A stretch of DNA of 63,765 nucleotides, counting the filler, from Chrysochromulina tobinii (lineage: Eukaryota): assembly GCA_001275005.1 (NCBI GenBank). It is 8 parts of 8 records of this genome, joined end to end, with 100 filler letters (N's around TTAATTAATTAA, not from the genome) between each part and the next. Parts side by side here need not be neighbours in the genome. Positions count along the whole stretch, not along the records: positions 25,303 to 35,896 come from JWZX01000690.1; 7 more parts are not named here. One strand, 5' to 3'. A model generated the notes under the pieces. That model saw only the letters and a list, made by a program, of their open reading frames with translations, was not told the DNA's origin and made no database searches. The translations under genes were made by a program, and so were the position numbers. Shown here piece by piece: positions 1 through 63,765 of the stretch. How positions within the stretch are numbered: position 1 is the stretch's first letter; every line of letters starts with the position of its first letter.

Positions 1-2021
1 AGCGAGGAAGATACCTGTGCTCGACACCGTCGTCACTGACGACGGTGTCGAGTGCGTCCTTTGCGTTCCCCGAGGGAGGGCGCGCCAGCGGCCCGCGTGC
101 AGCGTCGAGCGTCAGGCCGTGTTCGGGGCGGCCCTCCTGCGTCCGGTTCACTGTTGCGCGCTGCAGCCGCTGGCCCGCTACCGCCACGCGCCACCCCGCC
201 GGCTGCGTGTGTGTGTGCCGCAGGCGTATGCGCCGTACGGGGAACCGTCTCAGTTAGATTGTCAACTAAGTATGCGTATGTCCCCGTCGCGGGATCGCCG
301 CGAAAGTACAAAGAAAACGACCAGGACGCACGGCGGCGATGCTCCGGCCGTACCTGTTGCCGTCACCCTGTCTGCTGCTCCTGGCAACACTGCTGTTGGG
401 CAGGCAGGGTGATTGGCGATGGTTGCCTGGCTGACAATGTTTGGAACGATGAAAGTTCGTACTCGAAGCATGCAAACGTCTTCTTTTGCTCATGTCCTGG
501 AACATCAGCATGGAAGGGGACGAGCTGGCAGGGTCGCCCATGCACGCGCAGCCTGCTTCGACGAGGATGCCCCCCGCGCAGCCGGCCGCGCCGCCTGCGG
601 TTCGGCGCTTGAAGAAGCTCGACGATGACTCCTCGTCGGATGACGAGGCCAGCGCCCACGCAGATCACCCATCTCCAGCCCGTCGTGTGCTGGCAAGCAA
701 GGACATGAACTCGCCCGCTCGGCCGGCGGAGAGCGAGCCGCTTCCTCCGACGAGGGTGCCGCGGGCGCGCGCACCGACGGCAAAGCGGCAGCTGGCCGAC
801 CACGCCGCCGCCGCAGCGCTCGAGGCCAAGAAGGCGCGCACCGAGGCGGCGGCTGCACTGGCGGCTGACAGGGCGCGGCAGCCACCCGTCGAGCGCCTGT
901 CAGTGGCGCAGCAGCTCAAGGATCGGCATGCGACCATGTCGGCGCAGCTCATCGAGGCCCGGGGTCAGCGGGCCCGGCTCGCGGCCTTCGAGCACGAGCT
1001 CGGTCTGCACGGGATCGCCGACGGCGGCGTCTGTGCCGACGTCGACGGCATCGTCGACGAAGCCAACGGCGCGCTCGCCGCCCATTACGCGCTCGATGAA
1101 AAGGGCGAGCCCCTTGTCCTCGAGCCGTGCGATCCCAAGAAGGTTACGGCCGCCGAGCGTCGCACAAGGCTCATGAACCTGCGCGATCGGCTCCAGCGCG
1201 CCTCGGAGCGCCGTCGTGCGGCTCCACGTGCTGCGGAGCGGCATGCTCTCTGCGACCGGTCACGTGGTCACCCTCGTGAACAAGCTGCAGCTCGCGCGCT
1301 CGATGCCCCTCACCTGCGCGGAGACGGGCCATGTGCTCCTGTTCGACAAGAAGTCGCCGAAGAGCCGCGCCTACGTCGTCAACCGTGCACGCGTGAGCGC
1401 CATGCTGCACGGCCTCTGCCACGGCGTGCAGGCGCGGGCGGCCGAGGGCGGCTTCGTGCATGGGGGCCGCAACCTCGAAGCCGAGGAGCCGGGCGCGCCC
1501 GTGGTCATGGACGGGCTCATCCCGACGCGCACCTTCCATGGGCGCCTCTATGAGCGCTACGATGGGCCAGACCATGAGGACGGCTCGCGGCTGCACGGTC
1601 GCTGGTTCCTCCGCGGAGGCACGCCCAACAGGTACTACCGCGACGTGCGCATCGACGCAGATCGCCTGCAGAGTTTGCCCGAAGAGGGCGAGCCCGAGGC
1701 ACTGGTGCAGGTCGAGCTCGACGGCGGCATCGCGGAGCACACCGACCTAGGTCCGGCTGCGGCGCAGCACGAGCTCGAGTCTGAGGGAGGCGGTCTGCGT
1801 GCTGCCGGCGGCGGCGGCGGCGCTGCACAAGTCCATGGCGGCGGCGCTGCAGGAGACCATGGCGGTGGAGGCGACGCTGGCGGTGGCAGCAGCAGCGGCG
1901 CAACCGTCGCCAGGGCCACCCAGCGTTCAAGTCCAACGTCGAGGACGTCCATCGGCCGGTCGCCGACCTCCCCGCCTACTTTTGGACGGGCTCGCTTCCG
2001 GATAACCATCTGCCCGGGCTC

Positions 2022-2760
2022 ATGCGGCTGCTTCGGCAGCACATTGAGATCTCTCGCGGCGCTGAGGCTGCGACTCTCTTCGACGACGACCCGCAGTTTC
2101 GTCGGCGCGTCATGCTGGACTCGCAGCACGTCGTGACCGCGTACTTTGACGCGCGCCAGATCAACTACTTCAACTCGGTGCTCGTCTCCGTGCTGCAGCT
2201 CGACGACGCGTGGTGGCGGTACGAAGGCGCCGACGGGCGAGGCGCGATCCACACGCACCTCCTCGGCTGGTCAAGCCGCCACGCGCGCAAGGTGCGTGAG
2301 GCGCTCGCGAGCTCCGACGACCCTTCCGAGCAGGGGCTCGCGCTGTACGAGTGGCTCCAGACGAGCCGCGCCGACGAGCCCGAGTGCTTGGAGAAGAACA
2401 GCGGCGCGGTCAGTCCGCTGTTCTTCTCCAAGCACCCGGCGGGTCATCCAAACGTCTGCGAGGCCAAGGCGATCGCCATGAGCCGCTCAAGCGCTACCTC
2501 ACCGAGTACGCCACGAAGGGGAACATGTCGTCGCACGACCTCACCGTCATCTTCGGCCAGCTGCTCGACGCCATGGACGGCAAGGGCACGGTGCCGCAGC
2601 TTGTCCAAAAGATGCTCATGCGCATCGTGCGGTGCAAGGACGTGCCCATGTCCCTCGCGACGATGTATGTGAGCGCCGCGGCGCCCTTCACCCACAGCAC
2701 GCGCAAAATTGAGAGCTTTGGGCTCTCGGGCTTCAAGATGATCCAGCCCAAGGCGTCCAA
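2022..2760 (+). pseudogene. Helitron Rep (HUH endonuclease) region, split by frameshifts
   Basis: HTHLLGW lies in ORF 2022..2672 and YLTEYATK in ORF 2351..3661. Confidence 0.75.
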
Positions 2761-3379
2761 GGTTGCCACGAAGGACGGAGGCGGCGGCGGCGATGGCGCC
2801 GGCGGCGCCGGCGATGATGGCGGCGGTGATGACGGCGGCGAAGGCGTTGTCGGCGGCGGGGGCGGCAAAGCGGGTGCCATGATCTCGCGCCTTGACCGCT
2901 TCCTGGCGCTCAAGGAGCGGCGTGTCGTCGACTCGCAGCTCACGCTCTTTGGCTACGTTGCAAAGTGCCCGGCAAACTGCGGCTGCTCGAGGCTTCACGC
3001 GCCCAAGTTCACGGGTGTGCCCAACTACCGCACCTTCCCGCCCACGGAGGGCCACGCGCGCAAGCTCCTTCTTGCATTCCTACCGGCGTGGCCATTTGCG
3101 ACCGACCACAGCGACGGACCGATGCTGCCCAACTCGGCGCTCGTCGATGAGCGCCGATGCTGGAGCGCGGCCGATTACAGCGCCAATTTCGGCTACGAGT
3201 CGCTCGCCGCAGCTCTGTCTGACTTTGTGGGCTATGGCGCCTATGCGCCGCCGACCGTGGGCGTCGACGGCTGCGCGCTCATCAGCCCGGCCGAGCATCG
3301 GCCTCGCTGCCCGCCCTTTCTCCGTGCGATCCTCGATGCGAGCCGCGCCGAGGCCGAGCTGCGCGACGCGCGGGCTGCG

Positions 3380-5896
3380 CGCCGGCAAGGAAAAGCGTGC
3401 GGCCGCGGCCGTGGGCGGTGCGGCGCCCACGCTTCAGACGGGCTACGACTCGGACGCGGACGACGACATGCCCGGGCAGTTTGCGCCGGGCGAGACGGGC
3501 AGTGCGCCCGACGATGCCGCCCTCGTGCGGATGCGCAAGGGCCTCGTCGATGCGATGGATGCCGACGATGCTGCGGCGGCCGCCGGCGACGATGGCGACG
3601 ATTTGCTTCCTCCGGCCTACGTTGGCCCGCCCGGCTTCGACTGGCATGTGCACGCCCTTGAGGGGTGCACACGTGGTGGCACGCGCCTCTTGGACGCCAT
3701 CGAGTACGAGGAGGCACTCGAATTCTGCCTCAAGCTCCTGCCCGAGGCTGCCAAGCAGGCCGAGGCGGCTGATCTGGCGGACGAGACGGGCGCTGTGGAG
3801 CTGCCCGCCGTGCCGCCCCTCTCGGCGGTGGGCAACCAACGCCTCGCCATCGCGCTGCCGCTCGTGCGCGCCCTCGCCAAGCGACTCGACGTACCCGTTG
3901 CGCGCCTGCGCATGTTCCTCATCGGTGGCGCGGGCACGGGCAAGTCGTTTGTGGGCAAGGTCAACTCGCGCCTCGCGCGCCGGCTCGGTGGGCGCAATCG
4001 GGCGGTGCTCAACGTGGCGCCCACGGGTGCCGCGTGCAAGCAGCAGGTGGATGGGCGGACGCTTGCGTCGGTGATGCCGCTGCCGCGAGGCGAGGCAGCG
4101 CGCAAGAGCGACGAGGTAGCTGGCGGCGGCCGTGGCGGTGCGCTCAGCCTGCCAAAGCGCTCCCTCATCCATTCCCTCATCGGTGCGCCCGGCGGGGCGC
4201 CCCACGCCTCCCTCCTCATCGTCGACGAGGTGTTCATGAATGGGCTGCCTCAGTTCGCCATGTCCTCGGAACGCCTCAACGAGGCGCGCGACCTGCCCGA
4301 GGGCGCGGACACTTTTGGGGGCATCGACACGGTCATCATCCAAGGCGATCCGGGCCAGCTGCCCGCCATCGGCGAGGACCTCGAGCTCTTCGAGCGGCCG
4401 CCGCCGACGCGTCTCGCAGAGCATCCCCTGGAGGCGCTGGGCGCCGTGATCTATCGGCAATTCGACCATGCCGTCATGCTGGACGTTAGTCAGCGCCAGA
4501 AGAATCTCGAGATGATTCAGAGGCTGGCACGCCTGCGCATCGGCCGCGTGACGGCCGCCGATGCGGCATTCTACAATGCGCGCGCGCTGCCCAACTTGCC
4601 GCCCGCCGAGCGCGCCCTCTTCGACGGCTCCACGGCGAAGGAGCGTGTCGTCACCGTCGTGAGCAACTACGAGCAGGCGGCCGCCATCCAGCACGGCGTC
4701 CAGGAGCAACTGCGTGATCAGCGGGGCGAGCGCGCCCCTGTTGCCGTGCTGCAGCAGCCCGGGCGCGGCAAGACCGGCAGAGCGGCCGCCATGTGCTGCC
4801 AGGTGCCGCTCAACCTCCGTTTGGCGCAGGGGGAGCCCGTCATGCTCTCAAAGTCGGTGCAGGAGGGCAAGCTCGTGCGCTACGGCCTCTTCAACGGCAA
4901 CGTCGGCACCACCGTGGCCTTCCTCTTCCGCAAGGGGTGCGCGCCGCCCGACAAGCCGGTCGCGATCCTGGTCGACTTCCCGGCGTACACGGGACCACGC
5001 GCCCACCCGGATTGGCCTGCGACATGGGTGCCCATCCTCGAGGAGGACGGTTTGGCCGACCAGACAGACGGCTCCACCCGTCGCGGCTTCCCGCTCGTGT
5101 CCGGCGCCGCAATCGTCGGTCACAAGATGCAGGGCATCACCGTCGGCGAGGGCGAGGCGTTCACCAAGGTGCGCTTCCTCGTCGAGGACGATGTGGGGGT
5201 CGAGGCGAAGAACTGCGGCTACACCTACGTCCTCTTCTCGCGGCCGAAGGAGGATGGGGACTGGTGCATGATGCACTCTGTCGTCGAACGGCGTTTCACC
5301 TACATCAACGGGCAAGAGGCGCTGATCGGACGCTGTGCGGAGATTGAGCGGCTGGCCGAGCTCGCCGCGCGCACCAAGGCGTGCAACGTACACCTCCTCG
5401 AGCCGTCCACCTTCACGGCGCTGCTCCGACGGTGCGACGAGCTCGCGGCGGATGGCCAGCTTGACGGCGTTTGCGCGGCGTGCAAGGCCGGCAAGGCGTG
5501 CGAGCCCAAGTGCGCCGCCTGCGAGGCCGGCGCCTGCGTGCGGCCGATGGCCGAGTGGGCGTCTTGTGCCTGCGTGGTTTGCAGTGCGCTGCGCGAGCTC
5601 GACGCAGCGAAGATAGCCTCGCTTGTGCAGGCGGCGCCTGCGCCGCCGCCGCCCCTGCAGCAGCGCCGAGGCGGCGCGCCACACGGCAGGGTGAGCGATG
5701 GCGGCGGGGCCGCCGCCGCCGCCGTTGCGCCTGTCACGGGCGGGGTCAATTGGCTTCAAATCCTCGTGAGCGACCAGACATGGAAGCAGCTCTCGAGCGC
5801 CTGCGTGGCCTCAGGGCTGCCCCACTCGGGCACCAAGGCGGCGTTGCTTGAGCGACTTCGGGCAGAGCAACGCCGCCGACAAGAGATGCCACCGCC

Positions 5897-5934
<38 letters not shown>

Positions 5935-6956
5935 CATCGTCGCGGCCGCCGTCGCCCGTGAACGCACGTGTGCGAGCCACGTCTCCCCCCTCGAAATCAC
6001 CGGGGCCCTCCCCGCACTTCCGTCAGCGACAGCTGCCGCCGCCGCCCTTGCCGGTTAATGCCGATGTGGCTCGGGAGGCTGCCCGCCGCCGCGCACTGCT
6101 GCAGGTTTCTTTCGAGGCCGAATCAGAGTCGCTCGAGGACGTTGGTGTAGCAGACCGCCGCTTCTTCCCGGCCCAGATACGCCTGCACCTGCAGGACCGT
6201 ATTTACGCCGAGTGTCCTCAGCTGAAGGCCATGGCGGTTCATCTGGGCGTGGACATTGCTGCGATCGACAGCAAAGACAGATTCGACCAGTGCTCATTCT
6301 ACACAGCCGACGGTGCTTGCTATTTGCAGGACGTGGGTGTCTCGTGGCGGGAGACGCTGAGCCCTAGGCTTCTCCGTCAGCATGCGGGCGGGCGGCTGCC
6401 CACTGAGCGCCACCTCATCGTCCTAGTCTGGAATGGGGTGAACCACTTCGACGCCGCAGTGCCTGCAGCAGGAGCTGGTCATTGCGGAGACTCGAGGAAA
6501 CGCGATCGCGATGCTTTGGACGAGGGTGACCCGGAGGCGCGTGGCCGCACGCGGAGGCGGAGAGGGGCGGTGGACGACGTTGAGGTTGAGCCGTCGAGCA
6601 GCTACGAGATCTTGGGGGCCAACGACGACGATCCTGCATGGCAGCCGCTGGTTTGGCCCTCCACCGCCGCGATGCTCGACGCCGCTGGCCTCGAGTTTGT
6701 GAGGATCCCAGGGGATGGGGCGTGCGCTTATTGGGCAGCGCTCCTGACCGTGGGCAGGCTTCCGCGCACGTTCTTTGCAGGTGGGCGCCGGCCGCTCGAT
6801 GGGCGAGACCCGGCAGATGCGGATGCGCGCACTCTGATGCGTGAGCTGCGGCGGGCGGTCGTTTCCTGGCTCGTGGCCCCCGCGCAGCGCGCCTTGCTTC
6901 GCTCGGAGCCCGGAATTGCGCTCACGTTTGAGCAGTACGAGAGAGATTGTCGTTAA
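3380..6956 (+). CDS. Pif1-family SF1 helicase with Cys-rich segment, SAP domain, poly-Pro and OTU-like C-terminus (Helitron Hel; start approximate)
   Basis: Walker A GGAGTGKS (3924-3947), APTG, Walker B IVDE, GDPGQLPAI, QRQ, HKMQGIT and YVLFSR. SAP-like TWKQLSSACVASGLPHSGTKAALLERL (~5778-5860). OTU-like WNGVNHFD and IPGDGACAY. Confidence 0.85.
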
Positions 6957-8858
6957 AACTGTGTCCATTAGATAGGTTTGAGGAACGTTTAGAGAATTAG
7001 TGTCTAGAGTTGTAATGTTCATTACGGTACGGATTCTTCGCGCGCTACTATTGTATGAGCGCTATGTGTGTATCGTCCTATTTGGCTTAGCCAACGGAGC
7101 CAAGGTCTCGTTGGTAAGCGGGACCTACCTCTCTCATCTGGTGTGAACATGGCTCCGCAACCACTTTCCCAAACCTTATTTTCTAACGAAAAGCCAGGAC
7201 GTCGCACACAGTGCGACTCCAAATCATGGCCCATTCATCGCACCACGCAGGCACAATGGCGTCGACACGCGAGCCGTAGCCGGAATGTGATGCACATCTC
7301 CAAAGATCGAGAGATAGTGCATAGCTGGAGGGCCATGGATCGAGTCTGGGGATCATATGGTGTCATACAACACCGAGAATCACACCATTATAGGTCGCTC
7401 TGCATGCCCCTAGTACCGAAATGCGACCAAAACGCGACATCACAGGTCGTACTCAGGGTCACAATGTGACATCTGAGTGGCGAGAGTGACTTGGGATGGC
7501 GTGATTCTCTGTGTTGTATGAGTCCATATAGTCCCTAGACTCGATCTAGGGCCCTCCAGCTATGTGCTGTCTCGCGATCCTTGGAGATTTGCATCGAAAT
7601 CCGGCTTCGCCTCGAATATCGACCCGTGAACCGTTTGGCCACACAGCTCCACAATTCGAGCTCCAAAACACATTCTCTCGCCTGTTCTCGGTAGTGAGTA
7701 TGTTATAGAGTGGTGTGCGATCCTAAGATTAAGAGTGGTCGACGTATGACGCACACTGCAGTACGGAAACCTACATTATGCACACAAGATGCCCTGAACG
7801 ACACACGCGAGTATGCACAGTGCTCCCCTACGCAAGAAGAGTGATGCTCTCGGATCATCAGCCCAGTCGGGATATCTCACGAGGCGACTCCGGCATGCCG
7901 TGAGCCGCCCATGCGACGCTATCTGCGCCGTCCTAGAGCCATCTGCTGTCCTGCGCCTCGTGCGCTGTGGGCGGTGCTGAAGCCATGCATCCGGTTATGC
8001 GATGACCTGCACGCGATCGTTGAGCCCACTACCCCGAAGATGCGGCGTCTCAGCCCCACAGCTGGCTGTAGCGGATGCTCCGTGGGCGGCAAGCCTGGCA
8101 GCTGCCTTCTAGATGGCGGCTCCACTCACATTGGCGCATGCACGTCTCTGCGGACCTGCTGAAGGCATTTGACAGCACTTGTCCTGAGCGCCATCGGCTA
8201 GTCAGGTGGTGGTGTATCTCCAGTGCGCGCGCGGGGCTGATCCGGACGATAGTTACCGCTCACCAGCCTGTCACTCGCTGGCGGGTTCCGATAGAGGTTT
8301 TCTCTTGTGTTGGAGCCGCTCCACGAGCGGCGACTCTGGGAAATTTCCAAAAGTCTAGCACGAGCCAAAAGCGGCGGTACGGGGCGCCTTTTTCTCGCGC
8401 GAGGAGGCCGAGGCTGCGGTGGCTCCCACGCCACCGGGCGACAAGATGATGCCGCCGGAAGCGGGCGTGGAGGCCGAGACCATCGCGCAGCTCACCGGTG
8501 CGCGCCATGGCCTGTCGCCGCGCGCGCTGCCCCGCACTCGGCCGCGCCCCGCACCTCCGTTTTCGAGGAATCGGGTTTGACACGGCATGGGCAGCAGCAG
8601 CCGTCGGCCCTCGTCTTCTTCGTTACGCACGTGATATGCTGATTGTCCGGGTTCCATGCATTTCCATGTCGCGCCCATTGGCGTGTGGCTCTTTTAGAGG
8701 GTCCCCGACCACGCCCTGTTGGCCCCGGCTTGTGCCGAGTTGTGCCGTTGCGGCACGATCACCATGGTTTTGTCACAGGGCATGTATATCAGCATGTGCG
8801 CATGTGTGCCAGGTAGGCACACTAGTGTGTGTGTACTGTACGATCGGGACCATAATAG

Positions 8859-8958
8859 NNNNNNNNNNNNNNNNNNNNNNNNNNNNNNNNNNNNNNNNNN
8901 NNTTAATTAATTAANNNNNNNNNNNNNNNNNNNNNNNNNNNNNNNNNNNNNNNNNNNN
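8859..8958. other. Artificial contig linker
   Basis: N run, then TTAATTAATTAA (stops in six frames), then N run; 100 nt. Confidence 0.98.
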
Positions 8959-9100
8959 GGCGCCACATTTCCGTCCGCGCCCTCCTCCCCCTCGTCCCCC
9001 TGGACCCGATCCCCCCGACTCGCGCCGTACCGGGCGCGCCGCTGAGCGTGACCCGCGACACGCGCAAGGGAAGGGACGCGCGCGCCGCTCCACCCTGTGT

Positions 9101-9191
9101 GGTCCGGTGTCTTGGGTGTCGAATTATAAACATTGGCTGTGAATGCGGTCCGGTGTCTTGGGTGTCGAATTCTAAACATTGGCTGTGAATG
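9101..9191 (+). repeat. Tandem duplication of a 45-bp unit, followed by a GTGAAT/GT microsatellite to ~9260
   Basis: ggtccggtgtcttgggtgtcgaatt(a/c)taaacattggctgtgaatg at 9101-9145 and 9147-9191. Confidence 0.9.
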
Positions 9192-9543
9192 TATGTTTGT
9201 GAATGTGAATGTGTGTGAATGTGAATGTGTGTGTGTGAATGTGAATGTGTGTCTGTGTGACTTCTAACACATCACACAGCAGGTGGCGCACGTAGAAAAG
9301 TTTGCCTTTTGTCTCACCGGACCGTACCTAACGAGGCGGGCGACCGATGGGCGGCTAGAACTTCCCCCCGCTCCCCTGGAGAGGGGCGCCTGGGGCGGTT
9401 CGTTGACCCCCCTAGAGCGGTCCCCACAAATATGACGGCCTATATATATACGGCCCGGGCGGGTTCATCTGTATGATGCATGGTATGATGACACCCTTAC
9501 CCGTTACCCCCTCTCCAGACACCTCGAACCCACAGCACTTTTG

Positions 9544-9673
9544 ACACTATCCCCACCACCTGATTTTGAACTCAGTGATGTTTTGAACTCAGTGATTGAC
9601 GTAAAAGGGGTAGGGGGAGGTATTCTTTCCTGGATTCACACACTATCCCCACCACCTGATTTTGAACTCAGTG
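9544..9673 (+). repeat. 34-bp direct repeat
   Basis: acactatccccaccacctgattttgaactcagtg at 9544-9577 and 9640-9673. Confidence 0.9.
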
Positions 9674-9764
9674 GCAGGCCCCCTTGTGCGTGACGGCTCC
9701 ACGTGTGACTTCACTCACCAGGTGAGAAGTAATGTACGCCCACCACGGCGCGTGCAAACCCTCC

Positions 9765-12700
9765 TCATGCGCGCACGATCGCGCTCCATCGCGCACGATG
9801 CGCGTCCGCGAATGCCCGGGACGGCGCTTGGCTGTCGCCATGTTCAAAGTCGTAAAGTTCAATGTCATTAAGTTCATAGTCGCCGCAAGCGATCTTGGCC
9901 GTGTCCGAATGTGCCATGGGCTCCGTCGATGCTGAACGTTGTTGGGCTTGCATGCACGTTTCGAGCCTCTCGAGCACGGTGCTCATGCTCGGGCGCTCCT
10001 CTGGGCGCTGCGCCCAACACTCACGTATGAGGGCTACGATCGCATTGTAATTCGGGGGCAGCGCGATCGGTGGCCGATCCCCCCGACAGGCGCTGAGGCA
10101 GGCTTCTACCCCCGTCATCCCCTCAAAAGCGCGGCGTTGATGCGTGAGCTCCCAGAGCAAGAGAGCAAAGGCGTAGACATCCGCACGGTCCTCGAAGTTG
10201 ACGAGCGCGCGGCCCAGGCCGAGGCTGCCGCTGCTGCCACCACTCCCATTGCCACGATCGCGGCTCTCGTGCGCCTGACGTTCCGACATCTCCGCCACCC
10301 TCTCGGGCGCAAGATAACGCAGTGTGCCCCCCACTTTGGCCTTGGACTCCTTGTTTCGATCCCGCGCGTAGTTCAGGCTGAGGCTCGCCAGGCCAAAGTC
10401 GGAAAGCTTGCAAACCGTGTGGCTCACGTCGAGCAGTGCATTATCCGTCTTGACGTCAGAGTGCAGGATGCCGTGCGAGTGGAGGAAGCACAGCCCGCTC
10501 GCCAGCTGCACGGCGAAGCGAATCTTCTTGTCGCATGGGAGCACGCTGGCCAGCTGTGGGTGTGGCGGCGGCTCCATCAGCTGGCAACCGAGCGACGCTT
10601 GCGGTGCGATCGACGCTGAGGCGGCGTTGAAGATACCGATGAGGGTACGGAAGATGGGCGCCCCACTCCAGAGGGATGAGACGCCGGCCTGGACGGCTTC
10701 CCCGGGGGACGACCTTGGGTTGAAGAGGTATGAGGCGAGAGAGCCACCGGCCATGTACTCGAGGACGAGCGCGGGCCGCTGGTCGACCTGCATGTGGCCG
10801 AAGAGATGGCAGATGCACGGGTGGCGCAGGCGACGCAGGATGGCCACCTCCTGGAGCATGGCCGCCTCCTGACGCGCTGTTGACGCGTCGACGTTCTCAT
10901 GCTCCACGTTGAGCACCTTGATAGCGAGGTCATTGCCCTGCCACTGCGCAATCCAGACGGTCGCGAAGCCGCCTTGGCCGATCCGCCTGCCCATCGTAAG
11001 CGTCGAGAAGTCCACCACTTCGAGCTGGGTCGGCTCGTCGGTACGCACAGAGGGGACTGCCGTGACGGGGGTTCCACCCGAACCACTCGAGGGGCGGGGC
11101 GAAAGCACTTGCATGGACACGTCATTTTTCTCAAGCAGCTTACGGGATTGCATCTGTCTGTGCTTGCGCCACCGCCGCGTAAATCGCACGAGAAGCGCCA
11201 CGAGAAGTGCAACAATGGAGGCCACCTCGAGAAGCGCAACAATGAGAGCAACCACCTCATTTGGTTGCACCACCATGCCACGCGCAGCTGCACTCAGAGC
11301 AGCAGGTGGTGTCGGCGGCGCGTGTGGGCACTGCTCATCACGCGCGAGGTTGGTCGCGCTCGAGTTGCTGCCCTCGTAGCACGGCAGCAGTTCCGCGGCG
11401 CCTGGCGGGCAGAAGCTGCCCCGCTCGCAAGGCAAGCACGCGGACCCGAAGAGGCCGTCATATGGAGCGTACGAGCCCGGCGAGCAGTCGACACAGATTG
11501 TGCCAGCCTCGCCTTGGCGCTTGCCGCGCGGGCAGGCAGTGCACTCGGCGCCTCCCAAGGAGCGATCGTAGCCAGGCTTGCAGGGGGAGCATTCGCCGCG
11601 GACATTGAGCTCCGTGTGCTCTTCGCACTCGTAGCAGATATCGAAATGGTCATCTCGGCGTGAGGAGGGAGCGGGGCAACGGACGCATCCGTTGCCAAAG
11701 AGGCTGCGTGCAGTGCCAGGCTGAGAGCACCTGATGAAGGGCAGCAATCGGCTGGGACTGTCAGTGTTCCCAAGCAGCACGTCGAGGTCGCCATCGCCGT
11801 CCACGTCCGCTGCCGCGATCGACCACGTGTACGCGCTACCACCGGGCAACTCGTTGCTCGTCGGGAAGGTGCCGCCGCCCGCGTTGAGCAGCAATCGGCT
11901 GGGACTGTGATAGTTCCCAAGCAGCACGTCGAGGTCGCCGTCATCGTCCACGTCCGCTGCCGCGATCGAGAACGTGGACTGGATGCCGCCGGGCAGCTCG
12001 ATGCTCGTCGGGAACGTCCCGCCGCCCGCGTTGAGCAGCACTCGGCTGGGACTGTCAGTGTTCCCAAGCAGCACGTCGAGGTCGCCATCGCCGTCCACGT
12101 CCGCCGCCGCGATCGAACTCGTGCGCGCGCCTGTACCGGACAACTTCAAGCTGGAATGGAACGTACCGTCGCCTGCGTTGAGCAGCACTCGGCTGGGACT
12201 ACCAGAGTTCCCAAGCAGCACATCGAGGTCGCCATCGCCGTCCACGTCCGCTGCCGCGATCGACCACGTGTACGCGCTGCCGCCGGGCAGCTCGATGCTT
12301 ATCGGAAAGGTGCCGCCGCCCGCATTGAGCAGCAATCGGCTGGGACTATCATGGTTCCCAAGCAGCACGTCGAGGTCGCCATCGCCGTCCACGTCCGCCG
12401 CCGCGATCGAGTGCGCGTACTCGATGCCGCCAGGCAGCTCGATGATCGTCAGGAAGGTGCCGCCGCCCTCGTTGAGCAGCAATCGGCTGGGACTGCCGTT
12501 GTTCCCAAGCAGAACGTCAAGGTCGCCATCGCCGTCCACGTCCGCCGCCGCGATCGACTTTGTGTATGCGCTGCCGCCGGGCAACTCGATGCTCGTCGGG
12601 AAGGTGCCGTCGCCAGCGTTGAGCAGCACTCGGGAACTGCCGTCGTTCCCTAGCAGCACGTCGAGGTCGCCATCGCCATCCATGTCCCCTACCGCGATCG

Positions 12701-14094
12701 ACCACGTGGACGATCTGCCGCCGGGCAGCTCGATGCTTGTCGGGAAGGTGCCGTGGCCCGCGATGAGCAGCACTCGGCTGGGACTGTGATGGTTCCCAAG
12801 CAGCACGTCGAGGTCGCCGTCGCCGTCCACGTCCGCCGCCGCGATCGAGCTCGTGTACGCGCTGCCGACGGGAAGCTCGATGCTCGTCGGGAACGTCCCG
12901 CCGCCCGCGTTGAGCAGCACTCGGCTGGGGCTGCCATAGTTCCCAAGCAGCACGTCGAGGTCGCCATCGCCGTCCACGTCCGCTGCCGCGATCGAGAACG
13001 TGGACGCGACGCCGCCGGGAAGCTCGATGCTCGTCGAGAAGGTCCCGTCGCCCGCATTGATCAGCAATATGGGAATATGATAGTTCCCAAGCAGCACGTC
13101 GAGGTCGCCATCGCCGTCCACGTCCGCCGCCGCGATCGAGAACGTGGACTGGATGCCGCAGGGCAGCTCGAAGCTCGTAGGGAACGTACCGTCGCCCGCG
13201 TTGAGCAGCACTCGGTTGGGACTACCAGAGTTCCCAAGCATTACGTCGAGGTCGCCATCGCCGTCCACGTCCGCCGCCGCGATCGACCACGTGTACGCGC
13301 TGCCGCCGGGCAACTCGATGCTCGTCGGGAAGGTGCCGCCGCCCGCGTTGAGCAGCAATCGGCTGGGACTGTCATAGTTCCCAAGCAGCACGTCGAGGTC
13401 GCCATCGCCGTCCACGTCCGCTGCCGCGATCGAACTCGTGTACGCGCCGCCGCCGGGCAACTCGATGCTCGTCGGGAAGGTGCCGCCGCCCTCGTTGAGC
13501 AGCACTCGGCTGGGACTACCATAGTTCCCAAGCAGCACGTCGAGGTCGCCATCGCCGTCCACGTCCGCCGCCGCGATCGAGTTCGTGGACGCGACACCGC
13601 CGGGCAGCTCGATGCTTGTCGGGAAGGTGACCGTTACCCGCGTTGAGCAGCAATCGGCTGGGACTGCCGTCGTTCCCAAGCAGCACGTCGAGGTCGCCAT
13701 CGCCGTCCACGTCCGCCGCCGCGATCGAGTTCGTGGACGTGTTGCCTCCGGGCAGCAGCACTTGGCTCCTACCCGCAAACTGCAGCACTGCTTCGTCACT
13801 GCCCAGCAGCTCATTCCCCATCCTCGCTAATGGCTTGGGGTAGCGCAGGCACCCCGGCTCGGAGGACAACGTGCACGCCGGCGGCAAGAGCGCAGCTCGA
13901 ACTCCTGGTGGAGGCTTGGCACGGGCCGGCCTGGGCAGCATCACAACGCAGCCAACCCGCCCTCGTGCCGAGCAGTTGGGTGGTGCAAACGCCGTCGGCT
14001 GACCGCCCGGCTGGAGCTCCTGCGCATAGTCCCGTGGAGGAGGATAGCGCCTGCGGCCTTCGCGTTCGACGTGCCAGCCTGGGAGCAGCGCCAT
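9765..14094 (-). CDS. Receptor-like TKL kinase: 14 FG-GAP/VCBS repeats, Cys-rich (ephrin-receptor-like) repeats, TM helix, kinase domain; one frameshift at ~13630
   Basis: Repeats SIAAADVDGDGDLDVLLGN, CxxCxxG repeats, hydrophobic VVALIVALLEVASIVALLVALLV followed by RFTRRWRK. Kinase motifs GQGGFA, LAIK, HSDVKTDN, DFG, GTLRYLAPE, DVYAF. An extra base at 13630 relative to sister repeats joins ORF 13516..14115 to ORF 9765..13814. Confidence 0.88.
11745..13750 (-). repeat. Coding tandem array of 14 near-identical ~132-bp FG-GAP units
   Basis: The + strand motif cagcacgtcgaggtcgccatcgccgtccacgtccgc recurs at ~132-bp spacing. Confidence 0.93.
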
Positions 14095-14144
14095 TTTTAT
14101 TGCCGTAACGATCACGCTCGTGGTGGCTCACTAACTCTGTCAAG

Positions 14145-14230
14145 TTAAAGGAAGAGTCCGATTTCCGAAACGAACGCGACGTCATTCCTGCAGGGATTCG
14201 GACCGGTCCGAATCCGCAGAATTTTTTTGT
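14145..14230. repeat. Dispersed short element with hairpin (copy 1)
   Basis: 20-bp core tttccgaaacgaacgcgacg (14162-14181) is identical to 45696-45715. A 22-bp palindrome sits at 14194-14215. Confidence 0.7.
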
Positions 14231-14460
14231 GTGTTTTTTTGGAAAGGTGGTGCCCTGCAACGAGACGCCGAGGTCAAGAGTTTTTAGAGTTTTAGAGTTT
14301 TTTGAGTTTTTTCGTGTGTTTTCCATGGGAGTTGGTTTCGGGCAGGGGAGTGTTCCTTTAAGTGAAGGCGCCGTGCTCCCAGCACGGACTTGGGTTAGAC
14401 CGAATACGGTAACAGAACTTATACCGGTACGGTACGCGGTCGTCTCCAAGGCGCTTGATT

Positions 14461-14560
14461 NNNNNNNNNNNNNNNNNNNNNNNNNNNNNNNNNNNNNNNN
14501 NNNNTTAATTAATTAANNNNNNNNNNNNNNNNNNNNNNNNNNNNNNNNNNNNNNNNNNNN
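14461..14560. other. Artificial contig linker
   Basis: N-TTAATTAATTAA-N. Confidence 0.98.
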
Positions 14561-14561
14561 C

Positions 14562-17500
14562 CTGCAGACCTGCCACGAGTCTGGTGAATTCAAGCAGCTC
14601 ATCCAACCAGAACTTCGCCCGACGCCAAAGGGTCGACCAGTAAGTTTGAAGCCAACAGCAGAAGATCAACGGCGCGCCAAAGGCATTTTAGAAGACAAAC
14701 AATCGGCACAACGAGCTCAAACGGAATTTGCAAAAGTAGCGACAGGAGCCAAGTCTTTCAATCCTGGCGGTAAGGGGATTGGGAAGAAATGCAGCTTTTG
14801 CAAAGACCCAGGTCACAGGCGTCCAAATTGCCCCAAAGCCAAGTCACTGCTCGGACAGCAAGTTTCCCAGGCTACAGTATCATACAACGACGCACATGGA
14901 GAAGATGAGCGCCTGGAAGACGAAATTGATGAAGAGGCAGACAACGAGGTCCAAATTGACCAGGAGGACACGCGAGGACAAGAAGAGGATGGTGCTCATG
15001 ACGGCCTCCATGACTTGCGAGCTCACATGGAACTCGATCACGTCGAACAGAGTGACTTCGGTGTTGATTCAAAGCACAAGTCACGAGACATTCAACACGC
15101 AGCGTCGACATATACGGTTTCTACTGAACGTGCTTCTCACAGCGTTCTCCATGACCCTACAGAAGCTGTGGCAGCGCCAACAGTGACGGCTACACCGGTC
15201 GCCCAGGCCAACGATGGTGGCAGCGACAAGGGTAAAGATGACTTACAGTTAGCCAGTGGCGACGGGGGTATCTTCGGTGGCGACGAGGACGAGGATCCAG
15301 CGCACACCGACTTAGGGCAACCGTCTGCTCAGGCGCCCGCACCGGCGGCTCCATCCCCTAGCCCCGCCAATCCAGGTGACGAGGCAACGTTGCCTAAAGG
15401 ATGGAAGTCGACGATGGCGCCTGATGGCCGGGTGTACTACTTCCACGCTGTCACCAAGATGACTTCGTGGACGCGTCCCGTGGTGAAGTCCTCGCCTCAC
15501 GCCCCCGCCCTTGCCATGATGTCTTCTGCACCGTCCTTTGCCGATGTTGGCTTCGGCGGCGGCGGCGGTTTCGATGCCAGCTACGGGCAGGCGCCCGCTC
15601 CGGCGCCAGCTCTGGCGCCTTCCTTCGCGGCGGGCAGCTTCGGTGGCGGTGGGGTCTTCAGTGGCGGCTTGGACGCAGGCTTCGGGCACGCGCCCGCACC
15701 AGCACCTGCTCCAGCGGGTGGTTTCGGCGCAGGAGGCTTCGACGGTGGTGTCGACTTCGAGGGTAATGGCGGCGACGGCATGGGTGGCGGCATGCCAGGT
15801 CAGATGGGCGGCGGTATGGGCTGCTATGGTGCAGATGCAGCCCCTGACGCTATCTCGATCTTCGGTGGTGGCATGGGCGGAGGCATGGGCGGCGGCATGC
15901 CAGGTGAGATGGTCTGCGGTTTGGGTGGCTTCGTACTTGGCAATGATGCCCCGCCTGACAAGGAACCGCCTGCAATTCCTCGTTCAGTCTCGAGCATCAG
16001 CGGTGTTGGCTTCGGTGGCGGCGTCGACACTAGCTTCGGGCAGGCGACAGCACCAGCACCGCCTTCTACAGCACCAGCACCGGCTTCGTCAGTTGATGCC
16101 AAAAGATGTGCTGAACTGGCGGTTGCTTTGGAAATAGAGAAGCAGCGTGATCACAGCAAGCTCAAGGGATGGTCACGAGATGAAATCCGAGGCGCAAAAT
16201 TTCTCCTGGAGGAACAGAGCTTTACGATATGCAATGTGAAGGGCGACGGCGCGTGTTTCTTTCGATGCTTAGCTGTCGCGTTGGACAACAACGAAGGGGA
16301 GCACAAGACGTACAGACAAGCTGTGACGCAGCACTTGATCTCTGTCATCGACGCAGTGGGTGAGTCGGAAACCGAGCAAGGGGCACATCCTCTTTATCAA
16401 ATGATGTCGACGTCTCTGCCAGTCGAAGGTGATCTTAGCACGCGTGAGGTCATTGATCAATACGTGACGTACTTATCTTTGAATGATGAGCAAGTGGACC
16501 ATTTGGGCATCCAACTATCTTCCAGGGTTCTTGAGATTGACATTCATGTTCACCAAGTAGACGGTCAAATCTATGTCCATCGAAGTTCCGACGCAGTACT
16601 TCCGAATAATCTCGAGTTACACGTCTTCTACGATGGAAGCCACTATCAGTATTTGCGACGCTCCGAGCTAGGACTGAGACCCAAACGCCCAGAGCGCTCT
16701 TTTTTCGGGTCGGACCTGAGATGTAATAAGATTCAGCAACAGTTCGACAATGCCCTTCGAAGGTGGAGCGTTGCCATTGACATGTTTGACAAGGCCTTCT
16801 ACTCTTTGCAGTCTTGGGAACGATCTCGAAGCGTGCGTGTGAGCACAAGATCTACTCCCAGCAGTAACATTCCAATTGTTCAACTACGTCTGCCAACTGA
16901 GCCTCCCGTGACGCGTTCGGGAACTGGGATTCATGATGAACTCGGCAGCAGAGCAGCGCAAGCTTCCCAGTCCACTGCTGAGTCCTCTGCATTACAGGCG
17001 TTGTTACAAGCACCACCGAAGCCTACGTGGGACATGACTCTCTCATGCTCTTCGTCGCAAGCCCAACCTAAGAGTGGGAACCACGTGAAGATCTACAAAC
17101 CCAGGCAAGCAGGGGAGCGTTTGAGCTCCATCTATCGGAAGCCATACGAATACTATTTACGTCAGACGGTAGACGGAACGGAAAAGGTGTGCTTGCAATG
17201 GTCAGGCGCGCAAGAGCTACACGGAGATACCCCTCTTGAGCTGTTGCAAGCTCTGAGTGAGGAGGATGCGTTCGCTAAACGTTCGTCACTGACGAACTTT
17301 TGGCATCTATTGGGACGGCCGCTTGAGAAGCATCACTTTTACTTTGTGCGTAAGTGCCAAGATGAGTGCGACGGAGTTGTACTGCTGCGGAGCCTGATGC
17401 GTCAACGTCAGCAACAAGGACGAGGAGCTCCGCGTCTCACGCTAGAAGTGGCGCACGTTTGTGCGAGCGGACCACGAGGAAGTGGTGCTCTCCTAATCTC

Positions 17501-18488
17501 GGCGTTGTGCACGGTGCTATTGGAGTTGGAGCCGAACACCGTTCTACGAGTGAACCTACCGGGTCACATGGCGGCATCGAAAGGTTTTTGGTCCAAGCTA
17601 GGATTCAACGAGGATGGTGGCTGTTCAACGACAATGAGAATGCATCTCAAGGACCAGGCATGGGTTGCTTACATGAAGTCTGCTTTTCCAGAGCAGCTGG
17701 CCGTCGACGACATGGTGGTCCCATCCACAGATATCGTTCCCAGTCTACTCGAAGGAATCTGGTCAGCAGAGCACATGAAGACCTGGCAAGAAAAGGATCC
17801 TGAGTACCGGATGTTATTGGCAGACCCGAACGCCGGTGCCACGACGGTGTCTTCCTCACGAGCGGATAATATCAAGGAATCTGTGTCATTGATCTCGAAG
17901 TTGGATTACCTCGGAGAGCGCGTAACTGTCAAGGGGAATGGAAGCTTCTGGTTATACGCTGTCCTTGCGGGTGTGGGCCTCATGGAACACGCGAGGAAGT
18001 GCAAGATTACTTCAAAATCCCAAGGCGAGCATTCCCCAACTGCCCGAGACTTCAAAGTATCAGCTATGGTGATTCAAAAGATGAAACACTATGCGACAAC
18101 AACGAAGTGGGACATGACGGTGATGGCCAAGGATGTGCTCATTCAAGAAATCACAAGCCTTGAAGCCGCCTCCGCATCACGGAGTGGTACCTGGGGGGGC
18201 GGAGTGGACACCTATGGTGTGCTGTCGAACATGCTTGGAATTCAAATCGTCTGGCTGAATTTGACCACACCGAAGAGCTTCATCTTGTTCCCTGGGGGTT
18301 TGAAAGGGAACCAGAAGAGAGTATCCATGAATGCCCTGAAGACGACTATTGATGGTTTGGTTGCGGCAAACCTCAAGTTCGCTGTCGTGGAATATGATGG
18401 GAATGGACACTTTGCAGGATACTTGCAACGACGCCCCATGCGTTTGAGCCTCGACGTTATGAACTTCCTCGGGTTGTTCAATTCCTGA
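14562..18488 (+). CDS. 5'-truncated multidomain, probably transposon-encoded protein: Mutator-like C-terminal KGRP motif and CCHC zinc knuckle, WW domain, Gly-rich repeats, OTU, GNAT-like domain, second degenerate OTU
   Basis: Frame is open from the contig edge: IQPELRPTPKGRP...KKCSFCKDPGHRRPNC. WW LPKGWKSTMAPDGRVYYFHAVTKMTSWTRP. OTU VKGDGACFFRC...YDGSHY. GNAT LEVAHVCASGPRGSGALL...ASKGFWSKLGF. OTU2 VKGNGSFWLYA...WGG...YDGNGHF. Confidence 0.75.
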   Translation: MQTCHESGEFKQLIQPELRPTPKGRPVSLKPTAEDQRRAKGILEDKQSAQRAQTEFAKVATGAKSFNPGGKGIGKKCSFCKDPGHRRPNCPKAKSLLGQQVSQATVSYNDAHGEDERLEDEIDEEADNEVQIDQEDTRGQEEDGAHDGLHDLRAHMELDHVEQSDFGVDSKHKSRDIQHAASTYTVSTERASHSVLHDPTEAVAAPTVTATPVAQANDGGSDKGKDDLQLASGDGGIFGGDEDEDPAHTDLGQPSAQAPAPAAPSPSPANPGDEATLPKGWKSTMAPDGRVYYFHAVTKMTSWTRPVVKSSPHAPALAMMSSAPSFADVGFGGGGGFDASYGQAPAPAPALAPSFAAGSFGGGGVFSGGLDAGFGHAPAPAPAPAGGFGAGGFDGGVDFEGNGGDGMGGGMPGQMGGGMGCYGADAAPDAISIFGGGMGGGMGGGMPGEMVCGLGGFVLGNDAPPDKEPPAIPRSVSSISGVGFGGGVDTSFGQATAPAPPSTAPAPASSVDAKRCAELAVALEIEKQRDHSKLKGWSRDEIRGAKFLLEEQSFTICNVKGDGACFFRCLAVALDNNEGEHKTYRQAVTQHLISVIDAVGESETEQGAHPLYQMMSTSLPVEGDLSTREVIDQYVTYLSLNDEQVDHLGIQLSSRVLEIDIHVHQVDGQIYVHRSSDAVLPNNLELHVFYDGSHYQYLRRSELGLRPKRPERSFFGSDLRCNKIQQQFDNALRRWSVAIDMFDKAFYSLQSWERSRSVRVSTRSTPSSNIPIVQLRLPTEPPVTRSGTGIHDELGSRAAQASQSTAESSALQALLQAPPKPTWDMTLSCSSSQAQPKSGNHVKIYKPRQAGERLSSIYRKPYEYYLRQTVDGTEKVCLQWSGAQELHGDTPLELLQALSEEDAFAKRSSLTNFWHLLGRPLEKHHFYFVRKCQDECDGVVLLRSLMRQRQQQGRGAPRLTLEVAHVCASGPRGSGALLISALCTVLLELEPNTVLRVNLPGHMAASKGFWSKLGFNEDGGCSTTMRMHLKDQAWVAYMKSAFPEQLAVDDMVVPSTDIVPSLLEGIWSAEHMKTWQEKDPEYRMLLADPNAGATTVSSSRADNIKESVSLISKLDYLGERVTVKGNGSFWLYAVLAGVGLMEHARKCKITSKSQGEHSPTARDFKVSAMVIQKMKHYATTTKWDMTVMAKDVLIQEITSLEAASASRSGTWGGGVDTYGVLSNMLGIQIVWLNLTTPKSFILFPGGLKGNQKRVSMNALKTTIDGLVAANLKFAVVEYDGNGHFAGYLQRRPMRLSLDVMNFLGLFNS

Positions 18489-18527
18489 CTATCGGCCCCA
18501 TCACGTGGTGCTGATTGCTCTGTAACT

Positions 18528-19529
18528 GTGAGCGTCAAGGATCACGTGATCAGTAGTGAGGGCGTTCAGCTACATGCAAGCGGCAGTTTGCAATTGGATG
18601 GTCAAGTGATTGAGTGGCTGAGTCATCATCCGCATCCTGGTCACGCGTCGGCAGGTTCGATTGGGAACCCGATTCTGAGGCACACGCAAAGCGAACTCGT
18701 TTTAGACGAGCTGAGTTTACCTGTGCTGAGTGACGACATGATGCATGGCGTAAATGTAACTTCAAAAGAAGGTGTGACTGTGGCACGAGTGGCATGGATG
18801 CTACCCACCACAGTTGACAAGTTGAGCAACCTTCCTGAAGGGTCGACTCGGAAGTTAGTGGAGGAGCTGCGTGCGTGGGCGATGGAGCAAGAGGGGGATA
18901 GGAATACTACCACAATCCAGCCAGCCGCTGGCCAATACATTAGTCTTGGACACGGGATACTGCCCGGAAGACGACGTGAGTCCATAATGCTGGACGGCGC
19001 TTCTACAAACATCCCATTTACACGAGCTCCGGCTGGAAGAAGCGATGGCGTCGAACCTACTCTGAGATCATTGAATGGACATGTTGCGAAGTGCATGGTG
19101 TCGGTATTCCCGGACATGAAGTCCTGGTGTGTTACCGACGGAGCGAAGAGCGACCAAGAGTTGTGGACGCAGGTATGCCAATACCCGTCTGCACCACCGG
19201 GCGGGTTCACGTTTCCCTCACAGCAGGTGGTGGTGAGGGGACACTGTTCGGATGACCTCCCGGAGGCTTCATCGGCCGATCTACACATTGATAAAATGGA
19301 CGGTGGCGGACTCTATGGCGGCACCATAATGTTCCTCGGTGGGCACGAGTCTCACCCCGGTCAATGGCGCAATTTTGCAATTTTCGAAGGGGCCAAGGGA
19401 GGGCGCGGTGTTTCGATTCCCGTGATGCACAGTGACTGTATCTGCGTGCTAAGTTGCCAGTATCAGAGGCATTTGCACGGCACGGTCCTACTGGAACAGC
19501 TCGAAGGTGACGCGCTGACCAAGGCGGCT
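18528..19529 (+). CDS. 2OG-Fe(II) dioxygenase, TET/JBP-like (3'-truncated by contig end; start uncertain)
   Basis: HxD motif LHIDKMD (19284-19292), then hydrophobic strands (GTIMFLG, NFAIF, VSIPV, CICVL) and a distal His in RHLHGT (19476). Confidence 0.55.
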
Positions 19530-19629
19530 NNNNNNNNNNNNNNNNNNNNNNNNNNNNNNNNNNNNNNNNNNNNTTAATTAATTAANNNNNNNNNNNNNNN
19601 NNNNNNNNNNNNNNNNNNNNNNNNNNNNN
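19530..19629. other. Artificial contig linker
   Basis: N-TTAATTAATTAA-N. Confidence 0.98.
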
Positions 19630-22600
19630 GGGCAGCCCGTGCCCTTGAGCGCCGCGTCCGAGTGGATGCGGTGCATCACTTGGCCGGTCGGTGGGCGGCT
19701 GTGGAAGACCGAGCCCAACATCGAGGAGCCCGTCCGTGACTCGAGAGCCCCAGTCCAGGCGACGAAGGCACGCGATGAGCGGCGCGTCAGAGGAACCCGA
19801 AGTCCGTCATCGAGTTCGGCACCCCCCCGGCGCTCGACGAGCCGATCGCCTTGTGCGGCCATTGCGCGGACCGCCAGGGCGCCCTGCTCAAGAAGCGCCT
19901 GCTGGTGCAGGAGGGGGTGGTCGGATGCGGCGGAGAGCAGTGGGCGCAGCCCAGCCAGCCACACGCGATGGCCGAGGATGTGCGTGCAATTCCCGTCCGC
20001 ACGCGGCGCCGTGTCGAGACCATCAGAGGTTGGGCGAGCTGCGATGGCCGCTGTGGCTGGATGGTGCCAGATGGTGCCTTGCTCCGGATGATCTGCCGAC
20101 AGGTGCTCGAGGCCGTAGATGACGTGGGCGTCGGCCGCCGCCGCTATCGCCGTAAGGGCGAAGTGAGCAAGCGCCGTTTCATCGCGGACAGACCGAGCGA
20201 AGGCGCGCGGGATAGGCGTGATCCCACCCGGTTCCGCGGGCGAACGCAGCCGGGGGACATGGTGGGAAGAATAGGTGCGGGTAGGTGGCGCAGCGAACAC
20301 AAAGGCGTACGCTCGCGCCGCGATCTCGCCCAGCAGCCGATTCTGCACCTCTCGGCGACGTAGATCGAACGGATCCCCATTGGCAATGTCGTAGTTGACC
20401 ACCGTAAAGCCGTGCATCTCCCCGAGGGCAAGGAGGCCGAGCGGGCCATTCTGTGCGAGACCCCCAAAGAGGAAGAGGGCGCGTGCACGCCCACTGGGCG
20501 CGCGCATATCCCCTCCCGCCTCGCCCGCTGCGCGGATGCGATGCAGAGTGTCGATGCCGTCGTAGAAATTGTACATCAGCTGCTTGGGCAGTACCAGAGT
20601 GAAGACAAAGTGGTGCAGGAGCCCACCGAGCTCCCGCATCTCGCGGACAGTGAGTGTGCCGGCCTGAGCACCGCGAAGAGCCGTGAGTGCTTTGAGCACC
20701 TTGGCCGGCGAGAGGTAGGAGAGGAGCGCGGTAGCAAGGTACTGACCCCCAATCCACTCGCCTTGCACTCCGACGCATCGTTTGCACGGGTCGCTGCGTC
20801 GGAGGTTAGCGGCGGTACACTCGCGCCCCCAGTGCTCCGTCGCGTCGCAGAGGAGGACGGGTCCGATTGTGAAGATTCGCGGGTCATCGGTATAGCCGAA
20901 GGCGATCAGGAGATACCCCTGCACATGCGCGCCCACATCAAGTTCGGCGGCGACCTGTGCGCGAACGGCGAGCCACGCGGCGAAGGCGGGGCAGTCGGCT
21001 GCCCATTTGTCATATGTCGCGATGTGATCGCGGTGGAAATCGTCCTGAAACTTGTTGCAATATTCAGTGACATAGCCTTGGGCGTACCGCGACGAGGGCA
21101 CCGTGCCCATGCTCACACAACCCGCCTGGATAAGAGTAAGCGCGACATCGGGCGTATCGGCGAGAAGGCACGCGATGAGACGCGTGATGAGCTCTTGGGT
21201 GATCGCGGACGGGTCGAGCAGCATCAACTGCATGTAGATGCGCTGTCGGAAGCTCACCGCGAGTTGATGAAAGAATTTCGCAAAGTCGTCACCAAAGCTG
21301 AGCACGTCGAGTCCGAGCATCTCCGCCGGCGGTGTGAGTACGACGATCGCGAGAGTGAGCATAAAGAAGAAGGGCTTGAGCTCCGGCGGCAGGATAGGGG
21401 CACCAACGCCACTCCCTGGGGTCGGCCCAAATGGGCGGTACGGCGGGCGAGCGCTGATCGCCTGCACGCTGAATCGGGCAGGGTCGCGCCTCACGTCGCC
21501 CGTGGCAGCGAGCTCGCGCGCACGGAGCGCTCTATCGAGCTGGGAGCCGATGCTCGCGTTGAGAGAGAGAACAGGGGCCGCCTTCCCGAAGGTTGTCATG
21601 GCGCCAGCGGGGGGTGCCGTGTCGTTGTTGACCATGCGCCACGATGTCAGGTTGCTCTTCACGACGCACCCCACGCACGAGAATCTGCCTGGCGCAGTGA
21701 GCAGGTTGAGCCGACCCTGTGCCAAAGAGGCCGCCGAGCGTGCCGCAAACCATCCTGCGTCGATCATTTCGCGCAGCGTCTCATGTACCGAGGCGAAGCC
21801 GTCGGCAATCGAGGACATGGGCGGGATCATAACAAGCTGCCCGCCGAGTTGCGTGAAGAACTCGACCCCGTGGGTGGTGCAGGCGTCGCGCAGCGCGGCG
21901 TCCGGTGAGCCCCTGAGGAGGTTGGCGGCATAGGTTGGATCAAGGCTGAAATTGGGCGCGCGAGAGAGGTCCGCGAGCGCAATGCGCTCGCCGTCGTGGC
22001 AGAGCACATGGCCGGCGGCGATGAGCGCCGCTGCCCACGGGTAGCACGCCTTCTCATCGAGATTGCACGCGAACAGTTTCGGCTTTGGGCAGCCCTGGGC
22101 ACGTCCCGTCTTGGCTGCATGCAGTAGCCACCGCCATGTAGCTTGTTGGCATTCAAGAGCTGCTGCATAGGCATCTGGTAGCAGGACGGTGTCCCAGTCG
22201 AGTGCATCTAACGGGACGCAGCCCGAGGGCGGCGGGGGTGGCAGGGGCGGCAGCGGTGACGATGCAACCGAAGGCACGTATGGGAACGGGACACGATGCA
22301 GGCGAGTGTCGCTCGCCGAGTAGCACTGGCTACGCAGCGTTTCGTTGATGGCATTGAGCTGCAGTGGCTTACACACCGCCAGCCATCCGGCGCACTCAGC
22401 GCGGTCGACGGGGGAGCGTGCGGTGTCGGCAATGCGCCGTTCGAATTCGTGACGCAGCGCGCGCATGCTCGCCTGCGCCTTCTCCACGACCGTGTCCCAT
22501 GGGACTGGGTGAGCACGCGCCTCGACGAGCACTTGCTGGGGCTCGAGTGCCAGCTCGGGTTGAGCCCCCACACGTACGCCGTCAGGAAGAGCAGCCGTGG

Positions 22601-23240
22601 GCTGGCGGAAGGCACACGCTCGCGCAAGCGCAAGAGCGGCCACCCGAGCGACCGTCGCGTTGCCATGGAGAGCGGCGAGCGTCGCCCACGCGATATTGTT
22701 CGAGGATTGAGCCTGTGTCAAAGGAGTGCGTATCCATTCATCCATGGCGTCGCGCGCTGTCATCTCCCAGTCCATCGGCGGCGGGTCGGTGATGAGGGCG
22801 CCCGAAACAACTAAGCCCAGCGTCTCGATCTCAAAATAGTAGAAGGCGTGCACGTCCGTCCGGCCGGGGAAGAGCGCCGCCGCCCATCTCGCCGCGTCCG
22901 CGTAGTCAGTCTCACGCGAGATAAAGGATCGGCGCTTGCCAAAATAAGCCTCGCCACACTCGTCGAGCGGTAGACCAATCCGAGGTGCCGTGCCGTCAAA
23001 GATGAGGGGCACGAACACATGCGCCGATGCAGCCTTGGCCGAGGCAGTGAGCTGGACCGTTGGGACTTGGGTTTGGTCGAGCCCGGGCGGCTTGTCCGCC
23101 CACGACGCAGTTTTCGTCAAGGAACCCTGCAGTGCGATCGAAGACGGCTGTGCGCCCACCCCGAGCCTTGGCGTCTCTACCGGCGCTGTATCAAGCTTGC
23201 TGCCTTCATCCTTGACGGTCACCCTCGAGGGATCCCGCAC
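19630..23240 (-). CDS. Pol-like ORF: reverse transcriptase, inserted C5-DNA-methyltransferase-like domain, RNase H start
   Basis: RT motifs FGDDFAKFFHQL, SMGTVPSS, YTDD (20883-20894), EWIG, LSPAK...TVREMRELGGLL. MTase-like ALFLFGG...YDIANG..FDL...FVFAAPPTRTYS...YGLEH (~20040-20490). RNase H start IHSDAA. Confidence 0.8.
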
Positions 23241-25202
23241 GTGGTTTAGACAAGAGATCGCAACGGGCGAGCGTCGAGATTGGAGTAGCTACTCCATCTA
23301 TGTGCAGCCAACTGGTGGCGGACTTGAGATCGCGCATCCGGATGACCGAGTGCTCGGCAAGCACCCCGGTGATATAAGCTTGCATCACCTGGTTCCTGAC
23401 CTTGATGTTGACGAGGCCCGCCTCGTTATGGTAGGCGATGGCCGCTTGCAGTACTCTCTCGAACGAGTCTTGCCCCGAGAAGTTGAGCAGGGCGAAGAAG
23501 CCCGTATCGTCACGCGCGACACGCGTCAGGAGCAGCTGGTTGCGGGTGACCGACCCATATACCTGGTCAGCCGGTACGTGAACCTGCTCGTGAACAGCGT
23601 CCGGGTTGTGGTAGAACGCCAGCGCAGCATAGTAGAGGTCATTCTCGAGGTCAAAGGACACGCTCCCCGTGCAAAAGACCTCCCACAGCTTCTTGAGCGG
23701 TGGGTACTTGCGCAAGGGATCCGCGATGGCCACGACGTGCGCCGGCATGCACAGCTCGAACGCGAGCTGACCCATGAAGGTTGGGCCGTGCATGCGGAGC
23801 GTGTTGGCGATCATCTTGACCAGCGGGATCACCGGCACAGCGTCCTTTTGGCCACACAACGCGTGCATGAAGATGGCCTCGCCGGAGCGGATGATTGCGC
23901 CGATGATCGCATGCGCGTGCTCGTGGGAGTCGAACATGCCCTGGAGTGCCTTGTTGAGCGCAGTGAAGGCCGGATCGCCCAGTCTCTTGTACACCTCGGC
24001 CTGGTGGGCCGTGGAATACCCGATAAGCCTGGCCTCTCCTGACGGAACGCCCTCCTTGGCCCGCTGACGGTCTTGCTCCTTGTCCTCGAGGATATCAAGC
24101 ACCTTGGCGGTCCGCTCGGCAGGTGACAGCTGCTGCATATCTGCACCCGCGAAGCGCGGGGTGAGAAATGAGAGCTTCGCCGCCAGGATGGCAAGGTCGC
24201 CTACCACGGGCTCGGAGGCCCGGATACCAGTGCGAGCACATAGAGTCCGAATCTCCGTCCACGCCGCCGATGGCGCCACCGCGCAGAAGCGACCTCCTGC
24301 GCTGTCCTGGCCCAAGATAGGGATGAGGGCCTCATAGTGGTCCACCGCAAGAAGGATGTTCTCCACTGTGAGTGCGTCGTGCTGGCTTGAGGCAAGGCCC
24401 GCGGCCAGCCGGCGCCGAGCATCCACGAGTCCGGCATGCAGAACTTCGAGCTGCTCGGGCGGCTGGGCGCCTTCGAAGGCGCGCCTGAACTCCTCCACTT
24501 GGGCTCTGGCATCGATCCAGGTTGGTAGGTCGAACGTCCCACGTATCGTTGCGGGCACGAGCGACTGGAGTGCCGACTGCAGCACCATTGTCACTACCAC
24601 CTGATAGCCACCTTGCGCTGAGCGGTCTACCCCGGTGAGGCGAGGGCCGACTGTGAGCTCGAAGGCGCCTAGCGCTTCCGGGGCAATGTCACCGTATGCC
24701 AAGATGTTTCTGGCGGTGACCGTCGCCGGCGGCGGCGGGCCTGCTGGCGGGCCTGGGCCTCCGCTGGGCGGGCCTTGTGCTGCCGCGGCTGCCGGTGCAG
24801 GTGCTGCGAGTGGGTAGATTGTGGCCACGTCAATTGAGTCGGCCGCATCCAGACGGAAGATGGGGCTCGCTTGCATGTTCGCCAATTTGCGCAGGAAGAC
24901 ACGTAGCTGCCCCGTCCGAAGCTGCGAGCTCAGCATATTGGACTCGCGGGCGCGAGTGAGGAGTAGGTCCGTGATCTCTCCCAATTTGGTGGAGCCGATG
25001 ATTGTGCTCTCAATAATCAGTCTTGCAAACTCGGGCGAGTACGTCACCACGCGCCCGAGCAGCCATATGATCGCAGCCCAGCGTATGCCTCTAGCTCCGC
25101 GCCCGCCGCCCTTAGCCTCCAGGCTGGTGGTGAGCTCCGGGGTCAAGGTGTGGAGTGCCGAACTCTCTCCACTCGTGATGACGTAGATCTGTCCATCTGT
25201 GC
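23206..25202 (-). CDS. ORF1 (gag-like) of the retroelement; 5' end runs to the contig edge
   Basis: At least 646 aa in an open frame upstream of and overlapping pol; no recognisable domain. Confidence 0.6.
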
Positions 25203-25302
25203 NNNNNNNNNNNNNNNNNNNNNNNNNNNNNNNNNNNNNNNNNNNNTTAATTAATTAANNNNNNNNNNNNNNNNNNNNNNNNNNNNNNNNNNNNNNNNNN
25301 NN
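25203..25302. other. Artificial contig linker
   Basis: N-TTAATTAATTAA-N. Confidence 0.98.
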
Positions 25303-25710
25303 CGTACCCCGAGGTAACCCCGAGGCGCGAGGGGGACTGTGCCAATGCCATCACAACAGCCTGAGGTCGCCTAGTGTCATGCCGTTCCGTGTGTGCGATC
25401 ACTTACTAAATCACTTACTGTATCGTTTCTTCGTCCCCGCGTCGTTCCGATCACTTCAACTGATGACTCGGGCATGCGAAGCATCCTGGGTCCAGCGTGC
25501 GGGCGTCGCTTCAAAAATTGGGGCTGTCTCAGCCGTTGCAGGAAAGAAAAAAAGGCCCATCCCCTGTAGGTGAGGGCGGTGACGGTTGGCCGGCGGCGGC
25601 AAGGAGGGGCGAAACAGCTAAAAGACCAAAAGACTGTGACGAGGAAGAGCGAAGAGCGCCCACGCTCCGGCTCACACACGGACTCTGCAACTCTCCGAAT
25701 CGTCAAACAC

Positions 25711-25908
25711 TCAAACTTGCGAAATCACTTTTTTAAAGGAGGCTGCGCCTGCCCAGGTGTACTTGGTGCCCGACGTCTGAGTTGGGGAGGAAGAAGTGCA
25801 GCTGCCACAAAAACCGCCGGCGTTGTTGCAGCCGTCGATGATTTTGTAGGTCGTTTCGGCCAGCGTGGCGGGCACGTGGAAAGCGAGGAGGAACAGCGCG
25901 AACTTCAT
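25711..25908 (-). CDS. Possible small secreted Cys-containing protein or first exon
   Basis: AAAATG context and signal-peptide-like MKFALFLLAFHVPATLA. Confidence 0.3.
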   Translation of the reverse strand: MKFALFLLAFHVPATLAETTYKIIDGCNNAGGFCGSCTSSSPTQTSGTKYTWAGAASFKKVISQV

Positions 25909-26203
25909 TTTACATTTTCCAGAAATGGCAGAAGTTCAGGGCGTGCTGAGAGTGTGCCTCGAGTCGGAGATTTTGGAATTTCTTCAATTTGATCAAGCTA
26001 GAGTTTCGTCGTCGTCCCCCATCGGTCACCTAACCACAGTCTCACCGTACGGCTGCACACCCCTCGCGTCAACACAAGTTCTGAGTACATGTATACTCGC
26101 TCTCACAAAATCACAAAAAGCTCCCAGGACTTTCTAATTTTAAGAAATTTTGTCAAAGACTGGTTGAAGAGTTTCGTCCACGAAACTGGGCAGTAGGAGT
26201 AGC

Positions 26204-27866
26204 TCAGACCCACGGCACAAGCCCCACAAGCCTCTGGCCCAGGGGAGTGAGCACTGCGGGCTCCCCGCTCGCCTCGCCTGGTGGCGGGTGCGGCAGCTCG
26301 GCCTCGTGAGGATCCTCGTCGAGCAGCGGCAGCCGCAGGCGCCAGCGCTCGACACGGCGCTCGCGGCTCTGCCGGCGGACCCTGGCCGTCGCCACCTGAG
26401 GCAGCCCGCCAAGGAGTGGGTCAGACGCCGAACTGTCGCGCTCAGGTTGGCGCTCGGGACGACGCTCAAGATGGCCATCGCTGCCACCCGCCGCCGTCGG
26501 GTTGCCGCCTTGGTTGCCGCCCTGGTCGCCGCAGGACTCGTCCTCAACGGCCCCTGCGTCCTCCTCGTCCCTCTTCGAGACCCCCTCCCTGCTCTCCTTT
26601 GCCTGAGCCTCGAAGGCCACCTCCTCAGCTCGTGAGGCCATCAACAGGGAGGGCAGGTAGGCAAGCGTGCCCGCATCCGCCATGCTCAGGGGTGCATCGG
26701 GGTGACGTGTCGGACCGAGGAACGGCGCCGCGTCCTCGGGCACCATCGACACGTACGCGGAGATGCGTGGGCGCGTGCCCACGTTCGGCGCGGGCCCGTG
26801 TGGAAGCAGCGAGTGCCACACCACCAACGAGCCTGCCGGAGCCTGCGCGCCGATAGGCAATCAGGGGCCATCAGGGGCCATCAGAGAGGCCATCAGGGGC
26901 AGTCAGAGAGGCAATGGGGGGCAATCAGAGACGCAATCAGAGACGCAATCAGAGACGCAATCAGAGACGCAATCCGATACGCAATCAGATACGCAATCAG
27001 ACAATCAAGGCAATCACCTCGACACTGACTGCGGCCGCCTCGAGCGCCGCAGCTGCCTCGCCCTCCGGCGCTCGATCGGCGCTGCGGTTGGCGGGCTGCG
27101 TACGATCCCACTTGAGAAATCGCCGGTGGAAGCCCGGCACCTGATGAGGGGCGCAATCAGACGCAATCAAGACGTGCTCAAGACGCAATCAGGACGTCTC
27201 GGTGGAAGCTCGGCACCACGCGCAGCGCGCCCTGCAAGGCCGAGGTTGACTCGAGGTACACGACGCCTTGCATGACAAATGGCACTGGCCAGGCTGCGCG
27301 GCGCGTGTCCACGTCCCAGTGGAGACCCACCTGATGAGGGGCGCAATCAGATGCAATCAGGCGCAATCAGGCGCAATCAGGCGCAATCAAGACGTAATCA
27401 AGACGTCCCAGTGGAGACCCACGTGCACGTCGCCAGGGTCGGACCACGCCGGGTGCGACGCGTTCTGCGGCGGCTTGAAGTGCGCGCGGTCCGTGGTCAC
27501 GTATAGCCTCCGCGTGCCGTAGAGGTCGGAAAAGATGTCGTGCATGCGAGGCAGCTGCCGAATGGCCCAGAGAGACCGATGGTGGAACATTTGAACCATG
27601 CCGCATGGACCGTGGTGCGGCTTCCTGCCGTTGGGTAGGGTATCCTTGTAGATGTCGAGCGTGTTCTTGTACCACGTGGAGACGTCCGCATCGTCAGCTC
27701 CAATGTAGCTGCGAATCGCAGACGCGGCGTCGCTGGCAAGCGCGAGAGGCACGGCATCGGGCACCACCAGGTAGCCGTTCTGCTCGAAGAAGGAGTATTG
27801 AGCCTCTGTGAGGAACGAGAGGGTCCAAGTACGCGGCGAAGGCCAGATGAATGCTTCCTGGGACAT
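26204..27866 (-). CDS. Phytanoyl-CoA dioxygenase (PhyH) family protein, 4 exons (introns 27331-27422, 27141-27216, 26843-27017)
   Basis: FFEQNGYLVVPDAV, LHWD, QGVVYL, GALRV|VPGFH, E|APAGSLVVWHSLLPHG..PN...PR. GT-AG splicing restores the frame at all three introns. Confidence 0.9.
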
Positions 27867-28499
27867 CCGCGCGCTCAACGAGGTTGCCTGCACATTCACC
27901 CCGCACCTGTGGGGTGGGGCACGTGCGGAACGAGCGCTCGATTTTTCAAACTTTGAAGCCCTTCAAAAATCAATGTTGTGCGGAGATGGATTGGCGGGTG
28001 TGGCATGCAGCTCGTAACGCAAGCAGTGTGAACGGAGGGCGCCTCCCATACTCTCTCGGCAAGGTCGCGAACGCAGCGCGACCGAGTAAGCTCAATACGG
28101 CGCGTCAAACTTCCTTCTGACGGTTTCGCCCGAATAGTCGGTGCGATTCCACAAGTCCTTACGCGCAAAGAAGGCACGATGCCGCAAGCATCGTGCCCTC
28201 TTTGCGCAGCGTCCATCCCCCCTCACCTCCCGAGGTCGGACGACATCGAAGGCGAGAAGAGGGCGTCTCTACGAAGGCGCCCACGCACGCACACCGGATC
28301 GTGCATGCGCACATCCGGGCAGACGAAGCGCGATGGCGCTCCCTCTGCTTTCTCTCTAATCGGGCAAGTCGGTCGGCATGCTCCGGGCACATGGCCGACG
28401 ACCCCATCTCGATCGACATCGCGAACTCGGCCGACGACTCCACCACGAACGTTATCGCAAAGCCGTTTGTAGTGTGGGGACACGGGCTGCACGCGCGGG

Positions 28500-29030
28500 G
28501 AGCACGCAGCGGCAGCAGCAGCAGCAGCAGCCATGAGCAGCAGCAGAACAGGCTGCCAGCCCTCACCGGCTGGCAGATCCTTCAGGGGCCGTCGGCTCAA
28601 GCGAGCCCACGGCCACCTCACTGCAAGTAACCGTCGACGACTCGAAAGAGTTGACGAGCGGCGAAGAGTGCGCGATCACCTTCCGCGAGTAGGGAGGTCG
28701 ACGCAGCAGCAGCAGCAGCGGAACAGGCTGCCAGCCCTCACCGGCTGGCAGATCCTTCAGGGGCAGTCGGGTAGCAGCAGCAGCAGCAGCAGCGGTAGCA
28801 GCAGCAGCAGCAGCAGTGGCCGTCGGCTCGAGCGAGCCCGCGGCCACCCCACGGCCACCCCACCGCCACCCCACCGTCAGCAACGCTCGACAGCTCGAAA
28901 TAGCCGATGAGCGGCGAAGAGGGCACGACCACCAACCCCGGCGGGAGGTCGAGGCAGCAGCAGTATAGCAGCGGCAGCAGCAGCAGCAGCAGCGGAACGG
29001 GCTACCAGCCCTCACCGGCTGGCGGACCCA
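28500..29030 (+). repeat. Three copies of a (CAG)n-gaacaggctgccagccctcaccggctggc unit
   Basis: Copies near 28535-28590, 28702-28763 and 28975-29025, with CAG tracts. Confidence 0.8.
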
Positions 29031-29559
29031 AGAACAGGGCCGACCGGAGTCCATCAGGGGCACACCGGCGGCCCTAACGAACAACCCACGACAGACGGCT
29101 CGAGCGAGCCGCCGGCCGGAGAGGCAAGAGCAGGGCGCGACGCGCGCGCGATATGGGACCATTGGGAGCGCAGCTGCCGGGCACCATGAGGAACGTTGGA
29201 TGCGGGAGCGAAGCGCAATTAGCGTTATGCTCTCCGTCCTTCGGACGGGTCGCTCATGAACCCAATGGTCCGCACTCCTAATCGAGTGCTACCCGACGGG
29301 CAGGAAATGGCCGAAGGTGTGTAAGTGTGTACCGTGCGGTACAGTCACTGTCACTAGGCGCGTGCATGCGGCGTGCGCATGCGGCGCGCAAGCGGGCCGG
29401 GGGGAGACGAAACGGCCCGGCCCGCGCTAGACGAGGCGCGTGAAGTCACACGCCCTTGCGTTAGTGTTTCAGCGCAGGCACCACACTGTGCTTCCAAAAT
29501 TGGAAAGCGCCCACGAACGTTCATCAAAATTGGCCCGTCACGAACACTCATCCTTCAAG

Positions 29560-31185
29560 ATGATGAAGCTGCGCGCCACCTCGACGCGTTTGCTGCAGCT
29601 CGCGCTGTGCTCCTACTTTCCAACGCTGGTCAGACCTGTCTCCACGGCCACGTCGTCGGTGGTGCGACTCCAGGCAGGCAAGGCACGGCTCTTCAAAAAC
29701 GCTGGGCATCCGTTGGTCTTTAGCGGCGCGGTCGACAAGGTGCTCGGCGATCCGGAGCCAGGTGCGATCGTGGACGTCGTCGACGGGAAAGATGGGCTCG
29801 TTGGCTGGGGCGTATTCAACCCGCATTCCATGTATCGGGTGCGGCTACTGGCCACACCTGAAGAGCCGGCGCTCATCGCTCATCGCGACCTTCGCAAGCT
29901 CATTAGCCACAGGCTCGAGGCCGCCTTGAAGTTGCGCGCGGCATTGAGCTTGCCATCGCCCGAGACGACCGCGTACCGTCTCATCAACAGTGAGGGCGAT
30001 CGACTTTCCGGCCTGACCGTCGACGTCTTCGGCGGCACCGCCGTGGCCGTCACCTCAGCGATGTGGCTCGAGCAGCGGTCCGACATGGTGGTCGAGTGCC
30101 TGCGCGCGCTTCCCGGCATCACGGAGGTTGTGTGGAGGCGGAGCGACGGCCGGCTCCAACAAGACGGGTGGGAGGTGCCGAACGCGAAGGTCGAGGAGGT
30201 AGAGGAGCATCAGAGCCTTACCGATGACAGCCCGACTGCGCATGCCTCTGCGCCCGCGCATGCTTCTGCGCCCGCGCCAGCGGCGCAACCGTCGCCGCCG
30301 CCGCCACTGCCCGTCCTCATATACGAGAGTGGCGTCAAGTACCTGGTCGCACCTGTGCTTGGTCAGAAGAGCGGCTTCTACTGCGACCAGCGCGACAACC
30401 GGCGTCAGCTCGCAGAGCTCTGCCGCGACAAACGGGTCCTCGATCTGTTCTGCTACTCGGGGGGCTTCTCGTTGTCGGCGGCGAGGGCGGGCGCGCGCCG
30501 GTGCGTCGGCGTGGACTCGTCGGGCCTCGCGCTCGATCTTGCGCGCCGCAACGCCGCCCTCAACGGCTTCGAAGCGCAGTGCGAGTTTATCCAAGCTGAC
30601 GTGGACAAGTTTCTGCGCGCGGTGCACCTACCAGGAGGAGGACAGGAGGGCGACGTGGCGGGCGCAAGCGACGCGCGCGAGGTCGATGTGGTCATCTGCG
30701 ATCCTCCGAAGCTCGCGCCGTCCGTCAAGGACCTGCCCCGCGCCATCCCAAAGTACCGCATATGGGTTGCCTCCCTCATCTGTTGACACTCCTGATTGCC
30801 TCCCTCATCTGATGACACTCCTGATTGCCTCCCTCATCTGATGACACCCTCAACAGTTACCGCAAGCTCCACGGATTCGCGATGCGCTGAGTCCCTGCAT
30901 GCAAGTGCTCAGCACGACGCACCCCGCCCTCCTCCCCACAGGTACCGCAAGTTCAATGGGCTCGCCATGCGCTCATTGCGGCCTGGGGGCCTGCTGCTCT
31001 CATGCACCTGCAGCGCCGCGATGACCCAATCGGGAGGGTTCGTCAAAATGCTCCACGAGGCCGCTTGGGAGCAGGGGCGTGCCCTGACGGTGCTGCGTGT
31101 CACGGGGCCCGCGGCCGATCACGTCATCCACCCGGCGTGCCCCGAGAGCAGCTACCTGACCGCCGTCCTCGCATTCGTGCTCTGA
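29560..31185 (+). CDS. RlmI-like rRNA m5C SAM-dependent methyltransferase with PUA domain, probably organelle-targeted; intron 30753-30941
   Basis: GHPLVFSGAV, YRLINSEGDRLSGLTVD, GQKSGFYCDQRDNR, VLDLFCYSGGFS, DPPKLA and SCTCS. Splicing AA|G gives PKYRKFN. Confidence 0.9.
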
Positions 31186-31479
31186 GGTGTGAACACGGAT
31201 CGGTGAGCGTAGCATGTTCCCCGAGCGTGCTCTGCCTTGATTGTGCTACTGTGTATCCATATCTGCAAGAAGCCTGTAACGCGTGAGATGCCGATTTTGT
31301 CGCGTCTGTCGTGATTGTTCACAACTTGAACTTCACATCGCCACAAAAGCTACACATCCAAGGTGTGTGTATTCTGAGCGGGCAGTAACAGAGCCGTAGC
31401 ACCGGTTGTCGCGTCTGTCGTGTTAACGTTCACACATCCTTCAAACGCCCGCACGCCCGGAAAACGTTGCTGCATTCCC

Positions 31480-32718
31480 ATGGACGCGCTGGATGGGCTG
31501 ATGACGGGCTATGGCGCGAACGGCCGCTCGATTACCACGAACGGCAACATGAACGGCACCGCGAACTTCCGCGAACTACGTGCGAACTCCTTGACCACTG
31601 TCTACCGCGATCGCAGTAACCCTCAGAGACGTGTGAGCAGTGACAGCTTGGCAGGCATGCCGAAGGAGGCTGGGCTTCCAAAGGCTCAAGGCCGCGTGGG
31701 TAGCGCAGGCCTTGCGGGCATGCCGGCCGGTTTCGCTGACGTGTACGCGAACCGGGCTCCGATGATGGGCACGAGCCTCGGTCTCAACGTGAGCCGTATG
31801 TCGATGGCACCGGCTTTGGCGCCGCCGCCCAAGCAGTCCTCACGGCAGCCGCTGGCCTCGCACCCACTGGGGAACAATGCTGGCGGTACATGTACTGCTG
31901 GGCCTGCACTGGACGCGCTGCTCGACGGCATCACGCTGGAGCACGGCTACGCGTGCGATCCTAACAGCAGCTGGCGCGAGTACATGGAGGACGACTACGC
32001 GGTCGTAGAGGACTTTGCCGATCGGCGCGGCAGCTTGTACTGCGGGCTCTACGATGGGCACGGCGGGCGGCTCGCCGTCGATTTCGTCGCCAAGAACCTT
32101 CACGGCAGCATCGAGCGCGAGCTGCGCAGCGGCCCAGCGGGGGACGCTCCTCTCGAGGCTATGCGACGTGGCTTCCTCAAGTGCGACCGGCAGCTGCTGC
32201 AGTGCGGCGCGATGCAGGTGGGCACGACGGTGGCCGTGTGCCTGTGCCTGCCGGGGCCGGGCGGCCAGATCGAGCTGCACGCGGCCAATGCGGGCGACAG
32301 CCGCATCTTGCTCATCTCGGACTTGGGACCCAAACGGCTCTCTGTAGATCACGTGGCCTCAGACCCAATTGAGGCCGAGAGGGTGCAGGGGCAGGGCGGA
32401 CGCATCCTGCGCGGGCGGGTGGGCGGCGTACTGGCGGTCACGCGGGCCATGGGCGACCATAGCCTCAAGGGGAGCTGCGCGGGCAGTGGGCTCACCGCCG
32501 ACCCTCACTGCGTGCTGCACACGTGCGGCAGCGCCGATCGCTTCGTGGTCCTCGCCTCTGACGGCCTTTGGGATGTCCTGAGCGATGAGGATGCTCATAA
32601 GCTCGTTCTGCAGCACATGAATCTGCCGCCCAAGCAGATCGCCGAGACGCTCGTCGTGCAAGCGGTCGCCCGCGGCTCTCGTGACAACATCTCGGCTCTC
32701 GTGGTGAAGCTGCGATGA
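31480..32718 (+). CDS. PP2C/PPM protein phosphatase
   Basis: REYMED, YDGHGG, GTT, NAGDSR, LAVTRAMGD, LASDGLWD and GSRDNIS. Confidence 0.93.
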   Translation: MDALDGLMTGYGANGRSITTNGNMNGTANFRELRANSLTTVYRDRSNPQRRVSSDSLAGMPKEAGLPKAQGRVGSAGLAGMPAGFADVYANRAPMMGTSLGLNVSRMSMAPALAPPPKQSSRQPLASHPLGNNAGGTCTAGPALDALLDGITLEHGYACDPNSSWREYMEDDYAVVEDFADRRGSLYCGLYDGHGGRLAVDFVAKNLHGSIERELRSGPAGDAPLEAMRRGFLKCDRQLLQCGAMQVGTTVAVCLCLPGPGGQIELHAANAGDSRILLISDLGPKRLSVDHVASDPIEAERVQGQGGRILRGRVGGVLAVTRAMGDHSLKGSCAGSGLTADPHCVLHTCGSADRFVVLASDGLWDVLSDEDAHKLVLQHMNLPPKQIAETLVVQAVARGSRDNISALVVKLR

Positions 32719-32959
32719 GGAGCTCGAGCGGGAGATTATTTGATGAGGGAGGCAATCGCGCTTGAGAGCCGGAGTCAGAGCGGGCGACCACTTGCTTGGC
32801 GTGAGCATGGCGTGAGCTTGGCGGCGGTCACCATTATCCTGGAGTTCTCGTGGCATTCAACGGTTGATCGATCGGCTGTGGCACAGCGCGTCTGGAACTC
32901 TTGCGGGCCTGTGGGCATGGGTCCGGCGGGCGGGATCCTACAAGTGTGGTTTGAGAGGA

Positions 32960-33141
32960 GGCTTTTTTCGATTTGGCGTTTTCCATAAAGCGTCCTTTTG
33001 AGCGCTGTTCATGTGTATGAGTGAAAATGGCCGTCTCGCCCACGGTGGCCACGGGAGCTGAGATGGGGCTTTTTTCGATTTGGCGTTTTCTGAACGCGTC
33101 CTTTTGAGCGCTGTTCATGTGTATGAGTGAAAATGGCCGTC
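32960..33141 (+). repeat. ~75-bp direct duplication upstream of the PX-aminotransferase gene
   Basis: 32960-33035 matches 33067-33141. Confidence 0.9.
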
Positions 33142-33193
33142 CCACCCAAGGTTCGGAAGCAAGCCAAGGAAGGAGTCTCAATCCTGGGCAGCT

Positions 33194-34964
33194 ATGAGCA
33201 CAGCGCCGTCTGCGCCCATGTTGCGCACCAAAATCGAGGGCCATAGGCTCTCCACTGACCAGAGGGTGGATGCAGCTATCTTCGTTGTCGAGCAGTCGCA
33301 CGTCGAGTATGTAATCAGCTCCTCGTACGAGGGTGCCACCGTCCGCGTGCAGCGCCGTTTCTCTGAATTCGAGCAGCTCCACCAAGGGCTCGCTCACACC
33401 TGGTGCGACACTTCCGGCGTGCCCATTCTGCCTGAAGTCTTCCCTGTCTCGAAGCTGCTCTTCCACACCGCGTACGAGCTCGATGAGCGCATGAAGTTGC
33501 TCAACATTTACATGCGTGGGCTAGTCGGCTCGATTGAGTCGACGCCGCCCACTGATCTGCTCGTGTTTCTCGGTTTTGTTGGCGCGGAGAGTTCAGCGGC
33601 CGGGGTCATGATATTAGGACCCGAGCCACCGCGCAGCAGCAGCAGCGGCAGCAGCAGCAGCGTGGGCAATCCAAGCCCGTTCAAGTTGGAGCGCTATTTC
33701 GGAGTGCACGAATTCACCGCCAAGGTGCTGCTGAGCAGTAGCGACGTTGAGGCGTTATCGGTGCACGAGCTGCTCTGATGATGACTTCTGATGATGACCT
33801 CTGATGATGACCTCTGATGACATCTGATGACCTCTGATGATGACCTCTAATTGCCTCCCTCATCAGGTGCGCGAGCTGCTGCTGATTGCGCGTGAGGCAG
33901 GCGACACGCACTCCCTTGCTCTTTGGGAGGGCCTCCATCTCGGCTACACGGAGTCCCAGGGGCACCCAGAGCTGCTCAAGGAGATCGCGGCAACTTATTC
34001 CGCAGCGGTCACGCACGATCATCTGCTCGAGGTCGTGCCCGAGGAGGGAATCTTCATCGCCATGTCCTGCCTTCTCGCGCCGGCCGACGAGGTGATCGTC
34101 ACATGGCCCGCGTATCAAAGCCTGTATGAGGTGGCGCGCGCGCGCGGTGCCAATGTGCGCCGGTGGGAGGCTAGCGGCAGTGTGTATGATCGGCAGACCT
34201 TCGACGTTGGCGCGCTCGAGGCGCTCATTACCGAGGCGGGGGGGCGCGTCAAGCTGATCGTCGTCAACTTCCCGCATAACCCCACCGGCGCGTCGCTGAG
34301 CCCCGACGAGCTCACGCGGCTTATCGGATTGGCACGCCACGCGGGCGCGTGGCTCTTCTCGGACGAGATGTATCGCGGGCTGGAGCTCGGCGCCCTGCCG
34401 CCGCTGCCTTCTGTGTGCGAGCTGTACGAGAAGGGGGTCGCCCTCTCCGGGATGTCCAAGGTGTACGCGCTGCCTGGGCTGCGGATTGGGTGGCTTGCCT
34501 GCCGCGAGAGCCACTTCATCAAGCAGGCTCGCACGTACAAAGACTACACGACCATCTGCGGGTCGGCGCCCTCGCAGGTGCTCGCTCTCATTGGAATGCG
34601 CCATCGGGTCTCGCTCGTCGCTCGAAGCAAGGCCATTGCGGCTGAGGGCCTTGCGGCCACGGTCGCGTTTTGCGAGAAGCACTCGGATAAGTTCGTCTTC
34701 CACCCGCCGGATGCGGGGCCCGTCGCGTACCTCGCCATTAAGCAAGGCGCTCGTGGCGAGGCGCTCACGGCAGCGGATGCGCAGGCCTACTCTGAGCGGC
34801 TCGTGAGGCAGACGGGCGTGATGCTCATCTCAGGCGCGATGTTTGAGGCAGAGGAGCCGTTCCTGCGATTGGGGTTTGCAAAGGCCGGCTACGCAGCGAG
34901 GCTCGCCTCATGGGAAGCGACCTTCGAGACTGTCGTCCTGCCTGGGCGGGAGGCTACGGCGTGA
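33194..34964 (+). CDS. PX domain fused to a PLP-dependent class I/II aminotransferase; intron 33761-33866
   Basis: PX motif VEYVI...VQRRFSEFEQLHQGL...ERMKLLNIYM. Aminotransferase motifs FKLERYF, LGYTESQG, NFPHNPTG, SDEMY and SKVYALPGLRIGW. Splicing keeps the frame. Confidence 0.88.
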
Positions 34965-35645
34965 GGTTAGCGTGGGCCTCGAGCGTGGCCAAGGGCTCAG
35001 CTTGAGGCCGCTCCCCGGTGCGCCGCAGTCAGGAAAGGGCCCTGAGCCTGCGTCCGCGGGACCGGAACGGGACCGGAATTCGATACGCCCCTCCTGAGGA
35101 GTCGGCTGTCGGGCGGAGGGACCACGCTCCACTGGAGAGGCTTGGGCTAGGGGGAGGGTAGTTCTTTCTGGAAACTGGACTTTTATATGGATGTTCACAC
35201 ACTATCGTATATCGTACGGAGGTTTACGACCGGTAGCCCTAGTGACGAAACCCACTGACTGTCTAATAATGAGATGACGAAACTTAAGTGAGGTCAGTGA
35301 CGAAACTTCGACGAACCAAACACGACATAGCGGGCCATGTGACGTACAAAGTGACAAAAACGAATCTCGAAACGAATACATGTACAATTGAAGGCGGCCG
35401 AGACCGCGTTTCGTGTTAACGTTCACAGCCGGATGACAAATTTCGGACACGCATCTGGAAAAAAGTGGTTCGGGGCAACAGTGCCGCTGCTGTACACGAT
35501 CGTAAATGGACGTGCTTTCATGGCATCAAGAGGATAGGCGTGGGCGTTCTTGTGGTGAATTGGGTGTGAATTCTCCTCTGAGGAACACCATGTTGAAACA
35601 CCATGCAATTTATGCCATTCTAGCTTGTAGGCGATAGGGTAATGA

Positions 35646-35815
35646 CCTGAGTGTTGAAACCTTGAAACCCTCCCCCAAGGTCAAAATCTCGCGCACCACC
35701 ATGTTGAAACTTTGGGTAACATCCTGAGTGTTGAAACCCTCCCCCAAGGTCAAAATCTCGCGAATAACTATGTTGAAACTTATTCGGGTTTGTCCTAAGT
35801 GTTGAAACCCTTAAG
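35646..35815 (+). repeat. Tandem-like repeats (tgttgaaac; aaaccctcccccaaggtcaaaatctcgcg twice)
   Basis: Directly visible repeated units. Confidence 0.75.
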
Positions 35816-35896
35816 GTAGTCCGCTCATGGTGTACATGGGGCAAAAACTGATCTCCAAAAGTACTGAAGGGATTTGAACGAAACTCAAGCCAGAGG

Positions 35897-35996
35897 NNNN
35901 NNNNNNNNNNNNNNNNNNNNNNNNNNNNNNNNNNNNNNNNTTAATTAATTAANNNNNNNNNNNNNNNNNNNNNNNNNNNNNNNNNNNNNNNNNNNN
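35897..35996. other. Artificial contig linker
   Basis: N-TTAATTAATTAA-N. Confidence 0.98.
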
Positions 35997-36635
35997 TGGA
36001 ATCGCTCGAACGCGGAGTTTTTTCTCGAGGCCTCAAATTGCGGAAAAATGTTACCAAGTGCGGAAAAGTTTTGACAGGGGGTTTCACCCGTGGTCTAGGG
36101 GACCATTAGTTTATTACTGAGGCGCTCGCGTGTCCCATGTGGCGTGTCAATGGTGCGCGTCGTCGGTTGACGTCTGAATTGTGTATGTCCCGGCAACGGT
36201 GTCCCGGCTCCCTTGGTACTCCCTTGGTACTTGCCTTGGTGTCTTAATCGGTATTCGGTAAGCCCGTCGAAAAACAACGTGCAGACCTCCGCAGTGCTCC
36301 TCCTTGTGCTCCTCAAGACTCAGTTGGCATCGGGGACACTGGTGTGAAGAGCGCAATTTACACCCTCGTGCATCACGTCAGCGTTACGTCAGCGCGCCCG
36401 GGCCCCAGCGCAACCCGCCGTGTGGTGCCCCGTCGTGCCGTCGAACCGTCGCCTGAGCCACAACCTTCAGCCCAACAGCCACTCGACCGAGGAGAACCCA
36501 GTGGCTCTAACTCTGACCGCACACAGCTCCTGTGCACCTAGACGCGACAACCGGTACTGCCCGTTGTGTGTATTCATAGTGAACAGGACATAAGCCAGAT
36601 CTTCTCCTCGAGAAAACACTTCTCGCGGCCTTGTC

Positions 36636-37133
36636 ATGTCGCAGCTCGCCATCGTCACGCTGCTCATTCAGTCGACGAGCGCGTTTGTTGCGCTGCACGC
36701 GCCAAAAAAGTCACAGTCCGTCGGGCCGATGATGCGCTGGTCCGATTCGAATTGGAATTGGGGATCTGCAGGTGGCGATGCTCACAATGAAGCGATGCGA
36801 GTAAGAAAGATGCTTTCAACTCCGCAAGCCAGGCGTGAGTTCTTGCAGACCACCGCTGACGGCACGGGCGATCTTGAGGACGTTAAGATGGTGCTAGCAC
36901 TCAAATGTCAACGCGCATGCAACGTGGGCTATGACCTGCCGGGTCGTGGGTGGCAGACGCTGATGGAGTCAATGGCGGCTTGCACATTTGAAGGAGACGA
37001 TGGTCAGGCAAAGCTCGAAGCAGCCATCCGCGAGCGCCTCAAGAATGCTAGCAAGCTCTACCCGGAGGCGACGGCACGCGAGATGATCGCAGTAGCCCTC
37101 AATAATCTCGGATTTGTGGAGCGTGGATTGTAG
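36636..37133 (+). CDS. Uncharacterised protein with signal or bipartite-like N-terminus
   Basis: Hydrophobic N-terminus ending in TSAF (resembles the ASAF-type plastid-targeting motif) and a helical body with NWNWGSA.GDAH. Confidence 0.6.
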   Translation: MSQLAIVTLLIQSTSAFVALHAPKKSQSVGPMMRWSDSNWNWGSAGGDAHNEAMRVRKMLSTPQARREFLQTTADGTGDLEDVKMVLALKCQRACNVGYDLPGRGWQTLMESMAACTFEGDDGQAKLEAAIRERLKNASKLYPEATAREMIAVALNNLGFVERGL

Positions 37134-37454
37134 TACTATCGAGTAGAGGGGACAAGCTCGGAGCTGCGTTGAGCGCGTACCACCTACCAGGCAGCGCTGT
37201 ACATACAATTGTAGTCTACGTGTTGAGGAAGAAAGGCTTTCTCGGGTTCGACGTCTTCTTGTGTCTCCACGGGACCTGTGGTCGTGCGTCTTGCCGAGAT
37301 GACAATTTAACGTGAACGTGAACGTGAACGGCTGTGTGAAGATGCAGTGTGAAGACGTGTGAACGTTAACACGACGAGTGTGGCCTGAGTGTGCACATCG
37401 AGTTCAGCCGGTCTGTCTCCCCGCTTCCCTCTCAGGCGGCCTGACGCGCGTTTT

Positions 37455-39128
37455 ATGGAGTCGGAGCAGGCGGCAGCCTCCTACGCCGAGTCGCTCGGTG
37501 ACCTCACCTTCAACTCGAAGCCCATCATCAACAGCCTGACGATGATCGCCGGCGAGTTGCTGCCACACGCCACTGCGATTGTCAGGACCATCGAGCAGCG
37601 CGTGGCACAGGCTGCGCCAGACAAGAAGCTTCCGGTCATGTACCTGCTCGATTCGATTAGCAAGAATGTGGGCGGTGCGTACGTGGACGCCTTCGCTGTG
37701 CGGCTTCCGCAGACGATCGGCACAATCTACGCAGCAGCCGGGCCGAAGATGCGCACCTCGCTGCAGAACCTGGTCAAGACGTGGAACGGCGTTTTCCCGT
37801 TGAGCGTGGTGCAACAGGCGGCCGACATCGTCAACGGCATCGCGCCACCGCCGCTGCTGCCTTTTTCCGAGTGCGGTGCGGGCGCCGGCGCTGCGCCAGC
37901 GTCAGGGCCGGTGCTGCTCGCGCCGTCCAAGCCAAACGCTCGGCCGGTATCGGCCGTCGCCGGCGCCAACACCGAAACGGCGGCGCGCAAGCGCGCTCGC
38001 GCCGAGGACGCCGCCAGCGCCGCCGATGCCACCGTCGACGACCTCAAGAGTGAGGTGGCCACGCTGGTGGTGCGCATCACCACGCACATGAAGACTGGCC
38101 TGCCGCCCGACTTGCAGCTTGTCGACTTCGCAGCGCGCACGATGGCGCTGTACTCGCAGATCCTCGCGAGGCTCGCGCCAACGAGCGCCGACTTCTCGCA
38201 CTACACGGCTGAGCTGCAGCGTATGCAGCGGCTGCACCACGACCTGCGGCGCGTCGTCGACGGCGAGGACCCGACAGTCGACGGGATGCCGCCGCTCATC
38301 CCGCCGCCGCCGCCGCCATGGTTGCCACCAGGGATACCACCGGGGATACCACCGGGGATACCACCAGGGATACCACCGGGGATGCCATCCGGACTCCCGC
38401 CTGGAATGCCATCCGGGCTTCCGCTCATACCGCCGCCGCCGCCGCCGCCGAACGCTCGGCGAGGCCCGCCGCCGCCGTCTCCGCCAGCTGCGCCAGCCGC
38501 CGTCGCCGCGCCGCCCGTCGACGTGTCCAAATTGCTCGCGAGCCTCGCCGCCGCAGGAGTGCTCAAGACGAGCGGCGTGTCCGCGGGCGGCGGCGGCGCG
38601 CCGACGAGCGGGCCGCCCGCGCCGCCGCCACCGCCCGCCGGCCTTGCGCGAGTGCTGTGGACCCTGCATGAGGCTCGTCCCCTACAATGCAAGACGTGCG
38701 GCGTCCGCTTCGGCGCCGACGGCCGAGACGAGCTGCGGAAGCACATGGACTTCCACTTTCGGCGCAACATGCGCGGCAAGGCGGGCGGCATCGCGCCGCC
38801 GTCGCGCCGCTGGATGTTGCCGCTCAACGGCTGGCTCAAGTGGCAGTTTGACGAGTCCGAGAAGGCCGAGAGCAACAAGGCCGTCATCTCCGTCTTCGAC
38901 GCGATCGCGGGCGGCACCGAGGGTTTCGGCGGCGAGCCCGCGCCCGAGGCGGCGCCCGTGCCGCTCATGCGCGCGCCCTCGGAGGTCTCGCGACTCGCGT
39001 GCTTCCAGTGCGGCGAGCCCATCGAGATGTTCTTTGATGAGGCTGCGGACGATTGGATGCTGCGCGACGCAGTGACGGCGAACGACGGCACCGCGCGCAT
39101 ATGCCACAGCGCGTGCCAACAGGGGTGA
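37455..39128 (+). CDS. PCF11: PCF11-like pre-mRNA 3'-end processing factor (CID plus two zinc fingers)
   Basis: LTFNSKPIINSLTMIA, KLPVMYLLDSISKNVG, CKTCGVRF...HMDFHFR..SRRW, and CFQCGEPIE...W...HSAC. Confidence 0.9.
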   Translation: MESEQAAASYAESLGDLTFNSKPIINSLTMIAGELLPHATAIVRTIEQRVAQAAPDKKLPVMYLLDSISKNVGGAYVDAFAVRLPQTIGTIYAAAGPKMRTSLQNLVKTWNGVFPLSVVQQAADIVNGIAPPPLLPFSECGAGAGAAPASGPVLLAPSKPNARPVSAVAGANTETAARKRARAEDAASAADATVDDLKSEVATLVVRITTHMKTGLPPDLQLVDFAARTMALYSQILARLAPTSADFSHYTAELQRMQRLHHDLRRVVDGEDPTVDGMPPLIPPPPPPWLPPGIPPGIPPGIPPGIPPGMPSGLPPGMPSGLPLIPPPPPPPNARRGPPPPSPPAAPAAVAAPPVDVSKLLASLAAAGVLKTSGVSAGGGGAPTSGPPAPPPPPAGLARVLWTLHEARPLQCKTCGVRFGADGRDELRKHMDFHFRRNMRGKAGGIAPPSRRWMLPLNGWLKWQFDESEKAESNKAVISVFDAIAGGTEGFGGEPAPEAAPVPLMRAPSEVSRLACFQCGEPIEMFFDEAADDWMLRDAVTANDGTARICHSACQQG

Positions 39129-39984
39129 CCCAGCCGCTGTGGTGCGAGGCACGATAGGAAGGGGGGCGGCAGCCGCGTAGCACCTCGCAGATCCTAGCTC
39201 ATCTGCGCACCAACACAGGAAAAGAAGGATAGAGACCAGCAGACCACGAGAGAGGAGAGAGAGAGAGAGAGACGTCCACGACCACGTGCCACGACCAACG
39301 AACAAGAAGGCCCACTCCTTCTCGTCCGACTTGCGCACACATACATTGGGGGCGCAGTGATATCAACTCCCTCTCTCGCTCTCGTCTCTGAGCGTCTCGC
39401 GCTCCCCGCTCCACGATGCTCTCGATGGCGCACGATCGCACGTCGACCACGATCCTGGCTCCCGTCGCTCGCGTCTGCGGTCTCGCGCCGAGCGCGACAT
39501 CGGACATGCGACAATGCTACGCCTACGATCCGTCGATCGGCGTGGACCGGGTACGTCTTGTGTCTTGACACGCGAATGCGCGACGGGCGGGGGTATAGAT
39601 AGACCCGTTCTTGTTCCTTCAGACTCGTCTAAGACTCGTCATTCTTCGCTGTCGACTGTCCGCGTTGGACTCTCCGGGTGACCATGCGCCCGCCGCCTGG
39701 TGCGCAAGGGAAGATGTAGCATGCGCATGAGTGTGGGACGTGTGGCGCGTTTGCGCTGGGCGGCTGGGCCTGGGGGGGTTGTGCGTTCGTTAAAATCAAC
39801 ACGAGAAGAACTCAAGAACTTGGGGCCGACCTTGGTCCTTGCGGGTTACGTGTGCTTTTCGTGTGCTTTCGAGACTTGAAAAGAGAGGAGTGCGATGTCG
39901 ATTTACCTTTGCCTGCGGTGTCTTGGGTCGTTAAAACATTGGCTGTGAAGACGACCACGTCGCTATTTGTCCCAACTGCGTGCA

Positions 39985-40977
39985 ATGCTTGCCTTGCCTT
40001 CCTTGCCACTCTGTCGCCCGTCGGCAAGCACATCCTCTTCGACAGCGCCTTTTGACACGACCACGGGCAAGCGCAAGGATGGCCGCCTGACCGGGCAGCT
40101 GCGGCCGCTCAAGCTTCGGACGGGAGTCGTCACCTCTGCGAGTGGCTCGGCCATGCTCGAGCTCGCGCACACCAAGGTGTTGTGCTCCGTGTTCGGCCCG
40201 CATCAAGCCGAGGGTCGCGAGTACATGCAGCAAGGCCAGCTGGAGTGCACGGTGCGCCTAGCGAGCTTCGCGCGGCGCGGAGCGTGCCGCACGCGCGCTG
40301 GCGGGCCGAGCGTCTCCGCCGAGGAGCGCGCGCTCTCGCTCGACCTCGCGGCGGCGCTCGCGCCGTCGGTACAGCTGCATCTGCTGCCCAAGTCGGTGGT
40401 GGCCGTGCACGTGCTCGTGCTGCAGGACGACGGCGGCGTGCTGTCGGCGGCAGTGAGCTGCGCTTCGCTCGCGCTGGCGGACGCGACCATTGGCCTTTAT
40501 GGCATGGTAGCGGCCGTCGGCGGCGGCATGCTCGGCGAGGCAGTCGCGCTCGACTGCGATGCGGCCGAGCTCGATGCGAGCGTGGGAAGCCTGACGGTTG
40601 CATGCATGCCAGCGCTCGATCAGCTCACGCTGCTTCGTCACGAGGGCGCTGTGCCCTTTGAGCGTGCCATCGAGGGGCTGCAGCTCGGGCTCGAGGGATG
40701 CTCCTTGCTGCATGGGCAGATGGCCGCCGCGCTGCGCAAGGCTGTCGAAGCACGTGCGCGCCAGGCAGTCGCGGCAGAGGCGAGGGCAGCGCAAGCGCTC
40801 GCGCATCATGTGGCTCAAGGCGGCGAGCAGCCGGCTGGAGAGGCCCCCATCGCAGATATGGAGGCGGTCGCAGACCCTAGCGACGGTGCAGACCGAGCGG
40901 ACGGAGCAGACGCCAAGGTGCGTGGCAAGCGCTCTCGTGACGTGATGGCGATGAAGGGTGGGGAGGCCGCGCGGTGA
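39985..40977 (+). CDS. Exosome core RNase PH-like subunit (Rrp41/Mtr3 family)
   Basis: RKDGR...LRP, ASGSAMLE..TKVLCSVFGP, PKSVV.VHVLVLQDDG and ASLALADA. Confidence 0.88.
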   Translation: MLALPSLPLCRPSASTSSSTAPFDTTTGKRKDGRLTGQLRPLKLRTGVVTSASGSAMLELAHTKVLCSVFGPHQAEGREYMQQGQLECTVRLASFARRGACRTRAGGPSVSAEERALSLDLAAALAPSVQLHLLPKSVVAVHVLVLQDDGGVLSAAVSCASLALADATIGLYGMVAAVGGGMLGEAVALDCDAAELDASVGSLTVACMPALDQLTLLRHEGAVPFERAIEGLQLGLEGCSLLHGQMAAALRKAVEARARQAVAAEARAAQALAHHVAQGGEQPAGEAPIADMEAVADPSDGADRADGADAKVRGKRSRDVMAMKGGEAAR

Positions 40978-41318
40978 GAGGAGTGGCAGTGAAACAGTGT
41001 GAAAGGAGTGGCTGCGCAGCCCCGCCCAGTGTCGCGATCTAGGCCGACACGATTCCCTTGTACTGGAGTCATGCCGACTTTTCTAGCGGCCCCCATCAAG
41101 ATCTCACCCAATTTATCAACTTTGTGAAGGGGCAAATCTCCTGGGTGCGGACATCAGGACAAAACTTGCCAAAACTGCAAACTCGGGACCCCGCGGGAGG
41201 CCTTCCTGTCAGTCCACCAACTAGTCTATCCACCCTCGCAGACGAAGATCCAAGGCGCCTTGCGGGCGGGCGACCTCGGCCTCGTCTTTTTGTGTCCGGC
41301 ACACTCCCTCCCAAATTA

Positions 41319-42929
41319 ATGCCAGTGGTGACCACGCAGCGTGGGCGTGTGGTGACACCCACGCTGCCGCGCGCAGCGACGACCCGCAAGGCCACAGGCG
41401 GCGGCGCAGCGAGTACCCGTGGCGGCGCACTGAGTCACCGCAAGGCTATAAACAGCGGCAAACCAAGCGCTGCAAACCAGACGCCCGCAAAGCCACAAAC
41501 CAAGCGTCCACTGCTGACACGTCAAAGCAGTCGCGAGTTTGCGGACGCGCTCAAATCCATGCTGAGTGAGGCGGACCTTGCCCGAGGACTGCCGGATCCT
41601 GATGCAGAGCCGGCGCCAACAGGCGCGGTCGCCAACCTATGGTTGGGCTTGTCGAGTCTCGTTGACCATCTGCGTCCCAAGCCATCACCACGCCACCTCC
41701 TTGATTTGCCCGAGGAGTGCATCTTCCTCCTCATCGAGCAAGCTTTTTTCGGGAGCATCAGGGCGGCGCGCCCCATAGAGCGGCTGGCGTCGCTCGCGGC
41801 CACATGCCGTGCCCTGCGCTTTGCGGGCTCCGAGCGCGCGGCCGAGCACCTGGCGCGCGCCCTCTACCCTCCCCAGCTGTGCAGCAGTTGCAGCCTGCCG
41901 TTGCAATCGTGGCGCGAGCTTCTGCAGACGGACAATGCCGCCATGGGCGTCTGGTGCGTAGACGTGCACGGCATCAGCTGCAGCGTCGCACAGCCCGACG
42001 GATCCTACATGGAGGCGCATCTGCAGTCGATCGCTCTCGACTTGCACGACGCGTGCCCCGAGCTGATCCTTCTGGTGGACGCGGCGGGCGATGTGGCGGC
42101 TCTCTCATCTCGCATGCTCCACGGGCACGTTCGCCTACGCACAGCCGACGACCGTTACCTCCAAGGAGGCGTGTGGCAGCGCCCAGTGTACCGTCTACTC
42201 GGGCCGGGCAGGCAAGTGTGCGAGATGAGCTTTCCCGCCGATGTGCTGCTGGACGCGCCGCGAGATGCACGAGCGGCGGGCGCCGCGACCGGCGCAGGCG
42301 GCACCTCGCCGCTGGGGCGACGTGCCATGTCGATGGCGGTCGGCACCGGCACAACGGTCGGCGCGGCCGGTGGCGCGGCTGCCGAGGCCGTGCTGGGCGC
42401 CGCTGAAGGGCTCTGGAGCTTCTCGATCTGGGAGATCAAGTTCAGGGTGCTCAAGATGGGCAGTGCGCTTGCTCGCACGCCCGGCGAGTTGGCGCGCCTC
42501 TTCCGTCGCGAGGGTTCCTTTCGGCCTCTCCCGTTGCCATACGACGCCGAGCGTCGCGGGCCAGCCTCTTGGCCGCACGTGCCGGCCACTCTGCACCCGC
42601 GGCTGCGTGCGAATGCAGGGTTTACCTGGGCGCTGCTCGGCAAGGGTGGCGAAGGCGAGGCCGAGGTCGAGGCTGCAGCTACGTGGCGCGTGCAGCTCAG
42701 CGAGCAATGGCAGGTGCACATGCCAATAGAGCCTGATGCTGATGAGAGCGCGTCTGCCGCTGGCGCTGGTGGCGACGGCAGCGCAGCCGACGAGGTGTCT
42801 CGCCAGCCCTCGAGGGATGCGCGCTTCCGTGTCCAGCCCGGCTGGCAGCGACTCGAAGTGGTCCAGAGCGATCGCTCACTCAGTGGTGGTGCGCTGCTCG
42901 AGGCCGACCACTCCATGTGCTGGAGGTGA
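41319..42929 (+). CDS. Uncharacterised protein with F-box-like motif
   Basis: LLDLPEECIFLLI...LASLAATCRALR in a long ORF. Confidence 0.55.
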   Translation: MPVVTTQRGRVVTPTLPRAATTRKATGGGAASTRGGALSHRKAINSGKPSAANQTPAKPQTKRPLLTRQSSREFADALKSMLSEADLARGLPDPDAEPAPTGAVANLWLGLSSLVDHLRPKPSPRHLLDLPEECIFLLIEQAFFGSIRAARPIERLASLAATCRALRFAGSERAAEHLARALYPPQLCSSCSLPLQSWRELLQTDNAAMGVWCVDVHGISCSVAQPDGSYMEAHLQSIALDLHDACPELILLVDAAGDVAALSSRMLHGHVRLRTADDRYLQGGVWQRPVYRLLGPGRQVCEMSFPADVLLDAPRDARAAGAATGAGGTSPLGRRAMSMAVGTGTTVGAAGGAAAEAVLGAAEGLWSFSIWEIKFRVLKMGSALARTPGELARLFRREGSFRPLPLPYDAERRGPASWPHVPATLHPRLRANAGFTWALLGKGGEGEAEVEAAATWRVQLSEQWQVHMPIEPDADESASAAGAGGDGSAADEVSRQPSRDARFRVQPGWQRLEVVQSDRSLSGGALLEADHSMCWR

Positions 42930-43504
42930 CTGTGACGTGACTCGTGAGACGAGAGAGGACCAGAGGCGAAAGGACCGGAGTATAGTAGGGGCTAGAGCGG
43001 GTGACGAGGGAAACGAAACGGGGTACGCTAAGGGTACGGCGTACGCAGCCGGGCCCCGGGAACTAAGCCGGAGGACTCAGCAGGAAAAGAAATCCTTATA
43101 ACCGGATCGGCGCAGTGGATGGACCGAACGCGATACCGAGAATGTATCGAATCCGAGCATCCGGACGGCCGTGTATATACGCTTTGTAAATATGTGATAA
43201 TCGGAAATCGCAACGGCACGCGACGGGCGCACGGTTACACCACCGCACATGTAGATCGCGCATGTACTCGCGGGGCGCCCTGGGTCTCGACGAGTCTGAA
43301 TACCGCGAATGAAGCGAAATGGGTCTGACGTGCGACGTCTCTCGACGACGAGACACGAGTCTGCGATACCGCGAATCGAACGGGAAACGCGACCGGACGG
43401 AAAGGAAACGCGACGCCCCGTCCCGTGCCCGCCCGCGCTGCGAGTGTACGATTGCGAGTACTGAAAGCTCTCAACTTTCCTGCCCGCGCTGGAATCATAA
43501 AGGA

Positions 43505-45154
43505 TCATATCCCCCGCCCATCTCCTCGACCGGGCTCAGCTTCTCTGAGGTCCTCCCGAGGTCCGTTGTGGCGTTTCATCTCTGGGCTCAGCTCCTCCAC
43601 CTTTGTAGAATCAGTTTCATATTCCGCGGTCTTCATGGGCTTGTTTCTCGGCGAAAGCTCAGTGCCGCCCGTCTCGACGCCCGACGTTCCCAAGGGCTTA
43701 CGAGGGCTGCGAGGACGACCATCGGCCGCCCCATCAGCTTCGGCGCCGCGTAGTAAGTCACCCGACGTTTTGGCGCGGTGCAGGCCGTTCGACGGGCCGG
43801 CACGGTTGTCGTTGTTCGGCGCCATGCCGATCATAGCGAACGGTCTTGGGAGCAGGGACCCCTTTGGGTGCATGAGCTCATTGATCATGTTGTCGCGGGA
43901 GTGCGTGTACTCGCGGCTGCGTCTCTCATCCCTAGCTCTCTCATGCAGTCGCTCCCCCGGCAGGACGCGGTCCGTTTGCAGCCGGGGCAAGTCGAGGCCG
44001 CCAGTGGTGAGCGCGCGCGAGATGCTCGCCCGCCGGTGGTCGACGTCCGGGCGGTCGCCTGGACTGACACCGTCGAAGTTGCCGTGGGGCCGAGCGGGCC
44101 ATGCGTCGCCCTCCCGATGGCCTGGCCCTCCGGTGTTATCAGTGACGGCGGCGACGATGGTAGGGCTGACGCTCGCGTCAGCAATATAGGCGAGGCCGAT
44201 GAGCACCATCAGCATGCCACCCACGTAGAGCAACCAGCCCCAGTAGCCCACGCTCGTCGCCTCGTGCAGCAAGGTGAACTCCTGGAAGAAGACGCCGCCG
44301 GCAATGCCGCCAAACGCGATGTACGAGCCCACCATTAGCGGGATGATGATGAGCGGATCGTAGAGCGTGAGGCATTCGGTGAGCTTGAGGCCCCATAGGC
44401 AGCCAGTGGCGACGACAAGGAAGAGCTCCACGTACACCAGCCAAGACGTCCACACCGAAATCGGATCCTCGGTCATCACCGCGAGCAGCACGGAGATTGC
44501 CTTGCTGTGCACGATCACCTGCGCGCCGCCGATGAGCGAGCAATAGATCGAGTAGCACACAGGCAGCAGCGCCGGATGCGGGGGCGGCACGCCCGTCAGC
44601 TTCCAGCGCCTCCGGTAGAAGCGGTGCGCCGCAAAACAGGTGCCGGAGATCGACATCGTGAAGGCCAGATAGACCCACCACCCAAAGCTTCCCCAGTACG
44701 ACATCATGTCCGCTGGCGAGTGGCATGCGCTCGGAGCTCCGAACGCGACGCTGAGGCACGTGCCTATGATAGCTATTAGCACGCCCATCTGCATGCGGAA
44801 TCCCACGCGGATCTTGTTGACCAAGTTGTTCCACACAACATTGGTCACAAACTGAAGCGACTCGATGGGCACCAGGATGCTGGCAGGCGCGAGGGCCAGC
44901 GCACCGAAATTGATGAGGCAGAAAAGGATGAAGATGATCAGGCCGATTTGCCATCGTTTGGATCGCCACGGCTGCGAGAAATAGATCGGGTCAAGCTCTT
45001 TGATGCCCATCGCCTGAATGTTCTGGCCGACGTTGATCCCTATGGAGCCGGCGGTTCCCATGAGAATACCGACGCCGAGGCCCCATTCGGGCATCGTGGT
45101 GCATGTGAATTCGGCTGGTGCAAGAGAAGCGTTGCTCAGCAACTCCACCGCCAT
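43505..45154 (-). CDS. NIPA-family (DMT superfamily) Mg2+ transporter-like protein
   Basis: GSIGINVGQNIQ, WQIG...INFGALALAPASILVP, LYDPLIIIP, GGVFFQEF and about 9 TM helices. Confidence 0.85.
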   Translation of the reverse strand: MAVELLSNASLAPAEFTCTTMPEWGLGVGILMGTAGSIGINVGQNIQAMGIKELDPIYFSQPWRSKRWQIGLIIFILFCLINFGALALAPASILVPIESLQFVTNVVWNNLVNKIRVGFRMQMGVLIAIIGTCLSVAFGAPSACHSPADMMSYWGSFGWWVYLAFTMSISGTCFAAHRFYRRRWKLTGVPPPHPALLPVCYSIYCSLIGGAQVIVHSKAISVLLAVMTEDPISVWTSWLVYVELFLVVATGCLWGLKLTECLTLYDPLIIIPLMVGSYIAFGGIAGGVFFQEFTLLHEATSVGYWGWLLYVGGMLMVLIGLAYIADASVSPTIVAAVTDNTGGPGHREGDAWPARPHGNFDGVSPGDRPDVDHRRASISRALTTGGLDLPRLQTDRVLPGERLHERARDERRSREYTHSRDNMINELMHPKGSLLPRPFAMIGMAPNNDNRAGPSNGLHRAKTSGDLLRGAEADGAADGRPRSPRKPLGTSGVETGGTELSPRNKPMKTAEYETDSTKVEELSPEMKRHNGPREDLREAEPGRGDGRGI

Positions 45155-45284
45155 GCGCGTCCTCGCGTCCCCGCGCGCCCTGCGGTCCCCGCTCGCCTCT
45201 CGTCCGCAGGATTCGGTTGGCAACCAACTGAGTTGTCTCTCTGCCCGTGTGTGTCTGCGGAAAAAAACGTGAACGTGTTTTCCC

Positions 45285-45397
45285 ACAGTGATTTCGGTAA
45301 AAAGACACCGGGGGGAGCCGGGACACACACGGGACACGCGGACGCACAAAGGCACACGGACCGCACAGACGAGCCTCACAACAGTGATTTCGGTAAA
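45285..45397. mobile_element. Short interspersed insertion with 17-bp flanking direct repeats (copy 1)
   Basis: acagtgatttcggtaaa at 45285-45301 and 45381-45397; the body is nearly identical to 47788-47860. Confidence 0.6.
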
Positions 45398-45678
45398 CTT
45401 GGTCGCGTTGGTTGATTGGCGGTTCATCAAACTACACAAACGGCAGCCTGGTGAGCGCGACATCCCGGTCCCTGCTAAAGCTAGACCAGGCTCTAAATCG
45501 CGCCGGTGGGTGGGCGGGGACACATACGCATCGATATTCGAAAGTCCGACCACCGCGACGGCACGCGGAGCCGCCGGGGGAACTTGCAACGCCGACGGGC
45601 CGTCGGCAATGTTATCCGTTGGCGAACGCAGTCGATATCAGTCTGTATGAGTGTTTAAAGAGGGAGTGATGTGGAAAC

Positions 45679-45775
45679 TTAAAGGAATTTTCCATTTTCC
45701 GAAACGAACGCGACGACGTTCCAACAGCATTTCGGGCGGCCCGAAAGCGCAGACATACCTTCTTTTATTTCTTCT
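45679..45775. repeat. Dispersed short element with hairpin (copy 2)
   Basis: Shares ttaaaggaa and tttccgaaacgaacgcgacg with 14145-14230. Hairpin tttcgggc-g-gcccgaaa at 45730-45746. Confidence 0.7.
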
Positions 45776-46243
45776 TTTGACTTAATCGTCAATTGCTCAA
45801 TTCGTGATTCGTCTTTCGTCGGTCATTGTGGGAATTTGTGGGAATGTATGGGTTGTAAGTAAGTAAGTAAGTAAAACCATGCCAACAGGCAGCGCACACG
45901 TGGCGAGGGGGACATCCCCAGGCATACTAAGCGTGTGCGGTGTTCGGAATGTGGGTTGTGGCGGCAGCACAGCGCGCACGAGGCGCGACGGGCCGGTTAC
46001 CCCCGGTTTTTACGAATTTTAGGTTAAGGTTATAGGTTTTGGCATGGGTTTTGGTTAGTTTTGTCGTGTGGGAGTTGGTTCTAAAGTTGGTGTCGACCAG
46101 GGGAGTCTTCCCTTTTAAACTGTGTCTCGACAGTTTCTCGAGGTCTCCTCAGGTATGGTCAGCCGCTGAGACCCGCGGAATGGGCCGTCGTTGGTGGCCC
46201 GCGGAAACGCACTGCCTTCACGCTTCTCAGCTCACGGGAGGGA

Positions 46244-47647
46244 TCAGCTCTTTGCGAGGAGGCCGGTCCCTTCGTTAGGCTCTCTGCGGCTACCGCTGCG
46301 CCACAAATTCCAGTATCGCAATGAACCGGTCATGGCCGTCAAGACAAACCACACGTATAGCACCACAAAGATGCGCGGCGCGGCGTTCGCGTCGAGGCCG
46401 GTCCTCGAGGTCGCCCCCGTGTCAGGAAATGACAGCCGCGCGGCCCACTCCTGGATGGGCGTGATCGTGATCAGAAAGAGCCCCTGAAGCCCATATACCA
46501 GCCCCGATACAACGCCAAACAGGTAGGGTGGCGCATGGGTAAATGCAATTGAAAACGGCAGAGCGTTGGTGATGAGGTTGAAAAGAAAGGTGAGCATCAC
46601 TTCACCAACGATCTGGGCTGCAAAGAGGGGCGTCGCAACGGAAACGAAGAAGAAGGTGGAAGCTATGTCGAGCAGAAACCAAAAGCCGCGACTGCCCATC
46701 CCCTCCGCCGCGGCGCCCCAAATGAGAAGGGCGACACACCCTCCAAAAGCAAAGATGAGTGAGGAGAGGTTGACGAGAAAGGAGGCATCCGACGAGCCAA
46801 AAAGCGCGAGGTATAGCTGGTACTGGTGCACTAGTATGGACGTTACCAGCATGTACATCGCCAGGACATGCAGCGTGTCGAGGCTGAGCTCCGGTTTCTC
46901 GCAAAAGAGGCGGCACGCGACACGGAGGTCTTGCCAGTACTTGGAGAGGGCGCGCCAGAGGCAGCCTTCGTCTCCTGCGCCTTCTTTCCCGCCCGACCCG
47001 CTTCCACCCTCTTTGGTGTCTGGGATTCCAAGTCCATCACGCTCCGCCTTGAATTGGCTGAGCGAAGGCAGAATGGCTGAACAGACAGCGCCGCCGACCA
47101 AGGAGAGGACCGCCATTCCAAAAAAGATCTGCCACGAGGACACGTGGAACCTCATATTCAGCTGCGCCGCAAAAATACCGACAGCATCGCCGAGCGCAAA
47201 GGAGCATGACGCCACGGCAGCGACCATGTACGGATGTGATGGAATTTTGATGAAGTAGTACGCCGCGCCCCATGCATTGATATACGACATGATGATGCAG
47301 AAAATGTAGCTCGGATAGAGGAGGTTAACGAGGGAAGGCTGCTGGATTGCGGCGGCCATCCCGAAGAGCCCAGCCGACGCGCCAATGGCTCCGCTGACTG
47401 CCATCACACGTGGCCCAAGATGGTCGTACAAAATGCCCCCCAACATTTGGCTTGCCGTTCCCACTGCCAGCGTGTTCGAGTTAAGAGAATCAAGCTTAGC
47501 GATAGCCTCCGATCGACTCATGTCTGCAAAGACACCGTCGGCGAGCATTATGGGCTCGAGCGTCTGCCATGCGATGATGGGCCCATTCGACACTGCGATT
47601 GCGATTGCCACTACTGCGCACTCGACCCAATGTCGAGAGACGGCCAT
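46244..47647 (-). CDS. MFS transporter (SLC43/LAT3-like)
   Basis: About 12 TM helices, MFS motif A-like GILYDHLGPR and GPIIAWQTLEPIM..DGVF. Confidence 0.8.
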   Translation of the reverse strand: MAVSRHWVECAVVAIAIAVSNGPIIAWQTLEPIMLADGVFADMSRSEAIAKLDSLNSNTLAVGTASQMLGGILYDHLGPRVMAVSGAIGASAGLFGMAAAIQQPSLVNLLYPSYIFCIIMSYINAWGAAYYFIKIPSHPYMVAAVASCSFALGDAVGIFAAQLNMRFHVSSWQIFFGMAVLSLVGGAVCSAILPSLSQFKAERDGLGIPDTKEGGSGSGGKEGAGDEGCLWRALSKYWQDLRVACRLFCEKPELSLDTLHVLAMYMLVTSILVHQYQLYLALFGSSDASFLVNLSSLIFAFGGCVALLIWGAAAEGMGSRGFWFLLDIASTFFFVSVATPLFAAQIVGEVMLTFLFNLITNALPFSIAFTHAPPYLFGVVSGLVYGLQGLFLITITPIQEWAARLSFPDTGATSRTGLDANAAPRIFVVLYVWFVLTAMTGSLRYWNLWRSGSRREPNEGTGLLAKS

Positions 47648-47776
47648 GCAACGCGAGGATCCCTGGGAATGTGTGAACCGAGCACCACACCACACGACGG
47701 GTGTATACTCGTGTACAAAACGTTACAAATATGGAAGGGAATTATTCTGGGTGCCGGTAGAAAACCCCAAAGCGTA

Positions 47777-47910
47777 CAGTACCGGTAAAAAGACACCGGG
47801 GGGAGCCGGGACACACACGGGACACACGGGACACGCGGACGCACAAAGGCACACAGACGAATCTCACTAACCAACCAAACCCACCAACAACACACACCCC
47901 AGTACCGGTA
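47777..47910. mobile_element. Short interspersed insertion with 11-bp flanking direct repeats (copy 2)
   Basis: cagtaccggta at 47777-47787 and 47900-47910; body aaaagacaccggggggagccgggacacacacgggacac... Confidence 0.6.
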
Positions 47911-48299
47911 CCGCGGTAGTCACGATGTCGTAATTCCTCACCCAGTGGGTGGCTGAAGCTGAGCCTCTTCACCAGACGAGACCACAACAGAGGAACGGGC
48001 AACAGCCACGCAGAGCCCCAATTGCAGAGCCCAGACTCTAACGGCCAGGCCAGAGGTAGAGAGGTTCCGGGGTCCGGCTCGCACCGCGCTTTTGACCTAT
48101 GCCTTTCGGGATTGCGGGGGGGGAGCACGCGGTTTATACTGTTTTCATGTTTATTCTCGAGACTCTATTCGTCTCGCCGGCGCCAGAGTGACTCAGTCAC
48201 TGGGAGAGTGCCGTACCGCCCCGATCAGATACTCAATAATTCACGCTTTTCGATCTGGCCATTCGCTCCGATCAGGTGCCTTCCCCCACCGCGCATCAC

Positions 48300-49460
48300 T
48301 CACGACGCCTTAGCTTTGCCACTCAGCTCGCCGCAGCCCGAGATCATCGCCGGCTTGCTCGTCCTACCCGAGCCGCTACCCACCTGCTCGAGGGCCTTGA
48401 CCACCTCTAGGCCCGCGGTGACCTTGCCGAAGACCACGTGCTTGCCGTCGAGGTGCGGCGTTCTCGCGACAGTGATAAAGAACTGCGAGCCGTTGGTGTT
48501 TGGACCCGCGTTGGCCATCGAGAGTAGGAAGGGCTCCGAGTGCCCGATGACGCCTTTATCGAACTCGTCCTCAAATTTCTCGCCGTAGATAGACTCTCCG
48601 CCAGTGCCGTTGCCGCGCGTGGTATCGCCGCCCTGGATCATAAAGCCCGGGATGATGCGGTGGAAGGGGCTGCCCTTGTAGTGCAGCGGCTTGCCTGACG
48701 GGCCGTTGCCCTTGTCGCCCGCACAGTGCGCGCGGAAGTTTTCGCACGTCTTTGGCGCAACCGAGGTGAAGAGCATGAACACGATACGTCCGGCGGGCTC
48801 TCCGCCGATGCTCACGTCAAAGTACACGTGCGGGTTGCTCTCCGGCGCGGACGCGTCGGTGAGCGACACGGCCGGGCCCTTGGCGCCGCCGCCGCCGCCG
48901 CCGCCGATCAGGTTCCACAACACGTAGGCGACAACAGCGATGATGAGCCAGGTGGTTGGCGCCATGAAGTCGATGCCAAACATCTCGTACTTTGACGGCT
49001 CTTGCACTTTGATCAATTCAAGCTCGAAGACGAGCACCGAGTGCTTCGGGATGCGCGGCGGCGATCCACGGGCACCGTACCCCAGATTGGACGGGATAGT
49101 GATCTCCCACTTGTCACCTGGCCGCATCAATTGGAGTGCCTCGGTCCAACCCTTGATGACCTGGCTCGGCTTGAAGGTTGCCGGCTTGCCGCGCTTGATT
49201 GAGCTGTCGAACTCGTTGCCATTCAGCAGCGTGCCCTTGTAGTGGCACACGCACGGCGAATTGGCTGTGGGGTGCGAGCCGCCGTCGCCGCTGCGCAGAA
49301 CCTTGTACTGTAGGCCGCTCGGCAACGTGATGACGCCAGGGGCCTTGGCATTGGTCGCGAGGTGCTCATTCTCCATCGCAATGCGCGCCTCCTCGTCGTC
49401 GGCGGCGACGAGCGAGAGCACGCCCAATATGATTGCGCCCAATAGCCGCATGTTCTTCAT
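48300..49460 (-). CDS. Dual immunophilin: signal peptide, FKBP PPIase, TM helix, cyclophilin PPIase
   Basis: FKBP motifs [30 protein letters not shown] and [24 protein letters not shown]. Cyclophilin motifs [37 protein letters not shown] and [10 protein letters not shown]. Confidence 0.93.
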
Positions 49461-49571
49461 TTTTTACGCAATGCGCACGGCTTTTTTCCGGTGCTGGTGG
49501 AACGATAATAAAAAAATTGAAAAAGAGGGGAGAAAGAGGGGGAAGACTGAACTAGGATATGTACATGTAAG

Positions 49572-49671
49572 NNNNNNNNNNNNNNNNNNNNNNNNNNNNN
49601 NNNNNNNNNNNNNNNTTAATTAATTAANNNNNNNNNNNNNNNNNNNNNNNNNNNNNNNNNNNNNNNNNNNN
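49572..49671. other. Artificial contig linker
   Basis: N-TTAATTAATTAA-N. Confidence 0.98.
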
Positions 49672-50245
49672 TCTTCTAGCCTTCCCTGGCGCCCTGGGGC
49701 GCCTGCGGCGCCGTTTTCTTTTTTTTCTTTTCCGCCCCACACTACGGAAAAAAAGCCGACTTGTCCGCACACATACGTGATATTTCACGATTCACCCTGC
49801 ACCGACTGCCATCGCGGTGTAATCGCGGTGCGTGTCATGTGTTTAATCATGTGTGTGGCGGAACATATCCGATATTCCGCTATTCGACAACGTTGCGACA
49901 ACGCGTATAGTCCCCGTACCGCCGCCTCGACGCTCCCACATTTCGTGTCCCGCGGACCCGCGCGGCATGGTCGATCCGATGTTGAGATTCTATCTATAGC
50001 GGCGCGGAGATCAAACTGCCTGCATGTGAGCCTCATGGTCCGGCACCATGATGGAGTCGCATGTCTATCCCTACAAAGTCTGCGTGTGCGATTCGGATCA
50101 CATATGCGCGTACTCGAACCGCGGATGGACTACCGCATGCCCCCCCTCTGCTTTGCCCTTTGTCTTTACCCGTGGTCGCGCGGAATCTGGATGCATGAGA
50201 AAGGCTGTGACTCTTCCTCCAGCGCGCGGCACCATATAAGGCGCT

Positions 50246-51583
50246 CTACTTGCGGCTGGTAGTGCACGAGAACATCGAGAACAATCTGAAGAGGGCTTGG
50301 ACCAGATCGTTATCTGACTCAGTATTGTCGGCCAACTGGCGATCCCAAGAGACACTCCTCTTCCTGCGCTGCGCACTCGCCCCGTTGAGGAAGCGCAGCT
50401 GAATATGCGGGTTGGCTTCGGAGCATCTGAGCCCGGCGCTCGCAAAGAAGCGTAGGTGCGGGTTGGCCGCGGACGTGGCGAACGCACCAGCACCTCGAGC
50501 GGCGTAGCGCATCAGGTCCATCTCTGATGCAGACGTCCTGATGGCAGGGCGCACGTGGATGGACGGCTGGATGCGAGGCGGGGGCGAGGGCGGCTGGAAA
50601 TCATCTTCCTCTTGCACTTCCTCCGACCCTCCATCCTCTGCCTCTAGGTCTGTCTGCTGGTCTGCTGGTCTTACTTCCTGGCCTGTCTGCCTGTCTGCCC
50701 CTTCTTGGTCTGTCTGCTGGTCTGACTCTTCGTCTGACCCCTCGTTGTTGTTGTTCGAACGAGGACGACGAGGTCGAGGAGAAAGTTGTTGTTCCTCCTT
50801 GTCGAGCGTGGGTCGCTGGAGTGAGCTTGTGAGTAGGTCGGGAGCGTCGAATGGCGCTGGCAGGAAGTCCTCGCACGCGCTCGAAACATGCGGTTCTTCG
50901 GCGTCCTGAAGGACCTCGTCTATAAGGGGGCGATCCGAGCCGCCATGCTCGCTCGGGCTGTTGCCGTTACCGTTGCCGTTTGGGTGGTGCCCCCTGGTCG
51001 GGTAGATGCCCTTGATGTCCATGCTGTTCGAGTCATTCATACACATGTTCTTACGATTCGGGCCATTATCGGTTGCGCCATCACAGCTCGCGTCGTCACC
51101 GTTCGTGTCGTGCGTTCCTGTCAGTGCAAATGAGTGCATCCTGTTTGGCGGCTCGGTGGCTAGTGCCTTTGTCAAGATAGCCTGCGCTAGTGCGTTTGCG
51201 AGTGCCTTTTCTCGGATTCGCTTGGTGCAGAGACGTGCGAGCTTGGATCTGATGCCCGCCTGCAGCTTGATGACGCAGGCATGACGCACAGCGCTTTCCA
51301 AGATGGCCTTGAAGCAGGAGAAGAAGTCGTCCCTCTGTAGGTTGCCCTCCCCACTCTTATCGCAGAGCCGCACCAGCTTGCGAATCCGGTCTACAGGTGG
51401 CAGCTGAAGGTGCATCTCTGCCGAGATGCGTCGGATCAGGTCGACGACCTCCTCCAGGTCCATGACGCCATCTCCATTATGGTCCGCGGTGACAAAAGTG
51501 GCCCTTGCGTAACGTTGCCTTTCCTTTTTGTTCATCAATAATGTTGTGGCCCATCTGAATGCTGTCTTATTGCTCGATTCCAT
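50246..51583 (-). CDS. EF-hand pair plus IQ motif protein with low-complexity tail
   Basis: DHNGDGVMDLEE, DKSGEGNLQRDD and IKLQAGIRSKLAR. Confidence 0.75.
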   Translation of the reverse strand: MESSNKTAFRWATTLLMNKKERQRYARATFVTADHNGDGVMDLEEVVDLIRRISAEMHLQLPPVDRIRKLVRLCDKSGEGNLQRDDFFSCFKAILESAVRHACVIKLQAGIRSKLARLCTKRIREKALANALAQAILTKALATEPPNRMHSFALTGTHDTNGDDASCDGATDNGPNRKNMCMNDSNSMDIKGIYPTRGHHPNGNGNGNSPSEHGGSDRPLIDEVLQDAEEPHVSSACEDFLPAPFDAPDLLTSSLQRPTLDKEEQQLSPRPRRPRSNNNNEGSDEESDQQTDQEGADRQTGQEVRPADQQTDLEAEDGGSEEVQEEDDFQPPSPPPRIQPSIHVRPAIRTSASEMDLMRYAARGAGAFATSAANPHLRFFASAGLRCSEANPHIQLRFLNGASAQRRKRSVSWDRQLADNTESDNDLVQALFRLFSMFSCTTSRK

Positions 51584-52123
51584 CGGCACCGACGATGCGC
51601 GAGCAGCAGTAGCAAGGAATGAACAGGAATTGTAAGCCAGCCAAATTTGCTAAATATGGTTATGCCGAATGAAATTCAGAGTCAAGTCAAGTCAAGTCAT
51701 CACGTCTTGACTTCAGTGACTTGACGTGACTTCACGTGACTTCAGTCCGAATTTCCCGCCACATGATTGCTGACGAACACAATTTTTACAAGTAGACGAT
51801 CTCCGCTCCTGGAGTGCTCCTGGTGGCGCTGGCGGACACGGGTCGAAACCTGATCTCCAAAAACACTAAAGGGTTTCGGGACGAAACTCGAGCCAGAGGT
51901 TTCCCCTGTTGAGTTTCCGTCTGTTACCAGCGTATCCGCTCAATAAACAAAATCGGCTCTAACTACTAACACCAACACGCTTTTTCAAACGGACTTTCAC
52001 GTTTCACAGAATCGAAGTTCGGAAATCCGTAATCCCACATACTCAGGTAGTTAACAACAAACCACCCCAAACCCTAATTTCGAATTATGCAAGGAAACGA
52101 AGACTGCATTCGGAAGATGCCGC

Positions 52124-53267
52124 TCACGATGGCCCTCTCTGCCGCTTGGCCGCTGGTCCTTCAGTGGTCGTTGGCGGCGGTTCGCGGTCGGCCGCCTCGA
52201 GCATGCGGATGACCTCCACGGACGCGGCCATCTCCTTGGTGTACTGCGCGACGTAGCCGACGATACGCTCGGCTTCCCACGTTCGGCTCGGCGTGGGCAG
52301 CGCTCGCTCGCTCGGACTGAGGCGCAGCACCCACGACTGAGCCTCGAGGGCGACCGCGTTCGACTTGGCGAGAGTGCGCTGCGCATTCGGCAGCGGCGTG
52401 TCGAAGCCATACAGGCTGCGCACCTGGCGCACGGCCGCGGGGCTCACGCCATTTGGTGCTCGAGAGGGCGAGGTACTCCAACTGCTTGAACACGCGGCCG
52501 TACGGCGTGCCCTTCTCGACGATGGCCACGAGCTTGCCCCACGCCCCGCGTCTGTGAGTCGCACGCTAGAGAGCTCGAGCCAACGGAGATCGGGCACGCC
52601 CCAGCCCAGGCAGGCTCGGGTCCGGATGACGCGTGTAGTACGTGAGGTAGTCGAGCGCCGCGTCGGTGAGCGGCGTGCACGCGAGGGAGAGGCGCTCGAG
52701 CCGCGTCAGTGGCAGCACAGCCGACACGGCTGCGTCCGTTAAGCGCGACAAGCCCGTCAGGTTGAGCGAGGTGAGCGTGGAGCAGCGCGAGAGGCGCGCA
52801 ACGCCCGCGTCGCCCACGTCCGTCCACGACACGTCGAGCACCGCCAACGCCGGCAGCCGTGCCGCAAAGTCCATGCCCTCGTCCCCGACGAAGCGGCAGC
52901 CTGTCAGGCGCACCGAGCGAAGAGAGCCGACAGAGCCGAGTGATCCGAGCGACGCGTTGGTCAGCCACTTGCCCGCATCGGACAAGTCGAGGGCCTCGAT
53001 GCGCCAGCACGCGCGCACGAACGGGAACATGTCGGCGCAGCTCGGCGAGCGCTCGTGCCGCTTGAGCAGCGCACGCACCTCCTTCCACACGACCTTCGAA
53101 AGCTCCACTGGGAGCCCATCGAGTACCGAGCGTGACGAGCTCGCCCAGCCTCGTGAGAGCGCGGCGGCGGCCAGCTGGGCGAGCTGCGGGAAGCCGCCCG
53201 GCTCGGCAGCAGCAGCCACCGCCGACGCAGAAGAGTCAGCGGGCTCTGCCACAGCCGTGAGCGTCAT
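52124..53267 (-). CDS. RNI-like/FBXL-type LRR protein; four apparent homopolymer frameshifts near 52600, 52537-52547 (two) and 52453
   Basis: LxxLDLS/LxxLNL repeats with 'T.VGDAGV' and 'LTDAA'. Removing single bases from G4 and A3 runs joins ORFs 53267, 52597 and 52529. Confidence 0.75.
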
Positions 53268-53299
53268 CGCGCCGACGAGTCGCCGCTTGCTGGGCCGCT

Positions 53300-53458
53300 C
53301 TATCGCGGCCGGACGATTCCGATACGGGTGTCCTTCTCGGACTGCTTCGCGTCCTTGGAGTCTGCCTGCTCCGGCTGCTTTCCCTTATTCTTTTGCGCGA
53401 AGTACTCTTCGCGGTCGTCGGGCTTGAGCTCGATGCGGGTGGGCTTGCGGCGAAGAAT
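53300..53458 (-). CDS. CDC26: APC/C subunit CDC26 (APC12)
   Basis: xLRRKPTRIELKPDDREEY matches the CDC26 N-terminal signature MLRRKPTRIEL; the first codon reads ATT. Confidence 0.75.
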   Translation of the reverse strand: MLRRKPTRIELKPDDREEYFAQKNKGKQPEQADSKDAKQSEKDTRIGIVRPR

Positions 53459-54107
53459 TTCTGCTGTTCTTTGCGGGGGAGTTGGCCCTCTCCTGTGCAC
53501 AAATAAGGAACGAGTTAGATGGTAAGAGCAACGGATGACAAGTTGGTGGTCCAACGCGCGCGCAAGATATTGATCCCGACATCGACCTTTACTCTCGGCG
53601 CACTCACTCGAAGTTTTCACACCTGTGATTTGCTGTGAAAGTGATCGAACTTCACCCGGAGACGGCGTTCTTGCTTCATAAAATAGTGGTTCAGCACGGC
53701 AGGTGAAGGCGCGCAATCCCGGCTTCACCTGGCGCAGGACTGGCGGTGTTGGGCTGTTTTTCAGAAAATGTCAGCCTGTGGCTAAGTGTCACCAAGAACA
53801 AGACCAACCGCACGGTTTCTCACAAATGGTGGCCGTTCGACCCGCGCATGTGTGCTACTACATAACTTGTAACTACTCGCCGCACGCCCTCTTCACCGCC
53901 TCGCATGCGTCCGTAAACGGGACGATGTCCACAAGGCTGGCGTTGTCGTCGCTACTTCGCCGGCGCAGCCGCGCGCAAGCACGCTGCATGGGAGCGTACG
54001 TGCTTGCGCAGGTGGAGACTGTCACTTCGATGTCCGTGCTGTGATTGGGCCCGACCGCAGGCTGTGCGTTGCACACCTCCGACGTGTTGCATGCATGCAT
54101 TGTGGAG

Positions 54108-55101
54108 TCACCGCTGAGAGTGGTCGAGTGCAACAAGATCGAGGCGACGGCGATGGCAAACGCGCCACCACGGCCGCGTGTTGCGGGTGAAGGGTCGGGC
54201 AGTGGTTCGTTGACTGCCGCTTCGAGAGCTTGGGCGCAGCGCCGCCGCGCCAAGCCGCGCCAAGAGGCCGCGCCAGGAGGCCTGCAGGTGCTGCGCAGCG
54301 GCACCACGCCGACGCTCGAGCGTGCGTTTGTTGATCTCGAAGAATTGGTCGATCGTGACGTGCCTGGTCAGGCCGCTGCCGGCAGACGCGAGCGTGGGGC
54401 ACGGCGCTCGCAAGTCCACAAAGTGTTGCATGCCGTCGAGGAACCAGCGGACGAGAAGTGTCTTGAGATGAAGTACCCAGAAACCCGTGTGAAGTACCGC
54501 GGGCACAGTAGCGGGTGCCGCCGTCGCAAGCGACTCGGGCAGCGCTACTGGCACCGTATCATGCAGCGCTTCGAGCAGCGTGTGCGCCTCGCACTCGGCA
54601 ATGAGGCCATTTAGGAAGATCGGCAACTCGCGCGCTTGGGGTGGGGGCTCGCACCCGAGAAGGCGGCAGAGACTCAAGACGTCGGCATGGCTGCGAATGA
54701 TCGAGTACTCCAAATCATCGGCACGGGCGATTTGAAGCTCAAAATGAGCGTAGCTGTCGACAAACCCGCAGCAAACTCGCAAGACACGCAGTGGTGGCGC
54801 TGCGATGACGGCGCCCCTTGGCTTAGTCGGGGTGACGTAGCTCGCTTGTTTGACGGCGGTCTGGAAAGGGGCAGAGTCGAAGAACGCGGGCAGATCTAGC
54901 ACGCTGACCGGCGAAGAAGCGTCTCCCGAGTCTCGGTGTACGTTCCCGATCTAGCACGTGGGCAGCGTGTGAAGGATGCCCTCCACCAATCCCTCGACAA
55001 CGTCATCCTCGAGCGACTCGATGCGGGCCTGGAGCTCGCGGTGTGCGTCGCGGCAGCTCTCAATCTCGCGATGGTCAATGTTGAAATTCTTGAACCGCCA
55101 T
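54108..55101 (-). CDS. PX-like plus IQ motif protein; intron 54904-54957; probable frameshift near 55085
   Basis: YAHFELQI...YSIIRSHADVLSLCRLL (PX-like) and AAAQHLQASWRGLLAR (IQ). A GT-AG intron joins upstream HTLPT to VLDLP. Confidence 0.55.
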
Positions 55102-55316
55102 GTGCTGCGAACACAGGATCACCAATCAGGCCAAGCCGGCGGGCGCAGGTTGAGCGCGCCATGGGGAGAGTCTGCGCGGTGCGGGTGCGCAGCGAAAAAA
55201 GTAGGCAGAGTGTCACACCCCCTCGCTCACACGCTCTTTCGATCGAATTCCTAATACGACTCTTTCGATTCCACTCATAGTCGTGAAAGGCATCTGGGAG
55301 GCAGCGCCTTGTGTCG

Positions 55317-56711
55317 ATGTGTCTTGGTGACAGTGTGACCCAGCGCCGCCGCCGCCGGCAGCAAGCGCCGCAGCCGGGAGACGAAGAGGCTTGCTGCGAC
55401 GAGTCGACCACGGCCGCCTCAGCCAGGGCGTCCGCCGAGGACGAGAACACGCCGCCTGTTTCTGCTGGCTCAAAAGCTGCCAACCGCCGTCAGCGCCGCA
55501 ACAGGCAGGAGCCAGAGCCCACAGAGGAGGAGGTCGAGCTCCCGGGGAGACGCATGAATGCGCGTGCCGCCGCCTCCGACGTGCCGCCCGAACCGCCTTC
55601 GCCGGCGTCGACGGACGCGAGCGGCTCCAACGCAAGCGAGGGCGCCGCAAAGATGTCGCGCAGCGAGCGGCGACGGCTGGAGGGCAGCCTGGCGCCGGCG
55701 CGCAGCCTTTTGCCGGTGCGCAAGGGCCCGCTGCCCGAGGAGGAGCGGCGGTTGCTTGAGATGCCGATCAAGCTCGATAAGGGCGACCTCTTTCGAGGCG
55801 GCGCACCCCAATTCCTCCACGAGCCGCCTGCGCCTGCGCTTGGCAACGTGACCCTCAGCTACGTGGAGATAGCGGGCGCGATGGACGCAGGCCGTTTCAG
55901 GTGCATATCGCGCGACTTCAAAGGGAGCGCCGATCCCGGGGGATCCGGCCACGGGCCGATGGCGGGTGGGCCGCAGGCGCGGGGCTTCGAGGCCGGGCGT
56001 CGGGAGCCGCTCAGATTCGGTCCGAGTGGGGGCACGCAGGTCGTGATGCTCTGCATTGGCATCGCGCTGAATGTCGCGCAGGGCGCGCTCGCTGGCCTGA
56101 CGCTGATGATGCTTGCGGTGCACCCGTGGCCCGACGAGGCTGCCCCCACGCTCTTGCGTCCGATGACCTTTGCGCCGCTCGTGGTTCCTATGCAAAGGGT
56201 GCAGCACGTACTCGCTAGCTTCTCCTTTCTCGGAGCGGCGGACTTGCACGCCGCCTCGCCAAGCTACGGGAGCGGCCTCGTGCTGCTCATCTACGTGGGC
56301 GTCATCATCACCCTCGTGCTCGAGCTGCCCACGGACGTGGGCCTTACCATCGGGCGGGAACGTCGGCAGGCGGTGCTCGTCGAGGCGCTCGACTTTTCGC
56401 AGGGCCTGAACACGACCATGCGCGTCGCACCCGACGGCAGCCTCGTCTTCGGCCAATCCGCCGAGGTGCTCGAGGCGCAGCCGTTCAAGGACTCTTTCAT
56501 GCCCGAGAGGCTCGCGAGCATGCAATTCGAGCCGCACACGCGCGACTTCTTCGAGACGGCTCTCTCTGAGAAGCAACTCAGCTTTTGGACCTCGCTGCTC
56601 TGGACGCGCGCCGTGCTCGCGACCATCAGCTGGGTGCTCTTTACCCTGATGCAGGCGGGGTGGGCCTTCACCGTCCCGCCTGTCTCGATCGACCGCTCCC
56701 AATCCACCTAG
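55317..56711 (+). CDS. TMEM237-like ciliary transition-zone membrane protein
   Basis: Disordered N-terminus and four TM segments with QGALAG, FAPLVVPMQ...SFLGAAD and LATISW. Confidence 0.55.
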   Translation: MCLGDSVTQRRRRRQQAPQPGDEEACCDESTTAASARASAEDENTPPVSAGSKAANRRQRRNRQEPEPTEEEVELPGRRMNARAAASDVPPEPPSPASTDASGSNASEGAAKMSRSERRRLEGSLAPARSLLPVRKGPLPEEERRLLEMPIKLDKGDLFRGGAPQFLHEPPAPALGNVTLSYVEIAGAMDAGRFRCISRDFKGSADPGGSGHGPMAGGPQARGFEAGRREPLRFGPSGGTQVVMLCIGIALNVAQGALAGLTLMMLAVHPWPDEAAPTLLRPMTFAPLVVPMQRVQHVLASFSFLGAADLHAASPSYGSGLVLLIYVGVIITLVLELPTDVGLTIGRERRQAVLVEALDFSQGLNTTMRVAPDGSLVFGQSAEVLEAQPFKDSFMPERLASMQFEPHTRDFFETALSEKQLSFWTSLLWTRAVLATISWVLFTLMQAGWAFTVPPVSIDRSQST

Positions 56712-57385
56712 CACGCCCGTGTGATCTCGGACGCTACACCGACTCGGCTATGCGTGCCGCTTGTTGCTCAGACCGGTTGAGTCTTCTCAGCCCCCTGTGG
56801 CGCGCGCGCCTCCGCGCTGTCGGCTCAGTGCCCCCGGCCGTTGACAGCGTTTAACGTTCAGCTACAAAATGCGAATAACGTTTCAGTATCCCCCGTTCCA
56901 GTTTTCCTGTTTTGCGTTACTCGGTGTGTAATATACGAACAGTCGGTCATCGTCATGCGCGAGGATGCATACGTTATGGTATAACGGTCGCGCGCCTAAC
57001 GCGGAGAGTCATGAGTCAACACCGTCGATTTCAGTCGTCACGATCGAACGTGTCACGTCGGCCTCGAATATTGCGTTGATAAACAGCGTGGCCACTACGC
57101 GCAGCAGCACGCACAGCTTCTCGCTGAGCGGTGGCCGGGCCATGTTCGTCCACATCGTTGTCGTGTGTGGCAAGCGCTCCTCGGTGTGATGCCTCAGCCA
57201 GGGAGCTACGCCGGCGGCGTGTCGAGCGTCCTGTGGAACCGTCTCTTCGACGTCACGACCTTGGCTCAACGTGTGGCGGCGCGGCGGCGCGCGCCCCCCC
57301 GGCGGTCGCGCACTCCGGCAGGTGCACGTCCCTCGGGCGTAAGGAGAATCCGCAGTCCCGCCTCGAGTCGTCGTAGCTACGCGAG

Positions 57386-59245
57386 CTACGCGAGCGGCAG
57401 GCGCACCTCGAAGAGGTCATCACACTCGGAGGCTGGCGCGCTTCCCCCGAAGACGAGCAGCCGGTCGCTGGCCGCGGCGACGCAGTGGGCAAAGCGCGTG
57501 GCAGGCGCCCCTCGGGTAGGGACCTGCTCAAATGCCCCCGCCTCGCCACGCGCGGCCGCGTCGGGCGCGACCGTCCACACGTCGTTGCTCAGTCCTTCGC
57601 CTGTGAAGCCCCCAAAGAGGATGAGCTTCGCCGTCGGCGCGTCCGCGGCCAGCGCTGCGGGCAGCAGCGTCACCGCATGGCCCACGCGCCGGCAGGCCGA
57701 GTTGAGCGGGTTGGACCAGACCCAGCTCTTGAGGCAGAGTACACGCGCATCGTTCACGATGTCTTCACCCGAGCGTCCGCCGTGCACGAGGAGGCGCCGT
57801 CGTGTGGGCAACACCGCCGCAATGTGCATCTCCCGAGGCTGGGGTGGAATGCCAGTACATGTCATTGCGGCCCACTCAGCACACGGCGCACCGCCGCCCT
57901 CGGCCACGCCATCCTCGGCCGCGGCGCCCAGGGTGAGGCGCCATACGTCATTCCGATGGCTCTCGTCATCAGCGCCTCCGAAGAGCAGCACCGCGTTTCC
58001 CTCAGGGTCGGCTGTGAACGAGTGACCGTTACGTGCGGCCGGCGTGGCGCCCCGCGTCGCGAGTGGCGTGGTCCAGCGAGCGGTGAGGCCGCTCCGCGCC
58101 GGCACGTGCAGCAAGCTCACGTCATTCAGCAGCACGGAGCTGCGAGGGTCTTGCCCGCCAAAGATGAGGAGAGCTTCGTCTGCCTGTGTGGGCTCGTCTG
58201 CCTGTGTGGGATCGGTGCTGGGCGCTGCGCCGGGCGCGCGCAGGGCGGCAGCGGGCACTGTGGCGGCCGCGTGACCCGACCGGGGACTGAGCCCGCCTGC
58301 GAGCTCATGCAGCCGCCAACCCACTGGCGTGCCTCCCTCGCCACCCCCGCCATTCTCTTCTAGTACATACTCCCATACGTCCTGGTGAACGAGGCCGGTG
58401 CGGTCGGCGCCACCCACGAGCCATAACCGCCCGCCCACGAGGTTGAGCGTGGCGCCGCCACGCTGGGGAGGGCGCACGCCGCCGGGCGTCGGCAGCTCTG
58501 CCCAGCGTGGCCGCGGCTGTGCTACCGGATCGGACGCCGTTGCGCGCGCGGCGGCGGCGGCGGCGGCGCCGCTGGCCGCTTTGGAGGCCTTGGCGGCGGC
58601 GAGCGCTTGCTGGCACTCGCTGAGGAGCGGCGCATGCTGTTGCCCCTTCTTGAGGGCCGGCCGGCTCATCTCCGTTCGCAGCGCCTCGGCGATCGCCTCG
58701 TTCGTCGGTTCCAGCTTGAGCGCGGCGACGAGGGCCTTGGCTGCGTCCGCTGGCTGCCCGCTCGCCGACAGCGCCGAGCCGAGGCGGAAGTGCGCCTTGG
58801 CCGTTGTCGGCAGCAGCCGAACCATCTCGCACGCGTCGGCCACCGCCTCCGAGACGCGCTTCAGCTGCAGCAACGCGGCCGCGCGATTGCCGTACAGCAA
58901 CCCATTAGAACTGTCGAGCGCGAGCGCCTCGCTGTAGAGCCCCGCCGCCTCCTCGAAGCGCTTGGCTCCGAAGGCTGCATTGCCGCGCTCCCGGATGGCT
59001 TCCGATTCGGAATTGCGTGGCGCAGGTGGCGGCGTAGGCAGCGCCGCAGGAGCGGGCGCCGCGGCTGCAGGCGGCTTCCTGGCCTCGGCTGCCTTGTAGT
59101 CGGCCACCATGTCGGCGGTGAGCGTATGAACAGGCAGCTCAAAAGGCTGAACCTGCTCGACCTCCTCGCCGTCGTGGTGTGTCTCAGGCCCCTCATCATC
59201 CGAGGTGATCTCCTCGAAATAGACGGCGACACCTCCGTCAGACAT
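57386..59245 (-). CDS. TPR (3 repeats) plus Kelch-repeat protein
   Basis: RERGNAAF...YSEAL..LYGNRAAA...KAHFRLG. Kelch motifs PRSGHAA, LIFGG, RNGHSF, LFGG, RVGHA and RFAH. Confidence 0.88.
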   Translation of the reverse strand: MSDGGVAVYFEEITSDDEGPETHHDGEEVEQVQPFELPVHTLTADMVADYKAAEARKPPAAAAPAPAALPTPPPAPRNSESEAIRERGNAAFGAKRFEEAAGLYSEALALDSSNGLLYGNRAAALLQLKRVSEAVADACEMVRLLPTTAKAHFRLGSALSASGQPADAAKALVAALKLEPTNEAIAEALRTEMSRPALKKGQQHAPLLSECQQALAAAKASKAASGAAAAAAARATASDPVAQPRPRWAELPTPGGVRPPQRGGATLNLVGGRLWLVGGADRTGLVHQDVWEYVLEENGGGGEGGTPVGWRLHELAGGLSPRSGHAAATVPAAALRAPGAAPSTDPTQADEPTQADEALLIFGGQDPRSSVLLNDVSLLHVPARSGLTARWTTPLATRGATPAARNGHSFTADPEGNAVLLFGGADDESHRNDVWRLTLGAAAEDGVAEGGGAPCAEWAAMTCTGIPPQPREMHIAAVLPTRRRLLVHGGRSGEDIVNDARVLCLKSWVWSNPLNSACRRVGHAVTLLPAALAADAPTAKLILFGGFTGEGLSNDVWTVAPDAAARGEAGAFEQVPTRGAPATRFAHCVAAASDRLLVFGGSAPASECDDLFEVRLPLA

Positions 59246-59396
59246 GTCGACAAGCTGGAACCCGCGCAAAGCCACCTTCACTTCAGATGAAGGGGACTCA
59301 ACGGAGTTTGAGCGCCGAGGCCCAGTGTCACTGTTGGTCGCCTCTGATTGCAGCCCTTTCGAAAGCGCTCGCCTTACGTCCCGCCAACGGCCTTTT

Positions 59397-59849
59397 ATGC
59401 CCAGTGCAATTGCGATGCCGCCGGCCGCGCTGCCATCCGCTGCCGAGGCCGACGCCGAGGCCGAAAAGATCCTCGTGCACTCGCCCGTCCTCGACCGCCT
59501 CGAGGAATTCTTCTCCGACCCTTCTGTCACCAGTGCCATCAACGACTTCTGCTGCGCCCACGCATCAGTCACGCCGCTCGCCGAGGGCGCGGAGCACCCG
59601 CTCGAGTACCACACGGCCTTCCTCGAGTATGCAAAGCTCATCGAGGAACAGGTTGCCGCCTTCATGGCGGAGCACGGCTTCTCAGAGGAGGACATCGTCA
59701 TCGCCGCACTGCACGCTCCGCCAGGTGTGCATACGTGCATCGACTACTTACTTGCGTCAACCGAGTACACCGCCTTCCTGCAGCTCATGGGCCAATTCAA
59801 TAGCCTCGCGGATGCTGTCGACGACACGAACGACTACAAGGACTCATGA
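59397..59849 (+). CDS. BART/ARL2BP domain protein (CFAP36/ARL2BP family)
   Basis: EFFSDP...INDF...EHPLEYHTAFLEYAKLIE..VAAFM...G...LLASTEYTAFLQLM. Confidence 0.8.
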   Translation: MPSAIAMPPAALPSAAEADAEAEKILVHSPVLDRLEEFFSDPSVTSAINDFCCAHASVTPLAEGAEHPLEYHTAFLEYAKLIEEQVAAFMAEHGFSEEDIVIAALHAPPGVHTCIDYLLASTEYTAFLQLMGQFNSLADAVDDTNDYKDS

Positions 59850-60225
59850 CGCCATGTATCTATCACTTTCCTTAGTCTCTCTCGGCGGCGTGTCACCACC
59901 CTCAAAGCGACTGCGAGGATCCGGAGCGTGACCCGTTGCAGTTCGGTTCATTACATTACAATGAGTCACCCAGGCGCAGTCAGTCGACCGTGTGTGAATT
60001 GTATGGCTGTTACAAACGAGTCAGATGTGCGTGTATTACATCCAATCGAAAATCGACGGAGAGTTGAGACGCGCGGCCACAGCCCGGCACACGCGCTTAA
60101 CACGCGCTCGGCGCCCGCCCGGCGCCCCGCCCGACACTTGGCGCCCGGGCGGAGAGCCGGAGACCCGACGACGCGTCGGGTTTGACTTGCATGGAGGAGT
60201 TGCAAGCCAGAGCCGAGACGCCCGA

Positions 60226-61779
60226 TTACACATCGCCCGAGAGCGCCTCAAATGCCCGATGCACGTCATACGGATTGACGCACGCTGACGCGTACTTGTG
60301 CTTGATGTATTCGTTGGCGATGACTTGCCAGTTGTGCTTGCGGCCGATTGCGCTGTCAGAGATGCGCTGCTGGCAGTAGTAGTTGCGCAGCGAATCGGTG
60401 TGCTCGTTCTGAATGTAAAGGTACTCGATGCTGCCTCCGAGCTTGGCAATCGACGACGGCATGTCGCCCTCGAGCTCTGCGGCACGGGGGGCAAGAACGC
60501 GTGAGCGCCTGTCGTGCGCTTCGTTTGGGCACGGGCGACGGTGCGTTCGAGCGTTTCGCTTGCGCGTACTGTTGCCAAACGTGTCCCAATAGTAGAGGTT
60601 CTGGAGATCTCCTATGTTCTGGGGCAGCGTGCCCGAGAGCTGGTTGTCCTGCACCTGAAAGGTCTCCAAGCTATCCATGCTGGTGATCTCGTTGGGTATG
60701 GTGCCGGAGAGCGTGTTGTTCTCCATCATGAACTCGACCAACCTGCTGAGCCTCCCGAATTCGGTCGGGATGCTTCCTGACACCTGGTTGGTGGTGAAGC
60801 TGCCTTGCAAACGCCAGTACTTGAGGCTACGCAGATTGCCAACCTCGGTCGGGATCTGGCGCATGAAGCGCGACCAGTCCATCCTGAAGACTTGCAGCTT
60901 CCGCAGGTTGCCTATCTCGGTGGGAATGGTCGTGTTGTAGCCGTAAAACGAGTTGAAGTACGAGTCGGCGCCGACGCAGCATCCGTCAGCGCCGAGGTCA
61001 GGGTTGCTGGAGACGTCGAGCGCCTCGAGATTGGAGAGCTCGCCAATAGTCGTGGGAAGCGTGCCGTTTAGATTGTTGTGCGACACGTCGAACTGCGAGA
61101 GGCCGAACGAGTAGAGCAGCTCGTCGTCGATCGTAAAATTAGTGAGCCCACCCGTCGAGTTGTAGTACTCTTCCGTCAGCTCGTTAATCAGCTCGAGCGA
61201 CGGCGCATTCTCTTCGGGCATGGCGTGGGAACCCATGTTGCGGATCTCGGTAGGGATGGTGCCCGAGAAACGGTTGTGCGCAAGGCTGAAGGTCGCAATG
61301 TTGCGCAGCCTACCGATGGTGGTCGGAATGGTGCCCGATAGCTGGTTGTGAGAGAGGTCGATGATGGTCAAATTGATCAGCTGATCGAAGAGCGAATCGG
61401 GAAGGGTACCGACGAGATTGTTGTGCGAAAGCTGCAAACCGGTGATGCGTCCGAAGCGGCAGTTCTCTCCGTCAATTGGGTAGTAGCACGGGTCATCGCA
61501 CGAGGCGCCCATCCAGCTTTTGTTGAACTCGGTATCCCGAGGGCAAGGGTCCGAGACAAGTGGGTCCGTGCTGACAATGTCCCAGTTGTGGTTGCCGCCC
61601 GGCTGCATCATGTGATCATCGGGGGCTCCTGGCTGCAGCGCCCAGCTGGCTCCGCCGGTCGCCTGGTAGAGCTCCACGAGCGCCTGCCGGTCGCCATGTC
61701 GAGCAAATCCAGCTAATGTGGGCAACCACGCTTCTAGCAGTATCACGCGGCACCAAGCTTGCAGCCCGTGGCGCCACAT
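60226..61779 (-). CDS. Secreted plant-type LRR protein; 93-nt in-frame intron 60477-60569
   Basis: DRQALVELYQATGG..W cap and repeats LSHNQLSGTIPTTIGRL. Splicing gives FGNKLEGDMP. Confidence 0.85.
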   Translation of the reverse strand: MWRHGLQAWCRVILLEAWLPTLAGFARHGDRQALVELYQATGGASWALQPGAPDDHMMQPGGNHNWDIVSTDPLVSDPCPRDTEFNKSWMGASCDDPCYYPIDGENCRFGRITGLQLSHNNLVGTLPDSLFDQLINLTIIDLSHNQLSGTIPTTIGRLRNIATFSLAHNRFSGTIPTEIRNMGSHAMPEENAPSLELINELTEEYYNSTGGLTNFTIDDELLYSFGLSQFDVSHNNLNGTLPTTIGELSNLEALDVSSNPDLGADGCCVGADSYFNSFYGYNTTIPTEIGNLRKLQVFRMDWSRFMRQIPTEVGNLRSLKYWRLQGSFTTNQVSGSIPTEFGRLSRLVEFMMENNTLSGTIPNEITSMDSLETFQVQDNQLSGTLPQNIGDLQNLYYWDTFGNSTRKRNARTHRRPCPNEAHDRRSRVLAPRAAELEGDMPSSIAKLGGSIEYLYIQNEHTDSLRNYYCQQRISDSAIGRKHNWQVIANEYIKHKYASACVNPYDVHRAFEALSGDV

Positions 61780-61996
61780 GTGCGATGTGGCAGTACGGGC
61801 AGCAAGCCAAGCACCGCCAGTGCGAAAAATGACTGGCCTTGCGCGCGACCCTGCCACAGCGGCGCGTTTCGTACATGTACCGGTATGCGCGCTTGGCGAG
61901 CTGGATTATGTTTAGAGTGCTAACGCCGGCTTCCCCACCCCCGTATGTCGTTTTTTGTCGTGTGTCGTTTCGGTGGAGAGGAGCTCTTACTTTAGT

Positions 61997-62096
61997 NNNN
62001 NNNNNNNNNNNNNNNNNNNNNNNNNNNNNNNNNNNNNNNNTTAATTAATTAANNNNNNNNNNNNNNNNNNNNNNNNNNNNNNNNNNNNNNNNNNNN
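61997..62096. other. Artificial contig linker
   Basis: N-TTAATTAATTAA-N. Confidence 0.98.
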
Positions 62097-62294
62097 GTAC
62101 AACAGCCGCAGCAGCGGCGGCCAGATGTTGCAACCTGTACTGTTTTATAAGCTCCCCAATGCCGTGGCACCCGGGGCGGGCCGCCGGACCCACCGGGAAG
62201 TACAGAGACCGCTCTCGCATGCATTCGCATGAACGAGCGATTCGGTTACTGTGCACGCGAGTTCCCAAACACGCGCACAGAGCCATGCCGTGTC

Positions 62295-63149
62295 ATGCAG
62301 CCGCTCTTCCAGCACGAGCACCCACTGCTGATCTTGCCGGACTGGATGCACGATCACGAGCAGGCGCGGGAGGACCTCTATGGGAGGTGGGCCTCAGAGG
62401 CGCAGCAACATCCCGTCGGGTGTGCTTGCTGCGAACTTGTCCATCTTCTCACTTTCTTCTCATCGCGCATCGAGGCCCGAGATGAGTCGGCCGACGGCGC
62501 AACCACCAAGCTCGCTGTGGCACTCTCCGTCAACCTCCAAGAAGAGACGGTATTGATGCGCCATGGGAATCGCACGACGAAGTGCGTTTCGTCGCAGATG
62601 GGCTGCGCAAATATGCTGGGGTGTTCTTTTTGTGCAACGGGCACGATGGGCGTCGTTGGCGACCTTTCGGCGGGCGAGATTGTGGAGCAGCTGCTGCATA
62701 GCCGTCGGCTCGAGCGTGCGGACCGACACGGAGGGGCGGCAGGGGCGGCAGGGGCGGCAGGGCCGACGGAGGAGAAGGTCGAGGCAGACGCGTCTCTGTG
62801 TCGCGCCGGCCGCCGGCGCCTCCCACCGCATCCACACCGCCGACGCGTCCATCGAGGCCGCCACCGAAGCCGCCACCACACCTCGCTCACCGCTGCTACC
62901 GCTGCCGCCATCGCCGACGCACCGCGGCGGAAGTGTACTCGGTGCGGCGTGGCGGCGGCGGCGGCGGCAGCGGTGAGCGGGTGCGCAACGGTAGTGTTCA
63001 TTAGGATGGGCCTTGGCACGCATATTGCCGAGTCTGCCAATCTGGAGGACGACTTTGATTTCGAGTGCCCCAGGGTGCATGTTCGCAACGCATCAATATA
63101 CTCTGAGGAGCTCCTTGAGCCGTTATGTGCTGAGCTCATCGGTGGATGA
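62295..63149 (+). pseudogene. RlmN/Cfr radical-SAM methyltransferase fragment within a chimeric ORF
   Basis: SADGATTK...ETVLM...RTTKCVSSQMGCANMLGCSFCATGTMG...LSAGEIVEQL. The rest of the barrel is missing and the Cys motif spacing is altered. Confidence 0.7.
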
Positions 63150-63765
63150 TGGGTCAACCACACGGTGGAGAGCAGACGCGAGGCTCGCTCTCAACTGAAA
63201 TGGAGATGTGTGGCTCACTCTGTTAGCAAGGACGAAGACACAATCCCTGATGCCCTTCCTGATCATTTGCCTGGGGCTTCTTGCGCTCAAAAGAGCGGCG
63301 TGCCAACGTGCTGAGCGGGAACATGAGGACGTTTGGACCGGCGCCCGTCGAACGCTCGCGCGCGCCCGCTGCCGCTACCCACGCCGCCGCTGCTGACATT
63401 GAGGATCTGCCTTGGGACCAGCTCGTTGCTTCGTGCTGAGCTTCCTCATGATCTTTCCGAGTAAGGCATGGGTGACCACAGGTTTGCCAAAGACGTCGCT
63501 CACTCGCTGCGCGAGCGTGTGCACGCGGACGTATAGACGTCTCATGGCAACTCAGATTTCGGAGTATAGGTCCTAAGGCGACATCACCGCGTTATAACGG
63601 GTCGGTAATTTAATTATAACCGTGTGGTGTACTGTAGAGGCCACCCCTGTAAGCCCTAGGCCTAGCGGTGGTATCGTAGGGCGACGATGATTTTGAGTCC
63701 CTTAAGCCCAACGATTCAAGACAAGGACTTTTCTTTTGTGATTTCCGTTAATTAAACCTTTTAAA

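What the first reader, a model, noticed from the sequence alone, without database searches (positions are those of the whole stretch)
27141..33866. Intron family built from a duplicated exon start, short tandem repeats and a shared CCTCATCAG acceptor (candidate new intron-gain system)
Seen: in unrelated genes, introns begin with a copy of the first bases of the NEXT exon. PhyH intron 27331-27422 (minus) has an exact 20-nt copy, GTGGGTCTCCACTGGGACGT. PhyH intron 27141-27216 has 17 nt with 1 mismatch. PX-aminotransferase intron 33761-33866 has 14 nt with 1 mismatch. RlmI intron 30753-30941 has 8 nt. After the duplicate come TGATTGCG(C/T)C or TGATGACCTC repeats, and three introns end in TTGC(G)C(C/T)CCCTCATCAG. 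Known: Introners in Micromonas and Aureococcus are DNA-transposon-like with TIRs and short fixed TSDs. Inference: here a staggered cut at a GT is filled in, so the target-site duplication supplies the donor and the insert supplies the acceptor, and splicing restores the coding sequence exactly. Long variable TSDs, no TIRs and a reiterated short unit suggest target-primed or reiterative reverse transcription, or templated repair.
Basis: partly seen in the sequence, partly recalled or inferred. Interest (0 to 1): 0.88.

Follow-up and report, generated by a model that had tools for sequence, protein, structure and literature searches.

The report
Introns built from copied exon starts
In a freshwater haptophyte alga, two families of short introns begin with a 13-58-base copy of the next exon's start and end in a shared splice-acceptor piece; they are likely new introns made by pasting only the tail end of an existing intron into genes, a route that published introner screens would miss.

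Summary
The contig is Chrysochromulina tobinii. RNA contigs confirm three of the four introns and reveal a fifth; the 20-nt-copy intron (27331-27422) was seen only unspliced (0 of 4 runs), though homologues require its removal. In 147 metagenome loci, 83 of 164 CCCTCATCAG-type acceptors carry an upstream copy of the next exon's start (control 2 of 326). A second, unrelated acceptor family does the same (19 of 30; control 0 of 54). Copies run 13-58 nt with no fixed length or terminal inverted repeats, lie sense-strand in coding sequence and start at donor-like G|GTRMG sites. Relatives at 60-75% protein identity appear to lack these introns. Best reading: the 3' tail of a spliced intron is copied into genes, and fill-in of a staggered break supplies the donor. 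An RNA-templated route is favoured but unproven; no empty allele or reverse transcriptase was found. The 2025 introner survey lists zero families for this species. This scan noted the same family once before, on another piece of this genome (e1-2577349). Verdict: new variant of introner-type intron gain.

The parts
27423..27866 (-). PhyH-family dioxygenase, exon 1
   Evidence: 60 homologues, most with PF05721; collinear after splicing
27331..27422 (-). Type-A intron, 92 nt, phase 0: 20-nt exact copy of next exon start (27403-27422 = 27311-27330), CTGATTGC repeats, CCCTCATCAG acceptor
   Evidence: not seen spliced in 4 RNA runs
27217..27330 (-). PhyH exon 2
27141..27216 (-). Type-A intron, 76 nt, phase 0: 17-nt copy with 1 mismatch (27200-27216 vs 27124-27140), repeats, CCCTCATCAG
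   Evidence: joint in X13
27018..27140 (-). PhyH exon 3
26843..27017 (-).
   Evidence: joint in X13 and X14
29560..30752 (+). RlmI-like rRNA methyltransferase, exon 1
   Evidence: PUA_3 and Methyltrans_SAM; homologues
30753..30856 (+). RlmI compound intron, first unit: 8-nt copy, three 29-nt type-A repeats, decayed acceptor CCCTCAACAG
30857..30941 (+). RlmI compound intron, second unit: decayed 32-nt copy of exon 2 start (25/32) plus type-B cassette GCATGCAAGTGCTCA...CCCCACAG
   Evidence: whole 189 nt joined in X13, X15
30942..31186 (+). RlmI exon 2
33194..33760 (+). PX domain exon of PX-aminotransferase
   Evidence: PF00787
33761..33866 (+). Type-A intron, 106 nt, phase 0: 14-nt copy with 1 mismatch, TGATGACCTC repeats, CCCTCATCAG; the exon reads CTGATTGC just after the copied stretch (microhomology to the repeat unit)
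   Evidence: joint in X15; same junction in KOO35970.1
33867..34964 (+). Aminotransferase class I/II exon
   Evidence: PF00155; 100% identical to C. tobinii KOO35970.1

Best explanation
These are spliceosomal introns whose donor is a 13-58-nt copy of the next exon's start and whose branch-point-like motif and acceptor come from one of two shared cassettes; they were likely gained by copying the 3' tail of an existing intron, probably from its RNA, into donor-like sites of transcribed genes. SHOWN: anatomy, splicing of 4 of the 5 window introns, sense-strand coding location, donor-like targets, two cassette families, later tandem slippage. INFERRED steps: (1) the free AG-3' end of an excised intron is joined to, or primes at, the sense strand just before a G (partial reverse splicing at an R-loop, or target-primed copying); this fixes the exact acceptor end and the orientation. 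(2) The opposite strand is cut 13-58 nt downstream, and the RNA tail is copied and truncated around the branch region. (3) The upstream end is filled in, which duplicates the exon start, and is end-joined to the copy, sometimes by microhomology. (4) Only events at G|GTRMG sites, or inside existing introns, survive selection. The branch-point repeats then expand or shrink, keeping the intron near 78 nt, and the duplicate decays.
For: Copy present at 83 of 164 type-A and 19 of 30 type-B terminal acceptors versus 2 of 326 and 0 of 54 permuted controls. Length is continuous, 13-58 nt, median 25, in 85 curated cases; duplicate and filler lengths are anticorrelated in type A (rho -0.43, p 3e-4, n=67) around a 78-nt median. 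60 of 72 strong matches start at exon +1 and most of the other 12 are internal indels; there are no TIRs; a branch-point-like A lies 16 nt from the end in 50 of 67 type-A introns that have such a motif. 71 of 77 scorable copies are sense to a coding frame, at the method's ceiling (155 of 167 on its own training genes); joined flanks are open in 35 of 39 and retention breaks the frame in 34 of 39. Targets are more donor-like than coding GTs (-1G 33/47 vs 153/552; +3R 42/47 vs 290/552; +5G 29/47 vs 162/552). 8 of 11 non-GY starts follow an AG, as expected if they sit inside existing introns. Two unrelated cassettes both stop exactly at CAG, and occur as A-then-B compounds (window RlmI, L048). 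Gain: 24 of 24 close-relative RlmI gene calls stop at the intron, while more distant relatives on 5.8-32-kb contigs read through all five junctions. Precedent for a precise 3' and a truncated, end-joined 5' junction: linear group II intron retrohoming (PMC3280974, passages); R-loop reverse-splicing model (PMC4540971, passages).
Against: No empty allele: two strain pairs share all intron positions. No reverse transcriptase or transposase among 22 long window ORFs; the genome could not be searched. About half of type-A acceptors (70 of 164 below score 8) show no long copy, although short matches are in excess among them (>=5 nt in 12 of 67 vs 3.0 expected). 25 of 85 units sit directly behind another cassette: 12 look like whole-unit tandem repeats, and 12 new units resemble the adjacent tail more than chance (permutation p 0.002, own tail ranked best in only 3 of 12, one of them a ten-way tie). 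So local DNA duplication can make this anatomy with no RNA step. No clear remnant of a donor intron's own 5' end was identified in the linkers. Donor-like targets fit selection as well as mechanism. Microhomology at the 5' junction is modest (5-mers 12 of 71 vs 7.2%, p 0.005; 3- and 4-mers not significant). Reverse splicing by spliceosomes into DNA is not known to occur (PMC11146597, passages). The intronless relatives are inferred from gene calls and contig lengths, not from their DNA.
Confidence: 0.42

Rival explanations
1. DNA-only template switching or staggered-break repair. A nascent or broken strand that has copied the exon start jumps into a repeat array of another or a neighbouring intron, copies to CAG|GT, and re-anneals at the upstream GT by microhomology. 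Selection keeps the spliceable products.
For: Every donor junction reads CAG|GTR, which offers ready microhomology (151 of 197 motif hits are followed by GT or GC). Patchwork inserts alternate exon and repeat pieces (L005, L062, L057). New units at existing acceptors resemble the neighbouring tail. Neighbouring separate introns are slightly more alike than random (score 17.9 vs 16.4 +/- 0.5, 25 pairs). Daphnia neointrons show 4-12-bp repeats of the adjacent exon from staggered breaks (PMC4202315, passages).
Against: It has no strand or gene memory, yet 71 of 77 copies are sense in coding frames. It gives no reason to stop exactly at AG in two families. Variant concordance between neighbours is not significant (11 of 25, p 0.08).
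Confidence: 0.27
2. Renewal rather than gain. Introns arose earlier by another route. Tandem duplication across the 3' junction (tail plus exon start), followed by precise loss of the upstream part through spliced-RNA-templated repair, leaves copy plus tail at the same position.
For: The intermediate exists: 12 new units at existing acceptors. About half of acceptors have no long copy. G at -1 in 44 of 60 cases resembles ordinary intron positions.
Against: It needs two rare steps for the 60 of 85 units that do not follow a cassette. It does not explain A-then-B compounds or where the first introns came from. Short and decayed copies form a continuum.
Confidence: 0.13
3. A tiny non-autonomous retroelement (SINE-like, read in either orientation, with a tandem-repeat tail) is inserted by a LINE-type protein by target-primed reverse transcription, giving long variable target duplications.
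For: Variable long duplications, one fixed and one variable end, and no TIRs fit target-primed insertion (LINE behaviour recalled, not tested). About 5% of classified introners are non-LTR derived (PMC12130899, section 6).
Against: Two unrelated elements would both have to end at a spliceosomal acceptor. There is no poly(A) tail. Almost no antisense or non-coding copies were found. No partner was found in the window.
Confidence: 0.13
4. Cut-and-paste DNA transposon (MITE) introner as in Symbiodinium, Polarella and Aureococcus.
For: Same splice logic: donor from the duplication, acceptor carried (bioRxiv 2020.10.14.339549 parts 1-2; 10.1101/2022.06.06.494994 passages).
Against: Those families have fixed 3-8-nt duplications and often TIRs; here 13-58 nt with no mode and no TIRs.
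Confidence: 0.04

Closest known systems
Introner-like elements of Symbiodinium and Polarella glacialis classes 4/5 and 6/8/10, and Aureococcus (Roy et al., bioRxiv 10.1101/2020.10.14.339549, parts 1-2 of 4 read; Gozashti et al. 2022, passages)
   Same: Families of related introns; 5' splice site recruited from the target duplication, 3' splice site carried; mRNA unchanged; phase-0 bias (20 of 33).
   Different: Fixed 3-8-nt TSDs, often TIRs, end-to-end similarity. Here the duplication is 13-58 nt and variable, only the 3' half is shared, there are no TIRs and only one orientation.
Emiliania huxleyi introner fam24 (PMC12130899 supplement file 8, rows seen)
   Same: Haptophyte; listed as 'co-opt 5' carry 3'', unknown class, note '10bp terminal direct repeats'.
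   Different: Five copies, automated TSD of 2 nt; sequences not seen, so any relation is untested. The same survey lists 0 families for C. tobinii (file 7).
Micromonas introner elements without TSD/TIR and the R-loop reverse-splicing model (PMC4540971, passages)
   Same: Always on the coding strand; proposed to spread from intron RNA.
   Different: Whole introns inserted cleanly with no duplication; here only the tail is shared and the 5' end is host exon sequence.
Linear group II intron retrohoming by partial reverse splicing and end joining (PMC3280974, passages)
   Same: Precise 3' junction; truncated, heterogeneous 5' junction with microhomology and locally copied bases; second-strand cut inside the downstream exon.
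   Different: A ribozyme with its own reverse transcriptase in an engineered assay; the overhang is reported lost, not filled in. Here spliceosomal introns with no known protein partner. A working analogy only.
Daphnia pulex neointrons from staggered double-strand breaks (PMC4202315, passages) and tandem-duplication intron gain (PMC3443670, passages)
   Same: Direct repeat of the adjacent exon end; repeated gains at one site.
   Different: Repeats of 4-12 bp (33 cases); the passages seen describe no shared acceptor cassette. Tandem duplication takes both splice sites from a duplicated AGGT, whereas 34 of 85 units here have no AG before the copy.

Membership tests
Spliceosomal (U2-type) intron | Removed from RNA at GT/GC..AG ends | tested here: met
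   Joints for 4 of 5 window introns; 27331-27422 not joined in 4 runs
Introner (broad sense: repeated, recently spread introns) | Many related introns in unrelated genes | tested here: met
   85 curated units with 85 distinct exon starts in 75 loci; two families
Introner (broad sense: repeated, recently spread introns) | Similarity reaching both intron ends (within 10 intronic nt), as the published pipeline requires | tested here: not met
   5' 13-58 nt is host exon sequence; criterion
Introner (broad sense: repeated, recently spread introns) | Absent from orthologues of relatives | tested here: inconclusive
   Intron-unaware gene calls at 60-75% identity read through all five junctions on long contigs; DNA not seen; no polymorphic empty site
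TIR DNA transposon / MITE introner | Terminal inverted repeats | tested here: not met
   At most 7 of 12 terminal matches, mode 2-4, in 82 inserts
TIR DNA transposon / MITE introner | Fixed short target-site duplication | tested here: not met
   13-58 nt, no mode
Non-LTR retroelement (SINE/LINE) insertion | Variable-length target duplication with one truncated end | tested here: met
Non-LTR retroelement (SINE/LINE) insertion | Insertion in both orientations and in non-coding DNA | tested here: not met
   71 of 77 sense in coding frames; the sample was chosen by an exact motif
Non-LTR retroelement (SINE/LINE) insertion | Autonomous partner sharing the 3' end | not testable with these tools
   No whole genome held; none in 22 window ORFs
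Tandem-duplication (AGGT) intron gain | Both splice sites from a duplicated exonic AGGT, no foreign insert | tested here: not met
   Acceptor is a shared cassette; 34 of 85 lack AG before the copy
Group II intron or other curated RNA family | Match to an Rfam model | tested here: not met
   0 matches at gathering score in 25303-35896

The most novel reading that the evidence does not exclude
The spliceosome itself seeds new introns here: the 3' end of an excised intron is joined to the sense DNA strand of a transcribed gene (half of a reverse-splicing reaction), and host repair copies the tail and duplicates the exon start, so any intron can become a template and no transposon is involved. This would be the first genome-scale footprint of spliceosomal partial retrohoming.
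Probability: 0.25. Interest if true: 0.93.

Novelty: new variant of a known kind. Interest (0 to 1): 0.78.

Why it matters
How new spliceosomal introns arise is a long-standing question, and most gained introns have no known source. This is a large, young, directly readable set in a cultured alga with a small genome. Each intron records the cut positions (duplication length), the template (cassette variant) and its age (decay of the copy). Because the 5' end is host sequence and the middle is low-complexity, screens that need similarity at both ends score this genome as introner-free, so the route may be overlooked elsewhere. It makes the RNA-based intron-transposition hypothesis testable by population genomics. 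It also predicts a birth cost: the new intron has a rival donor (CAG|GT) at its own acceptor, which may explain retention of the perfect-copy intron.

Tried and rejected
No whole genome is held, and the records behind the loci could not be opened, so no genome-wide count or partner search was possible. Empty-site search: all-against-all BLAST of the loci gave two strain pairs (L005/L007, L098/L127); both share intron positions and differ only in repeat number. Viral and prokaryotic collections: 1, 1, 4 and 2 motif hits. L001 and L153 were read and look like chance; L151 ends in a type-B cassette; L149, L150, L152, L154 and L155 were not read. No Rfam match; no reverse transcriptase or transposase domain in 22 long ORFs. 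Local-donor test between separate neighbouring introns was weak. Cassette variant versus exon-start triplet showed no visible association (not formally tested). The intergenic stretch 27988-28555 has no cover in the four RNA runs, a weak hint that the unspliced contigs are pre-mRNA rather than DNA; contigs drop rare forms, so absence of the 27331 joint is not proof that it is never spliced. The first read-laying was swamped by the DNA run's repeat joints. Assembly artefact rejected: DNA run X4 and four RNA runs cross the copy-repeat junction of 27331-27422 in single contigs. Chance rejected by shuffles and permutations. Literature: nine completed full-text searches found no description of this family. 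Neither cassette motif occurs in the searched supplements of PMC9860276 (file cut when stored) or PMC12130899 (files 13 and 14 not searched). Their consensus FASTA files on GitHub and the algal genome papers in subscription journals could not be seen and may bear on novelty.


Full report
Setting. The window is a string of contigs joined by N linkers; the finding lies in one contig, 25303-35896. The aminotransferase exon is 100% identical to Chrysochromulina tobinii KOO35970.1, recorded on a 10,594-bp contig, the length of this one. The published genome is 59 Mb with about one intron per gene (PMC4580454, passages).

Observation. The four introns and their copies are as described. Three score above shuffled windows; the RlmI 8-mer alone does not. 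RNA contigs confirm 27141-27216, 30753-30941 and 33761-33866 and show a fifth intron, 26843-27017. 27331-27422 was joined in none of four runs: all four have a contig running through it, and one X13 contig holds its last 42 nt yet is spliced at the next two introns. Unspliced contigs also exist for the 26843, RlmI and aminotransferase introns. Removing all three PhyH introns gives a 439-aa protein with no indel at the junctions against 17 of the 60 homologues, which I aligned; retention of 27331-27422 stops the frame after HWDV. The RlmI intron is compound: type-A unit, a second decayed 32-nt copy (25/32), then another cassette.

Beyond the window. Of 197 unique hits, 125 are followed by GT and 26 by GC, against 5% and 8% after CAG in the window. 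I dropped three loci as likely chance hits (L001, L142, L143) and sites with short flanks, and kept sites with no cassette unit in the next 60 nt (164 of 241 type A, 30 of 35 type B). An upstream copy of the exon start scored >=10 in 83 of 164 and 19 of 30, against 2 of 326 and 0 of 54 with permuted exons. A few whole-unit tandem repeats survive that filter. A stricter set (score >=12, repeat-poor exon) has 85 units, 71 A and 14 B, all with different exon starts, in 75 loci. Type B (GCATGCAAGTGCTCACCAC...CCCCACAG) is unrelated in sequence but has the same anatomy. Contigs from elsewhere pile up on the repeat in the DNA run (summed depth 71,368 vs 46 in the next bin); this is not a copy number, but the family is clearly highly repeated.

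Anatomy. Copies are 13-58 nt (lower bound set by the score), median 25, with no mode; introns have a median of 78 nt; in type A, longer copies go with shorter filler. 28 of 73 ungapped copies are perfect, median identity 96%. Among 67 sites without a long copy, matches of 5 nt or more are in excess (12 vs 3.0), so short and decayed copies form a continuum. The copy starts at exon +1 in 60 of 72 strong matches, there are no TIRs, and the type-A unit is a branch-point-like CTGAT whose last A lies 16 nt from the end in 50 of 67. 71 of 77 scorable units are sense to a coding frame (8 too short to score), joined flanks are open in 35 of 39 and retention is disruptive in 34 of 39; the frame classifier was calibrated on its own training genes. 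Targets resemble 5' splice sites at -2, -1, +3, +4 and +5. Where copy and exon differ at +3 to +6, the intron is nearer the consensus in 6 cases and further in 1. In 18 of 24 close-relative RlmI gene calls a stop follows the last exon codon, implying a donor changed from the exon-like one seen here (inferred from proteins). 25 of 85 units follow another cassette: by eye 12 are whole-unit repeats, 12 are new units at an existing acceptor and 1 is A-then-B. Strain pairs differ in repeat number at shared introns.

Gain or ancient? Gene calls from metagenome DNA of close relatives stop at the RlmI intron (24 of 24 that reach it), so those calls ignore introns. Relatives at about 60-75% identity read through: P0333 (5.8-kb contig) and P0081 (32 kb) for RlmI; P0348 (12.5 kb) for the aminotransferase; P0003, P0020 and P0022 (7.9-10.4 kb) for the three PhyH sites. 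Contigs that long are unlikely to be transcripts, so the introns are probably lineage-specific gains, but I did not see that DNA and found no empty allele.

Mechanism. Fixed 3' end at CAG, variable 5' end, variable long duplication of downstream sequence, two unrelated cassettes and sense-in-gene placement together point to the tail of an excised intron as template (inference). The geometry matches a top-strand event at the G and a bottom-strand cut further into the exon: filling in the upstream end yields exactly a copy of the next exon's start. Linear group II introns give precise 3' and truncated, end-joined 5' junctions by partial reverse splicing (PMC3280974, passages). Reverse splicing into R-loop DNA has been proposed for Micromonas (PMC4540971, passages), and post-splicing spliceosomes can join an intron's 3' end to a 5' splice site (PMC11146597, passages), though reverse splicing into DNA by a spliceosome is not known. 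Target-primed copying by a borrowed reverse transcriptase would leave the same scar; I count both under the best explanation (0.42). DNA-only template switching (0.27) is real at least locally: new units at existing acceptors resemble the adjacent tail and some inserts are patchworks. It does not explain the strand bias. Renewal of older introns (0.13) and a LINE-driven mini-element (0.13) remain open; a TIR transposon is excluded by two failed features. My confidence in the descriptive claim (real family, donor from the copy, acceptor from a cassette) is about 0.9.

Known systems. The splice logic is that of Symbiodinium and Polarella introner-like elements, which have fixed 3-8-nt duplications (bioRxiv 2020.10.14.339549, parts 1-2 of 4). 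The 2022 survey reports a marine Chrysochromulina family with a 4-bp duplication that carries its donor (passages). Its pipeline needs similarity within 10 intronic bases of both ends and removes low-complexity families. The 2025 survey lists 0 families for C. tobinii, and a five-copy E. huxleyi family noted as '10bp terminal direct repeats' (supplement rows; section 6 read). Daphnia neointrons have 4-12-bp repeats of the adjacent exon. A general survey reports 4-30-bp direct repeats near splice sites (PMC11782384, abstract only). Nine paper searches found no account of this family; subscription papers and the surveys' consensus files were not seen.

Verdict. Real, abundant, probably young introns that work like introners but fail the defining tests of the described families. 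New variant of a known kind; interest 0.78. If the template is intron RNA handled by the spliceosome (about 0.25), it would be a new route of intron birth.

Noticed in passing
window 8859-8958, 14461-14560, 19530-19629, 25203-25302, 35897-35996, 49572-49671, 61997-62096: Seven N-TTAATTAATTAA-N linkers: the window is eight joined contigs, so neighbours across linkers are not real neighbours. All five cassette introns lie in one 10.6-kb contig; several other genes are long uninterrupted ORFs, so the introns look clustered.
   Followed up: partly
window 32741-32760, minus strand: A lone type-A cassette end (ends AA, not AG) just after the PP2C stop codon, antisense to that gene; possibly a decayed non-intronic copy.
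   Followed up: partly
window 31360-31436 and 35569-35896: Two other highly repeated short sequences (summed depth 25,154 and 13,551 in DNA run X4); the second holds short direct repeats around 35661-35808.
   Followed up: no
window 14562-18485 (+), 19632-23288 (-), 23209-25200 (-): Long ORFs (1308, 1219, 664 aa) in or beside a lower-GC stretch, with only WW and zinc-finger hits or none in Pfam; possible unknown mobile element.
   Followed up: no
window 2883-6956 (+): 1357-aa ORF with a PIF1-like helicase domain.
   Followed up: no
window 9765-13826 (-): FG-GAP-repeat protein kinase with 13.7 copies of a 147-nt tandem repeat.
   Followed up: no
window 33194-34964: PX domain fused to a class I/II aminotransferase; the fusion is conserved in a 74%-identical relative (P0189). 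The NCBI model is 42 aa shorter than the C. parva model and than my 555-aa reading.
   Followed up: partly
L033, L038; window 9184-9260: (TGAATG)n runs inserted inside the exon copy of two introns; a similar array lies in the window. Possibly a third filler type.
   Followed up: no
L151:4495-4554: A contig of the viral collection ends in a complete type-B cassette followed by GTGAGT; probably algal DNA or a chimeric contig.
   Followed up: partly
window 32007-32169 and 28186-28306: Clusters of variants at about half depth in DNA run X4 and in RNA runs: a second haplotype, strain or paralogue, although C. tobin is described as haploid.
   Followed up: no
window 28617-28947: Intergenic direct repeat of about 250-nt period with CAG runs.
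   Followed up: no
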